Notes under the pieces: model-generated | Databases searched by the model: none | Seen by the model: only the letters and a program-made list of their open reading frames with translations | What the model was told of the DNA's origin: nothing | Assembly (NCBI GenBank): GCA_964584935.1 | Contig: CAZPBN010000004.1 | Location: 6,507 to 70,506 of the forward strand | Length of the DNA stretch: 64,000 nt | Direction: 5' to 3' | Source: an uncultured Eubacteriales bacterium | GTDB lineage: Bacteria > Acidobacteriota > Aminicenantia > Aminicenantales > Aminicenantaceae | Program-made: the position numbers and the translations under genes | Shown: piece by piece, positions 1 through 64,000 of the stretch | Position numbering within the stretch: the first letter of the stretch is position 1 | How the letters are laid out: every line of letters begins with the position of its first letter

Positions 1-104
1 GAACTGTATTTGATGGAATAACATCCATAGGCAATCAATGAGATCAAAAACAAAAGGATATATTTTCGAATAAAGCCAAGTTTCTTATGATTATTTCTTC
101 TCAT
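1..104 (-). CDS. hypothetical secreted protein or lipoprotein, 5' fragment (gene runs off the window start)
   Basis: Minus-strand ATG at 104..102 opens MRRNNHKKLGFIRKYILLFLISLIAYGCYSIKYS..., which has a basic N-region and hydrophobic core like a signal peptide. The frame stays open to position 1. It is absent from the supplied ORF track because it is truncated. Confidence 0.25.
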   Translation of the reverse strand, partial: MRRNNHKKLGFIRKYILLFLISLIAYGCYSIKYS

Positions 105-431
105 AGAGTCATATCCTTTGTTTCAATATAATAACCGCACACTAACGAGATTGCAAAAAAAAATTCATAGGACATCAATGATCTTTTACTTGCTCCCAAT
201 CCGTTTCAAATCTCATCTCTTTCGACATCCATCATTTTTCTCCATTTGTTCATTCCTATTCGTGGAGTTCTTCTTCTATTTCTCTTAAAAATTCTGATTT
301 TTAATTCATAATTAAAATTCCAATTTATTATTTATTGTCTCGTCTCATTTTTTTCTCTTTCTGTAAATCTGTGAAAGCCTCCGAATAATTGCTTGCTTAT
401 TGTGTTATAATAAATATGCCTAGAAAATAAA

Positions 432-3400
432 ATGTCCATGAGAAGGCTTCCCCACTCTTTACTGAGATTAAGATTCCATAATAGAATTTTCACCTTATTA
501 TTGATCTTACTTTTCTTTTGTATTTGTTACTCCAATACTTATTCTCAATACTTCGGACGCAATAAAGTTCAATATAAACAATTTGATTTTAACATTCTAA
601 AAACAAAGCATTTTGATATCTATTTTTATCCTAAAGAACAGGAAGCCGCAAAACAGGCGGCTTTCCTTGCTGAGCGCTGGTATGCCCGCTTCTCCAGGAT
701 TCTCAATCACACCTTTAACCAACGTCAGCCGCTCATCATTTATGCCAGCCAGCCTCATTTCAGACAGACAACCACAATCCCAGGCATTATGGGAGAAGGA
801 ACTGGGGGAGTGACAGAATTTTTAAAAAGAAGGATCGTCATCCCCATGGGAGCCTCACTTGCCCAAACCGACCATGTTATTGGCCACGAGTTAGTTCATG
901 CTTTTCAATATGACATTTCCATGCAAGACAGATCAAAATTTGCGATTGCCACATCCCCTTTATTCAGACTCCCTCTCTGGTTTATTGAAGGAATGGCAGA
1001 ATACTTATCCATTGGCCCGACTGATTCTCATACTTCTATGTGGATGCGGGATGCCTGGTACAGGAAAAGAGTTCCAAACATAAAAAAACTCAACAATTCA
1101 TCCAAATATTTCCCCTACCGTTATGGTCAATCCCTATGGGCATACATCACCGGAACTTGGGGAGATAAGGCTGTAGGAACCATTATGAAATCTGCATGCC
1201 AAACAGGAGACTATAAAACTGCTTTTCAAAAGATCACCGATATTCCTTTAGAGGCTATATCTGAAAAATGGATAAGATCAATGGAAAAAGCTTATAAGCC
1301 TTTGACTCAATCCACTCATGTCTCCATTGACTCAAAACATCTCGTGATCAAGGGGGATAAAGATAAGAAACTCAATATTTCTCCCTCTCTTTCTCCAGAT
1401 GGGAAAAGTTTAATCTTTCTATCCACAAGAGACTGGTTCTCAGTTGATATGTATTTGGCAGATGCCGTTAAGGGAACAATAAAAAAAAGACTGACCCGAA
1501 CAGATGTGAATCCTGAATTTGAAAGCTTGCAGTTTATTAAATCATCAGGATCCTGGAATACTCAAGGTGACCGATTTGTATTTGGAGCCATAAAAAAAGG
1601 CAAGCCCGTTCTTTCTTTTATCAATATTGAAAACGGCACCATAACAAAAGAAGTTATGCTCAAAGAGCTGGAAGAAATTTTAAATCCCTCCTGGTCGCCG
1701 TGCGGAAGATATATTGCCTTCTCCGCAATGATCGGAGGATTTTCAGATATTTTTATCTATGACCTTGAAAAAGAAGCCCTCAAACAGATAACCAATGATC
1801 CTTTCGCTGACCTCAGTCCAGCCTGGTCACCAGACGGTCAATATATTGCATTTGTCTCTGATAGATTTACTTCTGATATGTCCCACTTTAATCCCGGAAA
1901 TTACCAAATCTCTCTTTTAGAAACTCGCTCAAAAAAGATTAAAAGAGTTCCTGGAATTCCTGTTGCCAATAACACAAATCCTCAATGGTCTTCCGACTCA
2001 AAAAGTCTGTATTTTATCTCTGATCTGAATGGCATCACCAATATATACAGGATAAAATTATTCCAATACAAACTGTATCAAATCACAAATCTTTTCACCG
2101 GTATCAGCAGCATCACCTCATTAAGCCCTGCCCTTTCCCTGTCATCCAAAAGCAGCCATCTTGTTTACTGCACATTTGAAGATGGATATTACAATATTTA
2201 TTCTATAGATAATCCTGAAAAAATATCTGGCTGTGAAAAAATAATTCTATTCGATGACATTAAACCTTCTATTCTTCCTCCCAGACAAAAAGCAGAAGGG
2301 AATCTATCCGAACTTCTAAAAAATCCACTATTCGGACTTCCTGAGGAAGCATCATTTGAAATAAATGATTACAAGCCAAAATTAAAGCTCGATTACATGA
2401 CCCCTCCTCAAATTGCCATAGGTGTTGACAGTTTTGGTACTTATGCCGGGGGTGGAACAGCCTTATTCTGGAGTGATATGATGGGGTACCACAATCTCGT
2501 CACTATGATTCAAGCAAGTGGCCGCCTTCCTGACACGGCAGCTCTCATCGGGTATCAAAACAGCCAGTCCCGTTGGAACTGGGGGGCAATTGCCCAGAGA
2601 ATTCCCTATCTCATGGGAGGTTACGCGCTCTATTTTGATGAAAGGGAAGAAGAATCTGTCTATGTGGAAGAAGAATACATTTACCGGCAAAGCAACAATC
2701 AGCTTACTTTATTTGCTTCCTATCCCTTTAGCCAGGTCAAGCGTATTGAATTTTCAACAGGTTACTCATATATCAATTTCACCCGGGAAATCCGGAGAAA
2801 TATCTATTCTCTGGACGGGTATCTAATGGATAAAGAAAAAGAAAAATTGCCTTCAGCCCAAAGTCTTCATTTAGGCTCTCTCAGTATCGCTTTTGTCCAT
2901 GACAGCTCCATTCCCGGAGCCACAAGCCCGCTAATCGGGCAAAGCTACCGGCTTGAATATTCTCCGACCATAGGATCGATTTCTTTACAGACCATACTTG
3001 CCGACTATCGCAAGTATATCGTTCCCATTAGCCCCTTTACAGTTGCCTTTCGCTTTCTCCACTATGGACGGTATGGAAAAAATTCTGAAGATGAGAGGCT
3101 GTGGCCCCTTTTCCTTGGTTATGAAACATTCATCAGGGGATACAATTATCAGTCATTCGATTCCGAAGAACTGAATGAAGGTGAGGGCTATTTTGATTTT
3201 GACCGTCTTATAGGAAGCAGAATCCTTGTTGCCAACTTTGAAATCCGCTTTCCTGTTTTTCGATTACTGGGTCTAGGAAGAGGGTACTACGGCAGCTATC
3301 CCTTAGAATTCATCACTTTTTTTGATACCGGTCTAGCCTGGGACGCAGAACACAAGCCCTGGTTTTCCGGAGGAAACCGCAAACCTCTTTCCAGTGCTGG

Positions 3401-3518
3401 CATCGGCCTCCGAACCAATCTATTGGGATACATGGTCCTGGGTCTCAATCTTGTGAAGCCGTTCGACAGGCCTAACAAAGGCTGGTATCTTCAACTGAGC
3501 TTATGGCCGGGATTCTGA
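432..3518 (+). CDS. Omp85-family outer-membrane beta-barrel protein fused to an MA-clan zinc metallopeptidase-like domain and PD40 (TolB-like) beta-propeller repeats
   Basis: N-terminal signal-like segment. HExxH motif (VIGHELVHAF) with a downstream EGMAEY glutamate. Several PD40-type repeats (SPSLSPDGKSLIF, SPAWSPDGQYIAF, NPQWSSDSKSLYF). The C-terminal ~370 aa align to the BamA encoded in this same window, including the loop-6 FIRGY (VRGY-type) motif, FITFFDTG versus FVFFYDRG, GIGLRTNL versus LGMEVRIF, and a terminal aromatic (...LWPGF). Confidence 0.85.
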   Translation: MSMRRLPHSLLRLRFHNRIFTLLLILLFFCICYSNTYSQYFGRNKVQYKQFDFNILKTKHFDIYFYPKEQEAAKQAAFLAERWYARFSRILNHTFNQRQPLIIYASQPHFRQTTTIPGIMGEGTGGVTEFLKRRIVIPMGASLAQTDHVIGHELVHAFQYDISMQDRSKFAIATSPLFRLPLWFIEGMAEYLSIGPTDSHTSMWMRDAWYRKRVPNIKKLNNSSKYFPYRYGQSLWAYITGTWGDKAVGTIMKSACQTGDYKTAFQKITDIPLEAISEKWIRSMEKAYKPLTQSTHVSIDSKHLVIKGDKDKKLNISPSLSPDGKSLIFLSTRDWFSVDMYLADAVKGTIKKRLTRTDVNPEFESLQFIKSSGSWNTQGDRFVFGAIKKGKPVLSFINIENGTITKEVMLKELEEILNPSWSPCGRYIAFSAMIGGFSDIFIYDLEKEALKQITNDPFADLSPAWSPDGQYIAFVSDRFTSDMSHFNPGNYQISLLETRSKKIKRVPGIPVANNTNPQWSSDSKSLYFISDLNGITNIYRIKLFQYKLYQITNLFTGISSITSLSPALSLSSKSSHLVYCTFEDGYYNIYSIDNPEKISGCEKIILFDDIKPSILPPRQKAEGNLSELLKNPLFGLPEEASFEINDYKPKLKLDYMTPPQIAIGVDSFGTYAGGGTALFWSDMMGYHNLVTMIQASGRLPDTAALIGYQNSQSRWNWGAIAQRIPYLMGGYALYFDEREEESVYVEEEYIYRQSNNQLTLFASYPFSQVKRIEFSTGYSYINFTREIRRNIYSLDGYLMDKEKEKLPSAQSLHLGSLSIAFVHDSSIPGATSPLIGQSYRLEYSPTIGSISLQTILADYRKYIVPISPFTVAFRFLHYGRYGKNSEDERLWPLFLGYETFIRGYNYQSFDSEELNEGEGYFDFDRLIGSRILVANFEIRFPVFRLLGLGRGYYGSYPLEFITFFDTGLAWDAEHKPWFSGGNRKPLSSAGIGLRTNLLGYMVLGLNLVKPFDRPNKGWYLQLSLWPGF

Positions 3519-3743
3519 ATTTATTAAAGTTACAATAGAATCATTCCCCTTTCGAGAAACTAAAAATCTAAAAACCAAAGATAACAATTTTCTATAAAAA
3601 TTCACTTTTCTACGAACTCCAGATTTTTCAACCATTTCCAAACAAGAATTGATCCGCAAACGCATTGCACTCTTATTTCATATTTTACAAATTTAATCTT
3701 ATAGTGAATAATATAAACAATTGAGGTTTTAATTTAAAAGCCC

Positions 3744-5105
3744 ATGAAACAAAATAAAAGTGATAAAATATTTAAAGAAATAAAGTTCCGCCCAGCTCAA
3801 CTTGTGGCGTTAAGTTTTATCATTACTATATTAATTGGAACCATTCTACTGTGTATGCCATTCAGTACGGCATCTGATGGTATTTCATTCATTGACGCTC
3901 TTTTTACATCCACCTCAGCAGTCTGTGTGACAGGACTTATTGTCAGAGACACTGGCACGTGTTTTTCTTCTTTTGGGCAGATTATTATAATGATTCTGTT
4001 TCAAATTGGAGGTCTTGGGATTATGACCTTTTCCACTCTTATTCTTCTGGTAGCAGGAAAGAGGGTAGGGATAAAAGAAAGCATCACTCTCAAAGAAAAT
4101 TTTCTTTATACTTCTTCTTTAAGAATCCAATCCTTGATTAAAAATATTTTTCTTTACACCGTATTTTTAGAACTGTTAGGATCTCTGTTTTTTTATTTAA
4201 GATTCAACCATAAGTTACCGGAGGAAAAAGCTGTTTTTCATTCCCTATTTCACTCCATTTCTGCATTTTGTAATGCAGGATTTTGCCTTTATAAAGACAG
4301 TTTTGAGTCATTCCGAGGAGATATCTGGATTAACATCAATCTTATTGTCTTAATCATCCTCGGAGGTGCTGGATTTATCGTATTAAAAGAAACATCATAT
4401 TCTTTTGTCAGTATTTTTAAAAAAAGAAAGATTCGACTTTCTTTACATACAAAATTAGTATTAAGAATGACATTAGTTTTACTTCTATCTTCTTCTATTT
4501 TGTTTTTTATTCTGGAATATAACCACTCTTTGAACAATTTTTCATTCAAAGAAAAGATACTTTCTTCTATCTTTCAGGTTGTTACTCCCAGAACAGCAGG
4601 TTTCAATACCATGGATTTAAATGCTCTCAGTTATGGAATGGTGTTTGTTTTAATTGTGTTGATGTTTATAGGAGCTTCTCCAGGCTCAACAGGGGGAGGA
4701 ATTAAAACCAGCACTATAGGAACAGCTATCGCTTTTTTAAAGGCAAGGATTTTAGGAAGGGAATCGGTCAGTCTATGTCATCGGACCATTCCAAATAAAT
4801 TGATCACAAAGGCTTTTACTGCCATTGCTCTTGGAATTTGTGTGATATGCACTTCGGCTTTTATTCTTCTTATAAGCCAGCACGGAGTGAATATGAAGGA
4901 TGCGTTTTATGAAGTCTTCTCTGCATTTAGCACGGTGGGGCTTTCTCTTGGCTTAACACAGAAATTGAATGATATAGGAAAGATTGTGATAATTCTGACT
5001 ATGTATATTGGAAGGATTGGACCTTTGACTTTTATTTATGCTTTCAGCAAAGAAAGGTTCGAAGAAAGATATAAATATGCTGAAGAATCAATTATGATTG
5101 GATAA
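3744..5105 (+). CDS. trkH: TrkH/KtrB-family potassium uptake permease
   Basis: Polytopic membrane protein with repeated pore-loop signatures (QIGGLGIMT, GASPGSTGGGIKTSTIG) typical of TrkH/KtrB. The trkA-like gene lies immediately downstream. Confidence 0.9.
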   Translation: MKQNKSDKIFKEIKFRPAQLVALSFIITILIGTILLCMPFSTASDGISFIDALFTSTSAVCVTGLIVRDTGTCFSSFGQIIIMILFQIGGLGIMTFSTLILLVAGKRVGIKESITLKENFLYTSSLRIQSLIKNIFLYTVFLELLGSLFFYLRFNHKLPEEKAVFHSLFHSISAFCNAGFCLYKDSFESFRGDIWININLIVLIILGGAGFIVLKETSYSFVSIFKKRKIRLSLHTKLVLRMTLVLLLSSSILFFILEYNHSLNNFSFKEKILSSIFQVVTPRTAGFNTMDLNALSYGMVFVLIVLMFIGASPGSTGGGIKTSTIGTAIAFLKARILGRESVSLCHRTIPNKLITKAFTAIALGICVICTSAFILLISQHGVNMKDAFYEVFSAFSTVGLSLGLTQKLNDIGKIVIILTMYIGRIGPLTFIYAFSKERFEERYKYAEESIMIG

Positions 5106-5128
5106 GAATTTAAAGAGGAGTTTCTAAT

Positions 5129-5776
5129 ATGAAATATGGAGTTATTGGCTTGGGAAGTTTTGGTTTTTACATCGCCAAAACTTTATTTGAAATGGGAGAA
5201 GAGGTTTTAGCTATTGATAATGACAAAGAAAGAGTGGATATGGTTAAAAATTTCTCTTCTCGTGCTGTCCATATGGAGGCTGCTAATAAAGAAAATCTGA
5301 AGGCTGTTGGGATTCAAGAAATGAATGTCGTCATAGTGAGTTTAGGCCCTAATTTGGAAGGTTCCATCCTTACAGTTCATTATCTTTCTAAATTGAATAT
5401 AGAATGGATCATAGCCAAAGCTCTCTCTGAAGACCATGTCAAAATTCTGGAAGCAGTTGGAGCATCGGATGTTATTTACCCAGAAAGGGATATGGCTATT
5501 AAAACAGGCATGAAATTAAGCAATCCTAATGTACTTGATTTTTTGCCATTATCCCCAGGAATTGAGATAAGGGAAATCGCTCCTCCTGAAAAATTTATGG
5601 GGAAAAGCCTAAAAGAATTGGATTTGATAAATAGATACGAAACCCAGGTCATTGCGATCAAAGGTTTGGTTCCAGAAAAAACCACTCTGATACCCAAAGC
5701 TGATTTTGTAATAAAAGACAGTGATATTTTGGTTGTTATTGGACCAAAAAAGCAATTGGATAAAATCTGCTCATAA
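5129..5776 (+). CDS. trkA: TrkA/KtrA potassium uptake regulatory subunit (RCK N and C domains)
   Basis: N-terminal Rossmann GxGxxG (VIGLGSFGFYIAKTL) followed by an RCK-C region. Strong RBS AAAGAGGAG upstream. Paired with trkH. Confidence 0.9.
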   Translation: MKYGVIGLGSFGFYIAKTLFEMGEEVLAIDNDKERVDMVKNFSSRAVHMEAANKENLKAVGIQEMNVVIVSLGPNLEGSILTVHYLSKLNIEWIIAKALSEDHVKILEAVGASDVIYPERDMAIKTGMKLSNPNVLDFLPLSPGIEIREIAPPEKFMGKSLKELDLINRYETQVIAIKGLVPEKTTLIPKADFVIKDSDILVVIGPKKQLDKICS

Positions 5777-5873
5777 TAAAAACCGGTCCAATATTTTAGG
5801 GTAATATGCATTGCAAAAGCCGAGCTTTGTTAGCGGAGTCCATAGGGCACACAAATTTAATCATTCTCCTAAA

Positions 5874-6836
5874 TTATTGAAATAAAATCCACCAAAGAAA
5901 ATTCACCAGAGCGTGAGTGATGGCTGAGGCAGTGAATTTTTTTGTTCGCATCCAAACCCAACCATAGCTTAATCCAGCTAAACCAGCCATAAGCGCATAA
6001 GCCCAGTTGGGCACTGAAAATCCCATGGTTGCATTATTGATATGGGACAATCCAAAAATCACTGCTGCCAAAACCAATCCTGAATAAACATTCTTTAAAC
6101 GCCGGATTAACAGATTCTGGATCACCCCCCGAAACAGCATTTCTTCGATTAAAGCGATAAAAAAATATCCAAATAACAAGACAGAAACCATCTGTAGAAA
6201 AGGAGGTGCCTTGGGAGCAAACCGGAGAAATCCCAGCCCTATGCCTAAGGGAACGCTAACAAAAGCATAGGCTAATAGACCGAGCAGCACATTTTTTAAA
6301 TCTTTAAAGTCCAGGCGAAATGTAAAGTTAAAACCATCCAAAGGATGATGAACAGCAAACAAATAAAGAGTTAGAGATACACCTGTTAACATGCCCACAG
6401 GCAGTGATAAACCCGGCGCAAGTTCTGCGTTAACCGAAGGCAGCAAATGAACACCAGAGAGCCAGGTATTCCATTTGACAAAGGGGAAAACCAGATTCAG
6501 GAGCAGCACAAACAAATCAAATTCCATAGGTATCCAGACGGACAAGATTGCCAGAATATGATAGATATCAAAAGGTCGGTTTTTTGAAGGACGCAAACGC
6601 AGCCAGATGGTGGGGAGAGCCAAGCAAACCGCAAATCGCAGCAATTCTTCTAGGTCAAGCTGCATCCTTACCGTTAACAAATAAGGCAGCAAAAAGATTC
6701 CCACCGACCAATCTCCCAGCCGTTTACTGATTGATGTGAACAGAGAACGCCAGACAGGGAGGGCAAATCCCAAATAAAATCCCAGCAGGATAATCCAAGC
6801 CACAATGTTATCGATCATATCCGTGTTATTCTCCAC
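5874..6836 (-). CDS. CPBP-family (CAAX) intramembrane metalloprotease
   Basis: Multi-TM protein with the CPBP motifs EExxxR (IEEMLFRGV) and FxxxH (FGLSH) plus a downstream conserved His (ITHALVNF). Confidence 0.8.
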   Translation of the reverse strand: MENNTDMIDNIVAWIILLGFYLGFALPVWRSLFTSISKRLGDWSVGIFLLPYLLTVRMQLDLEELLRFAVCLALPTIWLRLRPSKNRPFDIYHILAILSVWIPMEFDLFVLLLNLVFPFVKWNTWLSGVHLLPSVNAELAPGLSLPVGMLTGVSLTLYLFAVHHPLDGFNFTFRLDFKDLKNVLLGLLAYAFVSVPLGIGLGFLRFAPKAPPFLQMVSVLLFGYFFIALIEEMLFRGVIQNLLIRRLKNVYSGLVLAAVIFGLSHINNATMGFSVPNWAYALMAGLAGLSYGWVWMRTKKFTASAITHALVNFLWWILFQ

Positions 6837-7038
6837 TTCACCTTATAAGCCTGCCCTGAGGAATGGCGGATTGGTTTGCATGGAGGGTGAAAATCGGTAA
6901 AAGGGAAGGAATTCGTTTTTTGTCTTCCAAAATGACTTCTCATTTTTACTTTACCCGGGCTTTCTCAACATTATCACCAAAAAGATTATAAGAAGGAACT
7001 CACCCTGTCAATTAAAAACCACTGAACGACCACCGGTA

Positions 7039-7350
7039 CTATAAAAATTGGGGAAAGGAACAATTGAACAGTTTTATGGATCCCGTTCCATCTTTTCTCA
7101 CTTCTCCTCTCAGATAACACACCGGAGGAGAACCAAAAGTCAAACATTTCTCTTCCCCCACTCCTTCCAGCAATCCTGTTTCATCTTCAAAAAGATAAAA
7201 ATATTTCCGCCCGCTGTTGACAAGTTTCTGCCGGGCATCCACCACTCTCACCAGAAGCTCCACCCGGCTTCCCACAAGTGTTCTGAGATTCTTTATCCGT
7301 AGAGACGGTCTTTTTTTCATACAAAGAAAGAGAATCGCCTTCGGGTTCAA
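7039..7350 (-). other. dnaE2: C-terminal OB-fold segment of dnaE2 in a different frame (frameshift at or near the A7 tract 7311..7317)
   Basis: The 103-aa ORF overlaps the end of the 887-aa ORF. It encodes VGSRVELLVRVVDARQKLVNSGRKYFYLFEDETGLLEGV, the OB-fold motif found at DnaE C-termini. Both frames span the same homopolymer. Confidence 0.6.
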
Positions 7351-9850
7351 AGCCTAAAGATTCCACAAGCATTGTCCTTTTCTGATTCTGATCCAGATCA
7401 GAAATCTCACCCATTTTCTTGAGTCCTCTGAAATAATGGAGAATCTGCCGGGTTCTTCGAGGCTCCAGAAAATCCAGAACCCCAGCCTTGATCAGCGATA
7501 AAAGTTCTGTTTTCGTCAGGGAAACCCGGGAGATAAAATCGTCCACAGAAAGATAAACACCGTTTTCTTTCTCTTTTATTATTCGGTCTATGAATTTTAT
7601 CCCAACCCCCTTGATAGAATGGAGGCCCACCCTGATATTTCCTCCTTCCACTTCAAAACCATAACCGCTCCGGTTTAAATCCGGCTTTAAGATTTTTATT
7701 CCCATTCTCTTGGCTTCTTCAATATATTCAGCCAATCCATAGTAACCACCCCCCGCGTTCAGCACAGCTCCAAGATAAACCACCGGATAATGCACTTTCA
7801 AATAGACTGCTTGATAAGCCATGTTGGCATAAGAAGCACTATGGGCTTTGTTAAAAGAGTAGGATGAAAATTCCTCCATTATTTTCCATAATTTTTTTAT
7901 CTCTCCCAGGGTATAACCTCTTTCTTTTGCCTCCGCAAAAAAATGATTTTTGAGCTTTGGCTTTACTTTTTTTTTCTTTAAGGCACGGCGGAGACAGTCT
8001 CCTTTCTCCGGAAGCATGCCTGCAACGCGTTCCGCAATTTGCATAACCTGTTCTTCATAGAGAAGAATACCATCCGTTTCTGGAATGACTTTGGCCATAA
8101 AAGAATCCTTGAATGCAGGCTTTCCTTCCCTGCTGCGCAGGAGAGCTTCTTTCATCCCGCTTCGGGTCGGACCCGGCCGGATAAGCGCCAATGCCTGAGT
8201 GAGTTCATAAATGTTTTTTGGCCTCATTCGCCGCAGCAGATTCATCATTGCCGGACTTTCCACCTGGAAACAGCCTATAGTCCGGCCCTTTTTCAACCTT
8301 TCGTAGGTCTCATCATCCTCAAGGGGAATATTTCTGAGTTTTAATACCTTTTTTGTTTCAGACAGGGCTGCCAATCCTCTAACCGAAAGCAGATCCAGCT
8401 TTATCAGCTTCAGATCCTCTACGGCATCCCGGTCGTATTGAGACATTCGATAACCTTTAGCTGACTTCTCGGTGGGCAGATAACGGGCTAAAGGATCAGG
8501 AGTGAGAATAATCCCTCCCACATGCAATGACTTCTCACTGTAAACAGAATCGAGCAAGGAAGCCATTTTCCATACTTTGGCATAGCCGGGAGGAGAAACA
8601 TTCTCTTTCAGAAAAACAGGCTCGGCAAACAGCGGAATTCGCTTGCTTAAAGTTCTTGCCTCCTCCGGGGAAATACCAAAAGCCCTTGCTGTCTCATACA
8701 AGGCGGAGCGGGCACGGAAATTTTTAAGACTGCACACAAAGGCAGCCCCTGTCTTTCCTTTGCTGTATTTTTTCAAAACATAGGAAATCATTTCATCCCT
8801 CCGCCGGGAATCAAAATCCAGGTCTATATCCGGAGGATCAGCCCTCCCCCTGTTAAGGAATCGTTCAAAGCACAGATCATAAACAACAGGATTGATATGA
8901 GAAATTCCAAGAAGATAAGCCAGAAAAGAAGAAGCTCCGGAGCCTTTGAGATTATGAAGAACTCCACGGCACCGGGCATACCGGACCACATCATGGACAA
9001 TCAGGAAATAGGGGGCAAATCCCGATTGCTCAATAACTTCGAGCTCCATCCTCGCCCGCTGCCTTTCTCTCCAGCTCAAATCTTTTCTGACCTTCAATTC
9101 TCTCCTAGCCAGATCCCTCAAGCTGGTTGAGAAAAGACCCTGAGGAAGAGGCAATATAATATGTTCAAAGGGAAAGCGGCATTTATCCGCTATTTCAAAC
9201 GTCTTCTTAAAAAGTTTTTTCACTTCTGAGCCAAATTGGGCAACAGCCCGACTTTCCTGCGCTGGACCAAACAATTCCACTCTATTCTTTAACTTTTGCC
9301 ACTCAGGCGGGAAAGGAATTTTTTTCTGAATCGAATGAAGAAGAATCAACCGTTCAGGGCTTTGTATGTATTTCAAGGGATTTGTCCATACAACCGGGAG
9401 ATTTTCTTTTTTTGCCAAACCCACCGCTCTTTTCAAATTAAAAAAGTCTCCCCCAATGTACAAATCTTCCTTCTGTGAAAAACAAATATTGTCCCCTGAT
9501 TCTTTATCCGAAGAATCAGGGATGAAAACCGTTACCAATCCTTCTGTTTTTTCTATTTTTCGTTGGTTTAGAATCTCCATCAAGTTCCAGTAACCTTTTC
9601 TGTTCTTCACCAAAAACAACAGGCTCTTTCCTTGGAGCTTTATCTCACAACCAAAGACAGGATTAAAACCGCTGTCAAGAGCGATTTTCTTCCACTCGTT
9701 CCAACCGTAGATGTTTTCTATGTCTGTCAGAGCCGCTGCAGCAAGTCTGCATTGTGAAACCCATGAAGCCAGCTCCTGTAAAGTGGTCCCTCCTTTTCCT
9801 TTGCTGTAGGTGGAATGCACTCGAAGAGGAATGAACATCATTGACTCCAA
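7187..9850 (-). CDS. dnaE2: error-prone DNA polymerase III alpha-like (DnaE2/ImuC), main reading frame; interrupted near the 3' end
   Basis: N-terminal PHP domain (LRVHSTYS...) and polymerase core. Shorter than a replicative DnaE. It sits downstream of lexA and a Y-family polymerase in the same orientation. The frame ends 40 codons after an A7 tract at 7311..7317. Confidence 0.8.
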   Translation of the reverse strand: MESMMFIPLRVHSTYSKGKGGTTLQELASWVSQCRLAAAALTDIENIYGWNEWKKIALDSGFNPVFGCEIKLQGKSLLFLVKNRKGYWNLMEILNQRKIEKTEGLVTVFIPDSSDKESGDNICFSQKEDLYIGGDFFNLKRAVGLAKKENLPVVWTNPLKYIQSPERLILLHSIQKKIPFPPEWQKLKNRVELFGPAQESRAVAQFGSEVKKLFKKTFEIADKCRFPFEHIILPLPQGLFSTSLRDLARRELKVRKDLSWRERQRARMELEVIEQSGFAPYFLIVHDVVRYARCRGVLHNLKGSGASSFLAYLLGISHINPVVYDLCFERFLNRGRADPPDIDLDFDSRRRDEMISYVLKKYSKGKTGAAFVCSLKNFRARSALYETARAFGISPEEARTLSKRIPLFAEPVFLKENVSPPGYAKVWKMASLLDSVYSEKSLHVGGIILTPDPLARYLPTEKSAKGYRMSQYDRDAVEDLKLIKLDLLSVRGLAALSETKKVLKLRNIPLEDDETYERLKKGRTIGCFQVESPAMMNLLRRMRPKNIYELTQALALIRPGPTRSGMKEALLRSREGKPAFKDSFMAKVIPETDGILLYEEQVMQIAERVAGMLPEKGDCLRRALKKKKVKPKLKNHFFAEAKERGYTLGEIKKLWKIMEEFSSYSFNKAHSASYANMAYQAVYLKVHYPVVYLGAVLNAGGGYYGLAEYIEEAKRMGIKILKPDLNRSGYGFEVEGGNIRVGLHSIKGVGIKFIDRIIKEKENGVYLSVDDFISRVSLTKTELLSLIKAGVLDFLEPRRTRQILHYFRGLKKMGEISDLDQNQKRTMLVESLGFEPEGDSLSLYEKKTVSTDKESQNTCGKPGGASGESGGCPAETCQQRAEIFLSF

Positions 9851-9904
9851 TCTAATTCAAACAGTTCTAATGATTGCGCCGACAGGTTTTTTGCCAGTGA
9901 ATCT

Positions 9905-11128
9905 CTACTTGGTCAAAGAAGCTGTTTTAAGAATATAACCGCGCTTTCTTTCAAAACTATACAGATTATCAAGCAATTTTTCCCGCACCGTAAGCAGTGA
10001 ACCAAATCCGTATTTTCCCCTGACCTGATCCATGGCAAGCCCCAGCCTCTCCTCACGTTTTGAGTAAGGTTCAAAGAGGGAAAGAGGCCGGGCCTTTACC
10101 AAATCAGATACTTTGACTCCAACCAATCTTAGGGACAAACGGGAAGAAGAAAAAAGCTGGAGAAAAAGTTCACGGGCAATCCTGTAAATACTCCCCATTT
10201 CCTGAACAGGATTTATGAGGAGGCGTCTCCGGGCTTCTGTTTTAAAGTCAGAATATCTCACCCTGACCTCAACAATGTGGGCAAAAAGATGCCCCTGCCG
10301 CAGGGGAAAGGTGACTCTGTCACACAAATAAGCCAGATGAGCCAGAAGCAAACGCCTGTCCCAGAGGTCATTTAGAAAAGTGGTCTCGCGTGACACAGAT
10401 TTCGGAGTAGCCGCTCTGGTCACAGGCCGGGAGTCGATCCCTCTGGACTGAAGATAAAGCTCGTCACCATTCAATCCAAAAAGAGATCGCAAGGTGTTTT
10501 TTGGCAGGCCCCACAAGTCTCCAATCCTCCGGATATTGAGCATCTTGAGAATAACCTGCGTTTTGGGACCTATTCCGGGCAGGGATTCAATATCCAAATT
10601 TCTTAAAAAATCTTCCTCATTTCCCGCTTTAATCTCGAATAATCCGGCTGGTTTCGCATGATTGGTGGCTAACTTTGCCAGAATTTTATTGGGAGCAACT
10701 CCGACTGAAATAGTGAGCCCCAATTCATCCTCCACTTTTTGTTTGATATCCCGAACCGCCCGGGAAAAAGAAGAATACAGGGGGCGACACCGGCTCAGAT
10801 CAAGATAAGCTTCATCCAGGGAAGCCTCTTCTATATCCGGTGTGTAATTGGATAGAATGCGGAAAAACTCACTGGAAAAATTCTTATAAATCTGATAGTT
10901 TCCTCTCAGAAAAACACCATGGGGACATAGTTGGAACGCTTTTTGTAAAGAGATGCCGGAATGGACACCATATCTCCGCGCCTCATAAGATGCGGTCGAA
11001 ACAACTCCTCTTTCCTGGGGGAAGCCACCGACAATGACAGCCTTTCCTTTAAGAGAAGGATCCAGCAGTTCCTCAACAGCCGCAAAAAAAGCATCGATAT
11101 CGATATGGACAATACATCTTCTTTTCAT
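9905..11128 (-). CDS. dinB: Y-family DNA polymerase (DinB / Pol IV-like; ImuB position in a mutagenesis cassette)
   Basis: The HIDIDAFFAAVE and SLDEAYLDLS motifs carry the catalytic Asp/Asp/Glu of DinB. An HhH-type PGIGPKT motif is present. It lies between lexA and dnaE2 on the same strand. Confidence 0.85.
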   Translation of the reverse strand: MKRRCIVHIDIDAFFAAVEELLDPSLKGKAVIVGGFPQERGVVSTASYEARRYGVHSGISLQKAFQLCPHGVFLRGNYQIYKNFSSEFFRILSNYTPDIEEASLDEAYLDLSRCRPLYSSFSRAVRDIKQKVEDELGLTISVGVAPNKILAKLATNHAKPAGLFEIKAGNEEDFLRNLDIESLPGIGPKTQVILKMLNIRRIGDLWGLPKNTLRSLFGLNGDELYLQSRGIDSRPVTRAATPKSVSRETTFLNDLWDRRLLLAHLAYLCDRVTFPLRQGHLFAHIVEVRVRYSDFKTEARRRLLINPVQEMGSIYRIARELFLQLFSSSRLSLRLVGVKVSDLVKARPLSLFEPYSKREERLGLAMDQVRGKYGFGSLLTVREKLLDNLYSFERKRGYILKTASLTK

Positions 11129-11180
11129 TTTTAACCTTATTATTTATAATTCCCTACCCAATCCGTTTGAAGGACTCTTT

Positions 11181-11798
11181 TCAGTACTTCCGCAGAACTC
11201 CTACCACTCTGCCCAGAATTCTCAATTCTTTCACCTGTATGGGTTTGAAATCAGGATTTTCGGGAATAAGGAAGATATTTCCGTTTTCTATTTTTAATCT
11301 TTTTAAAGTCACCGAACCATCATCCAGAAGAGCGACAATCACTTCCCCTGAATTGGCTTTATCTGTCCTTTCCACCAGCACCCGGTCTCCATCATCAATA
11401 TAAGCGTCTATCATGCTCTTTCCATCAATCTGGATGCAAAAAACATTTCCCTGCTTTTTCCCTATCATCCAGTCAGGAACATCCACCACCTCATCTGAAA
11501 AATCAAAAACCTCCTTTGGCAGGCCAGCGGGAACAAACCCTACCAAAGGCACCTTGGTCACTGTTTTCAAAGAATCCGAAAGGCCTTTAAGTTTTATTTT
11601 TCCTTCCTGCTTTCTTAAATAACCTTTCTTTTCCAAACTCGTAATATGCTTGAAAACTGCGGATGGATTGGAAATACCAAGCCCATACCCAAGCTGCCTG
11701 ATGGTAGGGGAATATCCGTGTTCAAGGATGAATCTTTTTATCGCTTCAAGGATTTTTTTTTGTCTGGCGGTAAGTTCTTCACTCCTTCTGTTCACCAT
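11181..11798 (-). CDS. lexA: LexA repressor (S24 peptidase)
   Basis: N-terminal wHTH (LTARQKKILEAIKRFILEHGYSP), an Ala-Gly cleavage site (VPAGLP), and the catalytic Ser (DGKSM) and Lys (TLKRL). The track ORF extends to 11831 using an upstream GTG, but an ATG at 11798 has an AAGGTG RBS and sits just downstream of a TTGACA-N17-TATTTA promoter. Confidence 0.9.
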   Translation of the reverse strand: MVNRRSEELTARQKKILEAIKRFILEHGYSPTIRQLGYGLGISNPSAVFKHITSLEKKGYLRKQEGKIKLKGLSDSLKTVTKVPLVGFVPAGLPKEVFDFSDEVVDVPDWMIGKKQGNVFCIQIDGKSMIDAYIDDGDRVLVERTDKANSGEVIVALLDDGSVTLKRLKIENGNIFLIPENPDFKPIQVKELRILGRVVGVLRKY

Positions 11799-11815
11799 TT
11801 TGTTCACCTTATATA

Positions 11816-11844
11816 TAAATAAGCATTTCACCCGGTTTTGTCAA
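11816..11844 (-). promoter_or_regulatory. putative sigma70-type promoter of the lexA operon (TTGACA-N17-TATTTA)
   Basis: On the minus strand, TTGACA (11844..11839), a 17-nt spacer, then TATTTA (11821..11816). It sits about 18 nt upstream of the lexA ATG at 11798 and overlaps the alternative GTG start used by the ORF track. Confidence 0.35.
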
Positions 11845-12140
11845 GTAAAAAATAAAAAGATGCTATTTAAAAATTAAAAACAGTTTTCCTTAACAATTGT
11901 TTTTTTATTGACTGAATATTCTAATTCCATGTATTATTAGTATGGATTATTCATAAAAACATCAAAATGACAGAATCAAAAGACAGAGATTATCTCTTTC
12001 TTTTACAATCGCTCGCAATGACACAGCAGTCTTGATCCCGGAATAATCCGGCTTATATATCCGTGTCCAGAGAAGAAAAATTGGATTTAGATTAAAATAA
12101 GATCAAAATTTGATTCATATGTTTATATGAGGAGGAAATT

Positions 12141-14282
12141 ATGAAAAAAAGACTGCTTATCTTAGCCTTTATTCCTCTGGTTCTTTTTTTTAATACCTGT
12201 AAACAAGAACCAGAATTTCCGCAGCCTGAATTGATCTATTCTGAAACAAAAAAAGTTGATGTGGTGGATGATTATTTTGGCACTGAAGTTCCTGATCCTT
12301 ACCGCTGGTTTGAAGACATCAATTCTAAAGATGTCAAATCCTGGGTAAAAGCCCAAAATGAGGTCACTTTTTCCTACCTGGAACAGATTCCCTTTCGAGA
12401 AAAAATCAGGCAGCGCATCACCGAACTCTACGATTATCCTAAGTATTCTTCTCCATTCCGGGCAGGCGATTATTATTTTTTCTATAAAAACGAAGGCCTG
12501 CAGAATCAGTCTGTTATCCATGTCCAGAAAGGCCTGGATGGAGAGCCTGAAGTATTTATTGACCCCAATAAACTTTCTCCTGACGGAACCATTAGAATCT
12601 ACCTTATTGGCTTCTCCAAAGATAACCGCTATGCCGCCTATTCCCGTTCCGAAGCAGGCTCAGACTGGCAGGAAATCAGAATTATGGAAATCGAGACCAA
12701 AAAAGAGCTAAAGGATCGAATCCGTTGGGTCAAATTCAGTGGAGCTGCATGGTACCAGGATGGTTTCTTTTACAGCGGATATGATGAACCAAAACCAGGA
12801 CAGGAACTTAAAGAACAGAACAAGCACCAAAAGATTTTTTATCATGAACTCGGGGATCCCCAAAAAAAAGATAAGCTAATTTATGAAGATAGGGAACATC
12901 CCTTACGCTATGTCTCTGCAGATGTGACAGAAGATTCAAAGTATCTGGTTTTAGTGGTCTCCGAAGGGACAAGCGGGAATGAACTTCACTATAAAGAACT
13001 GGGGGAAGAAAAAGCGGAATTCAAACCTCTCATCACTGGTTTTGACAATGACAGCTATATCATCGATAATCTCGAGGAGAAGTTTTTAGTCTACACCAAT
13101 ATCGATGCTCCCAACTACCGGGTGGTCAAAATCGATCCGAATGCTCTCGAAAGGGATAAATGGGTTGATGTCATTCCCGAAAAAGCTGAGGTTCTTAACA
13201 GCACCAACACAGCTGGCGGTTATCTTTTCTGCCGCTATCTCAAGGATGCCCACACTCAAGTTTTCCAGCATGATTTAGAAGGAAATCTGGTTCGGGAAAT
13301 CGAACTCCCTGCTTTGGGAACAGCCTCTGGTTTCGGCGGGAAAAAAGAACACAAGACTCTTTTCTACGTGTTTACTTCTTTCACTTATCCTCCCACCATT
13401 TACAAGTACCAGGTTGAAGACGGCACTTCTGAAATTTTTCGCAAAACCAAAGTCCCCTTCAATCCAGAAGACTATGTGACCCATCAAGTTTTTTACACCA
13501 GCAAGGACGGCACTGAGGTTCCCATGTTTCTGGTTCACAAAAAAGGAATCAATAAAAACATTAAAAATCCTGTTTTCCTCTATGGTTACGGGGGATTTAA
13601 CGTCAGTCTCACCCCTTCTTTCAGCTCCACCCGGATTTTTCTTTTAGAAAACGGATTCATCTTTGCCCAAGCCAATCTTAGGGGAGGCGGAGAATACGGA
13701 GAAAAATGGCATGAGGCTGGAATGCTTCTCAACAAGCAGAATGTTTTTGACGATTTTATTTCAGCTGCTGAATTTTTAATCGATGAACAATACACTTCCA
13801 AAGACAAATTAGCTATAGCGGGTGCTTCCAACGGCGGTCTATTGGTGGGAGCAGCCATGACTCAACGCCCTGACCTTTTCGCTGTAGCCCTCCCTGCAGT
13901 GGGAGTGATGGATATGCTGCGGTATCACAAATTCACCGTAGGATGGGGATGGGTTGTGGAGTACGGTTCCAGTGAAGAAGAAAAGCACTTTGAAAATCTT
14001 TACTCTTACTCTCCCTACCATAACCTTAAAGAGGGCGTTTGTTATCCAGCCACATTAGTGACCACAGCAGACCATGACGATCGAGTGGTGCCGGCTCATT
14101 CCTTTAAATTTATTGCAGCCCTACAAGAAAAACACGCTTGTGAAAATCCTGTGCTCATCCGGATTGAAACCCGCTCAGGTCACGGCTCCAGCTCCACCAC
14201 CAAGATGATCGACGAACTGACTGACGAATACGCATTCATGTGCTACAACCTTGGAGTGAGTGTGAACAAAGAGCCCAATTGA
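12141..14282 (+). CDS. prolyl oligopeptidase (S9A family), probable lipoprotein
   Basis: N-terminal beta-propeller region and a C-terminal alpha/beta hydrolase with the catalytic Ser motif GASNGGLLVG plus downstream Asp and His. Signal peptide with a Cys (LFFNTC). RBS GAGGAGG. Confidence 0.9.
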   Translation: MKKRLLILAFIPLVLFFNTCKQEPEFPQPELIYSETKKVDVVDDYFGTEVPDPYRWFEDINSKDVKSWVKAQNEVTFSYLEQIPFREKIRQRITELYDYPKYSSPFRAGDYYFFYKNEGLQNQSVIHVQKGLDGEPEVFIDPNKLSPDGTIRIYLIGFSKDNRYAAYSRSEAGSDWQEIRIMEIETKKELKDRIRWVKFSGAAWYQDGFFYSGYDEPKPGQELKEQNKHQKIFYHELGDPQKKDKLIYEDREHPLRYVSADVTEDSKYLVLVVSEGTSGNELHYKELGEEKAEFKPLITGFDNDSYIIDNLEEKFLVYTNIDAPNYRVVKIDPNALERDKWVDVIPEKAEVLNSTNTAGGYLFCRYLKDAHTQVFQHDLEGNLVREIELPALGTASGFGGKKEHKTLFYVFTSFTYPPTIYKYQVEDGTSEIFRKTKVPFNPEDYVTHQVFYTSKDGTEVPMFLVHKKGINKNIKNPVFLYGYGGFNVSLTPSFSSTRIFLLENGFIFAQANLRGGGEYGEKWHEAGMLLNKQNVFDDFISAAEFLIDEQYTSKDKLAIAGASNGGLLVGAAMTQRPDLFAVALPAVGVMDMLRYHKFTVGWGWVVEYGSSEEEKHFENLYSYSPYHNLKEGVCYPATLVTTADHDDRVVPAHSFKFIAALQEKHACENPVLIRIETRSGHGSSSTTKMIDELTDEYAFMCYNLGVSVNKEPN

Positions 14283-14591
14283 ATGTTTGCTTTCCTGAAG
14301 AATACCAAAAACTAAAAGAAGAGATCTTTAAAATTAGGTGAATAGGTAAAGTGTCCCCAATTTTTTCCTTTATTAAAGAAACAGCTTCCTCTTCAATTTT
14401 CAGATTTGCTTTGAAAAATTCACAAGAATTCCCCTTTTTTCGTTTCCATTTCTGCTTGCACTTTCCTGGCTGATTTTTCATTGTTCATATAATGAATCGC
14501 TATCCCTGATACAACGCCGGCAAGTTTCAAAGCAATCTTTCTCTCCTATTCCCTTACTGCTCCCGGTTATAAGCGCAACTTTATCTTCCAT
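14283..14591 (-). pseudogene. remnant of a short-chain dehydrogenase/reductase (FabG-like) gene: N-terminal ~100 codons, frameshifted and truncated
   Basis: The minus-strand ATG at 14591 reads MEDKVALITGSSKGIGEK, then after a +1 shift IALKLAGVVSGIAIHYMNNEKSARKV...; a third frame continues with KANLKIEEEAVSLIKEK. This is the TGxxxGIG Rossmann N-terminus of an SDR. The remainder would overlap the prolyl oligopeptidase gene. Confidence 0.45.
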
Positions 14592-14842
14592 GCTTTCACC
14601 ATATTTTACACCATTGAATTAAAACCTTGAAGAAAATAAATATTTTATTTAAACTTATTAGATGTGATGTTATCATTTCAAATAAAAATGAACATCTTAG
14701 GTGAATTTCCTATCTCCAAATCCATCAATCCAATAATTCCAGATAAGATATCTTTTCAGAAGGCAGATTCTAAAAACATTGATAACCAATCATGGCAACA
14801 ATTGATATAGGAATCATTAATTCCCTAAATACGGAGGTTTTG

Positions 14843-15586
14843 ATGAAAAAAACATCAATACTGATATCAATCATTTTTTTTACTGCAAGCTGTTATACTT
14901 TCGAAACCCAACCAAAATTGGATGTTTTTCACAAAGAAATCCCAATAGCAGGGAATACAAACATTTACTTTCAAAACATCCATGGATCTCTTGAAATTTT
15001 TGGCTGGGGAAAAAATAAAATGATTGTTAACGCAGCAAAATACGGAACCAATTCCCAAAGACGGCAAATTGATATTGACTTCGATAAAAAGGATAACAAT
15101 ATCACTATGAATACCCTTTATCCCCGGTTTAATGATAAATCGAACTTTGTCAATTTTGAACTCCGGGTTCCTGAAAAAATCACATTCAAACAGATTAAAA
15201 TAAATAAGGGCAATTTCATTTCCAATCAAGTCTATGGAGAATTGAATGTTGACATTGAAACCGGTCATATTGAACTTGAAGATTTCTCCGGCAGATGTCG
15301 TTTATCGACCCAAAAAGGATATATTCTTGCCCGGATTTATGAAATAAAAAAAGAAGATGATTTTTCTTTCAAAACTCAAAAGGGCGATATCTATATATAT
15401 CTTCCCACAAAAATAAATGCCACTATCGAAGCAGAAACGGCTGAAGGTAAGGTCAAATCCGAAATCATAGATAAAAACAAAGAGAAAACTCCTGTTCAAA
15501 AATGGAATCAAATTCTTGGTAAAGGGGAAGCCCGGTTAAAAATTCAATCCTTAGAAGGAAATATCAATATTAGAAAAATCTTCTAA
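14843..15586 (+). CDS. DUF4097-like beta-strand-repeat lipoprotein (putative adhesin family)
   Basis: GGAGG RBS 4 nt before the ATG at 14843. The lipoprotein signal is MKKTSILISIIFFTASC. Repetitive beta-strand segments (GDIYIYLPTKINATIEAETAEGKV). The track start at 14792 is probably too long. Confidence 0.65.
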   Translation: MKKTSILISIIFFTASCYTFETQPKLDVFHKEIPIAGNTNIYFQNIHGSLEIFGWGKNKMIVNAAKYGTNSQRRQIDIDFDKKDNNITMNTLYPRFNDKSNFVNFELRVPEKITFKQIKINKGNFISNQVYGELNVDIETGHIELEDFSGRCRLSTQKGYILARIYEIKKEDDFSFKTQKGDIYIYLPTKINATIEAETAEGKVKSEIIDKNKEKTPVQKWNQILGKGEARLKIQSLEGNINIRKIF

Positions 15587-15610
15587 TTTCAAATCCTTAA
15601 AAAAGAATCC

Positions 15611-17140
15611 TCATTTTAAAGGACCGACCGCTTTCTCCACTTCATCTAATATTTCGCCAGATTGCACCACTTTTTTAAGCGTATTGATATCATTATAAAG
15701 AGGGCGATCTTCATCAAGAAATTCAATATGTTTTCTTATCACATTATAAGCTGCCTGGACTCCTTTTCCTGGTTTTAATGGTTTGCGCAAATCAATAGCC
15801 TGAGCCCCAGCCATCATTTCAATAGCCAGAATAGCTTGGGCATTGTCAATGATCTCCCGTGTTTTGAGGGCGGTGGTCATTCCCATACTAACAAAGTCTT
15901 CCTGATCGGCAGCCGCAGGAATTGAACCTGTCGCAGCAGGATGAGAAAGCACTCTATTCTCACACACCAGGGCTCCTGACGTGTATTGAGAAAGCATGAG
16001 CCCAGAGAACATCCCTGCTCCTCTGGTTAAAAACGCAGGCAATCCCACATTTAAATTCGGATTCATCAATCTGTTCAATCTTCTTTCAGATAAAACAGAG
16101 ACAGTAGTAACAGACGTCCCTAAAAGTTCAAGGGGAAATGCCAAAGGGGTTCCCTGAAAATTGGCTCCTGTGAGAACAAGATCTTCATCCGGAAAAAAAG
16201 TTGGATTATCCGCCACTCCACTGAGTTCTATTTCAATCATATATTTCGCCCATTTATAGGCGTCCCGGGCTGACCCAACGACCTGGGGTGTACTGCGCAA
16301 ACTGTAAGCATCCTGAACCTTTTTTCCACTCTGAGCAAGAAGTTCACTTCCTTCAGTGATGCGTCTTATCACTTCTCCGGACTCTATCGCCCCGGGATAA
16401 CCACGTGCTTTATGTAGTCTCTCATCAAATGCCTTCATATTTGCATTCAGAACTTCAAGAGTCATCGCCGCGGCAATTTCCGAATTTTTTACCCATTGAT
16501 AGGTGTCATATACTTCCAAGGCTCCCATCCCGGCAATGACATTGGATCCGTTTATCATAGCTAAACCATCACGTGCTTCAAAAACAATGGGTTCGATTCC
16601 AGCTTCTTTTAAGGCTTGTTGGGCAGGCATTCTTTTGCCTTTATAAAAAGCTTCTCCTTCTCCTATGAGAACAAGAGCCATTTGCGCCATGGGAGAAAGG
16701 TCTCCACAGGCTCCCACTGAACCTTTCTCACACATAACCGGAGTCACTCCTTTGTTTAAAAATTCTTTTAATGTTTCGACAACGATGGGCCTTAATCCAG
16801 AATGACCGTGGCAGTGACAATTAATCCTCCCAAAAATGGCAGCTCGAACAATATCCTCGGAAAAAGGTTCTCCATATCCAGCGGCATGGCTGTAGATCAA
16901 ATATCTCTGGTATTTCTGAGCCTGTTCCTCTGATAAAGCCACTTCGGCAAGCTCTCCGATTCCCGTATTAACGCCATACATCACCTCTTTTTTTTTGATC
17001 TTGTCCTCCAGAAGTTTCCGGCATTTTTTTATTTTTTCCAGAGCTTCAGGGGATATGGATATCTTTTCCCTGTTTCTAGCAACAGCTTCCACATCCTCAA
17101 TGGTCACATCACTGCCCTCAACCATTATTGTCATATTCAT
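15611..17140 (-). CDS. histidine ammonia-lyase family (MIO-dependent aromatic amino acid ammonia-lyase) with Ala-Cys-Gly in place of the Ala-Ser-Gly MIO triad
   Basis: Full-length similarity to HAL/PAL. The MIO region reads GSVGACGDLSPMAQMAL, where the canonical form is GxVGASGDLxPL. The Cys codon is at 16708..16706. Confidence 0.85.
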   Translation of the reverse strand: MNMTIMVEGSDVTIEDVEAVARNREKISISPEALEKIKKCRKLLEDKIKKKEVMYGVNTGIGELAEVALSEEQAQKYQRYLIYSHAAGYGEPFSEDIVRAAIFGRINCHCHGHSGLRPIVVETLKEFLNKGVTPVMCEKGSVGACGDLSPMAQMALVLIGEGEAFYKGKRMPAQQALKEAGIEPIVFEARDGLAMINGSNVIAGMGALEVYDTYQWVKNSEIAAAMTLEVLNANMKAFDERLHKARGYPGAIESGEVIRRITEGSELLAQSGKKVQDAYSLRSTPQVVGSARDAYKWAKYMIEIELSGVADNPTFFPDEDLVLTGANFQGTPLAFPLELLGTSVTTVSVLSERRLNRLMNPNLNVGLPAFLTRGAGMFSGLMLSQYTSGALVCENRVLSHPAATGSIPAAADQEDFVSMGMTTALKTREIIDNAQAILAIEMMAGAQAIDLRKPLKPGKGVQAAYNVIRKHIEFLDEDRPLYNDINTLKKVVQSGEILDEVEKAVGPLK

Positions 17141-17248
17141 TTCTCCTTATTATGATTTGCAAATATTAATATTAAAAAGGAAGTGGTTAAAAGTAAAGAG
17201 ATAAAACAATTTGAAGTTCCCCCATTTTTTTCTTTGGGTTGAAAATTG

Positions 17249-18253
17249 TTACTCGAGATTCCCTTCTTCTTTTCGTTTGTTGAGAACCCCTATCATATCT
17301 TTAACCATAGAAGCAAGGTCATAATCAGAACACCAATCCCATTCATTGCGCGCTGCGGAATCATTGATGGTATTAGGCCAGGAATCAGCTATATTCTGGT
17401 ATTTTTGATCCACTTCGTATGACACCTTAAATTCCGGTATATGCTTTTTTATTTCAGATTCCAAATCTTTCACTGAAAAACTCATAGCAGAGATATTATA
17501 ATTCGATCTGTGTTTCAATCTTACTGTATCCGCTTCCATCAAATGGATGGTGGCTTTTATCGCATCGGGCATATACATCATAGGCAAGACAGTCTTTTCA
17601 TTCAAAAAACATACAAATTTCTCTCCCTTTACGGCTTTATAAAATATTTCCACAGCATAATCTGTGGTTCCTCCTCCCGGTAATGTCACATTGCTTATAA
17701 GCCCTGGATATCTTAAACCGCGCACATCCAATCCATACTTTTGAAAGTAATAATCTCCCATCAGTTCACCAATCACCTTTGTGATTCCATAGATGGTTGA
17801 AGGTTTTAAAATCGTATTTTGAGGCACATTTTCCTTGGGCGTCTCTGCCCCAAATACAGCGATGGAACTGGGCACAAATACACCCACCATTTTTCTTTCC
17901 CGGGCGACTTCCAGTACATTGTACAGCCCATTTGTGTTGACATCCCATGCCCTGAGTGGATATTTCTCACCCGAAGCAGAAAGAATAGCAGCCAAGTGAT
18001 AAATGGTATTGATTTGATATTGTTCCACAACCGATTCAACGCTACCTCGTGACGTCACATCAACAATCTCATAGGGCCCGGAGTCCAGTGATTTGTTATT
18101 CATAGATTTTTTGATATCAGAGGCGATAACATTTTCAGGCTCAAACTGTTCTCTTAATTTCAATATGAGTTCAGAACCAATCTGCCCTGCAGCTCCTGTT
18201 ACTAATATTTTTTTCGGTCTCTTTTTCATATGATTTCTCCAAATATCTTCCAA
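17249..18253 (-). CDS. tdh: L-threonine 3-dehydrogenase, SDR/epimerase-fold (mammalian-type TDH)
   Basis: KKILVTGAAGQIGSEL Rossmann motif. Long collinear matches to SDR-type TDH (RYPGLIS...PGGGTTDYAVEIF, LPMMYMPD, YNISAMSFS, ADSWP). Confidence 0.85.
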   Translation of the reverse strand: MEDIWRNHMKKRPKKILVTGAAGQIGSELILKLREQFEPENVIASDIKKSMNNKSLDSGPYEIVDVTSRGSVESVVEQYQINTIYHLAAILSASGEKYPLRAWDVNTNGLYNVLEVARERKMVGVFVPSSIAVFGAETPKENVPQNTILKPSTIYGITKVIGELMGDYYFQKYGLDVRGLRYPGLISNVTLPGGGTTDYAVEIFYKAVKGEKFVCFLNEKTVLPMMYMPDAIKATIHLMEADTVRLKHRSNYNISAMSFSVKDLESEIKKHIPEFKVSYEVDQKYQNIADSWPNTINDSAARNEWDWCSDYDLASMVKDMIGVLNKRKEEGNLE

Positions 18254-18385
18254 ACATTAAAAATTTATATGACCTGGGCAATGAAAAGAAAAGTATTACA
18301 CAAAAGTACCATACTCAAATATAAAAACGAGTGAGGCTTTATAGCTTTTTGAATCAAAATAATATTATAAATTGAACTCACCAAA

Positions 18386-19816
18386 TTATTTGCTATTTGT
18401 TTTTTCCTTTTCATTAACTTTTTCCATTGTGATTCCTGTATACCCGTAAAATATCGAAACCAATGGATTCATCAAATTTAAAAACGCATAGGGAAGGTAT
18501 AAAAGAGGATTGACTCCAAGAGTCGCGTGCATGAATGCTCCACAGCTATTCCAGGGTATAAGAGGAGAGGAAAGAGTGCCTGAATCTTCCAAACATCTGG
18601 ATAGGTTTTTAGGATGAAGTTTTTTCGCATCAAAAGCATTTTTATACATTCTTCCAGGTATCACAATCGCAATATACTGGTCAGAAGCAATGGCATTCAT
18701 TCCAATACAGCTGAAAATTGTGGTGACCACCAGAGAACCTGTCCTTCTCACTCTTTTTAAAAGCGATTTAGCTAAAACATTGAGCATACCTGTTTTTTCC
18801 ATAATTCCACCAAAGGAAAGGGCACAAATAATCAATGCCACAGTTTCCATCATACTGAGTAGCCCGCCTCTTGTAAGCAGATTATCAACCATTTTAACTC
18901 CGGTTTGAGAAACATATCCTGAATGAGCAGCCTCAATAAAATCAGCCATTGACTTGGACTGGGTCAGCATGGCAAAAATCCCTCCCATTAATGTTCCCCC
19001 TAATAATGCAGGCAAAGGAGGAATTTTTTTAACGACCATGATAATCACAAGTACAGGAGGTATTAAAAGAAGGGGATGAATAAAGAAGTGGTCTTTTAAG
19101 GTGAGAAGAATTGTTTGGATATTTTGAGATTCAAGGGAGCCTCCGGAAAATCGTGTCCCTATAAGAGCATAAATGACAATGGAGATGATATAACCAGGGA
19201 CTGTCGTATAGATCATATGCCTTATATGCGAAAATAAATCCGTTCCGGCAACAGCAGGCGCAAGATTGGTGGTATCTGACAGAGGTGACATTTTATCCCC
19301 AAAATAAGCTCCGGATATTATAGCTCCTGCTACCATAACAACAGGAATTCCCAACCCTTTTCCTACTCCAATCAATGCCACTCCCACAGTTCCAGCCGTT
19401 GACCAGGAAGAACCGGTTCCCAAAGAAACAATCGAACAAATGATTAAAGTCGCCACCAAAAAAATTCCTGGGGAGAGGAGTTTAAGGCCGTAATAAATCA
19501 TGGAAGGGACAATCCCCCCCTGAATCCAGGTTCCAATCATGGTCCCAACAACAATGAGAATCAAAATGGCACCCATCGCAAGAGTTATTCCATAAACCAT
19601 TCCTGACTGAATCTGCTTCCAGGGATGCTTATGAATAACGGCTATAAAAGCAGCAACGGCAGCCGCACCAATCAGAGGGATATGAGGAGATTTTCCCAGA
19701 AATCCAATTGTATACAATAACGCAAAAACCAAAAAGATGACTGGAATAAGAGATACCCCTAAAGAAATTTTTTTTGGCTTCTGTTTCACTTTTCTCTTTC
19801 TTAATAAAGTTATCAA
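18386..19816 (-). CDS. nhaC: NhaC-family Na+/H+ antiporter
   Basis: 476-aa polytopic membrane protein. Overall resemblance to NhaC-family transporters. Confidence 0.65.
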   Translation of the reverse strand: MITLLRKRKVKQKPKKISLGVSLIPVIFLVFALLYTIGFLGKSPHIPLIGAAAVAAFIAVIHKHPWKQIQSGMVYGITLAMGAILILIVVGTMIGTWIQGGIVPSMIYYGLKLLSPGIFLVATLIICSIVSLGTGSSWSTAGTVGVALIGVGKGLGIPVVMVAGAIISGAYFGDKMSPLSDTTNLAPAVAGTDLFSHIRHMIYTTVPGYIISIVIYALIGTRFSGGSLESQNIQTILLTLKDHFFIHPLLLIPPVLVIIMVVKKIPPLPALLGGTLMGGIFAMLTQSKSMADFIEAAHSGYVSQTGVKMVDNLLTRGGLLSMMETVALIICALSFGGIMEKTGMLNVLAKSLLKRVRRTGSLVVTTIFSCIGMNAIASDQYIAIVIPGRMYKNAFDAKKLHPKNLSRCLEDSGTLSSPLIPWNSCGAFMHATLGVNPLLYLPYAFLNLMNPLVSIFYGYTGITMEKVNEKEKTNSK

Positions 19817-19885
19817 ATTTTACGTGATAAAAAGAGAAAAAGCAAATTAGATTGTTTTTAGAACAATTGATGAGTTTTTAATAGC

Positions 19886-20434
19886 TTAAAGGAGATCGTC
19901 CCGGGTGAATAGGGATAGAAATTCATATCCTTTGTCTTCAATATTTTTCCGTCCCCCTTCGAGACGATCCACAAGAGCCAAAACAAGAGTCACAAATCCC
20001 CCTTCTTCCTCCACAGCCTGGCATGCTTTTATAATCGAACCAGCTGTGGTGACCACATCATCCACAATCGCAACGTTCCAGCCAGTCTCAAAAGGCCCCT
20101 CTATGAGCTTTCTTTCTCCGTGTTTTTTGGGCTCTTTCCTGACTATAAACGCAGGCAAGGGACACCCCTCTTCTGCACTCAAGGCAGCCACAGCACTGAC
20201 AATGGGATCGGCTCCCAGTGTAAAGCCTCCAATGGCATCTAAATCGAATGGTTTGATAGTCTCTAAGATCAATTTGGCTGTGAGATTGGCTCCATAAGGA
20301 TCGAGTGTGGTCATTTTAGCATCAATATAATAATGACTTTTTTTCCCGGAAGTTAAAACTCGGGAAACATTGGTTATTAAAGATTTTTGTTTTATTATCT
20401 CAATAAGCTCTTTCTCTATCTTCTTTTTATTCAA
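19886..20434 (-). CDS. pyrE: orotate phosphoribosyltransferase
   Basis: Type I PRTase PRPP-binding motif VAIVDDVVTTAGS. Length about 180 aa. TTG start with an AAGGAG RBS. Confidence 0.85.
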   Translation of the reverse strand: MNKKKIEKELIEIIKQKSLITNVSRVLTSGKKSHYYIDAKMTTLDPYGANLTAKLILETIKPFDLDAIGGFTLGADPIVSAVAALSAEEGCPLPAFIVRKEPKKHGERKLIEGPFETGWNVAIVDDVVTTAGSIIKACQAVEEEGGFVTLVLALVDRLEGGRKNIEDKGYEFLSLFTRDDLL

Positions 20435-20543
20435 GCTCTATCTCCTTGGTTTTTTCGCCTTCCTCTATTTTCACAGGCATCAACACCAACTCCTCTCGCC
20501 TGAACCCATCACTCTTTTAGTCTAATGGTACAAGTGCGCTCAT

Positions 20544-22763
20544 CTAGTAAATTTTCTCTATTTTAATGCCTTTATAATACTTTTTCAATATTTGCTTATA
20601 GTTGGCACCTTTTCTTGCCATTCCATAGGCGCCTACCTGGCACAAACCGACTCCATGTCCCCATCCTTTTCCGGAAAAAATAAATTTTTCTATTTTCCCG
20701 TTTTGATCATAATCACGGTCTATAACAAAAAACGTTTCTCTGAGTCCTAAAATCCTGCGAATTCGGAATCCTTTAATCACCACATCCGATTCTGACCCGT
20801 TCACCTGAAGTTGAATCACCCGTTTAGACACGCCTCTCTTTAAAGGATTGATGTCTATCATTGTCCCTATGGGATAATACTGGTTAATCTTTTTTTCCAA
20901 GTCTTTTCTCGATATTCTTCTTTGCCAACTGTGATATTCAGAATTTCTGTCCAGAATATTTGTATAAGGAGAATACATCACCTGTAAAAGACTTATCTTC
21001 TCTCCGTCACCAATCCATTGAACCTTCTCACCCCCTAAGAGATGAAAACGGGAGACAAAAGAAAATTCTTCCCCATGTTTTTCAATAAAAAAAGTATTCG
21101 GTTTTAGAATAAATCTTTTTTCCTTATCTCCTTCTTCAATGATTATTCTATTCTCTTTATCAATTCCTTTAAATAAGCCCTTATCAAAAAAATCCATATA
21201 ATTTTTAATCACTTTGTTGAGAATATAAGCCATCTCTCCAAGTTTTAAGACTCTATCAGGTTCTTTTATATCAATAGGAGGAGGAAAAATTTCCGATTTT
21301 ATCAGATAGGCCATATATTTTTTCACATTCCCTTCCAAGCCTTCGAGGTCTCTCAAAACATAATTGATTTCATCCTCTTGCAACAGATTCTCCACTCTAT
21401 TTTCCCATTTAAAAGCTTTCATAATAAGTTGGGCTAAAGTTTTGAAATCTATAGAAGAAACATCCTTCACGAATTCAACATAGTCAATTCCAAATAAAGT
21501 TAAAGCATTTCTTATCCAAGTAACTCCTTCTTCCAGAGAGGCATCACGCTGGTAATAATCAGGATCAATAATAGGAGAAATCACATTCAAACTGATCAAG
21601 CTTGCTATTTCAGAACTCACATTATTCCCATTCACCATTATAGGAGCAATGGTTTGATTGCTTTGAATAATCCAGCTCTTTTGACTCTCATAAATGCATT
21701 TGGTGCCTCTCAGATAAGGAAGGGCGGGTCCTCCAAATATATTTTCGACATTCTCTGTCCTACCTCCGCATGTGCTTGTGTAAAGAGCATTGATCAATTC
21801 ATTCTTATATGAAGCAACTTCTCCTTTGGTTAATTCCACAGCCTGATTACTGAGATCATGTTCAGCACTTTTTCCCTTATAATACTGGGCAGCCGGTGTA
21901 TCCCTTAGGTCAAAACCAGTATCCTCATTTGTTTTCATATTCTTGATCGCATAAGTTCTAGCAGCCACTGCCTGAGCCTTATGGGCTTCCATTTCACTAA
22001 AGGTATAAGGAGACAACTCACTGGGAACGACACTTTTCAAATAATCCTCAACATTAAGAATATTGATAAGCACTATTCCTTTTTTGGTTGGTTTAAGCAC
22101 AAAAAGCCCCCGGTAATCTCTGTGGCCATAGGACAAATAGCTCTGAATATCACTGGGTATAAAATAAAGGACAGATTTATTGTTCAAACTTTTCAGCTCA
22201 TCATTCACCAGAATCCATAAAGGCTTTGAATCCTTATCTGCAACTTCTTCCTTTAATATCCATGTGTTTTTGATTCCAATCTTATTTAATTTTTTTATAT
22301 AGTCGAGCGCATCTTCTCTTGTGATGAAATCACCAATCCTTATTTGAAATAATCCTTTAATCCTGTTTTCCCGGTTTTCCGAAATATAAACATGGTGATT
22401 TATTTTTTTCTCCAGCTCCTGAACGATGAATTCAGCTTCTTCTCTTTTTTGAGTGTGATCAACCTGGATGACATACTTTTCAGAAAGTTTTTCACCCTGG
22501 GCTTTTATTAACGCTTCATCAGCATCTTCAGCAATAAGGTTGTAGTCACTATTTATGGCATAGATGTTCATTCCTGAAGAAGCATGAATCTCTATCTTTC
22601 TAAGGTTAATCCCCAGTCCTATTTTGATCACCGGTTTTTTTATTAAAAAACCCTGAAAAAACGTTTCCTCATCTCCAAACTCATTCGGCTGCCCGCCTAC
22701 AATAAACAGGCATACAAAAACAGCTATAAAATGTTTGGCATGATTCATAGAGAATATTTTCAT
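20544..22763 (-). CDS. SPOR-domain plus SpoIID/LytB-domain protein (peptidoglycan-associated)
   Basis: Signal peptide. N-terminal SPOR-like segment (YVIQVDHTQKREEAEFIVQEL...FQIRIGDFITREDA). SpoIID/LytB signatures split by a long insertion (YTSTCGGRTEN ... GKGWGHGVGLCQVGAYGMARKGANYKQILKKYY). Confidence 0.8.
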   Translation of the reverse strand: MKIFSMNHAKHFIAVFVCLFIVGGQPNEFGDEETFFQGFLIKKPVIKIGLGINLRKIEIHASSGMNIYAINSDYNLIAEDADEALIKAQGEKLSEKYVIQVDHTQKREEAEFIVQELEKKINHHVYISENRENRIKGLFQIRIGDFITREDALDYIKKLNKIGIKNTWILKEEVADKDSKPLWILVNDELKSLNNKSVLYFIPSDIQSYLSYGHRDYRGLFVLKPTKKGIVLINILNVEDYLKSVVPSELSPYTFSEMEAHKAQAVAARTYAIKNMKTNEDTGFDLRDTPAAQYYKGKSAEHDLSNQAVELTKGEVASYKNELINALYTSTCGGRTENVENIFGGPALPYLRGTKCIYESQKSWIIQSNQTIAPIMVNGNNVSSEIASLISLNVISPIIDPDYYQRDASLEEGVTWIRNALTLFGIDYVEFVKDVSSIDFKTLAQLIMKAFKWENRVENLLQEDEINYVLRDLEGLEGNVKKYMAYLIKSEIFPPPIDIKEPDRVLKLGEMAYILNKVIKNYMDFFDKGLFKGIDKENRIIIEEGDKEKRFILKPNTFFIEKHGEEFSFVSRFHLLGGEKVQWIGDGEKISLLQVMYSPYTNILDRNSEYHSWQRRISRKDLEKKINQYYPIGTMIDINPLKRGVSKRVIQLQVNGSESDVVIKGFRIRRILGLRETFFVIDRDYDQNGKIEKFIFSGKGWGHGVGLCQVGAYGMARKGANYKQILKKYYKGIKIEKIY

Positions 22764-23012
22764 GTGCTGACTTGCCTATGGTAAAATTGTAAGCGAAAAC
22801 TTACTAAAAGTCAAGAAAAAAACTATATAATCTACCTCTCTTATTTATGTACACTATATGTCGTATTCTTTTTATTTTTATTAAATTATAATTTAGCTAA
22901 AAATGGCTTGACAGGGCACATCAGTGAATTTTTATGGAGTTTCTCTTGCAACGTTTGAAATTATATAATATTCTTTTCACAAAATAATGCATAAGCAATC
23001 GGTGATAAAAAT

Positions 23013-26000
23013 ATGAGAAAAAAATATTTATTTGTTTTCATACTGTTTCTATTCATTCCCCAATATTTACCCGGAGAGCATCTCCTGAGCCTATCCCATG
23101 TCTTTCTCCAAGGCAAAGGAATGACAGATCAGGATAGTGATCAGATTCCTGATGATATATCTCTCAACATTATCATTCCTGACAATCCGAATGCCTACGA
23201 AATCTGTGTTGCCGGGGATCTGGCTGCCAGGGCTAACTTCGAAAGTCTTGCCGTTGACTTTTCAATCATAAAAAAAGAATCTGATGTGAAGTACAGGAAA
23301 AATATTTTCTTTCCTGTGCTCATCGGGAATAGACTCCGATGGACAAAAAAGCTGTTAAAAAGAGAAAGTTCAAGTTATAAGGACTTAAAATCCAATCAAG
23401 GAATCGTTTCTGTTTTTTCCGAAAACAATCAAACAGGGATAATGCTTTTAGCCGGATCGAGAAATGCACTTCTTCTCACGGGAAGGGCTTTCTTCTTGCG
23501 GTGGCCTTACATCTGGGATATCTGGGGCCGAAAAGAAGGAGACACGTACACTTCCGTTGAAAAAGACATCGGTGATTTTTTTAAAAATGAAAAAACCGAA
23601 TTTAAAAATATAATCATAAAATCAGCAATATATGAATTCATCAATGCTTCAGAACACAAAAATTATCCTCAAAAACTGAAATTCCATACAGGCGAAATAA
23701 AAAATTTAATCATTTCTATCCAATTTAAAAATGAAGATGAACAGGAAAAGGCACTTCAATCTTTTAAAACACTCCAGATTGATCACAAAAGAGGAATAAG
23801 AACAAATCTCCTCTCCTATGCAGGATGCTCCCAATTGACTTTTGAACTTTTATACGGCTCAAAAATAAAAAAAATCACTATCGACCGAATGGGATATCCC
23901 CAAAGAATGCTCACTCCCTCCTATAAATCAGCTCCCACTCCAAAAGATTCAGGAAAAAATTTTGACCTTCTTGAACTTTTTTCAAATAAAGGTTTCTATT
24001 CTGACAAAAATGATGATCGAATTCCGGACAGTATAGATGCCTGCATTATACTACCTGAAGAGACAAACATAAAAGGACCCGAATATCTGGCATCTAGGAT
24101 GGTTCTGGAAACGGCTGGGGCTTCTTTTCCCCTTCTTTATCTGGATAAGGAAATAAAAAACAACGAAAGCCTGGTTAGTCCTGTGCTCATCGGAAAGGAT
24201 AATTCTCTTAATCAATCATTAGTGAAAACTGGAAAATTAACCATTCCTGATCTAGACCAAAACCAATGTATGGTCAGGATTATCCCCCATGCCTTCAATA
24301 AATCCAATGCCCTTTCCCTTATCAGCTCAGACAATCTAGGCGTTGAAAAAGCACTTTCCTATTTGAGCCAGATTTATCCCTATTTTGGATCCTATAAAAT
24401 GGGAAATCCTCAATTCCAGGATGTGCCTGTGGATATTAAAGGATTTCTTAAAGGGGAAAAAGGAAGTGCGGAATCCTATTTTTATAAAAAATTGAAAGAA
24501 TTTGTAGAAAAAATGGACTTTAAAGAACTTCAATATTTCAGTATGGATATTATTCTTCCTCAAAAAAATTATTGTTACGGAAAAGATCTAAAAAATTTTT
24601 TGAAAGAAACTCTTGACGCAGATAAAATCGAAGTCAAAAACTCCAGTCTCAAAGAAAGCAAACTCATTTTTGAAGAAGAGAAAGCTTTCCAATGGGAAAT
24701 GGATAATGCTCTTGAATTGATAAAGGAACAAATCAAACCAATGCAAAATTCAGAAAAAAGTATTTCCATAAGCCTGGGAATAAGTGAATCTCCTGAAGTA
24801 CGCAATCAAATAAAAAAACAAATAAAAGACATTTTAGAGCAGAAAAATATTTTCGAATATGACATTGAAATCCTGTCATCCTACAAACAGGGATTTTTCT
24901 GGTTAATCGAAAAAATTCTTCCCTCCATCCAGTCTGAAAAGATTGACCATCTTTTAATAAAATTTCCACGCCAGAATGACCCATTAAACCAGCCTAAACG
25001 ATTTTATGCTGAGCCCTATCGTTGGCTCAAGGAACTTTACCCGGTTGATGAAATCATATCTGAGGAAACTCATATTCCATTAGAAAAAATTGTTTTTGAA
25101 ATGAAAGAAGACAACAAGATTTCTTATGAAGTTCTCGCCTATGACAATAACAACAATATAATATTTCAGGATAAATTTTATCCGCACACAAGAGAACGGA
25201 CTTATTTGAATGTTCTTCCGGAATGGGGAAAAACAACTGTGACAACAAACTGGCTCAAAATAAAACAAGGGAATCAAATTATTTGTGACACCCTTTTAAA
25301 ATCCGACCTTGAACAGTTTTGGGAATACTACCAGAATGAAATACTGACACGAGTTCATTCATATATTCTTAAGAAAACCAAAAACGAACCTACTTTTTCA
25401 AAACAACCTTACTTTAAACGGCTGCTCGTCGAAATGTGGTTCAGCGAACCCGACTATAAACTCAACCTGGATGAAGAAATAATCAGTTCTCTCGAAGCCA
25501 TTCATGACGAAATCTATTTTGATACTCTGGATTTTTTAAGAGGGATAACCAGCATTGGAAAAGAAGAAAAAAATATTCCCGACGATACTTCGAGGTATTC
25601 GGCTCCAGGAAATGTCTTTCCTTTGATTCATCCCTCATCGGAAGGAGAACCGGGCAGAATTAAAATCAAATTTGAAGGATGGAAATCCAAATCTCCACAG
25701 ATTAATATAAAATGGAAAGAAAAGGGAAGGCAAGAATTAACTCATACCATAGTGTTCCCTTCCATAAAGGCAAAATCTATTAAAATTCCTTCCTTAATCT
25801 ATAATGGCAGCAAAGACATCATAGAACGCTTGTATGCCAAAATCGAGTTGAATCAAAAGGAAGATTATTTGAATCTTATTGACATTATCAACAATTACAG
25901 AAAACTAAAAAATCTTGAAATCATTCCATGCTCATTTGATTATCCTCAACTGAAATCAATCATTTGGGGAATAGAGTGGAATGACCTTAAAAAAGATGAA

Positions 26001-27158
26001 ATATTTGATACTTCTTCTGCAAAGGAGATACTCGATAAAAATATAAAAACAGATACCGATAACGGTGATATTGTCCCTACAGATAAAATCCTATCTCATC
26101 AGATGTGTATGGAAATTGTTCAAAAACTCAGTTCTTTCGATGTTATCCACAGCTATAATGCAGGAATTTCCTATGAAGAAAGAAAAGTCCCTGTCATTGA
26201 AAGCTTCCTTCCTAACAAAAAATATGTATCCATTCCTCGACTTGTCACCTTCAAGCCAACTCTCTATTTAAACGGTCGGCAGCACGCCAATGAAGTCTCA
26301 TCCACAAATTACATATTAAAATTTGCCGAGCTTCTTGCTAGAAAAGATGAATTTAAAAACTATTTGAATAAAATAAACTTTATTTTTCATCCCATGGAAA
26401 ATCCGGACGGAGCTGACCTGGCTTATCAACTTCAAAAAATCACTCCTCATCACAGTCTTCATGCGGGCAGATATTCACCCCTGGGCATAGAAATCGGATA
26501 TCTGATAAATGCACCTGATCCAATTTTACCGGAAGCAAAAGTAAGAAAAGAGATTTTTGAAAAATGGCTTCCGGACATTCATCTCAACCTCCATGGCTAT
26601 CCTTCTCATGAATGGGTTCAGCAGTTTTCCAACTATTCCCCTTACTTGTTTCGCGATTACTGGATTCCACGAGGTTGGTTTGCCTATTACCGGGCTCTTT
26701 CCCTTCCTATATACGAAAAATGGACCAAGGCAGGCATACAGTTAAAAAAGTTCATAATAAAGGAAATGAATGCCAGCGAAAAAATCAGTTCTTCAAACAG
26801 AAAATTTTATAATCGCTATTTCCGGTGGGCAGCCAGATGGCAACCCCATATGAATTACCTTGAAATTTATGATGGATTGAATCTTTACTCAAAAAGACGT
26901 TCCTCCACAGAAAGAAAACTTTCTCCCTCAAGGCGCATCACCTATATATCAGAAGTTCCCGAACTCATGGATGAAACAGCTCACGGTGAGTGGCTGAATT
27001 TCCTGTGCCAGCAGGGATTGAGTTATATAAAAGCCCACGCCAAATACCTCTCCAATACAAAATTTGAAATAGCCCGTATCGAAGAAGAATTGAAAAACAG
27101 GATCCATATCCAATTCATTCGCAGCCGCCCTGGGAATTTAGAAGAAGACGAACAATGA
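23013..27158 (+). CDS. very large secreted protein (1381 aa) with an internally duplicated N-terminal module and a C-terminal M14 (zinc carboxypeptidase / gamma-D-glutamyl-DAP peptidase)-like domain
   Basis: Signal peptide. Two related N-terminal segments (DQIPDDISLNIIIPDNPNAYEICVAGDLAARANFES and DDRIPDSIDACIILPEETNIKGPEYLASRMVLETAGASFP). C-terminal M14 hallmarks in order: H-x-x-E (GRQHANEVSS), NPDG (FHPMENPDGADL), and the third zinc His (LNLHGYPSHEW). Confidence 0.75.
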   Translation: MRKKYLFVFILFLFIPQYLPGEHLLSLSHVFLQGKGMTDQDSDQIPDDISLNIIIPDNPNAYEICVAGDLAARANFESLAVDFSIIKKESDVKYRKNIFFPVLIGNRLRWTKKLLKRESSSYKDLKSNQGIVSVFSENNQTGIMLLAGSRNALLLTGRAFFLRWPYIWDIWGRKEGDTYTSVEKDIGDFFKNEKTEFKNIIIKSAIYEFINASEHKNYPQKLKFHTGEIKNLIISIQFKNEDEQEKALQSFKTLQIDHKRGIRTNLLSYAGCSQLTFELLYGSKIKKITIDRMGYPQRMLTPSYKSAPTPKDSGKNFDLLELFSNKGFYSDKNDDRIPDSIDACIILPEETNIKGPEYLASRMVLETAGASFPLLYLDKEIKNNESLVSPVLIGKDNSLNQSLVKTGKLTIPDLDQNQCMVRIIPHAFNKSNALSLISSDNLGVEKALSYLSQIYPYFGSYKMGNPQFQDVPVDIKGFLKGEKGSAESYFYKKLKEFVEKMDFKELQYFSMDIILPQKNYCYGKDLKNFLKETLDADKIEVKNSSLKESKLIFEEEKAFQWEMDNALELIKEQIKPMQNSEKSISISLGISESPEVRNQIKKQIKDILEQKNIFEYDIEILSSYKQGFFWLIEKILPSIQSEKIDHLLIKFPRQNDPLNQPKRFYAEPYRWLKELYPVDEIISEETHIPLEKIVFEMKEDNKISYEVLAYDNNNNIIFQDKFYPHTRERTYLNVLPEWGKTTVTTNWLKIKQGNQIICDTLLKSDLEQFWEYYQNEILTRVHSYILKKTKNEPTFSKQPYFKRLLVEMWFSEPDYKLNLDEEIISSLEAIHDEIYFDTLDFLRGITSIGKEEKNIPDDTSRYSAPGNVFPLIHPSSEGEPGRIKIKFEGWKSKSPQINIKWKEKGRQELTHTIVFPSIKAKSIKIPSLIYNGSKDIIERLYAKIELNQKEDYLNLIDIINNYRKLKNLEIIPCSFDYPQLKSIIWGIEWNDLKKDEIFDTSSAKEILDKNIKTDTDNGDIVPTDKILSHQMCMEIVQKLSSFDVIHSYNAGISYEERKVPVIESFLPNKKYVSIPRLVTFKPTLYLNGRQHANEVSSTNYILKFAELLARKDEFKNYLNKINFIFHPMENPDGADLAYQLQKITPHHSLHAGRYSPLGIEIGYLINAPDPILPEAKVRKEIFEKWLPDIHLNLHGYPSHEWVQQFSNYSPYLFRDYWIPRGWFAYYRALSLPIYEKWTKAGIQLKKFIIKEMNASEKISSSNRKFYNRYFRWAARWQPHMNYLEIYDGLNLYSKRRSSTERKLSPSRRITYISEVPELMDETAHGEWLNFLCQQGLSYIKAHAKYLSNTKFEIARIEEELKNRIHIQFIRSRPGNLEEDEQ

Positions 27159-27163
27159 CATTT

Positions 27164-28807
27164 TCAGTTCAATCGCCTGTCTTTTTCATCCTTCCCCCAT
27201 TCGGGCAGTTTGAACTGTTCAGGTTTAAGCTGGAGTACTTTTTGAAGCCATTCAGAAGGATATCCTTCACTCCGGGGACGCCCTTTTTCATCTTTCACAT
27301 ACCCATCATTGTATTTTGTTAAAAGATATTCTCCTAAATCAATCCACCGTCTTACCACCATTTCTCCTTGAGACACAGAGTAATTGGTAAGAAACTCTTT
27401 GGCAAGCTCTGGATCCGTCTTATACAACTCCACAGCTGTTTTTTCTATCACTGGCTGAAAGGCGATAAAATTATTTTCCAGCTTTTTCTGGACTTTTTGT
27501 ATATCCTTCACCATAGAGGAATATCTCAAATTCGCCAAATTAGCCACAAAATTAAAAACCCACCAGGCAGAATCCCATGAAAACTTTTGAATATCACCAA
27601 CTGTGAATGACTCAGGAATTCGATTCACACAACAATAAAGGGGAACATAACAATTGGTATAGGTATCATCAACAGCAAACCAATACACTCCTCCCACAGC
27701 ATCCGGAAGATTATCACGGGATTGGGATATGAATGAAAAACTGGTCTGTTGGGTTGAAATGGGCCTTTCCCAGCTGTATGTATTTTCATCTATTTCCCAG
27801 GTCAAACCTCTGTAACGAACAGGACAGCCAAAAGGGCCGGCATCGATTCCTTTGGTCATATCAAACTCTGTTCCTTCATAGTGATCCCGCATGATATTCA
27901 TTACATCGCTGACAGAAAGCTTTTTGTCTGGCTTAATCCATAAGGGATATGGTTTTTCCCCTTTAACCCCTCGGTGGAAATCAGGAGAAAAATTTAAAGA
28001 AGGAGCACTGCGCCGAAACATACTCCACACCCGCGCCGCACACGTTCTCAAAGAGGAGGGCTTTGGGGGGTCAAATGCATAACGGAAATTGAAACGCTTT
28101 CCTGATTTTCTGTCATAATAGCCTTTTTCTTCGGCAAAGGAGATGATATTCTCAGAATACAGGCAATTTTCAGGATCATCCAGAGGAAACTCGCCAATTC
28201 GTGACATATTAGCATGAGCTGAAATATATCCATCCGGTATCCGTAAGGCAACCCAGTGAGCTCCTTCCCCTCCAGATCCGGGGCCAATCATTTCCATTAT
28301 CCATGCTTCATTTTTATCAGCTATGGAAAAAGACTCTCCTGAACTGGAATAACCATATTCTGCCACCAGCTCTGTCATAACCTGAATCGCTTCTCTTGCT
28401 GTTTTTGCTCTCTGCAAAGCAATTCCCATCAGAGTGAAATAATTCAACAATCCATCAGAATTAACCAGTTCCTTGCGTCCTCCGAATGTGGTTTCTCCAA
28501 TAGCTACCTGGAATTCATTCATCAATCCCACCACGGAATAAGTATGAGGAATTTGTTTAATTTTTCCTTTGACTTTACCACCCCAGCTTTTAATTTCTAT
28601 AAATTCATCTGGTTTGTGATCTTGTGCAGGGATATAATCAAGCTTGTAGAGAAATTCACCGTCACAGGTATAAGTAATCATAACCGATCCATTTTCTGAG
28701 GCACCTTTGGTCACCAAAAAACTTGAGCAGTTATCCTGTGCCCATTGAACCGTAATCAAAAAGCTAAAAAGAAAAAGACACATAAAAAAAACTTTTTTAA
28801 CTTTCAT
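27164..28807 (-). CDS. secreted C69-family dipeptidase
   Basis: GGAGG RBS before the ATG at 28807. Signal peptide, then a nucleophile Cys at the mature N-terminus (AQDN-CSSFLVTKGASENGSVMITYTCD), as in C69 peptidases. Convergent with the giant M14-like gene; the stop codons are 5 bp apart. Confidence 0.8.
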   Translation of the reverse strand: MKVKKVFFMCLFLFSFLITVQWAQDNCSSFLVTKGASENGSVMITYTCDGEFLYKLDYIPAQDHKPDEFIEIKSWGGKVKGKIKQIPHTYSVVGLMNEFQVAIGETTFGGRKELVNSDGLLNYFTLMGIALQRAKTAREAIQVMTELVAEYGYSSSGESFSIADKNEAWIMEMIGPGSGGEGAHWVALRIPDGYISAHANMSRIGEFPLDDPENCLYSENIISFAEEKGYYDRKSGKRFNFRYAFDPPKPSSLRTCAARVWSMFRRSAPSLNFSPDFHRGVKGEKPYPLWIKPDKKLSVSDVMNIMRDHYEGTEFDMTKGIDAGPFGCPVRYRGLTWEIDENTYSWERPISTQQTSFSFISQSRDNLPDAVGGVYWFAVDDTYTNCYVPLYCCVNRIPESFTVGDIQKFSWDSAWWVFNFVANLANLRYSSMVKDIQKVQKKLENNFIAFQPVIEKTAVELYKTDPELAKEFLTNYSVSQGEMVVRRWIDLGEYLLTKYNDGYVKDEKGRPRSEGYPSEWLQKVLQLKPEQFKLPEWGKDEKDRRLN

Positions 28808-29133
28808 TATTATTTCCTCCATTCAATCATTTATGAGGTTAAAATTCATTTATAACTGCAAAACTGAAAAAAAACAACACAATAAACCGGGTTTAAGAGC
28901 AGCTCAATCTCCATCCTGGATAATAAACAAATCTTTATAAAAGATAACACAATGCTCTTTTCAATTCAATTTCAGAAAATAGTGATCTTAAATCAATGAT
29001 AACTTTTTATAAATAAATCCGTATAGAAAAAAGAAGTGGTTTTTTGTAATATATTATGTTAATTTACTGTTTTCATTAGCATAAGAATGATTTAAGAGAG
29101 CTAAAAGCTCTTTAACATTTGGAGGTAACCAAA

Positions 29134-29865
29134 ATGAAAAAAATCATATCATTGAGTATTTTAAGCATTTTTCTAGTTGGACTGATATCTTCCTCTGCTC
29201 TCTGTCAGAATGCCAAAGATATTATCGAAAAATTCATTGACGCTCAGGGGGGAAGAGAAGCTCTTGCTGCAGTCAAAGATTCAACTATTTCAGGTTCAAT
29301 GCAAATTATTCAAATGGGTATAGAGGGTCAAATAGCCATGTACCAGAAAGAACCTAATAAAATGCGGATGGAAATGGAATTTATGGGAATGACTCAAGTT
29401 CAAGCTTATGACGGAGAAACAGGATGGTATATCAATCCTCAAACAGGTGCTACTGAAGAAATGACAGATGAGATGGCAAGCGAAATAAGAAGAGATGCCA
29501 TAGGAAATTCAGCTCTGCTTTATCCAGAAAAATTCGGGATCACTTATGAATACAAAGGGACAGAAACCATCGAAGGTAAAGACTATCTTACTGTCGAACA
29601 GACCTTTGATGACGGCAATAAAGTAAGTATATACATTGATCCTGAATCATATCTTCTATATAAAACAAAAGGGAAATCGTTAAATCAAATGGGAGTTGAA
29701 GTGGAGACTGAATCCGTATTATCTGATTACAAAAAAGTTGAAGGAATAATGACTCCTCATTTAATCACCATATATCAAGACGGTGAAGAATTTTTAACAA
29801 TGGATATAACCGAAGTCGATTACAACACAGGACTTAAAGATTCATTTTTCAAGATGACAGAATAA
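29134..29865 (+). CDS. LolA-like outer-membrane lipoprotein-sorting family protein (periplasmic)
   Basis: GGAGGT RBS before the ATG at 29134. Signal peptide. Overall resemblance to the LolA-like family. The track start at 29119 is a TTG inside the RBS. Confidence 0.55.
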   Translation: MKKIISLSILSIFLVGLISSSALCQNAKDIIEKFIDAQGGREALAAVKDSTISGSMQIIQMGIEGQIAMYQKEPNKMRMEMEFMGMTQVQAYDGETGWYINPQTGATEEMTDEMASEIRRDAIGNSALLYPEKFGITYEYKGTETIEGKDYLTVEQTFDDGNKVSIYIDPESYLLYKTKGKSLNQMGVEVETESVLSDYKKVEGIMTPHLITIYQDGEEFLTMDITEVDYNTGLKDSFFKMTE

Positions 29866-29923
29866 ACAACAAGCTAAAAAAAACAGCAGAAAAAGATATT
29901 TTTTTCTCTTTTAGAAAAATATT

Positions 29924-30838
29924 CTATTTTGTTGCTTCTTCCAGAACACGGTACGCCAGCTTTAGAGCACGAAGGCCTTCTTCTCCGCTTACTTTATTGG
30001 TTTTTTTGCTCCGTATGCAGTTAAAAAAATTCTGGAGTTCTTTTTTTAAGGGCTCTTCTTTGGTAATTTTTAAAGATTTTATGGCTGTTTGTTGTCCATT
30101 TAAAGGAAAGACTTTAGTTTGCTGGTCTATATAATCAATCGAATAATAAGAAGTGGGTTCAAATATTCGAAGTTTTCTCACCTTGCCCTGATGAACCCGG
30201 CTGGCAGTCAGAGTCGCAATGCATCCAGAGGTGAATTCAATCCTTGCGTTCGCAATATCGATTTTATTTGACAGCACATGAATCCCGGATGATTTGATGG
30301 AATTTACCTCATCCTTGATCAAAGCAAGGATAATATCAAGGTCATGAATCATAAGGTCTAATACCACATCAATATCCAAAGACCTGGCTGAAAAAGAACC
30401 CAGCCGTTGAACCTCTATGAATTTTGGCTCTGAAATGACATTTTCTATGGCTTCCACAGCTGGATTAAATCGTTCCAAATGCCCGACTTGAAAAATCAAG
30501 TCTTTTTTCTTGGCAATTTCAACCAGTTCTTCTCCCTGTTCTATGGTCTCAGTTATGGGCTTTTCAACCAAAACCGATTTTCCTTCTTCTAACAATATTT
30601 TGGATATTGAAAAGTGTTCAGATGTTGGAGTTGCCACAATTCCAGCGTCTATCTCATCCAGCATCTCTTTATAATCCTGATAATATTTGACTCCATGACG
30701 ATTACCAATTTGAACCGCTTTCTTAAAATCAATATCCACCACTCCCTTCAATTCAGCATCTTCGAGATAAGACAATATACGAGCATGCTGCATTCCTAAA
30801 TATCCGACTCCGATAATCCCGACTTTTACTTTATCCAT
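29924..30838 (-). CDS. Gfo/Idh/MocA-family NAD(P)-dependent oxidoreductase
   Basis: N-terminal Rossmann motif VGIIGVGYLGMQHARIL and an EKP motif (VLVEKP). Confidence 0.85.
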   Translation of the reverse strand: MDKVKVGIIGVGYLGMQHARILSYLEDAELKGVVDIDFKKAVQIGNRHGVKYYQDYKEMLDEIDAGIVATPTSEHFSISKILLEEGKSVLVEKPITETIEQGEELVEIAKKKDLIFQVGHLERFNPAVEAIENVISEPKFIEVQRLGSFSARSLDIDVVLDLMIHDLDIILALIKDEVNSIKSSGIHVLSNKIDIANARIEFTSGCIATLTASRVHQGKVRKLRIFEPTSYYSIDYIDQQTKVFPLNGQQTAIKSLKITKEEPLKKELQNFFNCIRSKKTNKVSGEEGLRALKLAYRVLEEATK

Positions 30839-30884
30839 AACACACTATCCGTTTTGCCAGTCTATCATATTTCTATACTTTTAA

Positions 30885-31694
30885 TCATATATTTTTTGCC
30901 ACAATCAGAAGACCGTTCTTCTTTGCCAAAGAAACAGATTTCTCTTTTTGAAAAAATGGAATGGCTCCAGCCTCAAAGCAAAGAATCCTGCTTCCTGCCT
31001 TGATACAACTCCTCACAGTGTCCAAACCGATCACAGGCAAATCAATTCTTGGATCCTGGGCTGAACGACTGACTTTAACCACAACTGTCCCTTTGCCGGC
31101 CAACTGTCCTCCCCTTTTTATGGTTTCATTTGTTCCGTCAATCCCTTCCAAGGCTATAATAATTTTATTTTTTATGACAACTGTTTGTCCAATGTCTAAA
31201 TCAGCGATTTTTCTGGCAATCTTCATCCCAAAATCCAAATCTTCTTCTGTTTCTAAAGACATTTCACCTTCAGTCAGAATCCCTTCTCTGCAAAAACAAG
31301 GCTTTAAATAAGGAGAGGGATCAATGATCTTTAATCCCATTTTTTCAAGGAAAGAAAAAACAGAATGGATAATTGAAGCCGGTCTTTTATCCGGTGTGCT
31401 TTTAAGAAGATTCTTTGAAGTTGCTTTAAAAGAGTCCATACTAAAAACAACTCTCTGATCAATTTTCCCAGCAATGATTATTTCTTTAACCCTATTCTCA
31501 TTAAAAAACGAAATGAAACTTTGAACATCGCCAAGGGAAAAATCTTTGAATATGTCAGCCTTATCTTTTATACCGGATTCCACTTCTCCTTTTATCCCGG
31601 CAACAACAGCAATATGTCCTCTTTTTTTAACTTCATCTAAAATCAACAAAGGCATCTTTCCTGAAGCAGCAATAATCCCCATATGTTTTTTCAT
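30885..31694 (-). CDS. lpxI: LpxI-like UDP-2,3-diacylglucosamine hydrolase (DUF1009)
   Basis: N-terminus MGIIAASGKMPLLILDEVKKRGHIAVVAGIKGE and the C-terminal DLPVIGLDTV are typical of LpxI. Sits beside fabZ, skp and bamA. Confidence 0.6.
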   Translation of the reverse strand: MKKHMGIIAASGKMPLLILDEVKKRGHIAVVAGIKGEVESGIKDKADIFKDFSLGDVQSFISFFNENRVKEIIIAGKIDQRVVFSMDSFKATSKNLLKSTPDKRPASIIHSVFSFLEKMGLKIIDPSPYLKPCFCREGILTEGEMSLETEEDLDFGMKIARKIADLDIGQTVVIKNKIIIALEGIDGTNETIKRGGQLAGKGTVVVKVSRSAQDPRIDLPVIGLDTVRSCIKAGSRILCFEAGAIPFFQKEKSVSLAKKNGLLIVAKNI

Positions 31695-31917
31695 TGATAC
31701 AAACTTTAAGTGAAATTGACTGTTTTTACGAATACTCTCTGTTCAATTCAATCAAGCCATTATGAAAATAGATTATTTCTCTTACAGTCAACGGTGTCTT
31801 AAACTTATTATAATGGATTCTCCCGGCAAAAGCCTTTGATCATCTATGATAAAAAGTTAGTTTCCCATCTCCTTTGTTAACGGAAAAATTTGAATCAGGA
31901 TATAAACAACCCAAACA

Positions 31918-32400
31918 CTATTCCATTTTCTTAAATTCCTTCTCTTTGAAAAGAGACGCCATGATTTCTCCTTCTACAGCAATTTCTTCATCCACATAAG
32001 CGGCTCCTTTGAGATGACAAAATCTGTTCCTTAATTTTATCATTTCAACATTTAATTTGAGCTGATCGCCAGGAACAACAGGCTTTCGGAATTTCGCATA
32101 TTCAATCTTACTTAAAAAAACAATCTTCTCTTCAGGATCAGGAATGGAATGAAAAAGAAGAACTCCTCCTGTCTGGGCTAAAGCTTCAACAATAAGTACT
32201 CCAGGCATAACCTTCAATTTCGGGAAATGTCCTTGAAAAAATTGTTCGTTGTAAGTCACATTCTTTATTCCAGTGATAGACTTCCCCTTCTCCATTTCTA
32301 AAATTCTGTCTACCAATAAAAAAGGATATCGATGAGGAAGGAAATTAAATATATCCTCTATCTTCATAAAGGAATTTTTATTTGGATTTGACTGCATCAT
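31918..32400 (-). CDS. fabZ: 3-hydroxyacyl-ACP dehydratase FabZ
   Basis: Hot-dog fold motif HFPKLKVMPGVLIVEALAQ. About 160 aa. Confidence 0.9.
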   Translation of the reverse strand: MMQSNPNKNSFMKIEDIFNFLPHRYPFLLVDRILEMEKGKSITGIKNVTYNEQFFQGHFPKLKVMPGVLIVEALAQTGGVLLFHSIPDPEEKIVFLSKIEYAKFRKPVVPGDQLKLNVEMIKLRNRFCHLKGAAYVDEEIAVEGEIMASLFKEKEFKKME

Positions 32401-32899
32401 ATCGTTTGATTACTTCATCAGTGATATCAACTGCAGGATTGAAATAGACCACAGCTCCCTGCTTTGTGACATCAAAAATCACATCAAATTTTTTCTCTTT
32501 TCCCACTTGTTCCACAATGGGGAGCAATTCATTTTGAAGTCTATTAAACAGCCTGACTTGCAATTCATTAATTTCTCTTTGGGCATCTTCAGAAAGCCGC
32601 TTTCTCTCAGTCCGCTTTTTATCGAGATCCGAAGACAATGCCATCACAGCTTCCTGAGTTAAAGTGAGCCTCTGTGTGTTCAACTTAGTCTCTAATTTCT
32701 GAATTTCGTTGTCAATATTTGCAATTTTAGTTTGAAGCTCATTGTTTTTTTCCTGCAACCTCTGAATAACCCTCTTCCCTTCAATCGAATCTTCCAGCAC
32801 CTTCTGAGGATTGATCACTCCTATATTGTTTTCTTGTAGAGCCATACTTCCGGATGCAACGAGAACGGTTAAAATTGTCACTAAAAGAATTCTTCTCAT
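32378..32899 (-). CDS. skp: periplasmic chaperone Skp (OmpH)
   Basis: Signal peptide, coiled-coil-rich ~170-aa protein, immediately downstream of bamA. Confidence 0.75.
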   Translation of the reverse strand: MRRILLVTILTVLVASGSMALQENNIGVINPQKVLEDSIEGKRVIQRLQEKNNELQTKIANIDNEIQKLETKLNTQRLTLTQEAVMALSSDLDKKRTERKRLSEDAQREINELQVRLFNRLQNELLPIVEQVGKEKKFDVIFDVTKQGAVVYFNPAVDITDEVIKRYDAVKSK

Positions 32900-32950
32900 C
32901 TTTTCCTCCTTAAATAATAGAAATTCTTTTGTAAATATATTTATTCACAT

Positions 32951-35278
32951 TTAAAACGTAGTACCGATTGCAAAACGAAATGCAAAATTGGAATCACTCG
33001 CATATATCGTCGGATTATTATAAGAAAAAATCAACCTGAATGGAATTCTCAAAGCTGGCACGAATATTCTCACTTCCATTCCCAGAGAAGAATACATATT
33101 CTTAAAATCAACTTTTTCTTCCAGAGAATAGGCATTTCCCCTGTCATAAAAAAACACAAAATACAAGGGTCCTCCAGCCGGTATTATATATTCAACATTA
33201 AAAATAAAAGCTTTATCTCCTCCTATGTTTGTTCCTTGTTCGCTTCGAGGACCGATTGTATATATTTCATAACCTCTTATAGACCTTTCTCCACCTAGAT
33301 AAAATCTTTCCCAAAATGGAATTTCCGAATCCCCGATAGGTTGAATAAATCTGTATTCCCAATGTATTCCAAAAACATGGTTAGAAACAACGGGGTGATA
33401 AAATGTGAACTCAAACTGAGGTTTAACTAAGTCAATCTCACCGCCTAAAAATGAACCTGCGTATTTGCATGAAGCCATATACAACGTTCCTTTGGTTGGA
33501 GTCAATGGACTATCAATAGTGGATCTATAAAGCATGGGAGTTAAACTGCTTATCTTATAATTACCTAATCCAAACATGGAGTAATATATAGGATCAAAAT
33601 AGGTCATACCACTGTCTTCCTCATCTTCTTCATCTTCTCCAGGAAGGATTATATTGACATCTTCAAATGAATAGGTCAGATTGGTTCTCCAGTATCCAAT
33701 GATCCTAGCACCAAATTTCAAATCTATTCCATCACCTTTTCGTTCATACAGATAGGGCAAAATCAAATGGCGCTTATAGATATTAAAGCCTAAATTGATC
33801 GGTAAATCAAAAACATAAGGCTCTGAGAATCCAAACACATAGTTTTTAATTCTTTTTCCGTGCTGAAGCATCAATTCAAGTTTTTCGCCGGCTCCCAGGA
33901 AATTAACTGTTGAATAACTAACTCCCGCAAAAAGACCTTCATATCCGCTGTATCCAGCAGTAAACTGAATATTATTTCTTTGCAGTTCATTCACATTAAG
34001 GGTGATATCAACTTGAGAAGGATCTTTCGGATCTGGAGCCACTTCAGGTTCTCCTTCCAATTCAACCAGTCCTAACTGATTCATCCTTAACAAGCTATTC
34101 TTGAATAAGGAAAAATGAAATCTCATTCCTTCTCTTAATAGCATTTCCCGTCTTAAAACTTTATCTTTTGTGTAAGTGTTTCCTTTGAAATTAATCCGTC
34201 TGACATAGGCAACTTCACCTTCATAAATGTTATATACCAAATTCACTCTTTTCCTCTTGGGATCAAGATTCTCTCTGGGAACAACTTGAGCGTATATATA
34301 ACCGATATCACGATACGCATTTGAAATATCTTCGATACTCTGTTCTGTTATCTTGGTGTCATATATATCTCCTTTTTGAAATTCAATCAGGCTCCGCAGG
34401 AACTTTGTGGAAACAACCTCATTCCCTTCAATCTGGACACTTCCAATTCTATACCTATAGCCCGCCTCGACCGGTATATGAACCTCTTTCATTGTTTTCT
34501 TTTTTAAAAAAATGGTCCTCTTTGTAATTTCTTCTATTCTCGGATCTCCAACTTCCGCTTCCATATACCCATACTCATGAAATTTATTTTCTATATGTTT
34601 CAAATCCTCTTTGAGTTTATTCGGTTTAAAAACATCCTTTCCCAAAACCAAGGAAATCAATCCATGCTCCATATTCTCCTTCATGGCTTCTTTTAAATAG
34701 GCATCCGGAAGTTTGGACTTTCCTTCGAATATGATATCACTGATTTTTGTTTTTGTTCCCTCTTTAATATCAAAAACAATTTCAACTTCATTTTTCCTTT
34801 GTTCTTTCACATCAACTTCGATTTTTCCATCATGAAGTCCTTCTTCCAATAGCAATCCTTTGATTGTGCTTTTTATTTTATGGATTTTGGAAGGATTATA
34901 ATAAGAGTGAACACTGACATATTCATTTTTCTCTTTTAACTTATCCAAAATATCCTTTTCTTTCAGTTTTTTTCCCGTCTTATATTCGATTTTCTTAATA
35001 ACTGGATTTTCTTCAATGAATATTTTAATAATTTTCCCCTCAGGACTATCCTCTCCTTCAATTTTAATATTAGAAAAAAATCCTGTATCCCATAAAACCT
35101 TAAAATCATTCTTCAACCTAGATTCATTATAAAAATCCCCTTCTCTTGCAGAAATATAATAGAGGATTGTGTCCCTAGAAACACGCTCATTTCCTATGAT
35201 TTCGAGTTTTTCTATGATTTCCTGAGCGTTTAGAAACAACGGAATAAAAAGAATTAATATCAAGCTAATTTTTCTCAT
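32951..35278 (-). CDS. bamA: outer membrane protein assembly factor BamA
   Basis: Signal peptide, POTRA repeats, a C-terminal Omp85 barrel with the RGY loop-6 motif, and the terminal FAIGTTF. Confidence 0.9.
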   Translation of the reverse strand: MRKISLILILFIPLFLNAQEIIEKLEIIGNERVSRDTILYYISAREGDFYNESRLKNDFKVLWDTGFFSNIKIEGEDSPEGKIIKIFIEENPVIKKIEYKTGKKLKEKDILDKLKEKNEYVSVHSYYNPSKIHKIKSTIKGLLLEEGLHDGKIEVDVKEQRKNEVEIVFDIKEGTKTKISDIIFEGKSKLPDAYLKEAMKENMEHGLISLVLGKDVFKPNKLKEDLKHIENKFHEYGYMEAEVGDPRIEEITKRTIFLKKKTMKEVHIPVEAGYRYRIGSVQIEGNEVVSTKFLRSLIEFQKGDIYDTKITEQSIEDISNAYRDIGYIYAQVVPRENLDPKRKRVNLVYNIYEGEVAYVRRINFKGNTYTKDKVLRREMLLREGMRFHFSLFKNSLLRMNQLGLVELEGEPEVAPDPKDPSQVDITLNVNELQRNNIQFTAGYSGYEGLFAGVSYSTVNFLGAGEKLELMLQHGKRIKNYVFGFSEPYVFDLPINLGFNIYKRHLILPYLYERKGDGIDLKFGARIIGYWRTNLTYSFEDVNIILPGEDEEDEEDSGMTYFDPIYYSMFGLGNYKISSLTPMLYRSTIDSPLTPTKGTLYMASCKYAGSFLGGEIDLVKPQFEFTFYHPVVSNHVFGIHWEYRFIQPIGDSEIPFWERFYLGGERSIRGYEIYTIGPRSEQGTNIGGDKAFIFNVEYIIPAGGPLYFVFFYDRGNAYSLEEKVDFKNMYSSLGMEVRIFVPALRIPFRLIFSYNNPTIYASDSNFAFRFAIGTTF

Positions 35279-35464
35279 TTTATTTATCCTTATAACACAA
35301 TCTCATTTTTTTTTCAAAAAGAGCTCCAAATCTCTCTGGCTAATGACTTTATTTCTATTTTTTTGGTTCAACAGATATTGAACAATTGAAATCATTTCAC
35401 GCCAGTTGAATCTCAACAAGAAATCAATAACATTTTTTAATTATTATTTACGTTTATAAAAACT

Positions 35465-36151
35465 TTAATGAGAGGATAAAAGTTTCAAATTTCCTTTCTC
35501 CATTAAAAATATCTTTTTACAAAATTGTGCTACCTTTTCATTATGGGTCACGATTATGGAAGACAGTTTCTTCTTTCTGTGTAATTCCCGAATCATTTTT
35601 AATATCATCTCTCCTGTCTTCCAATCCAGATTCCCTGTTGGTTCATCAGCCAGTAGTAACCTTGGTTCATTGACTAAAGCCCGAGCAATGGCCACCCTCT
35701 GCTGTTCTCCTCCTGAAAGCTGAGAGGGCTTGCTATGAGCTTTTTCCTCTAAAAATACCTCTTTAAGGATTTCTCGGCCTTCTTCTTCAGCTTCCTTTTT
35801 CTCAAAGCGATTCATCAATAGAGGAAAAACGACATTCTCTAAAGCTGTGAATTCAGGAAGAAGATGGTAAAACTGGAACACAAATCCGATTTTTTTATTT
35901 CTAATCTTTGCAATCTTTTCATTATTTCGCATTAAGATATTTTCTCCTTCAAGAATTATTTTCCCTTTTGTCGGCCTGTCTAAAACCCCTAATAAATTAA
36001 GCAAAGTCGTTTTTCCGACTCCTGACATGCCCATGATGGCAACCAGTTCCCCTTCGTTCAATTGGAAATTGATTCCTTCGAACACACGCAACACTCCTTT
36101 AGGCAAAGGATATTCCTTACACAAATTTTCAACTTGTAATAAATTATTCAT
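35465..36151 (-). CDS. lolD: lipoprotein-releasing ABC transporter ATP-binding protein
   Basis: Walker [10 protein letters not shown], signature [15 protein letters not shown], Walker [12 protein letters not shown]. Overlaps the upstream FtsX-type permease gene by 8 nt. Confidence 0.85.
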
Positions 36152-37370
36152 ATTTCAATGCCGTTACAGGATCAACCCTTGATGCTCGAAGAGCAGGAAA
36201 TAATGTTGAAAGTGACGTAATCAAAAGAGTGATCACTATAATGATAATTAAATCAAGAGGCTTGATATGAAAAGGAACATAAGCTATTTGATAAATATCG
36301 ACCGGTACTTTTATGAGTTGGAACGTGTTTGCCAAAAAGCACCATAACAAGCCCAGGAAAACACCGAATGCAGTTCCTATAACCCCAATCAATGCTCCCT
36401 GATGAAAAAATATTTGTTCTATACTATCAGGAGTCGCCCCCATCGCTATGAGAATTCCAATATCCTTGGTTTTCTCCATAACCATCAAAATGAGGGTAGC
36501 GATGATGTTTAAAGCAGCAACAAAAACAATCAGGGAAATGGTCAAAAACATAATATTTTTCTCCAATTTCAATGCTGAAAAAAGAGATTTATTCATCTCC
36601 ATCCATGTGGTCACAAATGCTGAAGGGGACACTATACCCTGAATCCTTCTCGCCACCTGTTGAGCTTTGAAAATATCATCAATCCTTATTTGAATAAGAT
36701 TCACACTTTCCTTGTATCCGAACAGCTCTTGAGCAGCACTTATGGAAATGAGAGCTGTTGAAGAATCAAACTCATACAATCCTGAGCTAAATAATCCGGA
36801 CACTTTAAACCTTTGAGTTTTTGGGAAAAGCCCGATGGGTGACAACCGGGATGAAGAAGATATTATAACAACAGAATCACCGACTCGGGCTCCTATAGAG
36901 GAGGCTAGTTCCCGTCCAATGACGATTCCCGCTTTTTCTCTTTCTTGTGTCTCCGGGAGAGTCCCTGATTCCAATTTTCTTAACCACTGAGCGTGTTTCT
37001 TTTCCAAATCAAAATCAACTCCTTTAAGCATAGCCCCTGAACTCCTGTAAGAACCTTTGACGAGCACAGTATCATAAACTACGGGAGATACAGATTCTAT
37101 ATCCTCATATTCTTCAATCTTTGAGGTTATGATTTCGTAGTCTTTAATCCCTTCGTGCGAAAATCCCTGGACCATTATATGAGAAGTGGCTCCCAGGATT
37201 TTATCCTGAACATCCTCTTGGAATCCTGTGATGAGAGCGATCGCAATAATAAGAGCCATAACCCCAATGGCAATACCTAAGACAGAAATGAAGGTGATAA
37301 CCGATATGAATGCCTGTTTTCGCTTTGCTGTCAGGTATCTTTTCGCTATAATAAATTCATATCTTCTCAT
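36144..37370 (-). CDS. lolC: LolC/LolE-type (MacB-like) ABC permease
   Basis: TM1, a large periplasmic domain, and an FtsX-type C-terminal 3-TM bundle. Coupled to lolD. Confidence 0.85.
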   Translation of the reverse strand: MRRYEFIIAKRYLTAKRKQAFISVITFISVLGIAIGVMALIIAIALITGFQEDVQDKILGATSHIMVQGFSHEGIKDYEIITSKIEEYEDIESVSPVVYDTVLVKGSYRSSGAMLKGVDFDLEKKHAQWLRKLESGTLPETQEREKAGIVIGRELASSIGARVGDSVVIISSSSRLSPIGLFPKTQRFKVSGLFSSGLYEFDSSTALISISAAQELFGYKESVNLIQIRIDDIFKAQQVARRIQGIVSPSAFVTTWMEMNKSLFSALKLEKNIMFLTISLIVFVAALNIIATLILMVMEKTKDIGILIAMGATPDSIEQIFFHQGALIGVIGTAFGVFLGLLWCFLANTFQLIKVPVDIYQIAYVPFHIKPLDLIIIIVITLLITSLSTLFPALRASRVDPVTALKYE

Positions 37371-37449
37371 AATAAACTCTTAATTAAATCGTTCTAAGTA
37401 AAAAATCAACAAAAAGATGACTTTGATTTTGTTATTCCTTCATTTCCGG

Positions 37450-38961
37450 TCAAGTTTTCGGCCGAAGCAAAGGAAAAAGGATAACTTCCCTAATTGAATG
37501 AACGTTAGCAAACATCATAACAAGCCGGTCTATTCCTATCCCCTCCCCTCCTGTAGGGGGTAGTCCATATTCCAAAGCCTGTATATAATCCTCATCTACC
37601 CGATGAGCATCTTTATCTCCTTTGTCCCTCTCCTTTGACTGCTGCTCAAATCGACTTCTCTGTTCTGAAGGATCGGATAATTCACTGAAAGCATTGGCAA
37701 TTTCCATACCTCCCATCACCAGTTCAAAACGCTCCGCCTCTTCAGGATTTTCATTAGATAACTTAGCCAGAGGAGAAATATCTTTGGGATGATTCAAAAT
37801 AAAAGTTGGCTGAATAAGGTTTTGTTTGACATATTTATCAAAAAGAACATCTAAAGCATTTCCATATGATAGACGCTGCTCCTCAGAGGTCAATGCTGAA
37901 GCCAATTTGCTCACTTCCTTTTCATCCTCTACTCTGGAAGTGCTGATTCCTGCAAAATGAGCCACAGCTTCTTTAAATTTCATTCTTTTCCATGGTCTTT
38001 TTAAAGAAATCTTATTTTCTCCAAAGGCTATTTCATCTTTGCCCATAGCCTCATGAACAAGGGAACTGATAAGTTCTTCGGTTAATTCCATCATGTCATT
38101 ATAATCACTGAATGCTTGATAAAATTCCAGCATAGTGAATTCAGGATTGTGTTCCGATGAAATGCCTTCATTTCGAAAATTCCTGTTAACTTCGTATACT
38201 TTTTCAAAACCTCCAACAATCAACCTCTTCAAATATAACTCTGGGGCGATTCTCAAATAAAGCTCCATACCTAGAGCATTATGGAATGTTTTGAAAGGTT
38301 TGGCTAAAGCTCCTCCTGGAATAGAATGCATCATGGGAGTTTCGACTTCTATAAATCCTCTATCATCAAAAAATTTCCTGATATAGGAAATTATCTGACT
38401 TCTTAATATAAAAACCTTTTTCACATCAGAGTTCATTATCATATCCAGATATCTTCTTCTGTACCGAATTTCCACATTTTGTAAACCATGCCATTTTTCA
38501 GGAAGGGGGTGGAGGCACTTTGCTAAAAATGTATAAGAATCAGCCAAAACTGTTAGTTCCCTGGTTCTTGTTTTAAACAGACCTCCCTGGACAGCAATGA
38601 TATCGCCAATATCCAAAAGAGAAAAAAGATCATATTTTTTCTTTCCAATTTTATCTTCCCGTAGATATATCTGAATCTGCAATTGACCGCCAATGATATG
38701 AAAAAATGTAGCCCTACCCATTTTACGGACAGAACTGATTCTTCCGGCAATTTTTACTCTTATTTTTTTTTCATCAAGCTCTTCTTTTGACAGGGAAGAA
38801 TAATTGTCAACCACATTGACTATGGAATGATCTATCTCAGCATTATGAGGAAATAATTCGACTCCCTCCTTAGCTAATCTTTCCATTTTTTCGCGCCTAA
38901 CAGATTCTTGATCAGAGAATCCTTCTTTAACTTCTTTGGAAATATTTCTCTTTTCAGACAT
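37450..38961 (-). CDS. lysS: lysyl-tRNA synthetase (class II)
   Basis: OB anticodon-binding N-domain and a class II catalytic core (motifs 2 and 3). C-terminus GGEGIGIDRLVMMFANVHSIREVILFP. Confidence 0.9.
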   Translation of the reverse strand: MSEKRNISKEVKEGFSDQESVRREKMERLAKEGVELFPHNAEIDHSIVNVVDNYSSLSKEELDEKKIRVKIAGRISSVRKMGRATFFHIIGGQLQIQIYLREDKIGKKKYDLFSLLDIGDIIAVQGGLFKTRTRELTVLADSYTFLAKCLHPLPEKWHGLQNVEIRYRRRYLDMIMNSDVKKVFILRSQIISYIRKFFDDRGFIEVETPMMHSIPGGALAKPFKTFHNALGMELYLRIAPELYLKRLIVGGFEKVYEVNRNFRNEGISSEHNPEFTMLEFYQAFSDYNDMMELTEELISSLVHEAMGKDEIAFGENKISLKRPWKRMKFKEAVAHFAGISTSRVEDEKEVSKLASALTSEEQRLSYGNALDVLFDKYVKQNLIQPTFILNHPKDISPLAKLSNENPEEAERFELVMGGMEIANAFSELSDPSEQRSRFEQQSKERDKGDKDAHRVDEDYIQALEYGLPPTGGEGIGIDRLVMMFANVHSIREVILFPLLRPKT

Positions 38962-39388
38962 TGTTTTGATCCTTAATCTTTTTCTTCTCTAAGTCTTTTC
39001 GAATTCGATCTAATATCCCATTTATAAATGTTGCTGCATTATCCGTGCTGTACTTCTTTGCAATCTCTATAGCTTCATTAATAACCACTGCTTGAGGAAC
39101 ATTTTTTTCGTATAAAAGTTCATAAACCGCCATTCGCAAAATATTACGGTCAACTATATTCATGCGAGGAAGCCTCCAATGGATAGAAGCGGACTCGATC
39201 ATTTCATCCACTTTCTTTTTATTGGATAGGATTCCGTCCACCAGCCAGTCACTATAATCTCTGATTCCTGGTGAAAACTTTCTTTGTTTCCAGTATTTCT
39301 CTTTTTCCTTCTTTAAATCGGAATCATGAAATTCTAACTGAAATAGAATCTGCAGTGTTAATTCTCTAGCCTTTCTCCGCTGTCCCAT
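38954..39388 (-). CDS. nusB: transcription antitermination factor NusB
   Basis: About 140-aa helical protein. Conserved ribH-nusB arrangement. Confidence 0.85.
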   Translation of the reverse strand: MGQRRKARELTLQILFQLEFHDSDLKKEKEKYWKQRKFSPGIRDYSDWLVDGILSNKKKVDEMIESASIHWRLPRMNIVDRNILRMAVYELLYEKNVPQAVVINEAIEIAKKYSTDNAATFINGILDRIRKDLEKKKIKDQNNV

Positions 39389-39402
39389 TAATCATATCAA
39401 CC

Positions 39403-39873
39403 TTAATCAAGAGTCGCTTCTCTTATTAAGTTCAAGGTTTCGACCACAGAAAACACAGCATCCCAACCTTTGTTTCCAGCTTTAGAGCCTGCCCGCTCAA
39501 TTCCTTGTTCAATGGTATCCACAGTTAAAATCCCATATGAAATAGGGATTCCATCATCAATAGCTACCTGGGCTAATCCCTTGGTCACTTCAGCGCTCAA
39601 AAAATCAAAATGAGGAGTGTCTCCTCTAATAAGGACACCCAAACAGACTATTCCATCGACATTTTTTTTTCTTGCTATCTTTTTTGCAAGAAGCGGAATC
39701 TCAAATGAACCTGGAACTTTATACACAAAGATATTCGATTCCTCCGCTTCAAGCTTATTAAGAGCATCTTTGGCTCCTTCCATTAATCTCTCAGAAATGA
39801 ATTGATTAAACCGGCTTAAAACAATTCCGATTTTCAAACCCTTTGCAGAAAGCTTTCCCTCATATATGTTCAT
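39403..39873 (-). CDS. ribH: 6,7-dimethyl-8-ribityllumazine synthase
   Basis: 156 aa. Conserved motifs [12 protein letters not shown] and [11 protein letters not shown]. Confidence 0.9.
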
Positions 39874-39884
39874 GTTTCACTCCT

Positions 39885-40691
39885 CTATTTCCCCTTAAAA
39901 TCTGCTTTTCTCTTTTCTAGGAAGGCTTTTGTCCCTTCCTTACTGTCTTCAGTAGAACAACATTTCCCAAAAAGATCGGCTTCCAAATCCAAACCTTTCT
40001 CTAGAGATTCATCCAATCCCTTATTGATAGCTTCAATAGCATATTCAAGAGCCAAAGGAGCATTTGCCGTTATTTCGTCAATGAAATTCTTACAAGTGGA
40101 ATACAGTTCTTCTTGAGGAACAACTTTGTTTAACAGTCCTATTTGATGAGCTTCCTCTCCTTTGATTGTTTTTCCACTGAATATCAATTCCATTGCTTTT
40201 CCTTTACCCACTAATCTGGAAAGTCGTTGCGTTCCTCCGTATCCTGGAATAAGACCCAATTTCACTTCCGGTTGCCCCATTTTAGCATTTTCAGAGCCAA
40301 TACGGATATGACAAGCCAAAGCAAGCTCTGTTCCTCCCCCTAGAGCATATCCATTAACCGCTGCAATAACCGGTTTATTGAAATTTTCAATTAATTTTGT
40401 TAATTTTTGTCCCTTTAATACATATTCTCTTCCAGATTGTTCGTCCAGTTCAGCCAATTCACCAATATCAGCTCCCGCCACAAAGGCTTTATCTCCAGCC
40501 CCAGTAAGAATAACAGCATTCACTTCCTCATCATTCTTAAAGGAGGTGAAGGCTTTATGCAATTCGCCTATCGTTTCTGAATTGAGGGCATTCAATTTGT
40601 CCGGTCGATTGATGGTAACCCATCCAACCTTTTCTTTTTTAGAAATAAGTAAATTTTCATAATTCATTTTCCCTCCTAAAGCTTTCAACAA
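39885..40691 (-). CDS. enoyl-CoA hydratase / crotonase-family protein
   Basis: Crotonase-fold signatures (AAVNGYALGGGTELALACHIRIG, the oxyanion-hole region, and the catalytic Glu in GLIPGYGGTQRL). Confidence 0.85.
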   Translation of the reverse strand: MLKALGGKMNYENLLISKKEKVGWVTINRPDKLNALNSETIGELHKAFTSFKNDEEVNAVILTGAGDKAFVAGADIGELAELDEQSGREYVLKGQKLTKLIENFNKPVIAAVNGYALGGGTELALACHIRIGSENAKMGQPEVKLGLIPGYGGTQRLSRLVGKGKAMELIFSGKTIKGEEAHQIGLLNKVVPQEELYSTCKNFIDEITANAPLALEYAIEAINKGLDESLEKGLDLEADLFGKCCSTEDSKEGTKAFLEKRKADFKGK

Positions 40692-40717
40692 CGATCAATC
40701 CAATAATCTGTTGTTAT

Positions 40718-41854
40718 TTAATAAAGCTTTTTTTCATATATCCTGTATTTTTTATATAATTTGCCTCCGATAGATTCTGTGAATTTATTGACAGCCTCAT
40801 TATCCTCTAATTGCCAGGAGGTTTCACACCATTGATAGTTCCTGGCTCTTATATTTTTTTCCAATTGCGAATAAAGAAGATAACTGATTCCGGATGATCT
40901 GTATTCCTTGAGAATTCCAAAAACAACAGCTCTCACTCCTTTGATTTTTCTCCTGTAATAAAGGAATTTAAATATCCCAAAGGGAAAAATCCTTCCATTC
41001 ATTTTCATGATAACTTCATTGTAATTTGGCAATGCAAAAGCAAACCCAATGGCTTTCCCTTTATCTTCGGCTAAAATAATGATTTTAGGATCGGCAAATA
41101 TTTTTAATTTTCTAAAAATATGGCGCATTTCCTTTATAGTCCATGGGACAAATCCCCAATTTTTTCCCCAGGCATTATTATAGATATGCATTATTTTTTC
41201 TGTTTCTTCATTGACTTTGTTTTTATTAACATTTCTCAAACTCACAGTGGTTTGATTTTTTATTTGCTCTTCGATCATTTTAACTTTTTTTGTTGTTTCA
41301 TGACTTCTATCCATAATATAAGCAAAAAGGTCTTTTGCCTTTTCCAAACCACACTTTTCCATGAGACCTAGGTAATAAGGAGGAGTATAGGGCATCATGT
41401 ATACAGGAGGAGAGTCAAATCCTTCCAGAAGAAAGGCACATTCATCATTCATTGAAAGATTCATCGGGCCCCGAATAGACTTCATCCCTCGATCTTTTCC
41501 CCACTCGCTAACAACAGACAGTAAAGCTTTTGCCGTAATCAAATCATCAATGCTTTCATACAAGCCAAAAAATACAATCTTTTCATTATGAAATTCATTA
41601 TGATTATTATCTATAATCGCAGCAATCCGACCTGAAATTTCATTGTCTTTGTAAGCAAGAAAAAGTTCCATTTCTGAATGGTCAAAAAAAGGATTTTTCT
41701 TAGGATTCAACTTTTCTTTCATATCAATTATTAAAGGAGGAACCCAGTTTGGATAATCTTTATATACTTTCCACGGAAATTTGATGAAATTCATAAAATC
41801 CTTTTTTGTTTTAACCTTTTCTATCCGAATACCACTCAATTCTTTATTCTCCAA
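40718..41854 (-). CDS. uncharacterised GNAT-fold (FemAB/BioF2-like) acyltransferase family protein
   Basis: 378-aa soluble protein. Loose resemblance to GNAT-superfamily N-acyltransferases (the GFDSPPVYMMPYTPPYY region). Confidence 0.4.
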   Translation of the reverse strand: MENKELSGIRIEKVKTKKDFMNFIKFPWKVYKDYPNWVPPLIIDMKEKLNPKKNPFFDHSEMELFLAYKDNEISGRIAAIIDNNHNEFHNEKIVFFGLYESIDDLITAKALLSVVSEWGKDRGMKSIRGPMNLSMNDECAFLLEGFDSPPVYMMPYTPPYYLGLMEKCGLEKAKDLFAYIMDRSHETTKKVKMIEEQIKNQTTVSLRNVNKNKVNEETEKIMHIYNNAWGKNWGFVPWTIKEMRHIFRKLKIFADPKIIILAEDKGKAIGFAFALPNYNEVIMKMNGRIFPFGIFKFLYYRRKIKGVRAVVFGILKEYRSSGISYLLYSQLEKNIRARNYQWCETSWQLEDNEAVNKFTESIGGKLYKKYRIYEKKLY

Positions 41855-42051
41855 ATTTTAATCATTTTATCAAATAATAAAAAATAATAAAAGCAATCTG
41901 TCCGTTTTTATGAATAGCAAAAGAGATTCAACATTGTTGAGTTTCAGCCAGTATTATGGTAGAAATAAAAGGCATATTTTCAAATTGAGGTTTTTACACT
42001 TCTTTGTCCATGAATCAATAACTAAAAATTAGGGAAAAAACGGAGAGTTCT

Positions 42052-42436
42052 ATGAAAAAAGCAACAAATTTTAAAACTCTTTCTCCCGATAAACTCATGG
42101 ATTTTGATAAAGATGGAATGGCGACTGTGACCGAATATGGAACCAGGCTTGCTGGAAAGCAGAAAAAAATATCCACTCGTTTTCATATAATCGCCGATGT
42201 TCTAAGGGAATCCAATTACTGGGCAAAAAAAGAAAAACAAAAACAAATTCCATATCTATCCTGTCAGAACAATTGATGAAGGAATAGAAATATTAACCGG
42301 AATCAAGTCTGGAACAAAGGATAAAGAGGGAAATTTTGAAAAAGACACAGTCAATTACCTTGTCGATATGGAACTCCAACGCCTCGCTAAAAGCTGGAAG
42401 TCATTTGCCTCCTCAGCCAAAGAAAAAGGAAATTGA
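42052..42436 (+). pseudogene. probable decayed C-terminal remnant of a Lon-like ATP-dependent protease (S16 domain tail), with a frameshift at an A7 tract
   Basis: Frame 1 gives a 74-aa ORF ending at 42276. The +1 frame continues with KFHIYPVRTIDEGIEILTGIKSGTKDKEGNFEKDTVNYLVDMELQRLAKSW..., which matches the conserved extreme C-terminus of Lon and Lon-like proteases (hydrophobic-H-I-x-P-V-x-x-I-D/E-E-x-L-x-L-L). The frames overlap across the A7 run at 42225..42231. No ATPase or protease core lies upstream. Confidence 0.35.
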
Positions 42437-42467
42437 ATGACTTTTAGACTTTTTTAGTTTTAAATCT

Positions 42468-43187
42468 TCATTCCCACCTTTTTTTCAAATACTCGATTTC
42501 TTTTATCTTGAGATAACGCCAGCTTCCTTTCTCTAGATTTCCCAGTTTCAATCCGCCAAAAGCAATTCTCTCCAGTTCAATAACCTTACTGCCTATAACT
42601 TCAAACATTCTTCTAATTTCTCTCTTTTTCCCTTCCCGTATTTCAACTCTCAACAAGGCTTTTTTTCCGTCCTTTTTAATCAAAATTATCTTAGCAGGAG
42701 CTGTTTTTTCCCCATCAATCATAACTCCTTTTTCCAATTTCTTTAAATCTAAATGATTCGGATTTCCTTTTACTTTTATTAAATATGTTTTGGTGATTTG
42801 AAAACTGGGGTGAGTTAAACGGTAAGCCAATTCGCCGTCATTGGTCATTAGGAGAAGACCTTCGCTGTCATAATCAAGCCTTCCCACAGGAAATATCCTT
42901 TCCTTAATCGAAGGAAGGAGATCCCTTATAAGAGGTTTTTTGAACGGATCTTTAAGCGAAACCAAATATCCAGAAGGCTTGTTTACCATAATGGTAATTC
43001 TTTTCTTTTCTTTCTCAACTATTTTTCCGTCTGCAATCACCTGGTCTTTTTTATCATCAATCTTCATTCCCAATTTCCGGACTACTTTTTGATTCACTCT
43101 TACTCTTCCCTGCTCAATCATTTCATCTGCCTTTCTTCTAGAAGCCACTCCAGATTGAGACAAATATTTATTTAACCTGACAATCAT
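42468..43187 (-). CDS. pseudouridine synthase, RsuA/RluB family (S4 domain plus catalytic domain)
   Basis: N-terminal S4 domain (RLNKYLSQSGVASRRKADEMIEQGRVRVN). Catalytic Asp motif GRLDYDSEGLLLMTND. Confidence 0.85.
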   Translation of the reverse strand: MIVRLNKYLSQSGVASRRKADEMIEQGRVRVNQKVVRKLGMKIDDKKDQVIADGKIVEKEKKRITIMVNKPSGYLVSLKDPFKKPLIRDLLPSIKERIFPVGRLDYDSEGLLLMTNDGELAYRLTHPSFQITKTYLIKVKGNPNHLDLKKLEKGVMIDGEKTAPAKIILIKKDGKKALLRVEIREGKKREIRRMFEVIGSKVIELERIAFGGLKLGNLEKGSWRYLKIKEIEYLKKRWE

Positions 43188-43268
43188 TTTTTTTATTTTT
43201 ATAGTAGATATTAGCGGTCTCTTTTCTGAGAAAACTTCAATTTTTGAATGGTTCAGACTAAATTTATT

Positions 43269-43835
43269 TTAAAAATAATAACTCAAACCGCCGTAAAAAG
43301 AAAAATCCCCTATATTTAAATCCCTCTCTTCAATGATAACTTTGACATGATGAAATTTCCCTTCCCCTAAAATGGCAAAATTTTCTCCCATATTAATTTC
43401 AAATCCCAGTCCCAGATTATATCCTCCCTCCGAATCTTTATCAATGTTATGAATGTCTGCTGTATAGTATCCGAACCCGCCGCTTGCGAATAAATGAAAA
43501 TAAGGAAAGGAGAAAAGATCATACTTGACATTTAAGCCGATGAAACTGTAATCAATCTGACGGTTCTTCCACTTAAAGGTAACCGCTTCCTCAAGCTCCA
43601 TATTGTGGGCTGCCTGAAAATAGCACCCCTCAAAAGTGAAAACCCATAATCTGACTCCTGCTCTCAATCCGTAAAGAAAAGCAGTATCTGTATTGAATTC
43701 AATATCTTCCAGGCTTGGTTTCTGGGCTGAAATCCCCCCAAGAATTCCTAAAAAAACACCACCGTCTGCCAATAGAGTGTTAGAAGACATCAATATAAAT
43801 CCAAGTATCAAACTGAATATAAATTTTTTTTTCAT
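43269..43835 (-). CDS. small outer-membrane beta-barrel protein (OmpA-like / OmpW-like porin family)
   Basis: GGAG RBS before the ATG at 43835. Signal peptide MKKKFIFSLILGFILMSSNTLLA. Alternating amphipathic beta-strands. C-terminal aromatic ...GLSYYF. The track start at 43880 is probably too long. Confidence 0.7.
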   Translation of the reverse strand: MKKKFIFSLILGFILMSSNTLLADGGVFLGILGGISAQKPSLEDIEFNTDTAFLYGLRAGVRLWVFTFEGCYFQAAHNMELEEAVTFKWKNRQIDYSFIGLNVKYDLFSFPYFHLFASGGFGYYTADIHNIDKDSEGGYNLGLGFEINMGENFAILGEGKFHHVKVIIEERDLNIGDFSFYGGLSYYF

Positions 43836-44066
43836 TATATCTCCTGTATTCCTATAAAATCGCACCTCTTGATATAACAACCAATAATAGGCATCCGAAA
43901 ACAGACAATAAATGATTATTCATCTAAAAGTCAAATCTACTAAGGATTGGTCTTCTTTTTTCCCAAGATTCTTGCTCCTGCAGAAAAATTATAATCATTA
44001 TTTTGGGAAAATAAAAACTTTACTTTTCTAATTTCGTAACAATAATTATAGGATAAATGGATATAA

Positions 44067-45302
44067 ATGGCACGAGTTAACATTAATGAATCATTTGGGA
44101 TGGCTATGGGGTCTCTCTGGTCCAATAAACTCAGAACTTTTCTCACATTATTGGGAATCATTATAGGAGTTTTCACCATCATTGCGGTCGTATCTGTCAT
44201 CCAGGGACTAAATAATTTTGTCTATGAAGAATTCTCCTTCTATGGAGCCAATGACTTTTCAGTTTCTAAGTTTTCCATGACCGGAGGCTCTCTTGAAGAT
44301 TACAGGGAACAATTGAAAAGAAAAGACCTCACCATAGAAGATATGGAATCCATTCGCCGACTATGCAACTCATGCGAACTGGTGGGAGCATCCACCAGCT
44401 CAAGAAGCACCGTAAAATTCAGAAACAAATCCATAAAAAATATAAGAGTCACCGGCTGGACTCATGTCGATCATCTCATAGGGACAGTCCAGGAACTGGA
44501 AAGAGGAAGACATATTCTCAAGGAAGATGATGAACATTCGCGCTTTGTGTGCGTGATTGGATTTGATGTCCATGAAAATCTTTTTCCTTATGTGGATCCT
44601 CTTGGTAAAAGAATAAAGATTGGACCACATAATTTTTTAGTCATAGGTATTGGCAAAAAAAAAGGCAAACTTTTGGGAATGAGTCAGGACGATTATGTGC
44701 GAATTCCCTTATCCACCTTCCAAAAAATTTATGGTTTAAGAAGAAACCTGGATATCAATATTCATACTGAATCTCAAGAACAAATGGCAATAGCTCAAGA
44801 AGAAGTAAGGACTATTTTACGCTCAAGACGGCATTTATCTTTTAATAAAGAAGATGATTTTTCCTTTAGAACTTCGGAAACATTTATGGATATCTATAAA
44901 TCGGCAACCTCAAGTATTTATTTTGCCATGATTGCCATATCCGCTATTGCCCTTATTGTGGGAGGAATTGTTATAATGAATATCATGCTCGTTTCCGTTA
45001 CAGAACGGACAAAAGAAATTGGAATCCGTATGGCAATAGGTGCCCGTAGAAAGGACATTATGTTTCAATTTCTTGTTGAATCCTCTGTTATATCCACAGT
45101 GGGAGGGATTTTAGGAATCTTAATTGGATTCATAATCGCCAAAATCATAACAGCAACCACTTCTCTTCCTTCAACAATTGATCCCGGCTCCATAATCATT
45201 GCCATTCTTGTTTCCACTTCAGTGGGATTATTTTTTGGTCTTTACCCTGCTAACAAAGCAGCAAAACTCAATCCCATCGATGCCTTGAGGTCAGAACAAT
45301 GA
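44067..45302 (+). CDS. FtsX/MacB-type ABC transporter permease (periplasmic MacB-like domain plus FtsX 3-TM bundle)
   Basis: TM1 (LRTFLTLLGIIIGVFTIIAVVSVI), a ~220-aa periplasmic domain, and a C-terminal FtsX region with the conserved TERTKEIGIRMAIGA motif. Confidence 0.85.
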   Translation: MARVNINESFGMAMGSLWSNKLRTFLTLLGIIIGVFTIIAVVSVIQGLNNFVYEEFSFYGANDFSVSKFSMTGGSLEDYREQLKRKDLTIEDMESIRRLCNSCELVGASTSSRSTVKFRNKSIKNIRVTGWTHVDHLIGTVQELERGRHILKEDDEHSRFVCVIGFDVHENLFPYVDPLGKRIKIGPHNFLVIGIGKKKGKLLGMSQDDYVRIPLSTFQKIYGLRRNLDINIHTESQEQMAIAQEEVRTILRSRRHLSFNKEDDFSFRTSETFMDIYKSATSSIYFAMIAISAIALIVGGIVIMNIMLVSVTERTKEIGIRMAIGARRKDIMFQFLVESSVISTVGGILGILIGFIIAKIITATTSLPSTIDPGSIIIAILVSTSVGLFFGLYPANKAAKLNPIDALRSEQ

Positions 45303-46543
45303 GACTTGGAATCATTAAAGAAATAACCCGAATGGCTTTTGATTCTATAAAATCTCATAAAATGCGTTCTTTTTTAACCCTTTTAGGAATTATGATTGGG
45401 GTTATGACTGTCATAGGGATGGTTTCCATAATCCAGGGAATCAACCGTTCTTTTCTCAGTGAACTTGAATCTTTAGGCTCTGATATTATAATCATAGGAA
45501 AATATGATCCTGTCCAGATGGGTCGTCTCAGTGAAGAGGAAAGGAAAAGAAAAGATTTTACTTTTGAAGATGCCAGAGCTATAGAAACGGAATGTTCGTT
45601 AGTGGAAGCGGTGGCAGTTGACCTCGTTGCTGAACTATCCACACCTCTTACCATCAAATATCGAAGCACTATAAGTCAGGATGCCCCTGTCCTCGGTATG
45701 AATGAAAATTGGCCTAGGGTTCTTTCTATATATCTTCCCCAACAAGGAAGATTTTTAACAGAAAATGATATCAACCATCGCTCCAGAGTATGTGTTCTGG
45801 GATTCAAGCTCGCAGAGACACTTTTTCCTCATACAAATCCTTTAGAAAAAGAGATACGAATAGGTCCTGAAAAATTCACTGTGGTGGGAGTTCTTCAGAA
45901 AAGAAAAAGCATGTTCGGAGAAGCCCAGGACAATTTCATAGGAATCCCTATCACCACGCTAATGAAGTACTTTCCTTATGACCTTTCCAGAATGGAAATC
46001 ATAGCCAGTTCTAAAAAACAAGGTTATATAGAAGAAACCAAAGACCAAATAATAAATCTTTTAAGAAAAAGAAGAAAAGTCAAATTCGGGGAACCCAATG
46101 ATTTTTCCATATACACTCAAGATACCATAATCGAGCTATATAATGATTTAACCGGAGCAGCTTATCTGGTTATGATTATTATTTCCTCAATCGGTCTTTT
46201 AGTGGGAGGCATCGGTGTAATGAATATTATGCTTGTTTCGGTTAAGGAAAGAACCAGAGAAATAGGAATAAGAAAAGCCATAGGCGCAAAAGCTTCGGAT
46301 ATTCTCAAACAATTTCTTATCGAAGCCATATTTTTAACAGGAACCGGAGGAATATGTGGCATCATCATTGGTTTTTCCATTGCTTTTATTATTAAATCTG
46401 CCACCCCCTTGCCAGCTTCTGTTACTTCCTGGTCAATATTCCTGGGATTATTTGTCTCCATTTCTGTGGGATTGATTTTCGGGCTTGTTCCTGCTCAAAA
46501 AGCAGCCAAGCTCAATCCCATCATTTCATTAAGGTATGAATAA
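45299..46543 (+). CDS. FtsX/MacB-type ABC transporter permease (paralog of the upstream gene)
   Basis: Same architecture (KERTREIGIRKAIGA motif). Start overlaps the upstream stop by 4 nt. Confidence 0.85.
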   Translation: MRLGIIKEITRMAFDSIKSHKMRSFLTLLGIMIGVMTVIGMVSIIQGINRSFLSELESLGSDIIIIGKYDPVQMGRLSEEERKRKDFTFEDARAIETECSLVEAVAVDLVAELSTPLTIKYRSTISQDAPVLGMNENWPRVLSIYLPQQGRFLTENDINHRSRVCVLGFKLAETLFPHTNPLEKEIRIGPEKFTVVGVLQKRKSMFGEAQDNFIGIPITTLMKYFPYDLSRMEIIASSKKQGYIEETKDQIINLLRKRRKVKFGEPNDFSIYTQDTIIELYNDLTGAAYLVMIIISSIGLLVGGIGVMNIMLVSVKERTREIGIRKAIGAKASDILKQFLIEAIFLTGTGGICGIIIGFSIAFIIKSATPLPASVTSWSIFLGLFVSISVGLIFGLVPAQKAAKLNPIISLRYE

Positions 46544-46622
46544 AATCAATCCAGAATACAAGGAAACATTTTTTTCTAATGAATTCAAAATCTATCCATA
46601 ACACTCTATGTAACAGTCCTGC

Positions 46623-47837
46623 CTACAAATAAATAGATTTCTTTACTTTTTCTAAAGCTTCTTCAAGATTTTCGTTTTGTTCACCGGCAATTTCAACCAG
46701 AGTGGAGCTTCCTCCTCCTTTTCCTTTCACCATTGATGTTACCTGCGAAAAATATTTCCTCATATCAAGACCGGCTTCTTCAGAACAGGCTAAAATAATA
46801 TGACATCCCTCTTTCATTCTCAGTCCAAAAAGAACAACGTAATTTCCTTTTTCTATCACATTTATGGCAAGTAACTTTAATTCATCCCGGCTTTTTGTAT
46901 TGTATATTTTCTTAATAATCTTATTATCTGCTCCCTGGACTATCTTTTCAACTTCAAAATCGGCTAACTTCAATTTTAATTTTTTAATTTCTTTCTTTTG
47001 ATCTTTCAGTTCTGACAATTTTTTTTCAATCGACGAATAAAGTTCTTTCTCATGAACCGTAAATCTTTCTGAAAGACTGCGAATAATTCTATCCTTGATT
47101 CTATAATCTTCAACAGCTCTTTTCCCGCATAAAAACTCGAGCCTGACATTATCCCTTATCCTATCCCATTTTGTGATTTTAAATAATCCAATCTCACCTG
47201 TTCTTTTCACATGGGTTCCTCCACATGCAGAATATTCAAAATTATCAACTTCTACCACCCGGATCTCACCACCCTTTTTTGGCGGTCTCCTCAATGGCAC
47301 ACTTTTTATTTTGTCCTCATGGACAAAATAGGTTTTGATTTCTTTATCAAGGAAAATAATCTTATTCACACAATCTTCTAATTTATCAATTTCTTTTTCT
47401 TTTATCTTCCTTTTGTCAATTTCAAGAGTGGAATACTCATCTCCCAGATGAAACGAGAGAGTCTCAGCTTCATAAATCCGATGAGCACATTGAGATAAAA
47501 CATGCTGTCCTGTATGCTGTTGCATATGATCAAAACGTCTTTCCCATTCAATTTTACCCTTTACTCTGTTTGCGGTGATTTCTTCAGTGACAAAGTGAAG
47601 AATTTGATCTCCTTCTTCTTTGACTTCTGTTACCTCCACACCATTTAACCCTCCCTTATCATTGGGTTGCCCTCCTGATTCAGGATAAAAACAAGTCTGA
47701 TCAAGGATTAAAGCAAACCTATTATCTACTTTTTCTCTCTGAACCACTTTAGCCTCAAACTCCGCTTTGTAAGGGTTTTCAAAATAAATGCGTTTTGTTT
47801 TTAATCCCTTATTCTTTTTACTGTTAGTTGAAGTCAT
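46623..47837 (-). CDS. alaX: alanyl-tRNA editing protein AlaX-L (AlaRS editing domain plus DHHA1)
   Basis: Zinc-binding HxxxH (HTGQHVLS) and CGGTH (ACGGTHV) motifs of the AlaRS editing domain. C-terminal Gly-rich DHHA1-like segment (GKGGGSSTLVEIAG). Confidence 0.85.
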   Translation of the reverse strand: MTSTNSKKNKGLKTKRIYFENPYKAEFEAKVVQREKVDNRFALILDQTCFYPESGGQPNDKGGLNGVEVTEVKEEGDQILHFVTEEITANRVKGKIEWERRFDHMQQHTGQHVLSQCAHRIYEAETLSFHLGDEYSTLEIDKRKIKEKEIDKLEDCVNKIIFLDKEIKTYFVHEDKIKSVPLRRPPKKGGEIRVVEVDNFEYSACGGTHVKRTGEIGLFKITKWDRIRDNVRLEFLCGKRAVEDYRIKDRIIRSLSERFTVHEKELYSSIEKKLSELKDQKKEIKKLKLKLADFEVEKIVQGADNKIIKKIYNTKSRDELKLLAINVIEKGNYVVLFGLRMKEGCHIILACSEEAGLDMRKYFSQVTSMVKGKGGGSSTLVEIAGEQNENLEEALEKVKKSIYL

Positions 47838-47840
47838 GAA

Positions 47841-48506
47841 TCACAAATTCTTTTTAATCCGTTCTGTTGTTTTGAAATGCACTTTAGCTAATCTTCTAAA
47901 AACCTGAATTCCATGTTTTTTTGCCAATTTGATTCCCCTTTCTTCCACAGCTGGAGAAGCTCCTCTGGGAATCTCCATCCCCCAATCCTGAGAAAGAAAA
48001 TAAAGGCGTTTTAAAAATTCAGCCCGGGCTATAATCGAAGCCGCAGCCACAACAATATCTTCTTCTCCCTTTGTCTTCTGAATCAACTCGATATTTTTCC
48101 CTCTTTTCATCAATGCATTGAGAACAAATGATTTATCTCCAAACTGATCCGTAATAGCACTGGAACAAGGAACTTCTTCTAGAATATTTTCTATGGCTCT
48201 TGAATGCGCCCAGGCAAGTATTCTATTAAGATTTCTCATCTTTTCATAGAGTTCGTTATATTTCTCAGGACCTATGACCACAACTGTATTCTGATAACCT
48301 TTCCTTAGTATATCAGACATTTCTTTTATCCGGTTATCAGATATCCGTTTACTATCTTTCACTCCTATTTCTTGAAGGACTTTTTTTTGGTTATCCGGAA
48401 CAAAAATACCCGCAACAATCAAAGGACCAAAATAATCTCCCTTGCCCGATTCATCAACTCCGATATGTCCTTTCATTTCACCTGACAATAAAGGAGACTT
48501 AGACAT
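47841..48506 (-). CDS. rnhB: type 2 ribonuclease H (RNase HII/HIII family)
   Basis: Catalytic DESGKG motif near the N-terminus (GVDESGKGDYFGPLIVAGIFV) and a downstream acidic-residue pattern. 221 aa. Confidence 0.8.
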   Translation of the reverse strand: MSKSPLLSGEMKGHIGVDESGKGDYFGPLIVAGIFVPDNQKKVLQEIGVKDSKRISDNRIKEMSDILRKGYQNTVVVIGPEKYNELYEKMRNLNRILAWAHSRAIENILEEVPCSSAITDQFGDKSFVLNALMKRGKNIELIQKTKGEEDIVVAAASIIARAEFLKRLYFLSQDWGMEIPRGASPAVEERGIKLAKKHGIQVFRRLAKVHFKTTERIKKNL

Positions 48507-48521
48507 ATATCCAGAAAGACA

Positions 48522-49823
48522 TCAACGTAACAAATTACGCTTTTTTGCCTCACTAATTAAATCCGCCCTGAATTTAGGATGGGCGATTTCGATCAAGGCT
48601 CCTGTCCTTTCCTGCAGATTTTTTCCGTGAAGGTAGGCAACTCCAAATTCTGTCACAATATACTTCACATCAGCTCGTGTGGTTACCACTCCTGCACCTT
48701 CTTTCAAAACAGGTGCAATCCGGGAGAGCTCTCCATTTTTTGCAGTGGAAGGAAGAGCTATTATAGGAAGACCGTTTTGGGAATGGGCTGCCCCTCTAAT
48801 AAAATCCACCTGACCTCCAAAACCGCTATAAATATAGGTCCCAATGGAATCCGAACACACTTGTCCCGTAATATCCACTTCCACAGCAGAATTGATGGCT
48901 ACCATATTTTCATTTCGGGAAACATTAAAAGGATGATTCGTGTAATCTGTGGGATGAGCTTCAAATATTGGATTATTATGAGCAAACTCGTAGAGTTGCT
49001 TGGAACCTAACATAAAAGTCAAAATAACCTTATAAGGATGAAATGTCTTTCTTGCTCCGGTTATAAGATTTTTCTCTATGGCTTCCATAACTCCATCTGA
49101 AACCATCTCTGTATGAATTCCCAGGTCTCTTCGTGATTCTAAAGCATGAAGCACTGCATCGGGAATGCCTCCAATTCCCAATTGAAGAGTCGCACCATCT
49201 TCTATCAATTCGGCAATAAAATTACCTATTTTTTTTTCCACATCAGTAGCAGGTCTTTTTTCTAGTTCAGGTAAATCCATAGACATCTCAACAATTTTAT
49301 CAACATGGGAAACATGAATAAAAGAATCACCAAGAACTCGCGGCATTTTATCATTAATCTGCGCTATGACAATTTTGGCGGTTTCGGCAGCTGCCTTTGA
49401 AGCCATAACTTCAACTCCAAAACTCATAAATCCATGTTCATCAGGAGGAGAAAGATGGAGCATGGCAACATCAATAGGCATCTGATCAGAATAAAAAAGA
49501 GCTGGGATTTGATGTAAAAATATTGGAATATAATCAGCTCTTCCTTCATTAATCGCTTGACGGTCAGCAGGGCCTACGAAAAGTGAATTATGGCGAAAAT
49601 GTTTTTCCATTTCCGGTGTGGATAGGGGGTCTTCTCCTATGAGAAGAACGTGGACAAGTTCAACTCCTTCCAGTTCATCCTTTCTTTCTGCCAGTTTCTT
49701 CATCAAATAAAAAGGAGTTGCCGCGTTTCCGCTTATATAAACTCGATCGTGACTCTTTATTTCTGATACAGCTTCCTCTGCACTCACTTTTTTATTTTTA
49801 AATTCATCCACCCAAGGCATCAA
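48522..49823 (-). CDS. acetyl-CoA hydrolase/transferase family protein (4-hydroxybutyrate / succinyl-CoA:acetate CoA-transferase-like)
   Basis: 433 aa. Conserved family regions including the catalytic Glu region (GIGGIPDAV..., SGFGGQVDFIRGA). Confidence 0.85.
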   Translation of the reverse strand: MMPWVDEFKNKKVSAEEAVSEIKSHDRVYISGNAATPFYLMKKLAERKDELEGVELVHVLLIGEDPLSTPEMEKHFRHNSLFVGPADRQAINEGRADYIPIFLHQIPALFYSDQMPIDVAMLHLSPPDEHGFMSFGVEVMASKAAAETAKIVIAQINDKMPRVLGDSFIHVSHVDKIVEMSMDLPELEKRPATDVEKKIGNFIAELIEDGATLQLGIGGIPDAVLHALESRRDLGIHTEMVSDGVMEAIEKNLITGARKTFHPYKVILTFMLGSKQLYEFAHNNPIFEAHPTDYTNHPFNVSRNENMVAINSAVEVDITGQVCSDSIGTYIYSGFGGQVDFIRGAAHSQNGLPIIALPSTAKNGELSRIAPVLKEGAGVVTTRADVKYIVTEFGVAYLHGKNLQERTGALIEIAHPKFRADLISEAKKRNLLR

Positions 49824-49892
49824 TATCCTCCATTAATTGGCGTTCCTTCATTTATCTCTGATGCTATTCTTCCTTTTTCAATTGATAATATC

Positions 49893-51416
<1,524 letters not shown>

Positions 51417-52253
51417 CTATGGGAAATTATTATCTTCCCAGTAACACAATGACTGGGTTTCATCCTTAAAGTAAGATTTTCTTCTCATGAACAATTCTTC
51501 CCAGTCTACTGAGTGGCCATCGAAATCTGGGCCATCAACGCAAGCAAATTTGGTCTTCCCCCCCACCGTGACTCGACAGGCGCCACACATTCCTGTCCCA
51601 TCCACCATTATAGGATTCAAACTCACAGTGGTCTTAATTCCATATGGTTTCGTTTCCCTTGAACATGAATACATCAAATAGGTGCATCCGATTGAAAAAA
51701 CATGGTCAATTTTTTTTTCTTTCTTAATGATTTCCTTCAATACTTTGGGAATATAATCCTTACAATTAAAATAGCTATCCCGCGAAGAAATAAAATATTT
51801 ATCACTTAGGGATTTCAATTTGTCTTCCCAATAAAGCAGGTAATGAGCTTTAACATCGACCAGAGTAATTATTTTATTACCAGCTTTTTTTAAAGCCCGG
51901 AGTACCGGAAAAATACCTCCTATTCCGTAGCAGCCACACGCACATAAAACAGTTCCATATTTTTTTATCTCTGTAGATTTCCCTAACGGCCCGACAAAGA
52001 CAGGGACGTCATCGCCTGCCTTCAAAAATGATAACTTGTGGGTGGAAGTTCCAACAACCATAAAAACAGATGTGATCGAGCCTTTTTCTCTATCCCAATC
52101 CGCAATAGTCAAGGGGACTCTTTCTCCTTTTTCATCGGGCATGATGATAACAAACTGTCCTGGTTGGCATTTTGAAGCAATTTCAGGAGCTTCAACTTCA
52201 ATCAGATAAATATTGGGAACTAATTTTTCTTTTCTCAGTATTTTATTCATCAA
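51417..52253 (-). CDS. nfnA: NfnA / SudB / PyrK-like small subunit (FAD, [2Fe-2S])
   Basis: Ferredoxin-NADP reductase-like fold (RVPLTIADWDREKG). C-terminal [2Fe-2S] motif GMCGACRV...C. The ATG overlaps the stop of the upstream nuoG-like gene (ATGA). Confidence 0.85.
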   Translation of the reverse strand: MMNKILRKEKLVPNIYLIEVEAPEIASKCQPGQFVIIMPDEKGERVPLTIADWDREKGSITSVFMVVGTSTHKLSFLKAGDDVPVFVGPLGKSTEIKKYGTVLCACGCYGIGGIFPVLRALKKAGNKIITLVDVKAHYLLYWEDKLKSLSDKYFISSRDSYFNCKDYIPKVLKEIIKKEKKIDHVFSIGCTYLMYSCSRETKPYGIKTTVSLNPIMVDGTGMCGACRVTVGGKTKFACVDGPDFDGHSVDWEELFMRRKSYFKDETQSLCYWEDNNFP

Positions 52254-54814
52254 TTTCCTCTTCTTATCTTACATGGAATTCTTCTTATTGATTTTGATTT
52301 CTGAGAAATTTTATTAATAATAGAGAGAAAGGAAACACCATAATCACAATCCCATGATAAAGTTGCTTTTACATAGCCTCTGAAAATCAAATCTGTAATT
52401 TTCAGAAAACCATTGATTTTTCCATACGGAGATTCCACTTTTACTTGTTCTCCATCTTCCAAACCCATTTTTTCAGCATCTTCAGAGGATAATTTTATCC
52501 ACATCAAGTCCCTGACTCTCTCTAATTTCTTGTTATGTTTTGATAGATCCAAACTTTTGTAGTAATCATAATTGTATTCAATCCATAGATAAAACGGGTA
52601 TTTTTTATCTCTCGTCTCTTTCATGGTTTTCACTGGAATAGGGATAAATCGTTCATCACCTCTTTCTTCTTCCTTAAGAAAAATCTGATCATTTTTTTTC
52701 ATTGCAGGGTAGGAGACTTCTACAAAATTCGTTATTTTTTTTCTTATTTCTTTTAAGATCTGGGAGGGATTTTTATAAGTGAATTCTTTGTTTCCCATTT
52801 TCTTTGCTATTTCTGAAATAATCCACCAACCCGGCTTAGAATCTCCTAAAGGATCGGATGCTTTCCCAAATCTTTGAGCTCTCCCTTCAGTATTCACATA
52901 AGTTCCTTCCTCTTCTGAAAAGATTGCTGATGGTAATACCACATCTGCATGTTTCATGTTTTCATTAATATAACTATCCTGTACAAGTAAAAATTCAGGC
53001 TTTTTTTCGTTTAAAACAGGAAAATGCCCGGATAAATAAAGAGCTTTTATATTTCTTTTCAACACAGAATCGAATATTTCATCGATTCTGGCTTCTTCAG
53101 TTTGAAAATAACTCTGTATCTCCAAGGTTCCTCTTGAATTGTTTTCCCGAGCTAAAGGATAAATTTTGGCTTGGCTCAATAAAGAAAAATTCCAAAGACT
53201 TATCAAATCATCTTTCAACGCATTTATTAGAATCCCATCCCCTCTGAAAAGAATCGCTTTGGGACTATCATTCAATAATATATTTAAACTCCTATCTAAC
53301 TCTTCTTCTTTAATTCCGGTGGCTTCACTTACTCTGGAAATATCAATGTTTTCTAGAGATTTCAAAAAAGAATCGAACCCTTCTATTTCAGCAAAACTCT
53401 CTATACAATCATCTGAAAGAATGATTTTAGAAAAATAATCAAACACCAGAGCTTCACTTCCCGGTTTGATCCTAAGCCAGGAAGAAGCAAATCTATTGAT
53501 AAAGGAATCCCCTGGACTTATAACAAGGAGCCTGGCTCCCTTTTGAACCGCTTTCTTTATTTCAATCCATATTAAAGGATGAGAAATATGAATATCATCA
53601 TCTAAAAGGACAATGGTTTTCATATGAGAAATGCTCCGGATATCAAAATTGAAATCAAAAGGAAGAGATTTTTCCCTCATCAAATCTCTAAAAACTTTAA
53701 AAGGAGAAATGCTGACAGAACTGTTTATCTGATTTGTTTTCAATCCCTCTTTAGCAAATTTTTGGAAAACATAATTTTCCTCACAACTCATTTGAGAAGA
53801 AACCATCATCGCTGTTTCCTTTCCCTTGTATATTTTCATCTTTTGAGAAACAAACTCAATGGCTTCTTTCCAGCTCACTTCCTCAAGCTTGTTTTTCCTC
53901 CTAATAAGAGGTTTACAAATTCTTTGAGATTCATCATCGAGGTCCCTTATTATAAAACGCCCTTTCACACATGCCTGCCCCAGATTCACGGGTCCTTTTT
54001 CGGATGGAGCGGAACTATAAATTTTCTTTCCTTCAAGCTTCAATTCCAATTGACATCCCATTCCACAGAGAGGACAAATGGTCTCCACAACATTATCAGG
54101 ACGAGCTTTATATTTGACAGCTCTCTCAACCAGAGCACCTGTTGGACAGACATCCACACAAGCCCCGCAGAACTGACATCCTGATTCCAATAATGGTTTG
54201 TCAAATACAGTTCCCACAATGGTTTGAGAACCCCTGTGGGTGAAAGAAATGGCTGAAGCCCCTCTTACTTCGTGGCAAATTCTGACACATTTTCCGCACA
54301 GAATGCACAAATTATAATTCCGTTCTATGAATAGATCATTGTTTTCGATTTCGTATCCTCTATATATAGAGGGGAATTCCACTTTTTTAAGATTCAGTGA
54401 TTCGACAACTTCTTGAAGTTCACATGTTCCATTGTTCGAACAGAACACACAACCAATCACTTCTCTGGCTTTTCTGATCGTTGATTTATATTCATCGCAG
54501 TTTTCTTTCTCATCACAAATCAGGCAGGCATTGGGATGCTCAGAAAGGATAAGACTTAAAATCTGACGCCTGATCTTATTGATGGTGGGAGTATTTGTCT
54601 TTATTTCCATTCCATCTTCAATATAGGTGCTGCAGGAAGGCAGAAGACCTTTTTTGCCTTTAACAGAAACAAGACAAAGCCTGCATCCTGAAAAAGGGAT
54701 TAAGCTTTTATGGTGGCAAAGAGAAGGAATATTTATGTTATTTTCTTTTGCTATCTCCAGTATAGTCTTTTTCTCTTTCGCTTCAATCTTTTTTCCATCA
54801 ATAATAATATTCAT
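52250..54814 (-). CDS. NuoG-like iron-sulfur subunit: [2Fe-2S], His-ligated [4Fe-4S], two ferredoxin-type [4Fe-4S], then a vestigial molybdopterin-oxidoreductase (MopB) domain lacking the Mo/W ligand
   Basis: CHHKSLIPFSGCRLC ([2Fe-2S]), HPNACLICDEKENC (HxxxCxxCxxxxxC), CILCGKCVRIC and CQFCGACVDVCP (2x[4Fe-4S]), the MopB Fe4S4 CPLCGMGCQ...QACVKGR, and a C-terminal Molydop_binding-like segment. No CxxCH/U Mo-ligand motif (the region reads NYVFQKFAKEGLKTNQINSSVSISP). No H-cluster motifs. Confidence 0.85.
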   Translation of the reverse strand: MNIIIDGKKIEAKEKKTILEIAKENNINIPSLCHHKSLIPFSGCRLCLVSVKGKKGLLPSCSTYIEDGMEIKTNTPTINKIRRQILSLILSEHPNACLICDEKENCDEYKSTIRKAREVIGCVFCSNNGTCELQEVVESLNLKKVEFPSIYRGYEIENNDLFIERNYNLCILCGKCVRICHEVRGASAISFTHRGSQTIVGTVFDKPLLESGCQFCGACVDVCPTGALVERAVKYKARPDNVVETICPLCGMGCQLELKLEGKKIYSSAPSEKGPVNLGQACVKGRFIIRDLDDESQRICKPLIRRKNKLEEVSWKEAIEFVSQKMKIYKGKETAMMVSSQMSCEENYVFQKFAKEGLKTNQINSSVSISPFKVFRDLMREKSLPFDFNFDIRSISHMKTIVLLDDDIHISHPLIWIEIKKAVQKGARLLVISPGDSFINRFASSWLRIKPGSEALVFDYFSKIILSDDCIESFAEIEGFDSFLKSLENIDISRVSEATGIKEEELDRSLNILLNDSPKAILFRGDGILINALKDDLISLWNFSLLSQAKIYPLARENNSRGTLEIQSYFQTEEARIDEIFDSVLKRNIKALYLSGHFPVLNEKKPEFLLVQDSYINENMKHADVVLPSAIFSEEEGTYVNTEGRAQRFGKASDPLGDSKPGWWIISEIAKKMGNKEFTYKNPSQILKEIRKKITNFVEVSYPAMKKNDQIFLKEEERGDERFIPIPVKTMKETRDKKYPFYLWIEYNYDYYKSLDLSKHNKKLERVRDLMWIKLSSEDAEKMGLEDGEQVKVESPYGKINGFLKITDLIFRGYVKATLSWDCDYGVSFLSIINKISQKSKSIRRIPCKIRRGN

Positions 54815-56727
54815 TTACTTGCTCTTTCAGAAGAATCTTTTCTCAGAATTTTTTCTTTCTTATTTCCTGTATACTTAACCACAGCATTTACTTTTGGAGG
54901 ACAGACATCCAAACAAGTCCCGCATTTTATGCACAATCCCTGGTCGATCACATGCACTTCTTTCCGGTTTCCACTTATAGCATCCACAGGACAACTTTTC
55001 TTGCACAACAAGCAGCCCACACATTTTTCCGGTTCAATGTAATAAATGATTAAGTCTTTACAAGCAAGAGCGGGACACTTTTTTTCCCTTATATGGGCTT
55101 CATATTCATGTCGAAAATACTTGAGGGTGGTTAATACCGGATTGGGTGCTGTTTGTCCCAGGCCGCATAAAGAAGCATTCTTTACAGTCTTGGCAAGTTC
55201 TTCCAGTTTATCTAAATCTTCTTCTTCCCCCTCCCCCCTGGTTATTCTTTCCAGGATATTAACCATCTGCTTGGTGCCGATACGGCAGGGCACACATTTC
55301 CCGCAGGACTCTTCCTGGGTAAAATTGAGAAAATAACGGGCGACATCAACCATACAGGTGTCCTCATCCATAACAATCATTCCACCTGATCCCATAATAG
55401 ATCCGGCTTGGGAAAGAGTTTCATAATCAACTTGCAAATCCAGCATTTCTGCAGGAATGCATCCTCCCGAAGGGCCACCTGTCTGAATAGCTTTTATCTT
55501 TTTATCATTTTTTATTCCATCGCCAATATCAAAAATAATCTCATTAAGCTTTATTCCCATAGGAACTTCAACAAGACCGGTGTTTTTAATCATTCCCACT
55601 AATGAAAAAATTTTTGTTCCTTTGCTTTTTTTGGTCCCTATATTGGAGTACCACTCAGAACCTTTATTTATTATCAAAGGTACATTCGCCCAAGTTTCCA
55701 CATTGTTAATATTTGTAGGTTTACCCCATAATCCACTCTCTGCAGGAAAAGGAGGCCGTTGTCTCGGAAAAGCTCTCCGTCCCTCAATCGAAGCCATCAA
55801 AGAGGTTTCCTCTCCGGAAACAAAAGCTCCAGCTCCCTCTACCACCTGAATATTGAATTCAAATTCAGAACCCACAATTGATTTTCCTAAAAATCCATAT
55901 TTTCTTGCTTGTTCAAGAGCCAAAGATATATGCTTCACTGCAAGAGGATATTCCATCCGAACATAAATGAAACCTTCTGAAGCACCTATAGCATAGGCGC
56001 CTATAATCATCCCTTCTATGATACTATGAGGATTTCCCTCAAGCAGACTGCGGTCCATATATGCTCCCGGATCTCCTTCATCAGCATTGCAGATAATATA
56101 TTTAATCTCAGAATTTTTGTTCCTGCATATTTCCCATTTTAATCCAGTAGGGAATCCAGCTCCTCCTCTCCCTCGTAATCCTGAATTCTTAATATCATTG
56201 ATAACTTCTTCTGAAGTCATATTGAAAAAAACTTTGGAAAGTGCCTGGTATCCGTCGATGGCAATATAATCAGTAATATCTGTGGGATCAACTTTTAAAT
56301 TGTTTTCAGTCAGAATTCGCTCTTGCTTTCTGTAAAAGGGAATTTCTTCCTGTTTCTCGATTCTGAGATCTTCTTTTTTATCTTGATAACATAAATCATA
56401 AACAACCTTATCTTTTAATATGGATTGTTCAATGATTGTTGGTACATTTTTGGGCTCTAGGTTTTTATAGAATATTGCTTCCGGATAAATGATAACATTG
56501 GGTTCTAATTCGCAAAAACCATGACAACCCGTAATTTTAATTGAAACCTTTTCACTGAGGTTCCTTTTCTCTATCTCCGATTCAAATGCTTCAATGATTT
56601 TTTTAGAACCTCTTGCCTGCCCACAAGTTCCCGAAGATATCACTATCATTTTTTTATCCGGGGAATCCCGGGAAAGAATTTCTTTTTTCAATTCATTCAA
56701 TTGGTCTGGATAAGTTATTTTTTCCAT
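54811..56727 (-). CDS. NuoF-like NADH-binding flavoprotein subunit (HydB/HndC-type: N-terminal thioredoxin-like [2Fe-2S], FMN/NADH core with [4Fe-4S], C-terminal 2x[4Fe-4S])
   Basis: SSGTCGQARGS...CHGFCE ([2Fe-2S]). GLRGRGGAGFPTGLKW and CNADEGDPGAYMD (FMN/NADH). ESCGKCVPCRIG (N3 cluster). CVGCLLCKKSCP...CIKCGTCLDVCP. The start overlaps the nuoG-like gene by 4 nt. Confidence 0.9.
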   Translation of the reverse strand: MEKITYPDQLNELKKEILSRDSPDKKMIVISSGTCGQARGSKKIIEAFESEIEKRNLSEKVSIKITGCHGFCELEPNVIIYPEAIFYKNLEPKNVPTIIEQSILKDKVVYDLCYQDKKEDLRIEKQEEIPFYRKQERILTENNLKVDPTDITDYIAIDGYQALSKVFFNMTSEEVINDIKNSGLRGRGGAGFPTGLKWEICRNKNSEIKYIICNADEGDPGAYMDRSLLEGNPHSIIEGMIIGAYAIGASEGFIYVRMEYPLAVKHISLALEQARKYGFLGKSIVGSEFEFNIQVVEGAGAFVSGEETSLMASIEGRRAFPRQRPPFPAESGLWGKPTNINNVETWANVPLIINKGSEWYSNIGTKKSKGTKIFSLVGMIKNTGLVEVPMGIKLNEIIFDIGDGIKNDKKIKAIQTGGPSGGCIPAEMLDLQVDYETLSQAGSIMGSGGMIVMDEDTCMVDVARYFLNFTQEESCGKCVPCRIGTKQMVNILERITRGEGEEEDLDKLEELAKTVKNASLCGLGQTAPNPVLTTLKYFRHEYEAHIREKKCPALACKDLIIYYIEPEKCVGCLLCKKSCPVDAISGNRKEVHVIDQGLCIKCGTCLDVCPPKVNAVVKYTGNKKEKILRKDSSERASK

Positions 56728-56743
56728 TTCTTTCTATTATTGA

Positions 56744-57187
56744 TCACCTATGCTCATTTATAATTTTATCCACTTTGTTGATGTCAACATGAGAATAGTA
56801 TTCATCATTGACAACAACAACCGGTCCGATCGCACAACAACCCAGGCAATTCACTGTTTCAAGTGTAAATTTCTTATCAGGAGTTGTTTGATCAACCTTT
56901 ATGTCTAATTCTCTCTCCATTTCTTCCACAATATGAGGTGCTCCCCGAACGTGACAGGCTGTTCCCATGCACACTTTGACAATGTTTTTTCCTCTTGGTT
57001 CCAAATTAAATGCATTATAAAAAGTAAGGACTCCAAATATCTCACTCTCTGATATCTGGAGATGTTTTGAAATAGTGGAAACACTTTCAGGAGGAATATA
57101 CCCGTACTTCAACTGAACTTTATGAAGGATATGAATCAATTCCTTTTGTTCACCAGTAAACTCATCGAGAATTTCTTTCATACTCAT
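56744..57187 (-). CDS. NuoE-like [2Fe-2S] subunit (HydC/HndA-type)
   Basis: 147-aa thioredoxin-like fold with CMGTACHVRG...CLGCCAIGP. Confidence 0.85.
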   Translation of the reverse strand: MSMKEILDEFTGEQKELIHILHKVQLKYGYIPPESVSTISKHLQISESEIFGVLTFYNAFNLEPRGKNIVKVCMGTACHVRGAPHIVEEMERELDIKVDQTTPDKKFTLETVNCLGCCAIGPVVVVNDEYYSHVDINKVDKIINEHR

Positions 57188-57203
57188 TCACTCCTTATCT
57201 CCA

Positions 57204-58310
57204 TCAAACGATTTCTTTATATTCCAAGTTAAACCTCTCTCCAATTTTCCTTTTTGATATCATACCTTTATAAACATATACTCCTTGTGCCAGGGATTTT
57301 TCAGATTTAAGTACTTTTTCTATACCGATTTCCCCGATTCTCAACAAGTAAGGAGTAACTAAATTAGCCAAAACTTTTGTGGAAGTCCGGCTAACTCCTG
57401 ATGTGATATTAGGAACGCAATAATGAATGATTCCTTCCTCAGTATAGACAGGATGTTCAAGAGTTGTCAGGCGGCTGGTTTCTATACATCCTCCTTGGTC
57501 AATAGATAAATCGATAATAATAGACCCTTTTTTCATAGTTTTAACCATATCCCTGGTTACCATAACCGGAGCCCGTTCTCCGGGGCGAAGGACAGCTCCA
57601 ATCAGAATATCTGCCACTTTTGTCATTCTTGCTATATTGTATTTACTGGCTATCAAAGTTATCAATCTGCCAGAAGTCAACTCTTCCAGATTTCTTAATC
57701 TATTCATATAACGCCCCAATGCAATGGTATGGGCTCCTGCTCCAATTAAGGCTTTTATCGAACTCCTTGCTAAAACTCCACTTCCAATGATAACGGCAGT
57801 AGCAGGAGGCACACTGACAACTCCACCAATGACCAATCCTCTTCCTCCATGAACTGTTTGAAGATAATGACCGGATATCACATGACACATCTGACCGGCA
57901 ATTTCACTCAAACTCTCAATAAAAGGAAGTTCATTGTTTTCTTGCTGGATAATCTCATAGCCTATGATAGAAACTTTTTTCTTTAAAAGTTTTTTCACAA
58001 TATCTTTTTTGGCGACAACAAGATGATGAAATCCAAATAAAACCTGGCTTTCTCTCACAAAGTTGCATTCCTCTTCATTGAGAGGAGAAATATTAAGCAC
58101 AATATCAGAGCGTCCAAAAACCTCCTCTTTTGTGAATACTATTTTTGCTCCTTGATTTGAATACTCTTCGTTAGAATATCCTGACTTCAATCCTGCTCCC
58201 GCTTGAATATAAACGGTGTTATTCCTTTCGGTTAATATGGAAACACAGCTTGGGGATAATCCGACCCTGTTCTCAATTTTACTGCTCTCATTTATAACAC
58301 CTATATTCAT
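57204..58310 (-). CDS. ald: alanine dehydrogenase
   Basis: 368 aa. N-terminus MNIGVINESSKIENRVGLSPSCV...QAGAGLKSGYSNEEYSNQGAKIV is collinear with Ald. NAD-binding motif IIGSGVLARSS. Confidence 0.8.
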   Translation of the reverse strand: MNIGVINESSKIENRVGLSPSCVSILTERNNTVYIQAGAGLKSGYSNEEYSNQGAKIVFTKEEVFGRSDIVLNISPLNEEECNFVRESQVLFGFHHLVVAKKDIVKKLLKKKVSIIGYEIIQQENNELPFIESLSEIAGQMCHVISGHYLQTVHGGRGLVIGGVVSVPPATAVIIGSGVLARSSIKALIGAGAHTIALGRYMNRLRNLEELTSGRLITLIASKYNIARMTKVADILIGAVLRPGERAPVMVTRDMVKTMKKGSIIIDLSIDQGGCIETSRLTTLEHPVYTEEGIIHYCVPNITSGVSRTSTKVLANLVTPYLLRIGEIGIEKVLKSEKSLAQGVYVYKGMISKRKIGERFNLEYKEIV

Positions 58311-58408
58311 GTTCGCCTCCTAAATAATAAGGGCACAAATGATAACAAATATAAAGATATATGACAATAAAAATCAGGGAAACAATTTTTATTCTTTTAG
58401 AATCCGTG

Positions 58409-59380
58409 CTAAACGAAGATCTTATAGCTCATAAACAAATAAACCAAGTATAACAATAATAGAATGATTCCATTTGTTTTTGTCAAACGGCAGCCTATAA
58501 TCATGCTCCCAAGCATAACAGCAACGATAATAATCATAAAAGGAAAAATAAAGTGGATGATATTCAACTCAACAGTAATAGGATTGGCAATTGCAGAAGC
58601 CCCGATAATCCACAAAACATTCAACACATCGGCTCCAATAATATCCCCCACTGCAATTTCACCTTCCCCTTTTAGAGCGGCTGTGATACAGGTGCTCACT
58701 TCTGGAAGAGAGGTGCCTAAAGCAATGATTGTGGAACCAATCAATGTTTTAGAAAGGGAAAAATGATCACAGACATTAATTGTCGTCCAGTGAACCAAAC
58801 GACTGCTAATAATGATTCCAATAAATCCAAATAGAAATAGTTTTATGTGTTTTCGAACCATTGCTTTTTTTTGCAAATGATTAATCTTGTATTTTTCGGC
58901 TTTTTCTGATTCCAAATCATTTCTTTTTTTCTGGCTTTTTATTATAACCACAAAATAAAGGATCAATATAAAAATAAAAATGACTCCTTCAAGCCGTCCG
59001 ATTGTCCCGTTTCTGGCAAGAATATAGGCAAAAACATCAACGGACAAAAGAAAAAGCCCTATAATCTTTATCAAACGGCAATTCACTATTATGACAGTCG
59101 GTGAAAGAATTGCTGCCAGAGCCAATGCCACTCCATCATCGATAATGACCGATCCCACGGCATTCCCAAGAGCTATTTCTGAATCACCCAGAATCGCGGA
59201 GATGACGGAAACACCAAACTCCGGTGCCGTGGTCGCCAGTCCAACCAGAACGATCCCCACGATCATCTTTGGAATATCAAATATGTTGGCAATTCCAATA
59301 GCTCCCTTTAAAAAATAATCAGCGAATTTAAAGAGAGCTACAAATCCGATGGCGATCAGTAAAAAATTGATATAAATCAT
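58409..59380 (-). CDS. CaCA-family cation/Ca2+ exchanger (YrbG-like)
   Basis: Two alpha-repeat signatures (GLATTAPEFGVSV; GTSLPEVSTCITAALKGEGEIAVGDIIGADVLNV) in a ~320-aa, 10-TM protein. Confidence 0.8.
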   Translation of the reverse strand: MIYINFLLIAIGFVALFKFADYFLKGAIGIANIFDIPKMIVGIVLVGLATTAPEFGVSVISAILGDSEIALGNAVGSVIIDDGVALALAAILSPTVIIVNCRLIKIIGLFLLSVDVFAYILARNGTIGRLEGVIFIFILILYFVVIIKSQKKRNDLESEKAEKYKINHLQKKAMVRKHIKLFLFGFIGIIISSRLVHWTTINVCDHFSLSKTLIGSTIIALGTSLPEVSTCITAALKGEGEIAVGDIIGADVLNVLWIIGASAIANPITVELNIIHFIFPFMIIIVAVMLGSMIIGCRLTKTNGIILLLLYLVYLFMSYKIFV

Positions 59381-59569
59381 TTTCCTTCATTCACAATTAA
59401 TATCCAATAAAATGTCTGAACCATCTACAAAAATCAATGGCAGGATTATTTGTGTCGATGTTATGCAACTTTTTATCTTTTTCTATCAAACAATAAAACT
59501 TCAATAAATCATTTCTCTTTATTCTATATATAAATTCAACTCTTGAACGAATGATGAATACGATTTTCC

Positions 59570-61198
59570 TCATGAAGGATAAAGGATTTTTCCATCAAAA
59601 ATTGTCATATTCACCTTGATCCCGGCTATTTCTCTAAGGGGGGCTTCAAACACATTCTTCGAAAGAACAGCAATGTCTGCCAGTTTACCTGGTTCTATGG
59701 ATCCTTTCACATTCTCAGAGTATTCCGTGTAAGCCCCATTGATCGTATAAGCTCTCAGAGCATCTTCCAGAGATATTTTTTCCTCTGGTATCCATCCCTG
59801 GGAATGAGAGCCTCCCTTGGTCTGCCTGGTAACCGCAGTTTGTATTCCTTCCAGAGGATTCAAAGGCACCACCGGCCAATCCGTTCCAAATGCCAGTTTC
59901 ACTCCATTATTTATCAGGGATTTTAAAGCATAGGTATATCGGCTCCTCCTCTTCCCAATTTTATTTTCTGCCCAACTCCCATCAAATGCAAGATGATAGG
60001 GCTGGACAGAGGCGATGACATTGAGATCTGAAAATCTTTGGATATCTTCCGGTATAATATGCTGAGCATGCTCTATACGCCACCTCCTGTCATACTTTTG
60101 GTTTTTTGAGTTTGCCTTTTCAAACATATCAAGAACCATATGATTGGCCCTGTCTCCAATGGCATGAATTGCCACCTGAACCTGATTTCTGTCTGCGGTG
60201 ACAATGCGGTCTTCCATTGTTCCCTCAGGAAACATCTGCTGGCTAAAAATTCCCTTGTTTGCGGAATCATCCTCATACGGCTCAAAAAACAACGCAGTGG
60301 AAGAACCTAACGATCCATCAATAAATCCTTTCAATCCTCCAATTTTAATAAATTTATTTCCAAAAGGAGTCTTTATTTTAAGTTTCGAAAAAAGTTCCGA
60401 TTCTATAATTGGAAGGTAAATCATAATCCGGACATCGAGTTTGTTTTTCTTTAAAAGTTCCTGATAAACAGGCAAATTTGATGAATATTCCATGTCGTGC
60501 AGAGAAGTCACTCCCACCTCAGCTGCATATTTTTGAGCTTTTTCAACCGCCAGCATTTTATCATTCATAGAAGGTTCAGGAATATTCTTCATCACAAGTT
60601 CCATGGCTGAATCTTTTAAGATTCCTGTCGGTTCCCCTGTGGTTTTATCCTTCTGTATCTCCCCTCCTGGAGGGGATGGCGTATCTTTGGTGATATCTGC
60701 CATCTTTAACGCCCGGTTGTTAGCCAAAATCATGTGTTGATCATGGCGGGTCAAACAAACTGGATTTTGAGATGAAATTCCATCAATCCACTCTTTATGC
60801 GGAAGCTCAGGCACATCAAAATTTTGTTCATTCCAATTCCCGTTGAGAATCCATTTCCCTTGGGCAGCTTTACTAATACTTTTCTTTACAGTGGAAACAA
60901 ACTCTTGGCGGGAGGCTGCCTTTCTGAGGTTAACATTGCTCAGTGATAACGCTCCCTCAATAAAATGAGTGTGGCAGTCTATAAATCCGGGGAGAACGGA
61001 TTCTCCCTTCAATTCAATCAGTGTTGTTTCCTTGTTCTTTTTTTTGATGATTTCTCTGGATGAACCGACAGCTATAATTTTATCTCCTTTGACTGCCAGA
61101 GCCTCTGCCCGCGGATGTTTTTTGTCTGCTGTCCACACTGTTCCGTTCAGAATGATCAGATCAGCCATATCTTTATCCATATTTTTATTTATTGCCAT
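59570..61198 (-). CDS. amidohydrolase-family metal-dependent hydrolase (amidohydrolase 3 / TIM-barrel)
   Basis: HxH metal-binding motif (PGFIDCHTHF) plus downstream His/Asp positions. 542 aa. Confidence 0.8.
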   Translation of the reverse strand: MAINKNMDKDMADLIILNGTVWTADKKHPRAEALAVKGDKIIAVGSSREIIKKKNKETTLIELKGESVLPGFIDCHTHFIEGALSLSNVNLRKAASRQEFVSTVKKSISKAAQGKWILNGNWNEQNFDVPELPHKEWIDGISSQNPVCLTRHDQHMILANNRALKMADITKDTPSPPGGEIQKDKTTGEPTGILKDSAMELVMKNIPEPSMNDKMLAVEKAQKYAAEVGVTSLHDMEYSSNLPVYQELLKKNKLDVRIMIYLPIIESELFSKLKIKTPFGNKFIKIGGLKGFIDGSLGSSTALFFEPYEDDSANKGIFSQQMFPEGTMEDRIVTADRNQVQVAIHAIGDRANHMVLDMFEKANSKNQKYDRRWRIEHAQHIIPEDIQRFSDLNVIASVQPYHLAFDGSWAENKIGKRRSRYTYALKSLINNGVKLAFGTDWPVVPLNPLEGIQTAVTRQTKGGSHSQGWIPEEKISLEDALRAYTINGAYTEYSENVKGSIEPGKLADIAVLSKNVFEAPLREIAGIKVNMTIFDGKILYPS

Positions 61199-61370
61199 TA
61201 GTTTATATCTATTTGCTCCCTATTTCCAGAGTTAATACTTTTTTCGTCTCAATCGATGCTTATTTTTTGAAAATCTTCAGGGATGATCACCTTCCCCCTG
61301 AAATTTCTTTTGATCTCCTCTTCAATTTCTGACATAAGGTAATCAATTTCCCCAAAAAAATGACATGGAA

Positions 61371-62027
61371 TTAAATTCTTGACCCCGATTCTGAGGATAG
61401 TCTTCCTAATTCTAAGGAACTGGTGTGCATGGAAGAAAGTGAAGGATATATTTCAAAAAAACGGGACGGAGCACTGCAATCATGAATCAAATAATCCACT
61501 GAAGGATTTTCCTTGAAAAGGAGGGGAGCAGACGGAGTGTCTCCTGAATAAAGAAGTTCTATTTTTTTATCTGTGAATTGATATTTATAAGCAAGAGAGG
61601 AAGCCGTGTGTTTGATATTAAAAGTCTGGCATCTTAGGGACTGGTTTATTTCAAAATTTTCTCCCGGATTCAAGGGAATGAACTCAATATTCACTTTGAC
61701 TTTTTTTTCTCTGAGTTTAAAAAGATCAAGAAGAGACTTGCAAAATTTTATTGTTTCCCCGGAGCCGTAAATAAAAACTGTGAATTCATGAAGCATCATA
61801 CTGTGAATAAAGGAAGGAAGCCCATAAATATGATCGGGATGAGTGTGAGTGACAAAAATTCGATTCACTTTTTCCGGGTCATAATTGAGTTTTTTTATTT
61901 TTTGTATGACACTTCCCGGACAGTCCATAAGAATCAAGGTTTCATCACAATTGATGATAAAAGAACAGTTGTCTCTTTCCGGTGAGGAAACAGATCCTCC
62001 TGTTCCCAAAAAAGCCAGTTCTTTCAT
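61371..62027 (-). CDS. MBL-fold metallo-hydrolase (RNase Z-like / beta-lactamase superfamily)
   Basis: HxHxDH motif (VTHTHPDHIYG) with downstream His and Asp. 218 aa. Confidence 0.75.
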   Translation of the reverse strand: MKELAFLGTGGSVSSPERDNCSFIINCDETLILMDCPGSVIQKIKKLNYDPEKVNRIFVTHTHPDHIYGLPSFIHSMMLHEFTVFIYGSGETIKFCKSLLDLFKLREKKVKVNIEFIPLNPGENFEINQSLRCQTFNIKHTASSLAYKYQFTDKKIELLYSGDTPSAPLLFKENPSVDYLIHDCSAPSRFFEIYPSLSSMHTSSLELGRLSSESGSRI

Positions 62028-62145
62028 TTTTCTTACTCTGTTTCTTTATAAATAAATCCCCTGACGAAATCAACCCATTCCTTATCGGATTTCAATAATT
62101 CTTCAGGTAATTTCTGTCCCCAAAAAATCAGACTCTATCCACGAT

Positions 62146-62173
62146 TTGACAGTTTATCCTTCCATTCTATAAT
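62146..62173 (+). promoter_or_regulatory. putative sigma70-type promoter TTGACA-N16-TATAAT driving a leaderless or near-leaderless GHMP kinase transcript
   Basis: TTGACA at 62146..62151, a 16-nt spacer, TATAAT at 62168..62173. The ATG at 62182 is 8 nt after the -10 element. No SD sequence. Confidence 0.35.
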
Positions 62174-62181
62174 AAAGAACG

Positions 62182-63270
62182 ATGGAAAAAGGAAATATTG
62201 TTGTTTCAGCACCGGGAAGGCTATGTCTTCTGGGAGAACACCAGGATTACTTCGGCCTATCCATCATTGCTGCGGCTGTCAATTTAAGAATCCGTGTATC
62301 CGGTAAAAAAAGACAAGATCAGATAATGAGAATCGACCTGCCTGATATCAACCAAAAGGAAGAATTCCCTCTGAATAAGGAACTCCCCTATGAAAAAAAA
62401 AGGGATTACTTGAAAAGCTCTGTCAATATATTAAGAAGGAAAGGAGTCATTTTTTCATCAGGATTCAACTGTCAAATCAGCGGCAACATTCCTATCAATT
62501 CCGGCTCTGCCAGCTCCTCGGCACTGGTGGTGGCATGGATCAAGTTTTTACTTGAAGCCACCAAAGACAACCGAGCCCAATCCGATGAGAAAATTGCTGA
62601 ACTGGCTTATTCAGCCGAAGTGGCTGAATTCAAAGAACCAGGCGGGAAAATGGACCATTACATTTCTTCTCTGGGTAATATCGTATATATTGATTTCAGA
62701 AAAGATATCGCTTTAAAAAAATTTAAAAATCCTTTGAAAGAATTTGTCCTGGCAGATTCTCTTCAAAGAAAAGACACCACCGGCATGCTTCACTATATAA
62801 AAACCAATGTTTATAGAGGTTTAGCTATTCTTCAAAAAAAATTCCCTCATTTTCATTTAAGAAGTCATGCAGGGAAAAACATAATGGCTGAGATTGAAAA
62901 ACTCCCTTCAGTGCCACAAAGACTTTTAAAAGGAACCTTGCTCACCAGAGATATAACCAAGGAAGGATTGGACCTTTTCAACTCAAAAGGTTTTGACCAT
63001 GATCATTTTGGTAAACTTTTGCTCAAACAGTATGAAGTGCAGAGAGACCATCTCCAAATTTCAACAGATAAACTCAACAAAATGATTGACCAATCTTTGG
63101 AAGCCGGTGCTCTGGGAGCCAAAATAAACGGCTCCGGAGCAGGAGGATGCATGTTTGCCTATGCCCCGAACAAGGCAGAAAAAGTCAAAAAAACCCTGGA
63201 ACGGCTGGGAACCAAAGCCACCATCATTCAGGTGGATGATGGAGCTTGCACTATAAGTCATCAGCATTGA
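62182..63270 (+). CDS. GHMP-family sugar/acid kinase (galactokinase / mevalonate kinase-like)
   Basis: N-terminal SAPGRLCLLGEHQDYFG motif and a GHMP ATP-binding loop (PINSGSASSSALVVAW). 362 aa. Confidence 0.75.
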   Translation: MEKGNIVVSAPGRLCLLGEHQDYFGLSIIAAAVNLRIRVSGKKRQDQIMRIDLPDINQKEEFPLNKELPYEKKRDYLKSSVNILRRKGVIFSSGFNCQISGNIPINSGSASSSALVVAWIKFLLEATKDNRAQSDEKIAELAYSAEVAEFKEPGGKMDHYISSLGNIVYIDFRKDIALKKFKNPLKEFVLADSLQRKDTTGMLHYIKTNVYRGLAILQKKFPHFHLRSHAGKNIMAEIEKLPSVPQRLLKGTLLTRDITKEGLDLFNSKGFDHDHFGKLLLKQYEVQRDHLQISTDKLNKMIDQSLEAGALGAKINGSGAGGCMFAYAPNKAEKVKKTLERLGTKATIIQVDDGACTISHQH

Positions 63271-63329
63271 CAATCTGAAAATGCTAATCCGTTCATAATG
63301 TTAATCCCCAATGGAATCATTAATATCTA

Positions 63330-63358
63330 TTGACCTTACCAAGATCATATCCTACAAT
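63330..63358 (+). promoter_or_regulatory. putative promoter of efp (TTGACC-N17-TACAAT)
   Basis: TTGACC at 63330..63335, a 17-nt spacer, TACAAT at 63353..63358. About 95 nt upstream of the efp ATG, which has an AGGAGG RBS at 63445..63450. Confidence 0.3.
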
Positions 63359-63455
63359 CAACTGTAGCTGGAGTTTTAGATAATCATCATTAAATTTCCT
63401 TATATGACTTCAGCCAATTCACTAACACAATGACAGGACTATTCAGGAGGCGGTC

Positions 63456-64000
63456 ATGATCAATGCCACTCAAATCAGAAAAGGGATGATCATTAAAGTG
63501 GAAGGAGAAATATTTTATGTTCTGGAAGCCACCCATGTCACTCCCGGTAAAGGCCAGGCTCTCATGCAGACGAAGTTACGAAAGATATCCGACCAGTCCC
63601 TTCTCGATTATCGCTTCCGCTCAAAAAACAAAGTTGAAGAAGTGTACGTTGAGCAAAAAGAAATGGAATACTTGTATAAAGACGGGGATAATTATATTTT
63701 CATGGACTTGGAAAACTATGAACAAATCAGAATTTCCTCCGAAACTTTAGGGGATTCTAAAAAATATCTTCTTCCCAATTCTATGTTCATTATTGAAAAA
63801 TTTGAGGGAAAACCGGTCAATGTCTCCCCTCCCCTTACCACTGAACTCAAAGTAACAAAAACCGAACCTTTTTTAAAAGGAGCCACTCAATCTGCCAGCA
63901 GCAAACCAGCGGTTTTAGAAACCGGTATCACCGTGAATGTTCCCCCCTTTATAAAAGAAGGCGATATCATAAAAATAGATACCAGAGAAGATAAATATCT
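63456..64000 (+). CDS. efp: elongation factor P (3' end beyond the window)
   Basis: Missing from the ORF track because it is truncated. Reads MINATQIRKGMIIKVEGEIFYVLEATHVTPGKGQALMQTKLRKISDQS...YLYKDGDNYIFMDLENYEQI..., collinear with EF-P including the modified-Lys loop PGKGQA. Strong AGGAGG RBS. Confidence 0.9.
   Translation, partial: MINATQIRKGMIIKVEGEIFYVLEATHVTPGKGQALMQTKLRKISDQSLLDYRFRSKNKVEEVYVEQKEMEYLYKDGDNYIFMDLENYEQIRISSETLGDSKKYLLPNSMFIIEKFEGKPVNVSPPLTTELKVTKTEPFLKGATQSASSKPAVLETGITVNVPPFIKEGDIIKIDTREDKY

Follow-up and report, generated by a model that had tools for sequence, protein, structure and literature searches.

A WD40-like Omp85 protein from the Aminicenantaceae with a predicted gluzincin peptidase domain, a PD40 propeller and a POTRA-less barrel

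The window examined here, a stretch of 64,000 nucleotides from contig CAZPBN010000004.1 of an uncultured member of the Aminicenantaceae, contains at 432..3518 (+ strand) a complete gene of 1028 codons plus stop, with an ATG start and limits that match the list of open reading frames exactly. An independent public contig carries a gene call for an identical protein. The gene looks monocistronic, since the upstream DNA is AT-rich and non-coding and a gap of 225 bp separates it from trkH. No paralogue of the 1028-aa protein was found within the window. A canonical BamA, with five POTRA domains and an Omp85 domain, is encoded at 32951..35278 (- strand), as the first-pass annotation of this DNA had recognised. 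Peptidase genes are plentiful in the window, with S9, C69 and M14-like domains represented.

Four parts make up the protein. A Sec signal peptide is followed by a gluzincin peptidase domain, a PD40 propeller, and a POTRA-less linker with a β-barrel. The first-pass annotation had assigned the peptidase, propeller and barrel from the letters of the sequence; all three assignments proved correct, and every motif it quoted is present. The full-length AF2 model has a pLDDT of 92.2 and a pTM of 0.90, values which suggest a fixed arrangement of the domains. The protein's own sequence falls under every curated HMM threshold for peptidase and Omp85 families. Conservation was assessed in two sets of relatives, one of 121 close homologues and the other of 86 diverse sequences of 28-52% identity.

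Residues 1-38 (432..545, + strand) form a Sec-type signal peptide, with a predicted signal peptidase I cleavage site between TYS and QYFG. In the model a hydrophobic helix spans residues 9-28, and residues 1-11 and 26-38 have pLDDT values below 50. Among 197 relatives the median leader length is 29 residues, with Ala at position -1 in 158 and Gln at position +1 in 191. A lipoprotein anchor was rejected, as neither Cys30 nor Cys32 belongs to a lipobox and just 3 of the 206 relatives carry anything resembling one. The mature N-terminal peptide, QYFGRNKVQY (residues 39-48; 546..575, + strand), is at least 95% conserved in the close homologues and near-invariant in the diverse set. Its pLDDT is ∼93 in the full-length model, compared with less than 50 when the N-terminal domain is modelled alone, suggesting that the peptide packs on another domain.

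The domain that follows (residues ∼39-295; 546..1316, + strand) has the features of a clan MA(E) gluzincin, namely a thermolysin-like fold and an HExxH motif with a downstream Glu as predicted zinc ligand. The motif HELVH (residues 152-156; 885..899, + strand), the predicted site of zinc binding and catalysis, lies within a modelled helix, 143-164, and the motif EGMAEY (residues 186-191; 987..1004, + strand) within a second, 182-194. Across the 86 diverse sequences E153, E186 and G187 are invariant, and conservation of H152, H156, E190 and Y191 reaches at least 90%. By the gluzincin pattern, E186 is likely to be the third zinc ligand. Even in very divergent members the catalytic Glu, the two His and the distal Glu vary little or not at all, which argues for catalysis having been retained in these domains. 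A profile search of PDB sequences with the N-terminal alignment gave nothing useful, and comparison of folds was used instead. The thermolysin-like catalytic fold, with HExxH and a downstream Glu, is common to the catalytic domains of M9 collagenases, M30 hyicolysin and lugdulysin, and M1 aminopeptidases (Pfam Peptidase_MA_2, BSP), although identity to these gluzincins is only 12-16% and the accessory domains of the M1 and M9 enzymes are absent. Membership of the M1 aminopeptidases was rejected. Those enzymes have 18 residues between the second His and the Glu (HExxH-X18-E), whereas 29 separate H156 from E186; they have the motif GxMEN, where this protein has GGVTE (125-129); and they have flanking N- and C-terminal domains, in contrast with the single domain of ∼260 residues found here. 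M1 enzymes carry GAMEN before HExxH, and the conserved G-x-x-E strand (GVTE, 126-129) that precedes HExxH here occupies the same position, a likeness of motif position only.

Residues ∼300-595 (1329..2216, + strand) form a six-bladed β-propeller, for which the TolB/tricorn-type PD40 propellers are the best match in both structure and sequence. It is not TolB, however. The TIGR02800 (TolB) profile has a cutoff of 343 but gives a score of 117 here; residues 374-479 align to profile positions 197-300, so that the propeller alone is matched and the TolA-binding α/β N-domain of TolB is missing. Tricorn differs in another way, having a PDZ domain and a serine-protease core for which this protein has no Pfam matches.

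Between propeller and barrel lies a conserved linker (residues ∼596-668; 2217..2435, + strand), marked by the motifs LPPR, NPxxGLP and YxPKLxLDY. In the DSSP assignment of the model its secondary structure amounts to one short helix (625-630) plus short strands; a β-α-α-β-β unit is absent, and a Pfam search at E<=1 found no POTRA match in the protein, while the same search recovered all five POTRA domains of the window's BamA as a positive control. The lack of an obvious POTRA domain, remarked on in the first-pass annotation, is thereby borne out.

The C-terminal region (residues ∼669-1028; 2436..3515, + strand) is an Omp85-superfamily barrel of BamA/TamA fold. In the AF2 model it has 16 strands, eleven before and five after a long L6-like loop (882-929), and it joins the propeller through no POTRA-like element. 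BamA and TamA are its best matches, with a Foldseek E-value to BamA of ∼3e-8. Loop 6 carries the sequence FIRGY (900-904), of which RGY (902-904; 3135..3143, + strand) belongs to the Omp85 signature (V/I)RG(Y/F); among the 86 diverse relatives, conservation of R902 and G903 is 90% or higher. FITFFDTG (960-967), on the strand after L6, includes FFDTG (963-967; 3318..3332, + strand), an Omp85 (F/G)xDxG motif in which F963 and D965 are invariant and G967 is at least 90% conserved in the same set. The chain ends in PGF (3507..3515, + strand), with the terminal aromatic residue typical of the outer-membrane-protein β-signal; PGF is found at the end of 139 of 206 relatives and PGW of 35.

A motif-for-motif alignment with the window's BamA had been proposed. 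The motifs do align, IRGY (901-904) with IRGY and FFDTG with FYDRG, but the alignment is not significant by itself (BLASTP E 0.22; hhalign E 6.6e-4, probability 27%). The identity of the barrel therefore rests on other evidence: the PF01103 matches of its homologues, a weak match to TIGR03303 (6.6e-5; 21.5 bits against a cutoff of 297), the AF2 model and the Foldseek comparison. PF01103 does not match the protein's own sequence at E<=1, but is matched by 11 of 27 C-terminal homologues, the best at 4.5e-13, making the homology transitive. A profile search of PDB sequences with the C-terminal alignment returned no match, and here too folds were compared instead. The barrel thus shares with BamA and TamA its 16 strands, both signatures and the terminal aromatic residue, and differs in its marginal sequence similarity and in the absence of the POTRA domains that they carry; it occurs, moreover, beside a canonical BamA in the same window. 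Many charged barrel residues are conserved (D682, R771, D858, R860, E937 and R939), and together with the strict conservation of the L6 RGY and FxDxG motifs this points to a role for the barrel beyond anchoring. Apparent barrel-only relatives were rejected as fragments, being short C-terminal matches that have no signal peptide, begin in the linker or are frameshifted.

Is this a new kind of module? The first-pass annotation had taken it to be undescribed, but Heinz & Lithgow (Front Microbiol 5:370; PMC4104836) had already described this architecture in 2014, when they defined a POTRA-less "WD40-like Omp85" subfamily of the Omp85/TpsB superfamily. Their Table S3 (PMC4104836) gives peptidase, TolB and BamA/TamA matches for ∼95 members from many phyla, includes a column for the best aminopeptidase hit (M1/M9-like), and shows several paralogues in some species. 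The listed UniProt members include H1XQ58, D0MEQ5 and C1A6X2, and the table names Myxococcus, Cytophaga, Rhodothermus and Vibrio vulnificus among the carriers. The subfamily has also been described as having "divergent WD40 and peptidase domains" (PMC11358297). Our protein has its parts in the same order, with a PD40/TolB-like propeller N-terminal to an Omp85 barrel, an additional M1/M9-like peptidase domain at the N-terminus and no POTRA, and we see no architectural difference. By this published definition the product of 432..3518 is a WD40-like Omp85 protein, and no new kind of system. The phyla overlap (Gemmatimonadota, Ignavibacteria, Bacteroidota and Acidobacteriota), although the Aminicenantes were not among the lineages listed in 2014 (PMC4104836).

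The closest named relative is 61% identical, and full-length relatives at 37-47% identity are found in several of the lineages catalogued in 2014, such as Gemmatimonadota, Ignavibacteria and Bacteroidota. In databases such proteins are named as BamA/TamA-family or PD40-domain proteins. The first-pass annotation had allowed that the architecture might turn out to be common and already characterised. Common it is, with full-length relatives in more than 580 species genomes, falling into well over 100 clusters at 50% identity; characterised it appears not to be, as searches of the literature for experimental work on any member turned up nothing beyond the 2014 catalogue and papers citing it.

The genes encoding these proteins stand alone. 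Across 80 related loci no partner gene or operon is conserved, and bam, sur, skp and tol genes are not regular neighbours; the most frequent real neighbour is an aminotransferase, in 13 of the 80. Large neighbour clusters in these loci were rejected as antisense artefacts in GC-rich genomes.

What, then, might the protein do? We consider it probable that it is an outer-membrane-anchored zinc peptidase which faces the periplasm and is gated by its propeller, with orientation, catalysis, gating and the nature of the substrate all inferred. Sec would export the precursor, signal peptidase I would remove the leader ahead of Gln39, and BAM would insert the C-terminal barrel, ending as it does in an aromatic residue, into the outer membrane. 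The N-terminal 560 residues would remain in the periplasm, as in every Omp85 protein of determined topology, PlpD included, so that the 16-strand BamA-type barrel would anchor a rigid periplasmic module of gluzincin and six-bladed propeller. There the HExxH...E site may cleave unfolded polypeptides or oligopeptides, with the propeller limiting access to the active site, as in enzymes of the tricorn, prolyl-oligopeptidase and DPP-IV types. Its substrates could be peptides found on the inner side of the outer membrane, or envelope proteins that have assembled wrongly. The third role suggested by the first-pass annotation, read as that of a periplasmic protease or quality-control factor associated with the outer membrane, is still plausible.

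The periplasmic orientation is proposed by analogy with PlpD, formerly "type Vd secretion", in which an enzyme is likewise fused N-terminally to an Omp85 barrel. The enzyme domain of PlpD was shown in 2024 to be exclusively periplasmic (PMC11116518), tethered to the inner face of the outer membrane, and the same logic is likely here. This finding weakens the analogy drawn in the first-pass annotation, in which PlpD had served as the precedent for a secreted passenger. There are differences, however. The enzyme of PlpD is a patatin lipase where ours is a predicted metallopeptidase, and PlpD has one POTRA domain and no propeller. PlpD forms a homodimer. Type Vd membership (patatin-POTRA-Omp85) was rejected, as our protein has neither patatin nor POTRA matches.

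Other readings give the barrel or the N-terminal domains different work. The protein could be a machine for outer membrane protein biogenesis and quality control, in which the barrel holds nascent or stalled β-barrels at a lateral gate, the propeller acts as a BamB- or TolB-like scaffold, and the peptidase degrades the failures. This would be, in effect, BepA fused to BamA, and it sharpens the idea of a "fusion of BamA and BamB" put forward by Heinz & Lithgow, who proposed a BAM-related role (PMC4104836). Conservation of the L6 RGY and FxDxG signatures and of charged strand residues beyond the needs of an anchor would fit such a machine, as would the ranking of BamA and TamA as the best matches to the barrel. 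Periplasmic HExxH proteases can cooperate with BAM, as BepA does. Against this, the POTRA domain, the substrate-handling element of BamA, TamA and TpsB, is lacking; a canonical BamA is already encoded in the same genome; no lasting association with bam, sur, skp or tol genes is seen; the propeller has six blades like TolB, not eight like BamB; and some species have several paralogues, a pattern commoner among catabolic enzymes than in core machinery. We regard this reading as unlikely. A related reading, which we rate as distinctly unlikely, would have the BamA-like seam or lumen capture envelope polypeptides (stalled β-barrels, lipoproteins or incoming peptides) and feed them to the propeller-gated peptidase, with QYFGRNKVQY as a regulatory latch docked on barrel or propeller. 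Were it true, the protein would be a self-contained, energy-independent machine for outer membrane quality control or processing, present in hundreds of species that have no known equivalent.

It is very unlikely, in our judgement, that the barrel instead exports the peptidase and propeller to the cell surface, in the manner of type V or Vd autotransporters, for the digestion of external protein as nutrient. The enzyme is N-terminal and the barrel C-terminal, as in classical autotransporters, and the peptidase-rich window (S9, C69, M14-like) would fit the scavenging of peptides, but we know of no 16-strand Omp85 barrel closed by L6 that passes a passenger of 560 residues. The confident model of the whole protein (pTM 0.90) suggests a fixed arrangement; the linker has one short helix (625-630), compared with the long pore-spanning helix of type Va proteins; and no cleavage or release motif is evident. 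Heinz & Lithgow had left the topology of enzyme-Omp85 fusions open (PMC4104836), but in PlpD, the sole precedent, re-examination has placed the enzyme domain in the periplasm (PMC11116518). Least probable of all is a non-catalytic tether, in which the propeller would link the outer membrane to the wall by binding Pal, peptidoglycan or an envelope partner, as TolB does, with the peptidase-like domain serving only as a binding module. The near-invariance of the catalytic Glu, both His and the distal Glu in very divergent members speaks against it, as does the absence of TolB's TolA-binding N-domain.

We therefore return to the propeller-gated periplasmic peptidase as the best explanation. The Omp85 superfamily is central to outer membrane biogenesis. 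Its POTRA-less subfamilies are a recognised gap, and the 2024 paper on PlpD (PMC11116518) calls them "not well characterized" and "intriguing targets". What is added here for the WD40-like Omp85 proteins is a confident model of the complete chain and a map of its invariant residues. The family is also seen to be extensive, with members in more than 580 species genomes; its genes stand alone and, as the alignments indicate, its catalytic residues are conserved. Model and map together could guide the choice of constructs and mutants.

The target gene occupies positions 432-3518 of the plus strand, exactly where the first-pass annotation had placed it, with an ATG start and 1028 codons in the ORF list. 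All of the motifs quoted in that annotation are found in the product: HELVH (residues 152-156), EGMAEY (186-191), FIRGY (900-904), FITFFDTG (960-967) and the terminal Phe. The C-terminal region, residues ~669-1028, is assigned as an Omp85-type barrel from DSSP, Foldseek, PF01103 matches of homologues and signature motifs. By DSSP, eleven strands are followed by a 48-residue loop carrying RGY and then by five strands, which is how BamA is laid out, L6 joining strands 11 and 12. Foldseek matches the barrel to BamA chains at E ~3e-8, with TM-scores of 0.54-0.58 when normalised to barrel-only BamA. PF01103 is reached by 11 of 27 C-terminal homologues (best 4.5e-13), both Omp85 signature motifs are conserved among relatives (R902, G903; F963, D965, G967), and PGF or PGW stands at the C-terminus in 174 of 206. 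The window also encodes a genuine BamA, as had been claimed, at 32951-35278 on the minus strand, comprising five POTRA domains together with a PF01103 barrel. Pairwise sequence similarity between this BamA and the target is insignificant (E 0.22; hhalign E 6.6e-4, probability 27%), and no PDB sequence matches the C-terminal profile.

The linker preceding the barrel (residues ~596-668) carries the conserved motifs LPPR, NPxxGLP and YxPKLxLDY. In the model it forms a single short helix and short strands, and neither HMM search nor model secondary structure reveals a POTRA domain within it. The whole-protein model, with a pLDDT of 92.2 and pTM of 0.90, suggests a fixed arrangement of the three domains. 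A barrel-only (noNterm) form was rejected for four short relatives from the C-terminal search (P0222, P0136, P0226 and P0238), all on long contigs, which have no signal peptide, begin within the linker or have frameshifted stretches; they are truncated gene calls rather than a separate form.

For the peptidase domain (residues ~39-295) the assignment comes from HMM matches of homologues and the conserved HExxH...E. The target's own N-domain gives only sub-threshold matches (DUF6055, BSP, M9, flagellinolysin and Peptidase_MA_2); among 35 diverse homologous N-domains, BSP matched 32, Peptidase_MA_2 24 and Peptidase_M9 16. Catalysis is probably retained, since across 86 relatives that are only 28-52% identical E153 and E186 never vary, and conservation at H152, H156 and E190 is at least 90%. 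Identity as an M1 enzyme was rejected: the His-to-Glu spacing is 29 residues, compared with 18 in M1, the motif before HExxH is GGVTE rather than GxMEN, and the flanking M1 domains are missing.

Residues 1-38 are the sole low-confidence stretch of the full-length model. The leaders of 197 relatives have a median length of 29 residues, with Ala at -1 in 158 and Gln at +1 in 191, and few relatives (3 of 206) carry a lipobox-like motif; the leader fits a Sec signal peptide cleaved by signal peptidase I. Cleavage would expose a mature N-terminus, QYFGRNKVQY (residues 39-48; window 546-575), that is nearly invariant among relatives. Its pLDDT drops from ~93 in the full-length model to below 50 in a model of the N-domain by itself. 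This segment probably packs against the propeller or barrel and may serve as a latch.

AT-rich non-coding DNA lies 5' of the ORF, and a trkH/trkA pair follows 3' after a 225-bp gap. The identical protein is also called on an independent public contig (Logan assembly of SRR7048218). There, positions 1-2667, which precede the start of the window, hold genes for a DUF481 outer-membrane protein and an RsmD-like methyltransferase and, on the other strand, a metallophosphoesterase-like gene, none with an evident link to the target. No conserved neighbouring gene was found at 80 loci of relatives, and no paralogue of the target protein within the window.

What might such a protein do? The presence of a Sec leader and a terminal beta-signal implies that it would be exported and its barrel then inserted by BAM. 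An even-stranded Omp85 barrel places the N-terminus in the periplasm, and to our knowledge the N-terminal domains are periplasmic in every Omp85 protein of determined topology, PlpD included. It is for these reasons that we favour a zinc peptidase tethered to the outer membrane and facing the periplasm, with access filtered by the propeller, a reading we hold to be probable though well short of assured. Propeller-filtered access is the pattern of tricorn and S9-type propeller peptidases, from which the analogy is drawn. The patatin domain of PlpD, long believed to be secreted, is now placed in the periplasm (PMC11116518), and the type-Vd premise of the first-pass annotation is accordingly outdated.

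The main rival, that the barrel has an active BamA-like role within a quality-control machine, draws on the strict conservation of the L6 RGY, FxDxG and several charged residues of the barrel strands. We consider it unlikely, however: the target has no POTRA domain, a canonical BamA is encoded in the same window, there is no linkage to envelope-biogenesis genes, and several paralogues per species are listed in Table S3 of Heinz & Lithgow 2014 (PMC4104836). Both other readings rank below this machine: a protease displayed at the cell surface, for which PlpD had been taken as precedent, is quite improbable, and a non-catalytic, TolB-like tether more improbable still.

A word-indexed search gave, among the matches listed, more than 120 full-length homologues at 53-61% identity, most from Candidatus Aminicenantes. 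Homologues bear names such as 'PD40 domain-containing protein', 'peptidase S9', 'BamA/TamA family outer membrane protein', 'peptidase MA family metallohydrolase' and 'Tol biopolymer transport system component'. Exhaustive search of 50%-identity cluster representatives gave 1752 matches at E<=1e-30, most of the best 150 having ~1000-1100 residues and aligning over their full length. At least 584 relatives were confirmed when one genome per species was scanned, and the 80 best of them, all full-length, belong to Aminicenantes, Vicinamibacterales and other Acidobacteriota, Gemmatimonadota and Longimicrobiales, Ignavibacteria, Bacteroidota and Eisenbacteria.

Several other features of the window deserve mention. 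A 1381-aa ORF at 23013-27158 (plus strand) is largely without annotation, its sole Pfam match being a partial Peptidase_M14 (residues 1043-1139, E 2e-10). Further peptidase genes encode an S9 prolyl oligopeptidase (12141-14282, plus), a C69 dipeptidase (27164-28822, minus) and a CAAX/Rce1-like protease (5874-6836, minus), and their number suggests an organism with a heavy investment in peptide turnover. By eye, the N-terminus of the 887-aa ORF at 7187-9850 (minus; TTG start) resembles the PHP domain of DnaE-type polymerases, although the ORF appears short for a DNA polymerase III alpha subunit; ORFs at 7039-7350 (minus) and 7048-7302 (plus) overlap it, at its C-terminal end. Two adjacent genes at 52250-56727 (minus) specify an 854-aa molybdopterin oxidoreductase that is NuoG/formate-dehydrogenase-like and a 638-aa NuoF-like FMN/Fe-S subunit with extra ferredoxin domains; together these might make up a soluble module of the hydrogenase or formate dehydrogenase type. 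Over the whole window (1-64000), 30 of 32 bins of 2 kb show negative GC skew (cumulative -4.5), and of the 40 ORFs that reach 200 aa the minus strand holds 31, a pattern that would fit a single replichore.

The WD40-like Omp85 subfamily was summarised in 2024 as having 'divergent WD40 and peptidase domains' (PMC11358297), and the metalloprotease, WD40-like and patatin-like subfamilies are described as not well characterized (PMC11116518). We found no experimental study of any subfamily member in the literature searched, and no solved structure of a family member by sequence or fold searches. The architecture is thus already described and common, and what is lacking is functional study; the peptidase, propeller and Omp85 barrel proposed by the first-pass annotation are borne out, and its suggestion of novelty is not. 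We regard the architecture and family assignment as very nearly certain. The target is a new member of a known, uncharacterised subfamily, and the genome it comes from is probably that of an Aminicenantes bacterium. Rather than a discovery, it is a possible useful pointer for work on the neglected Omp85 subfamilies.
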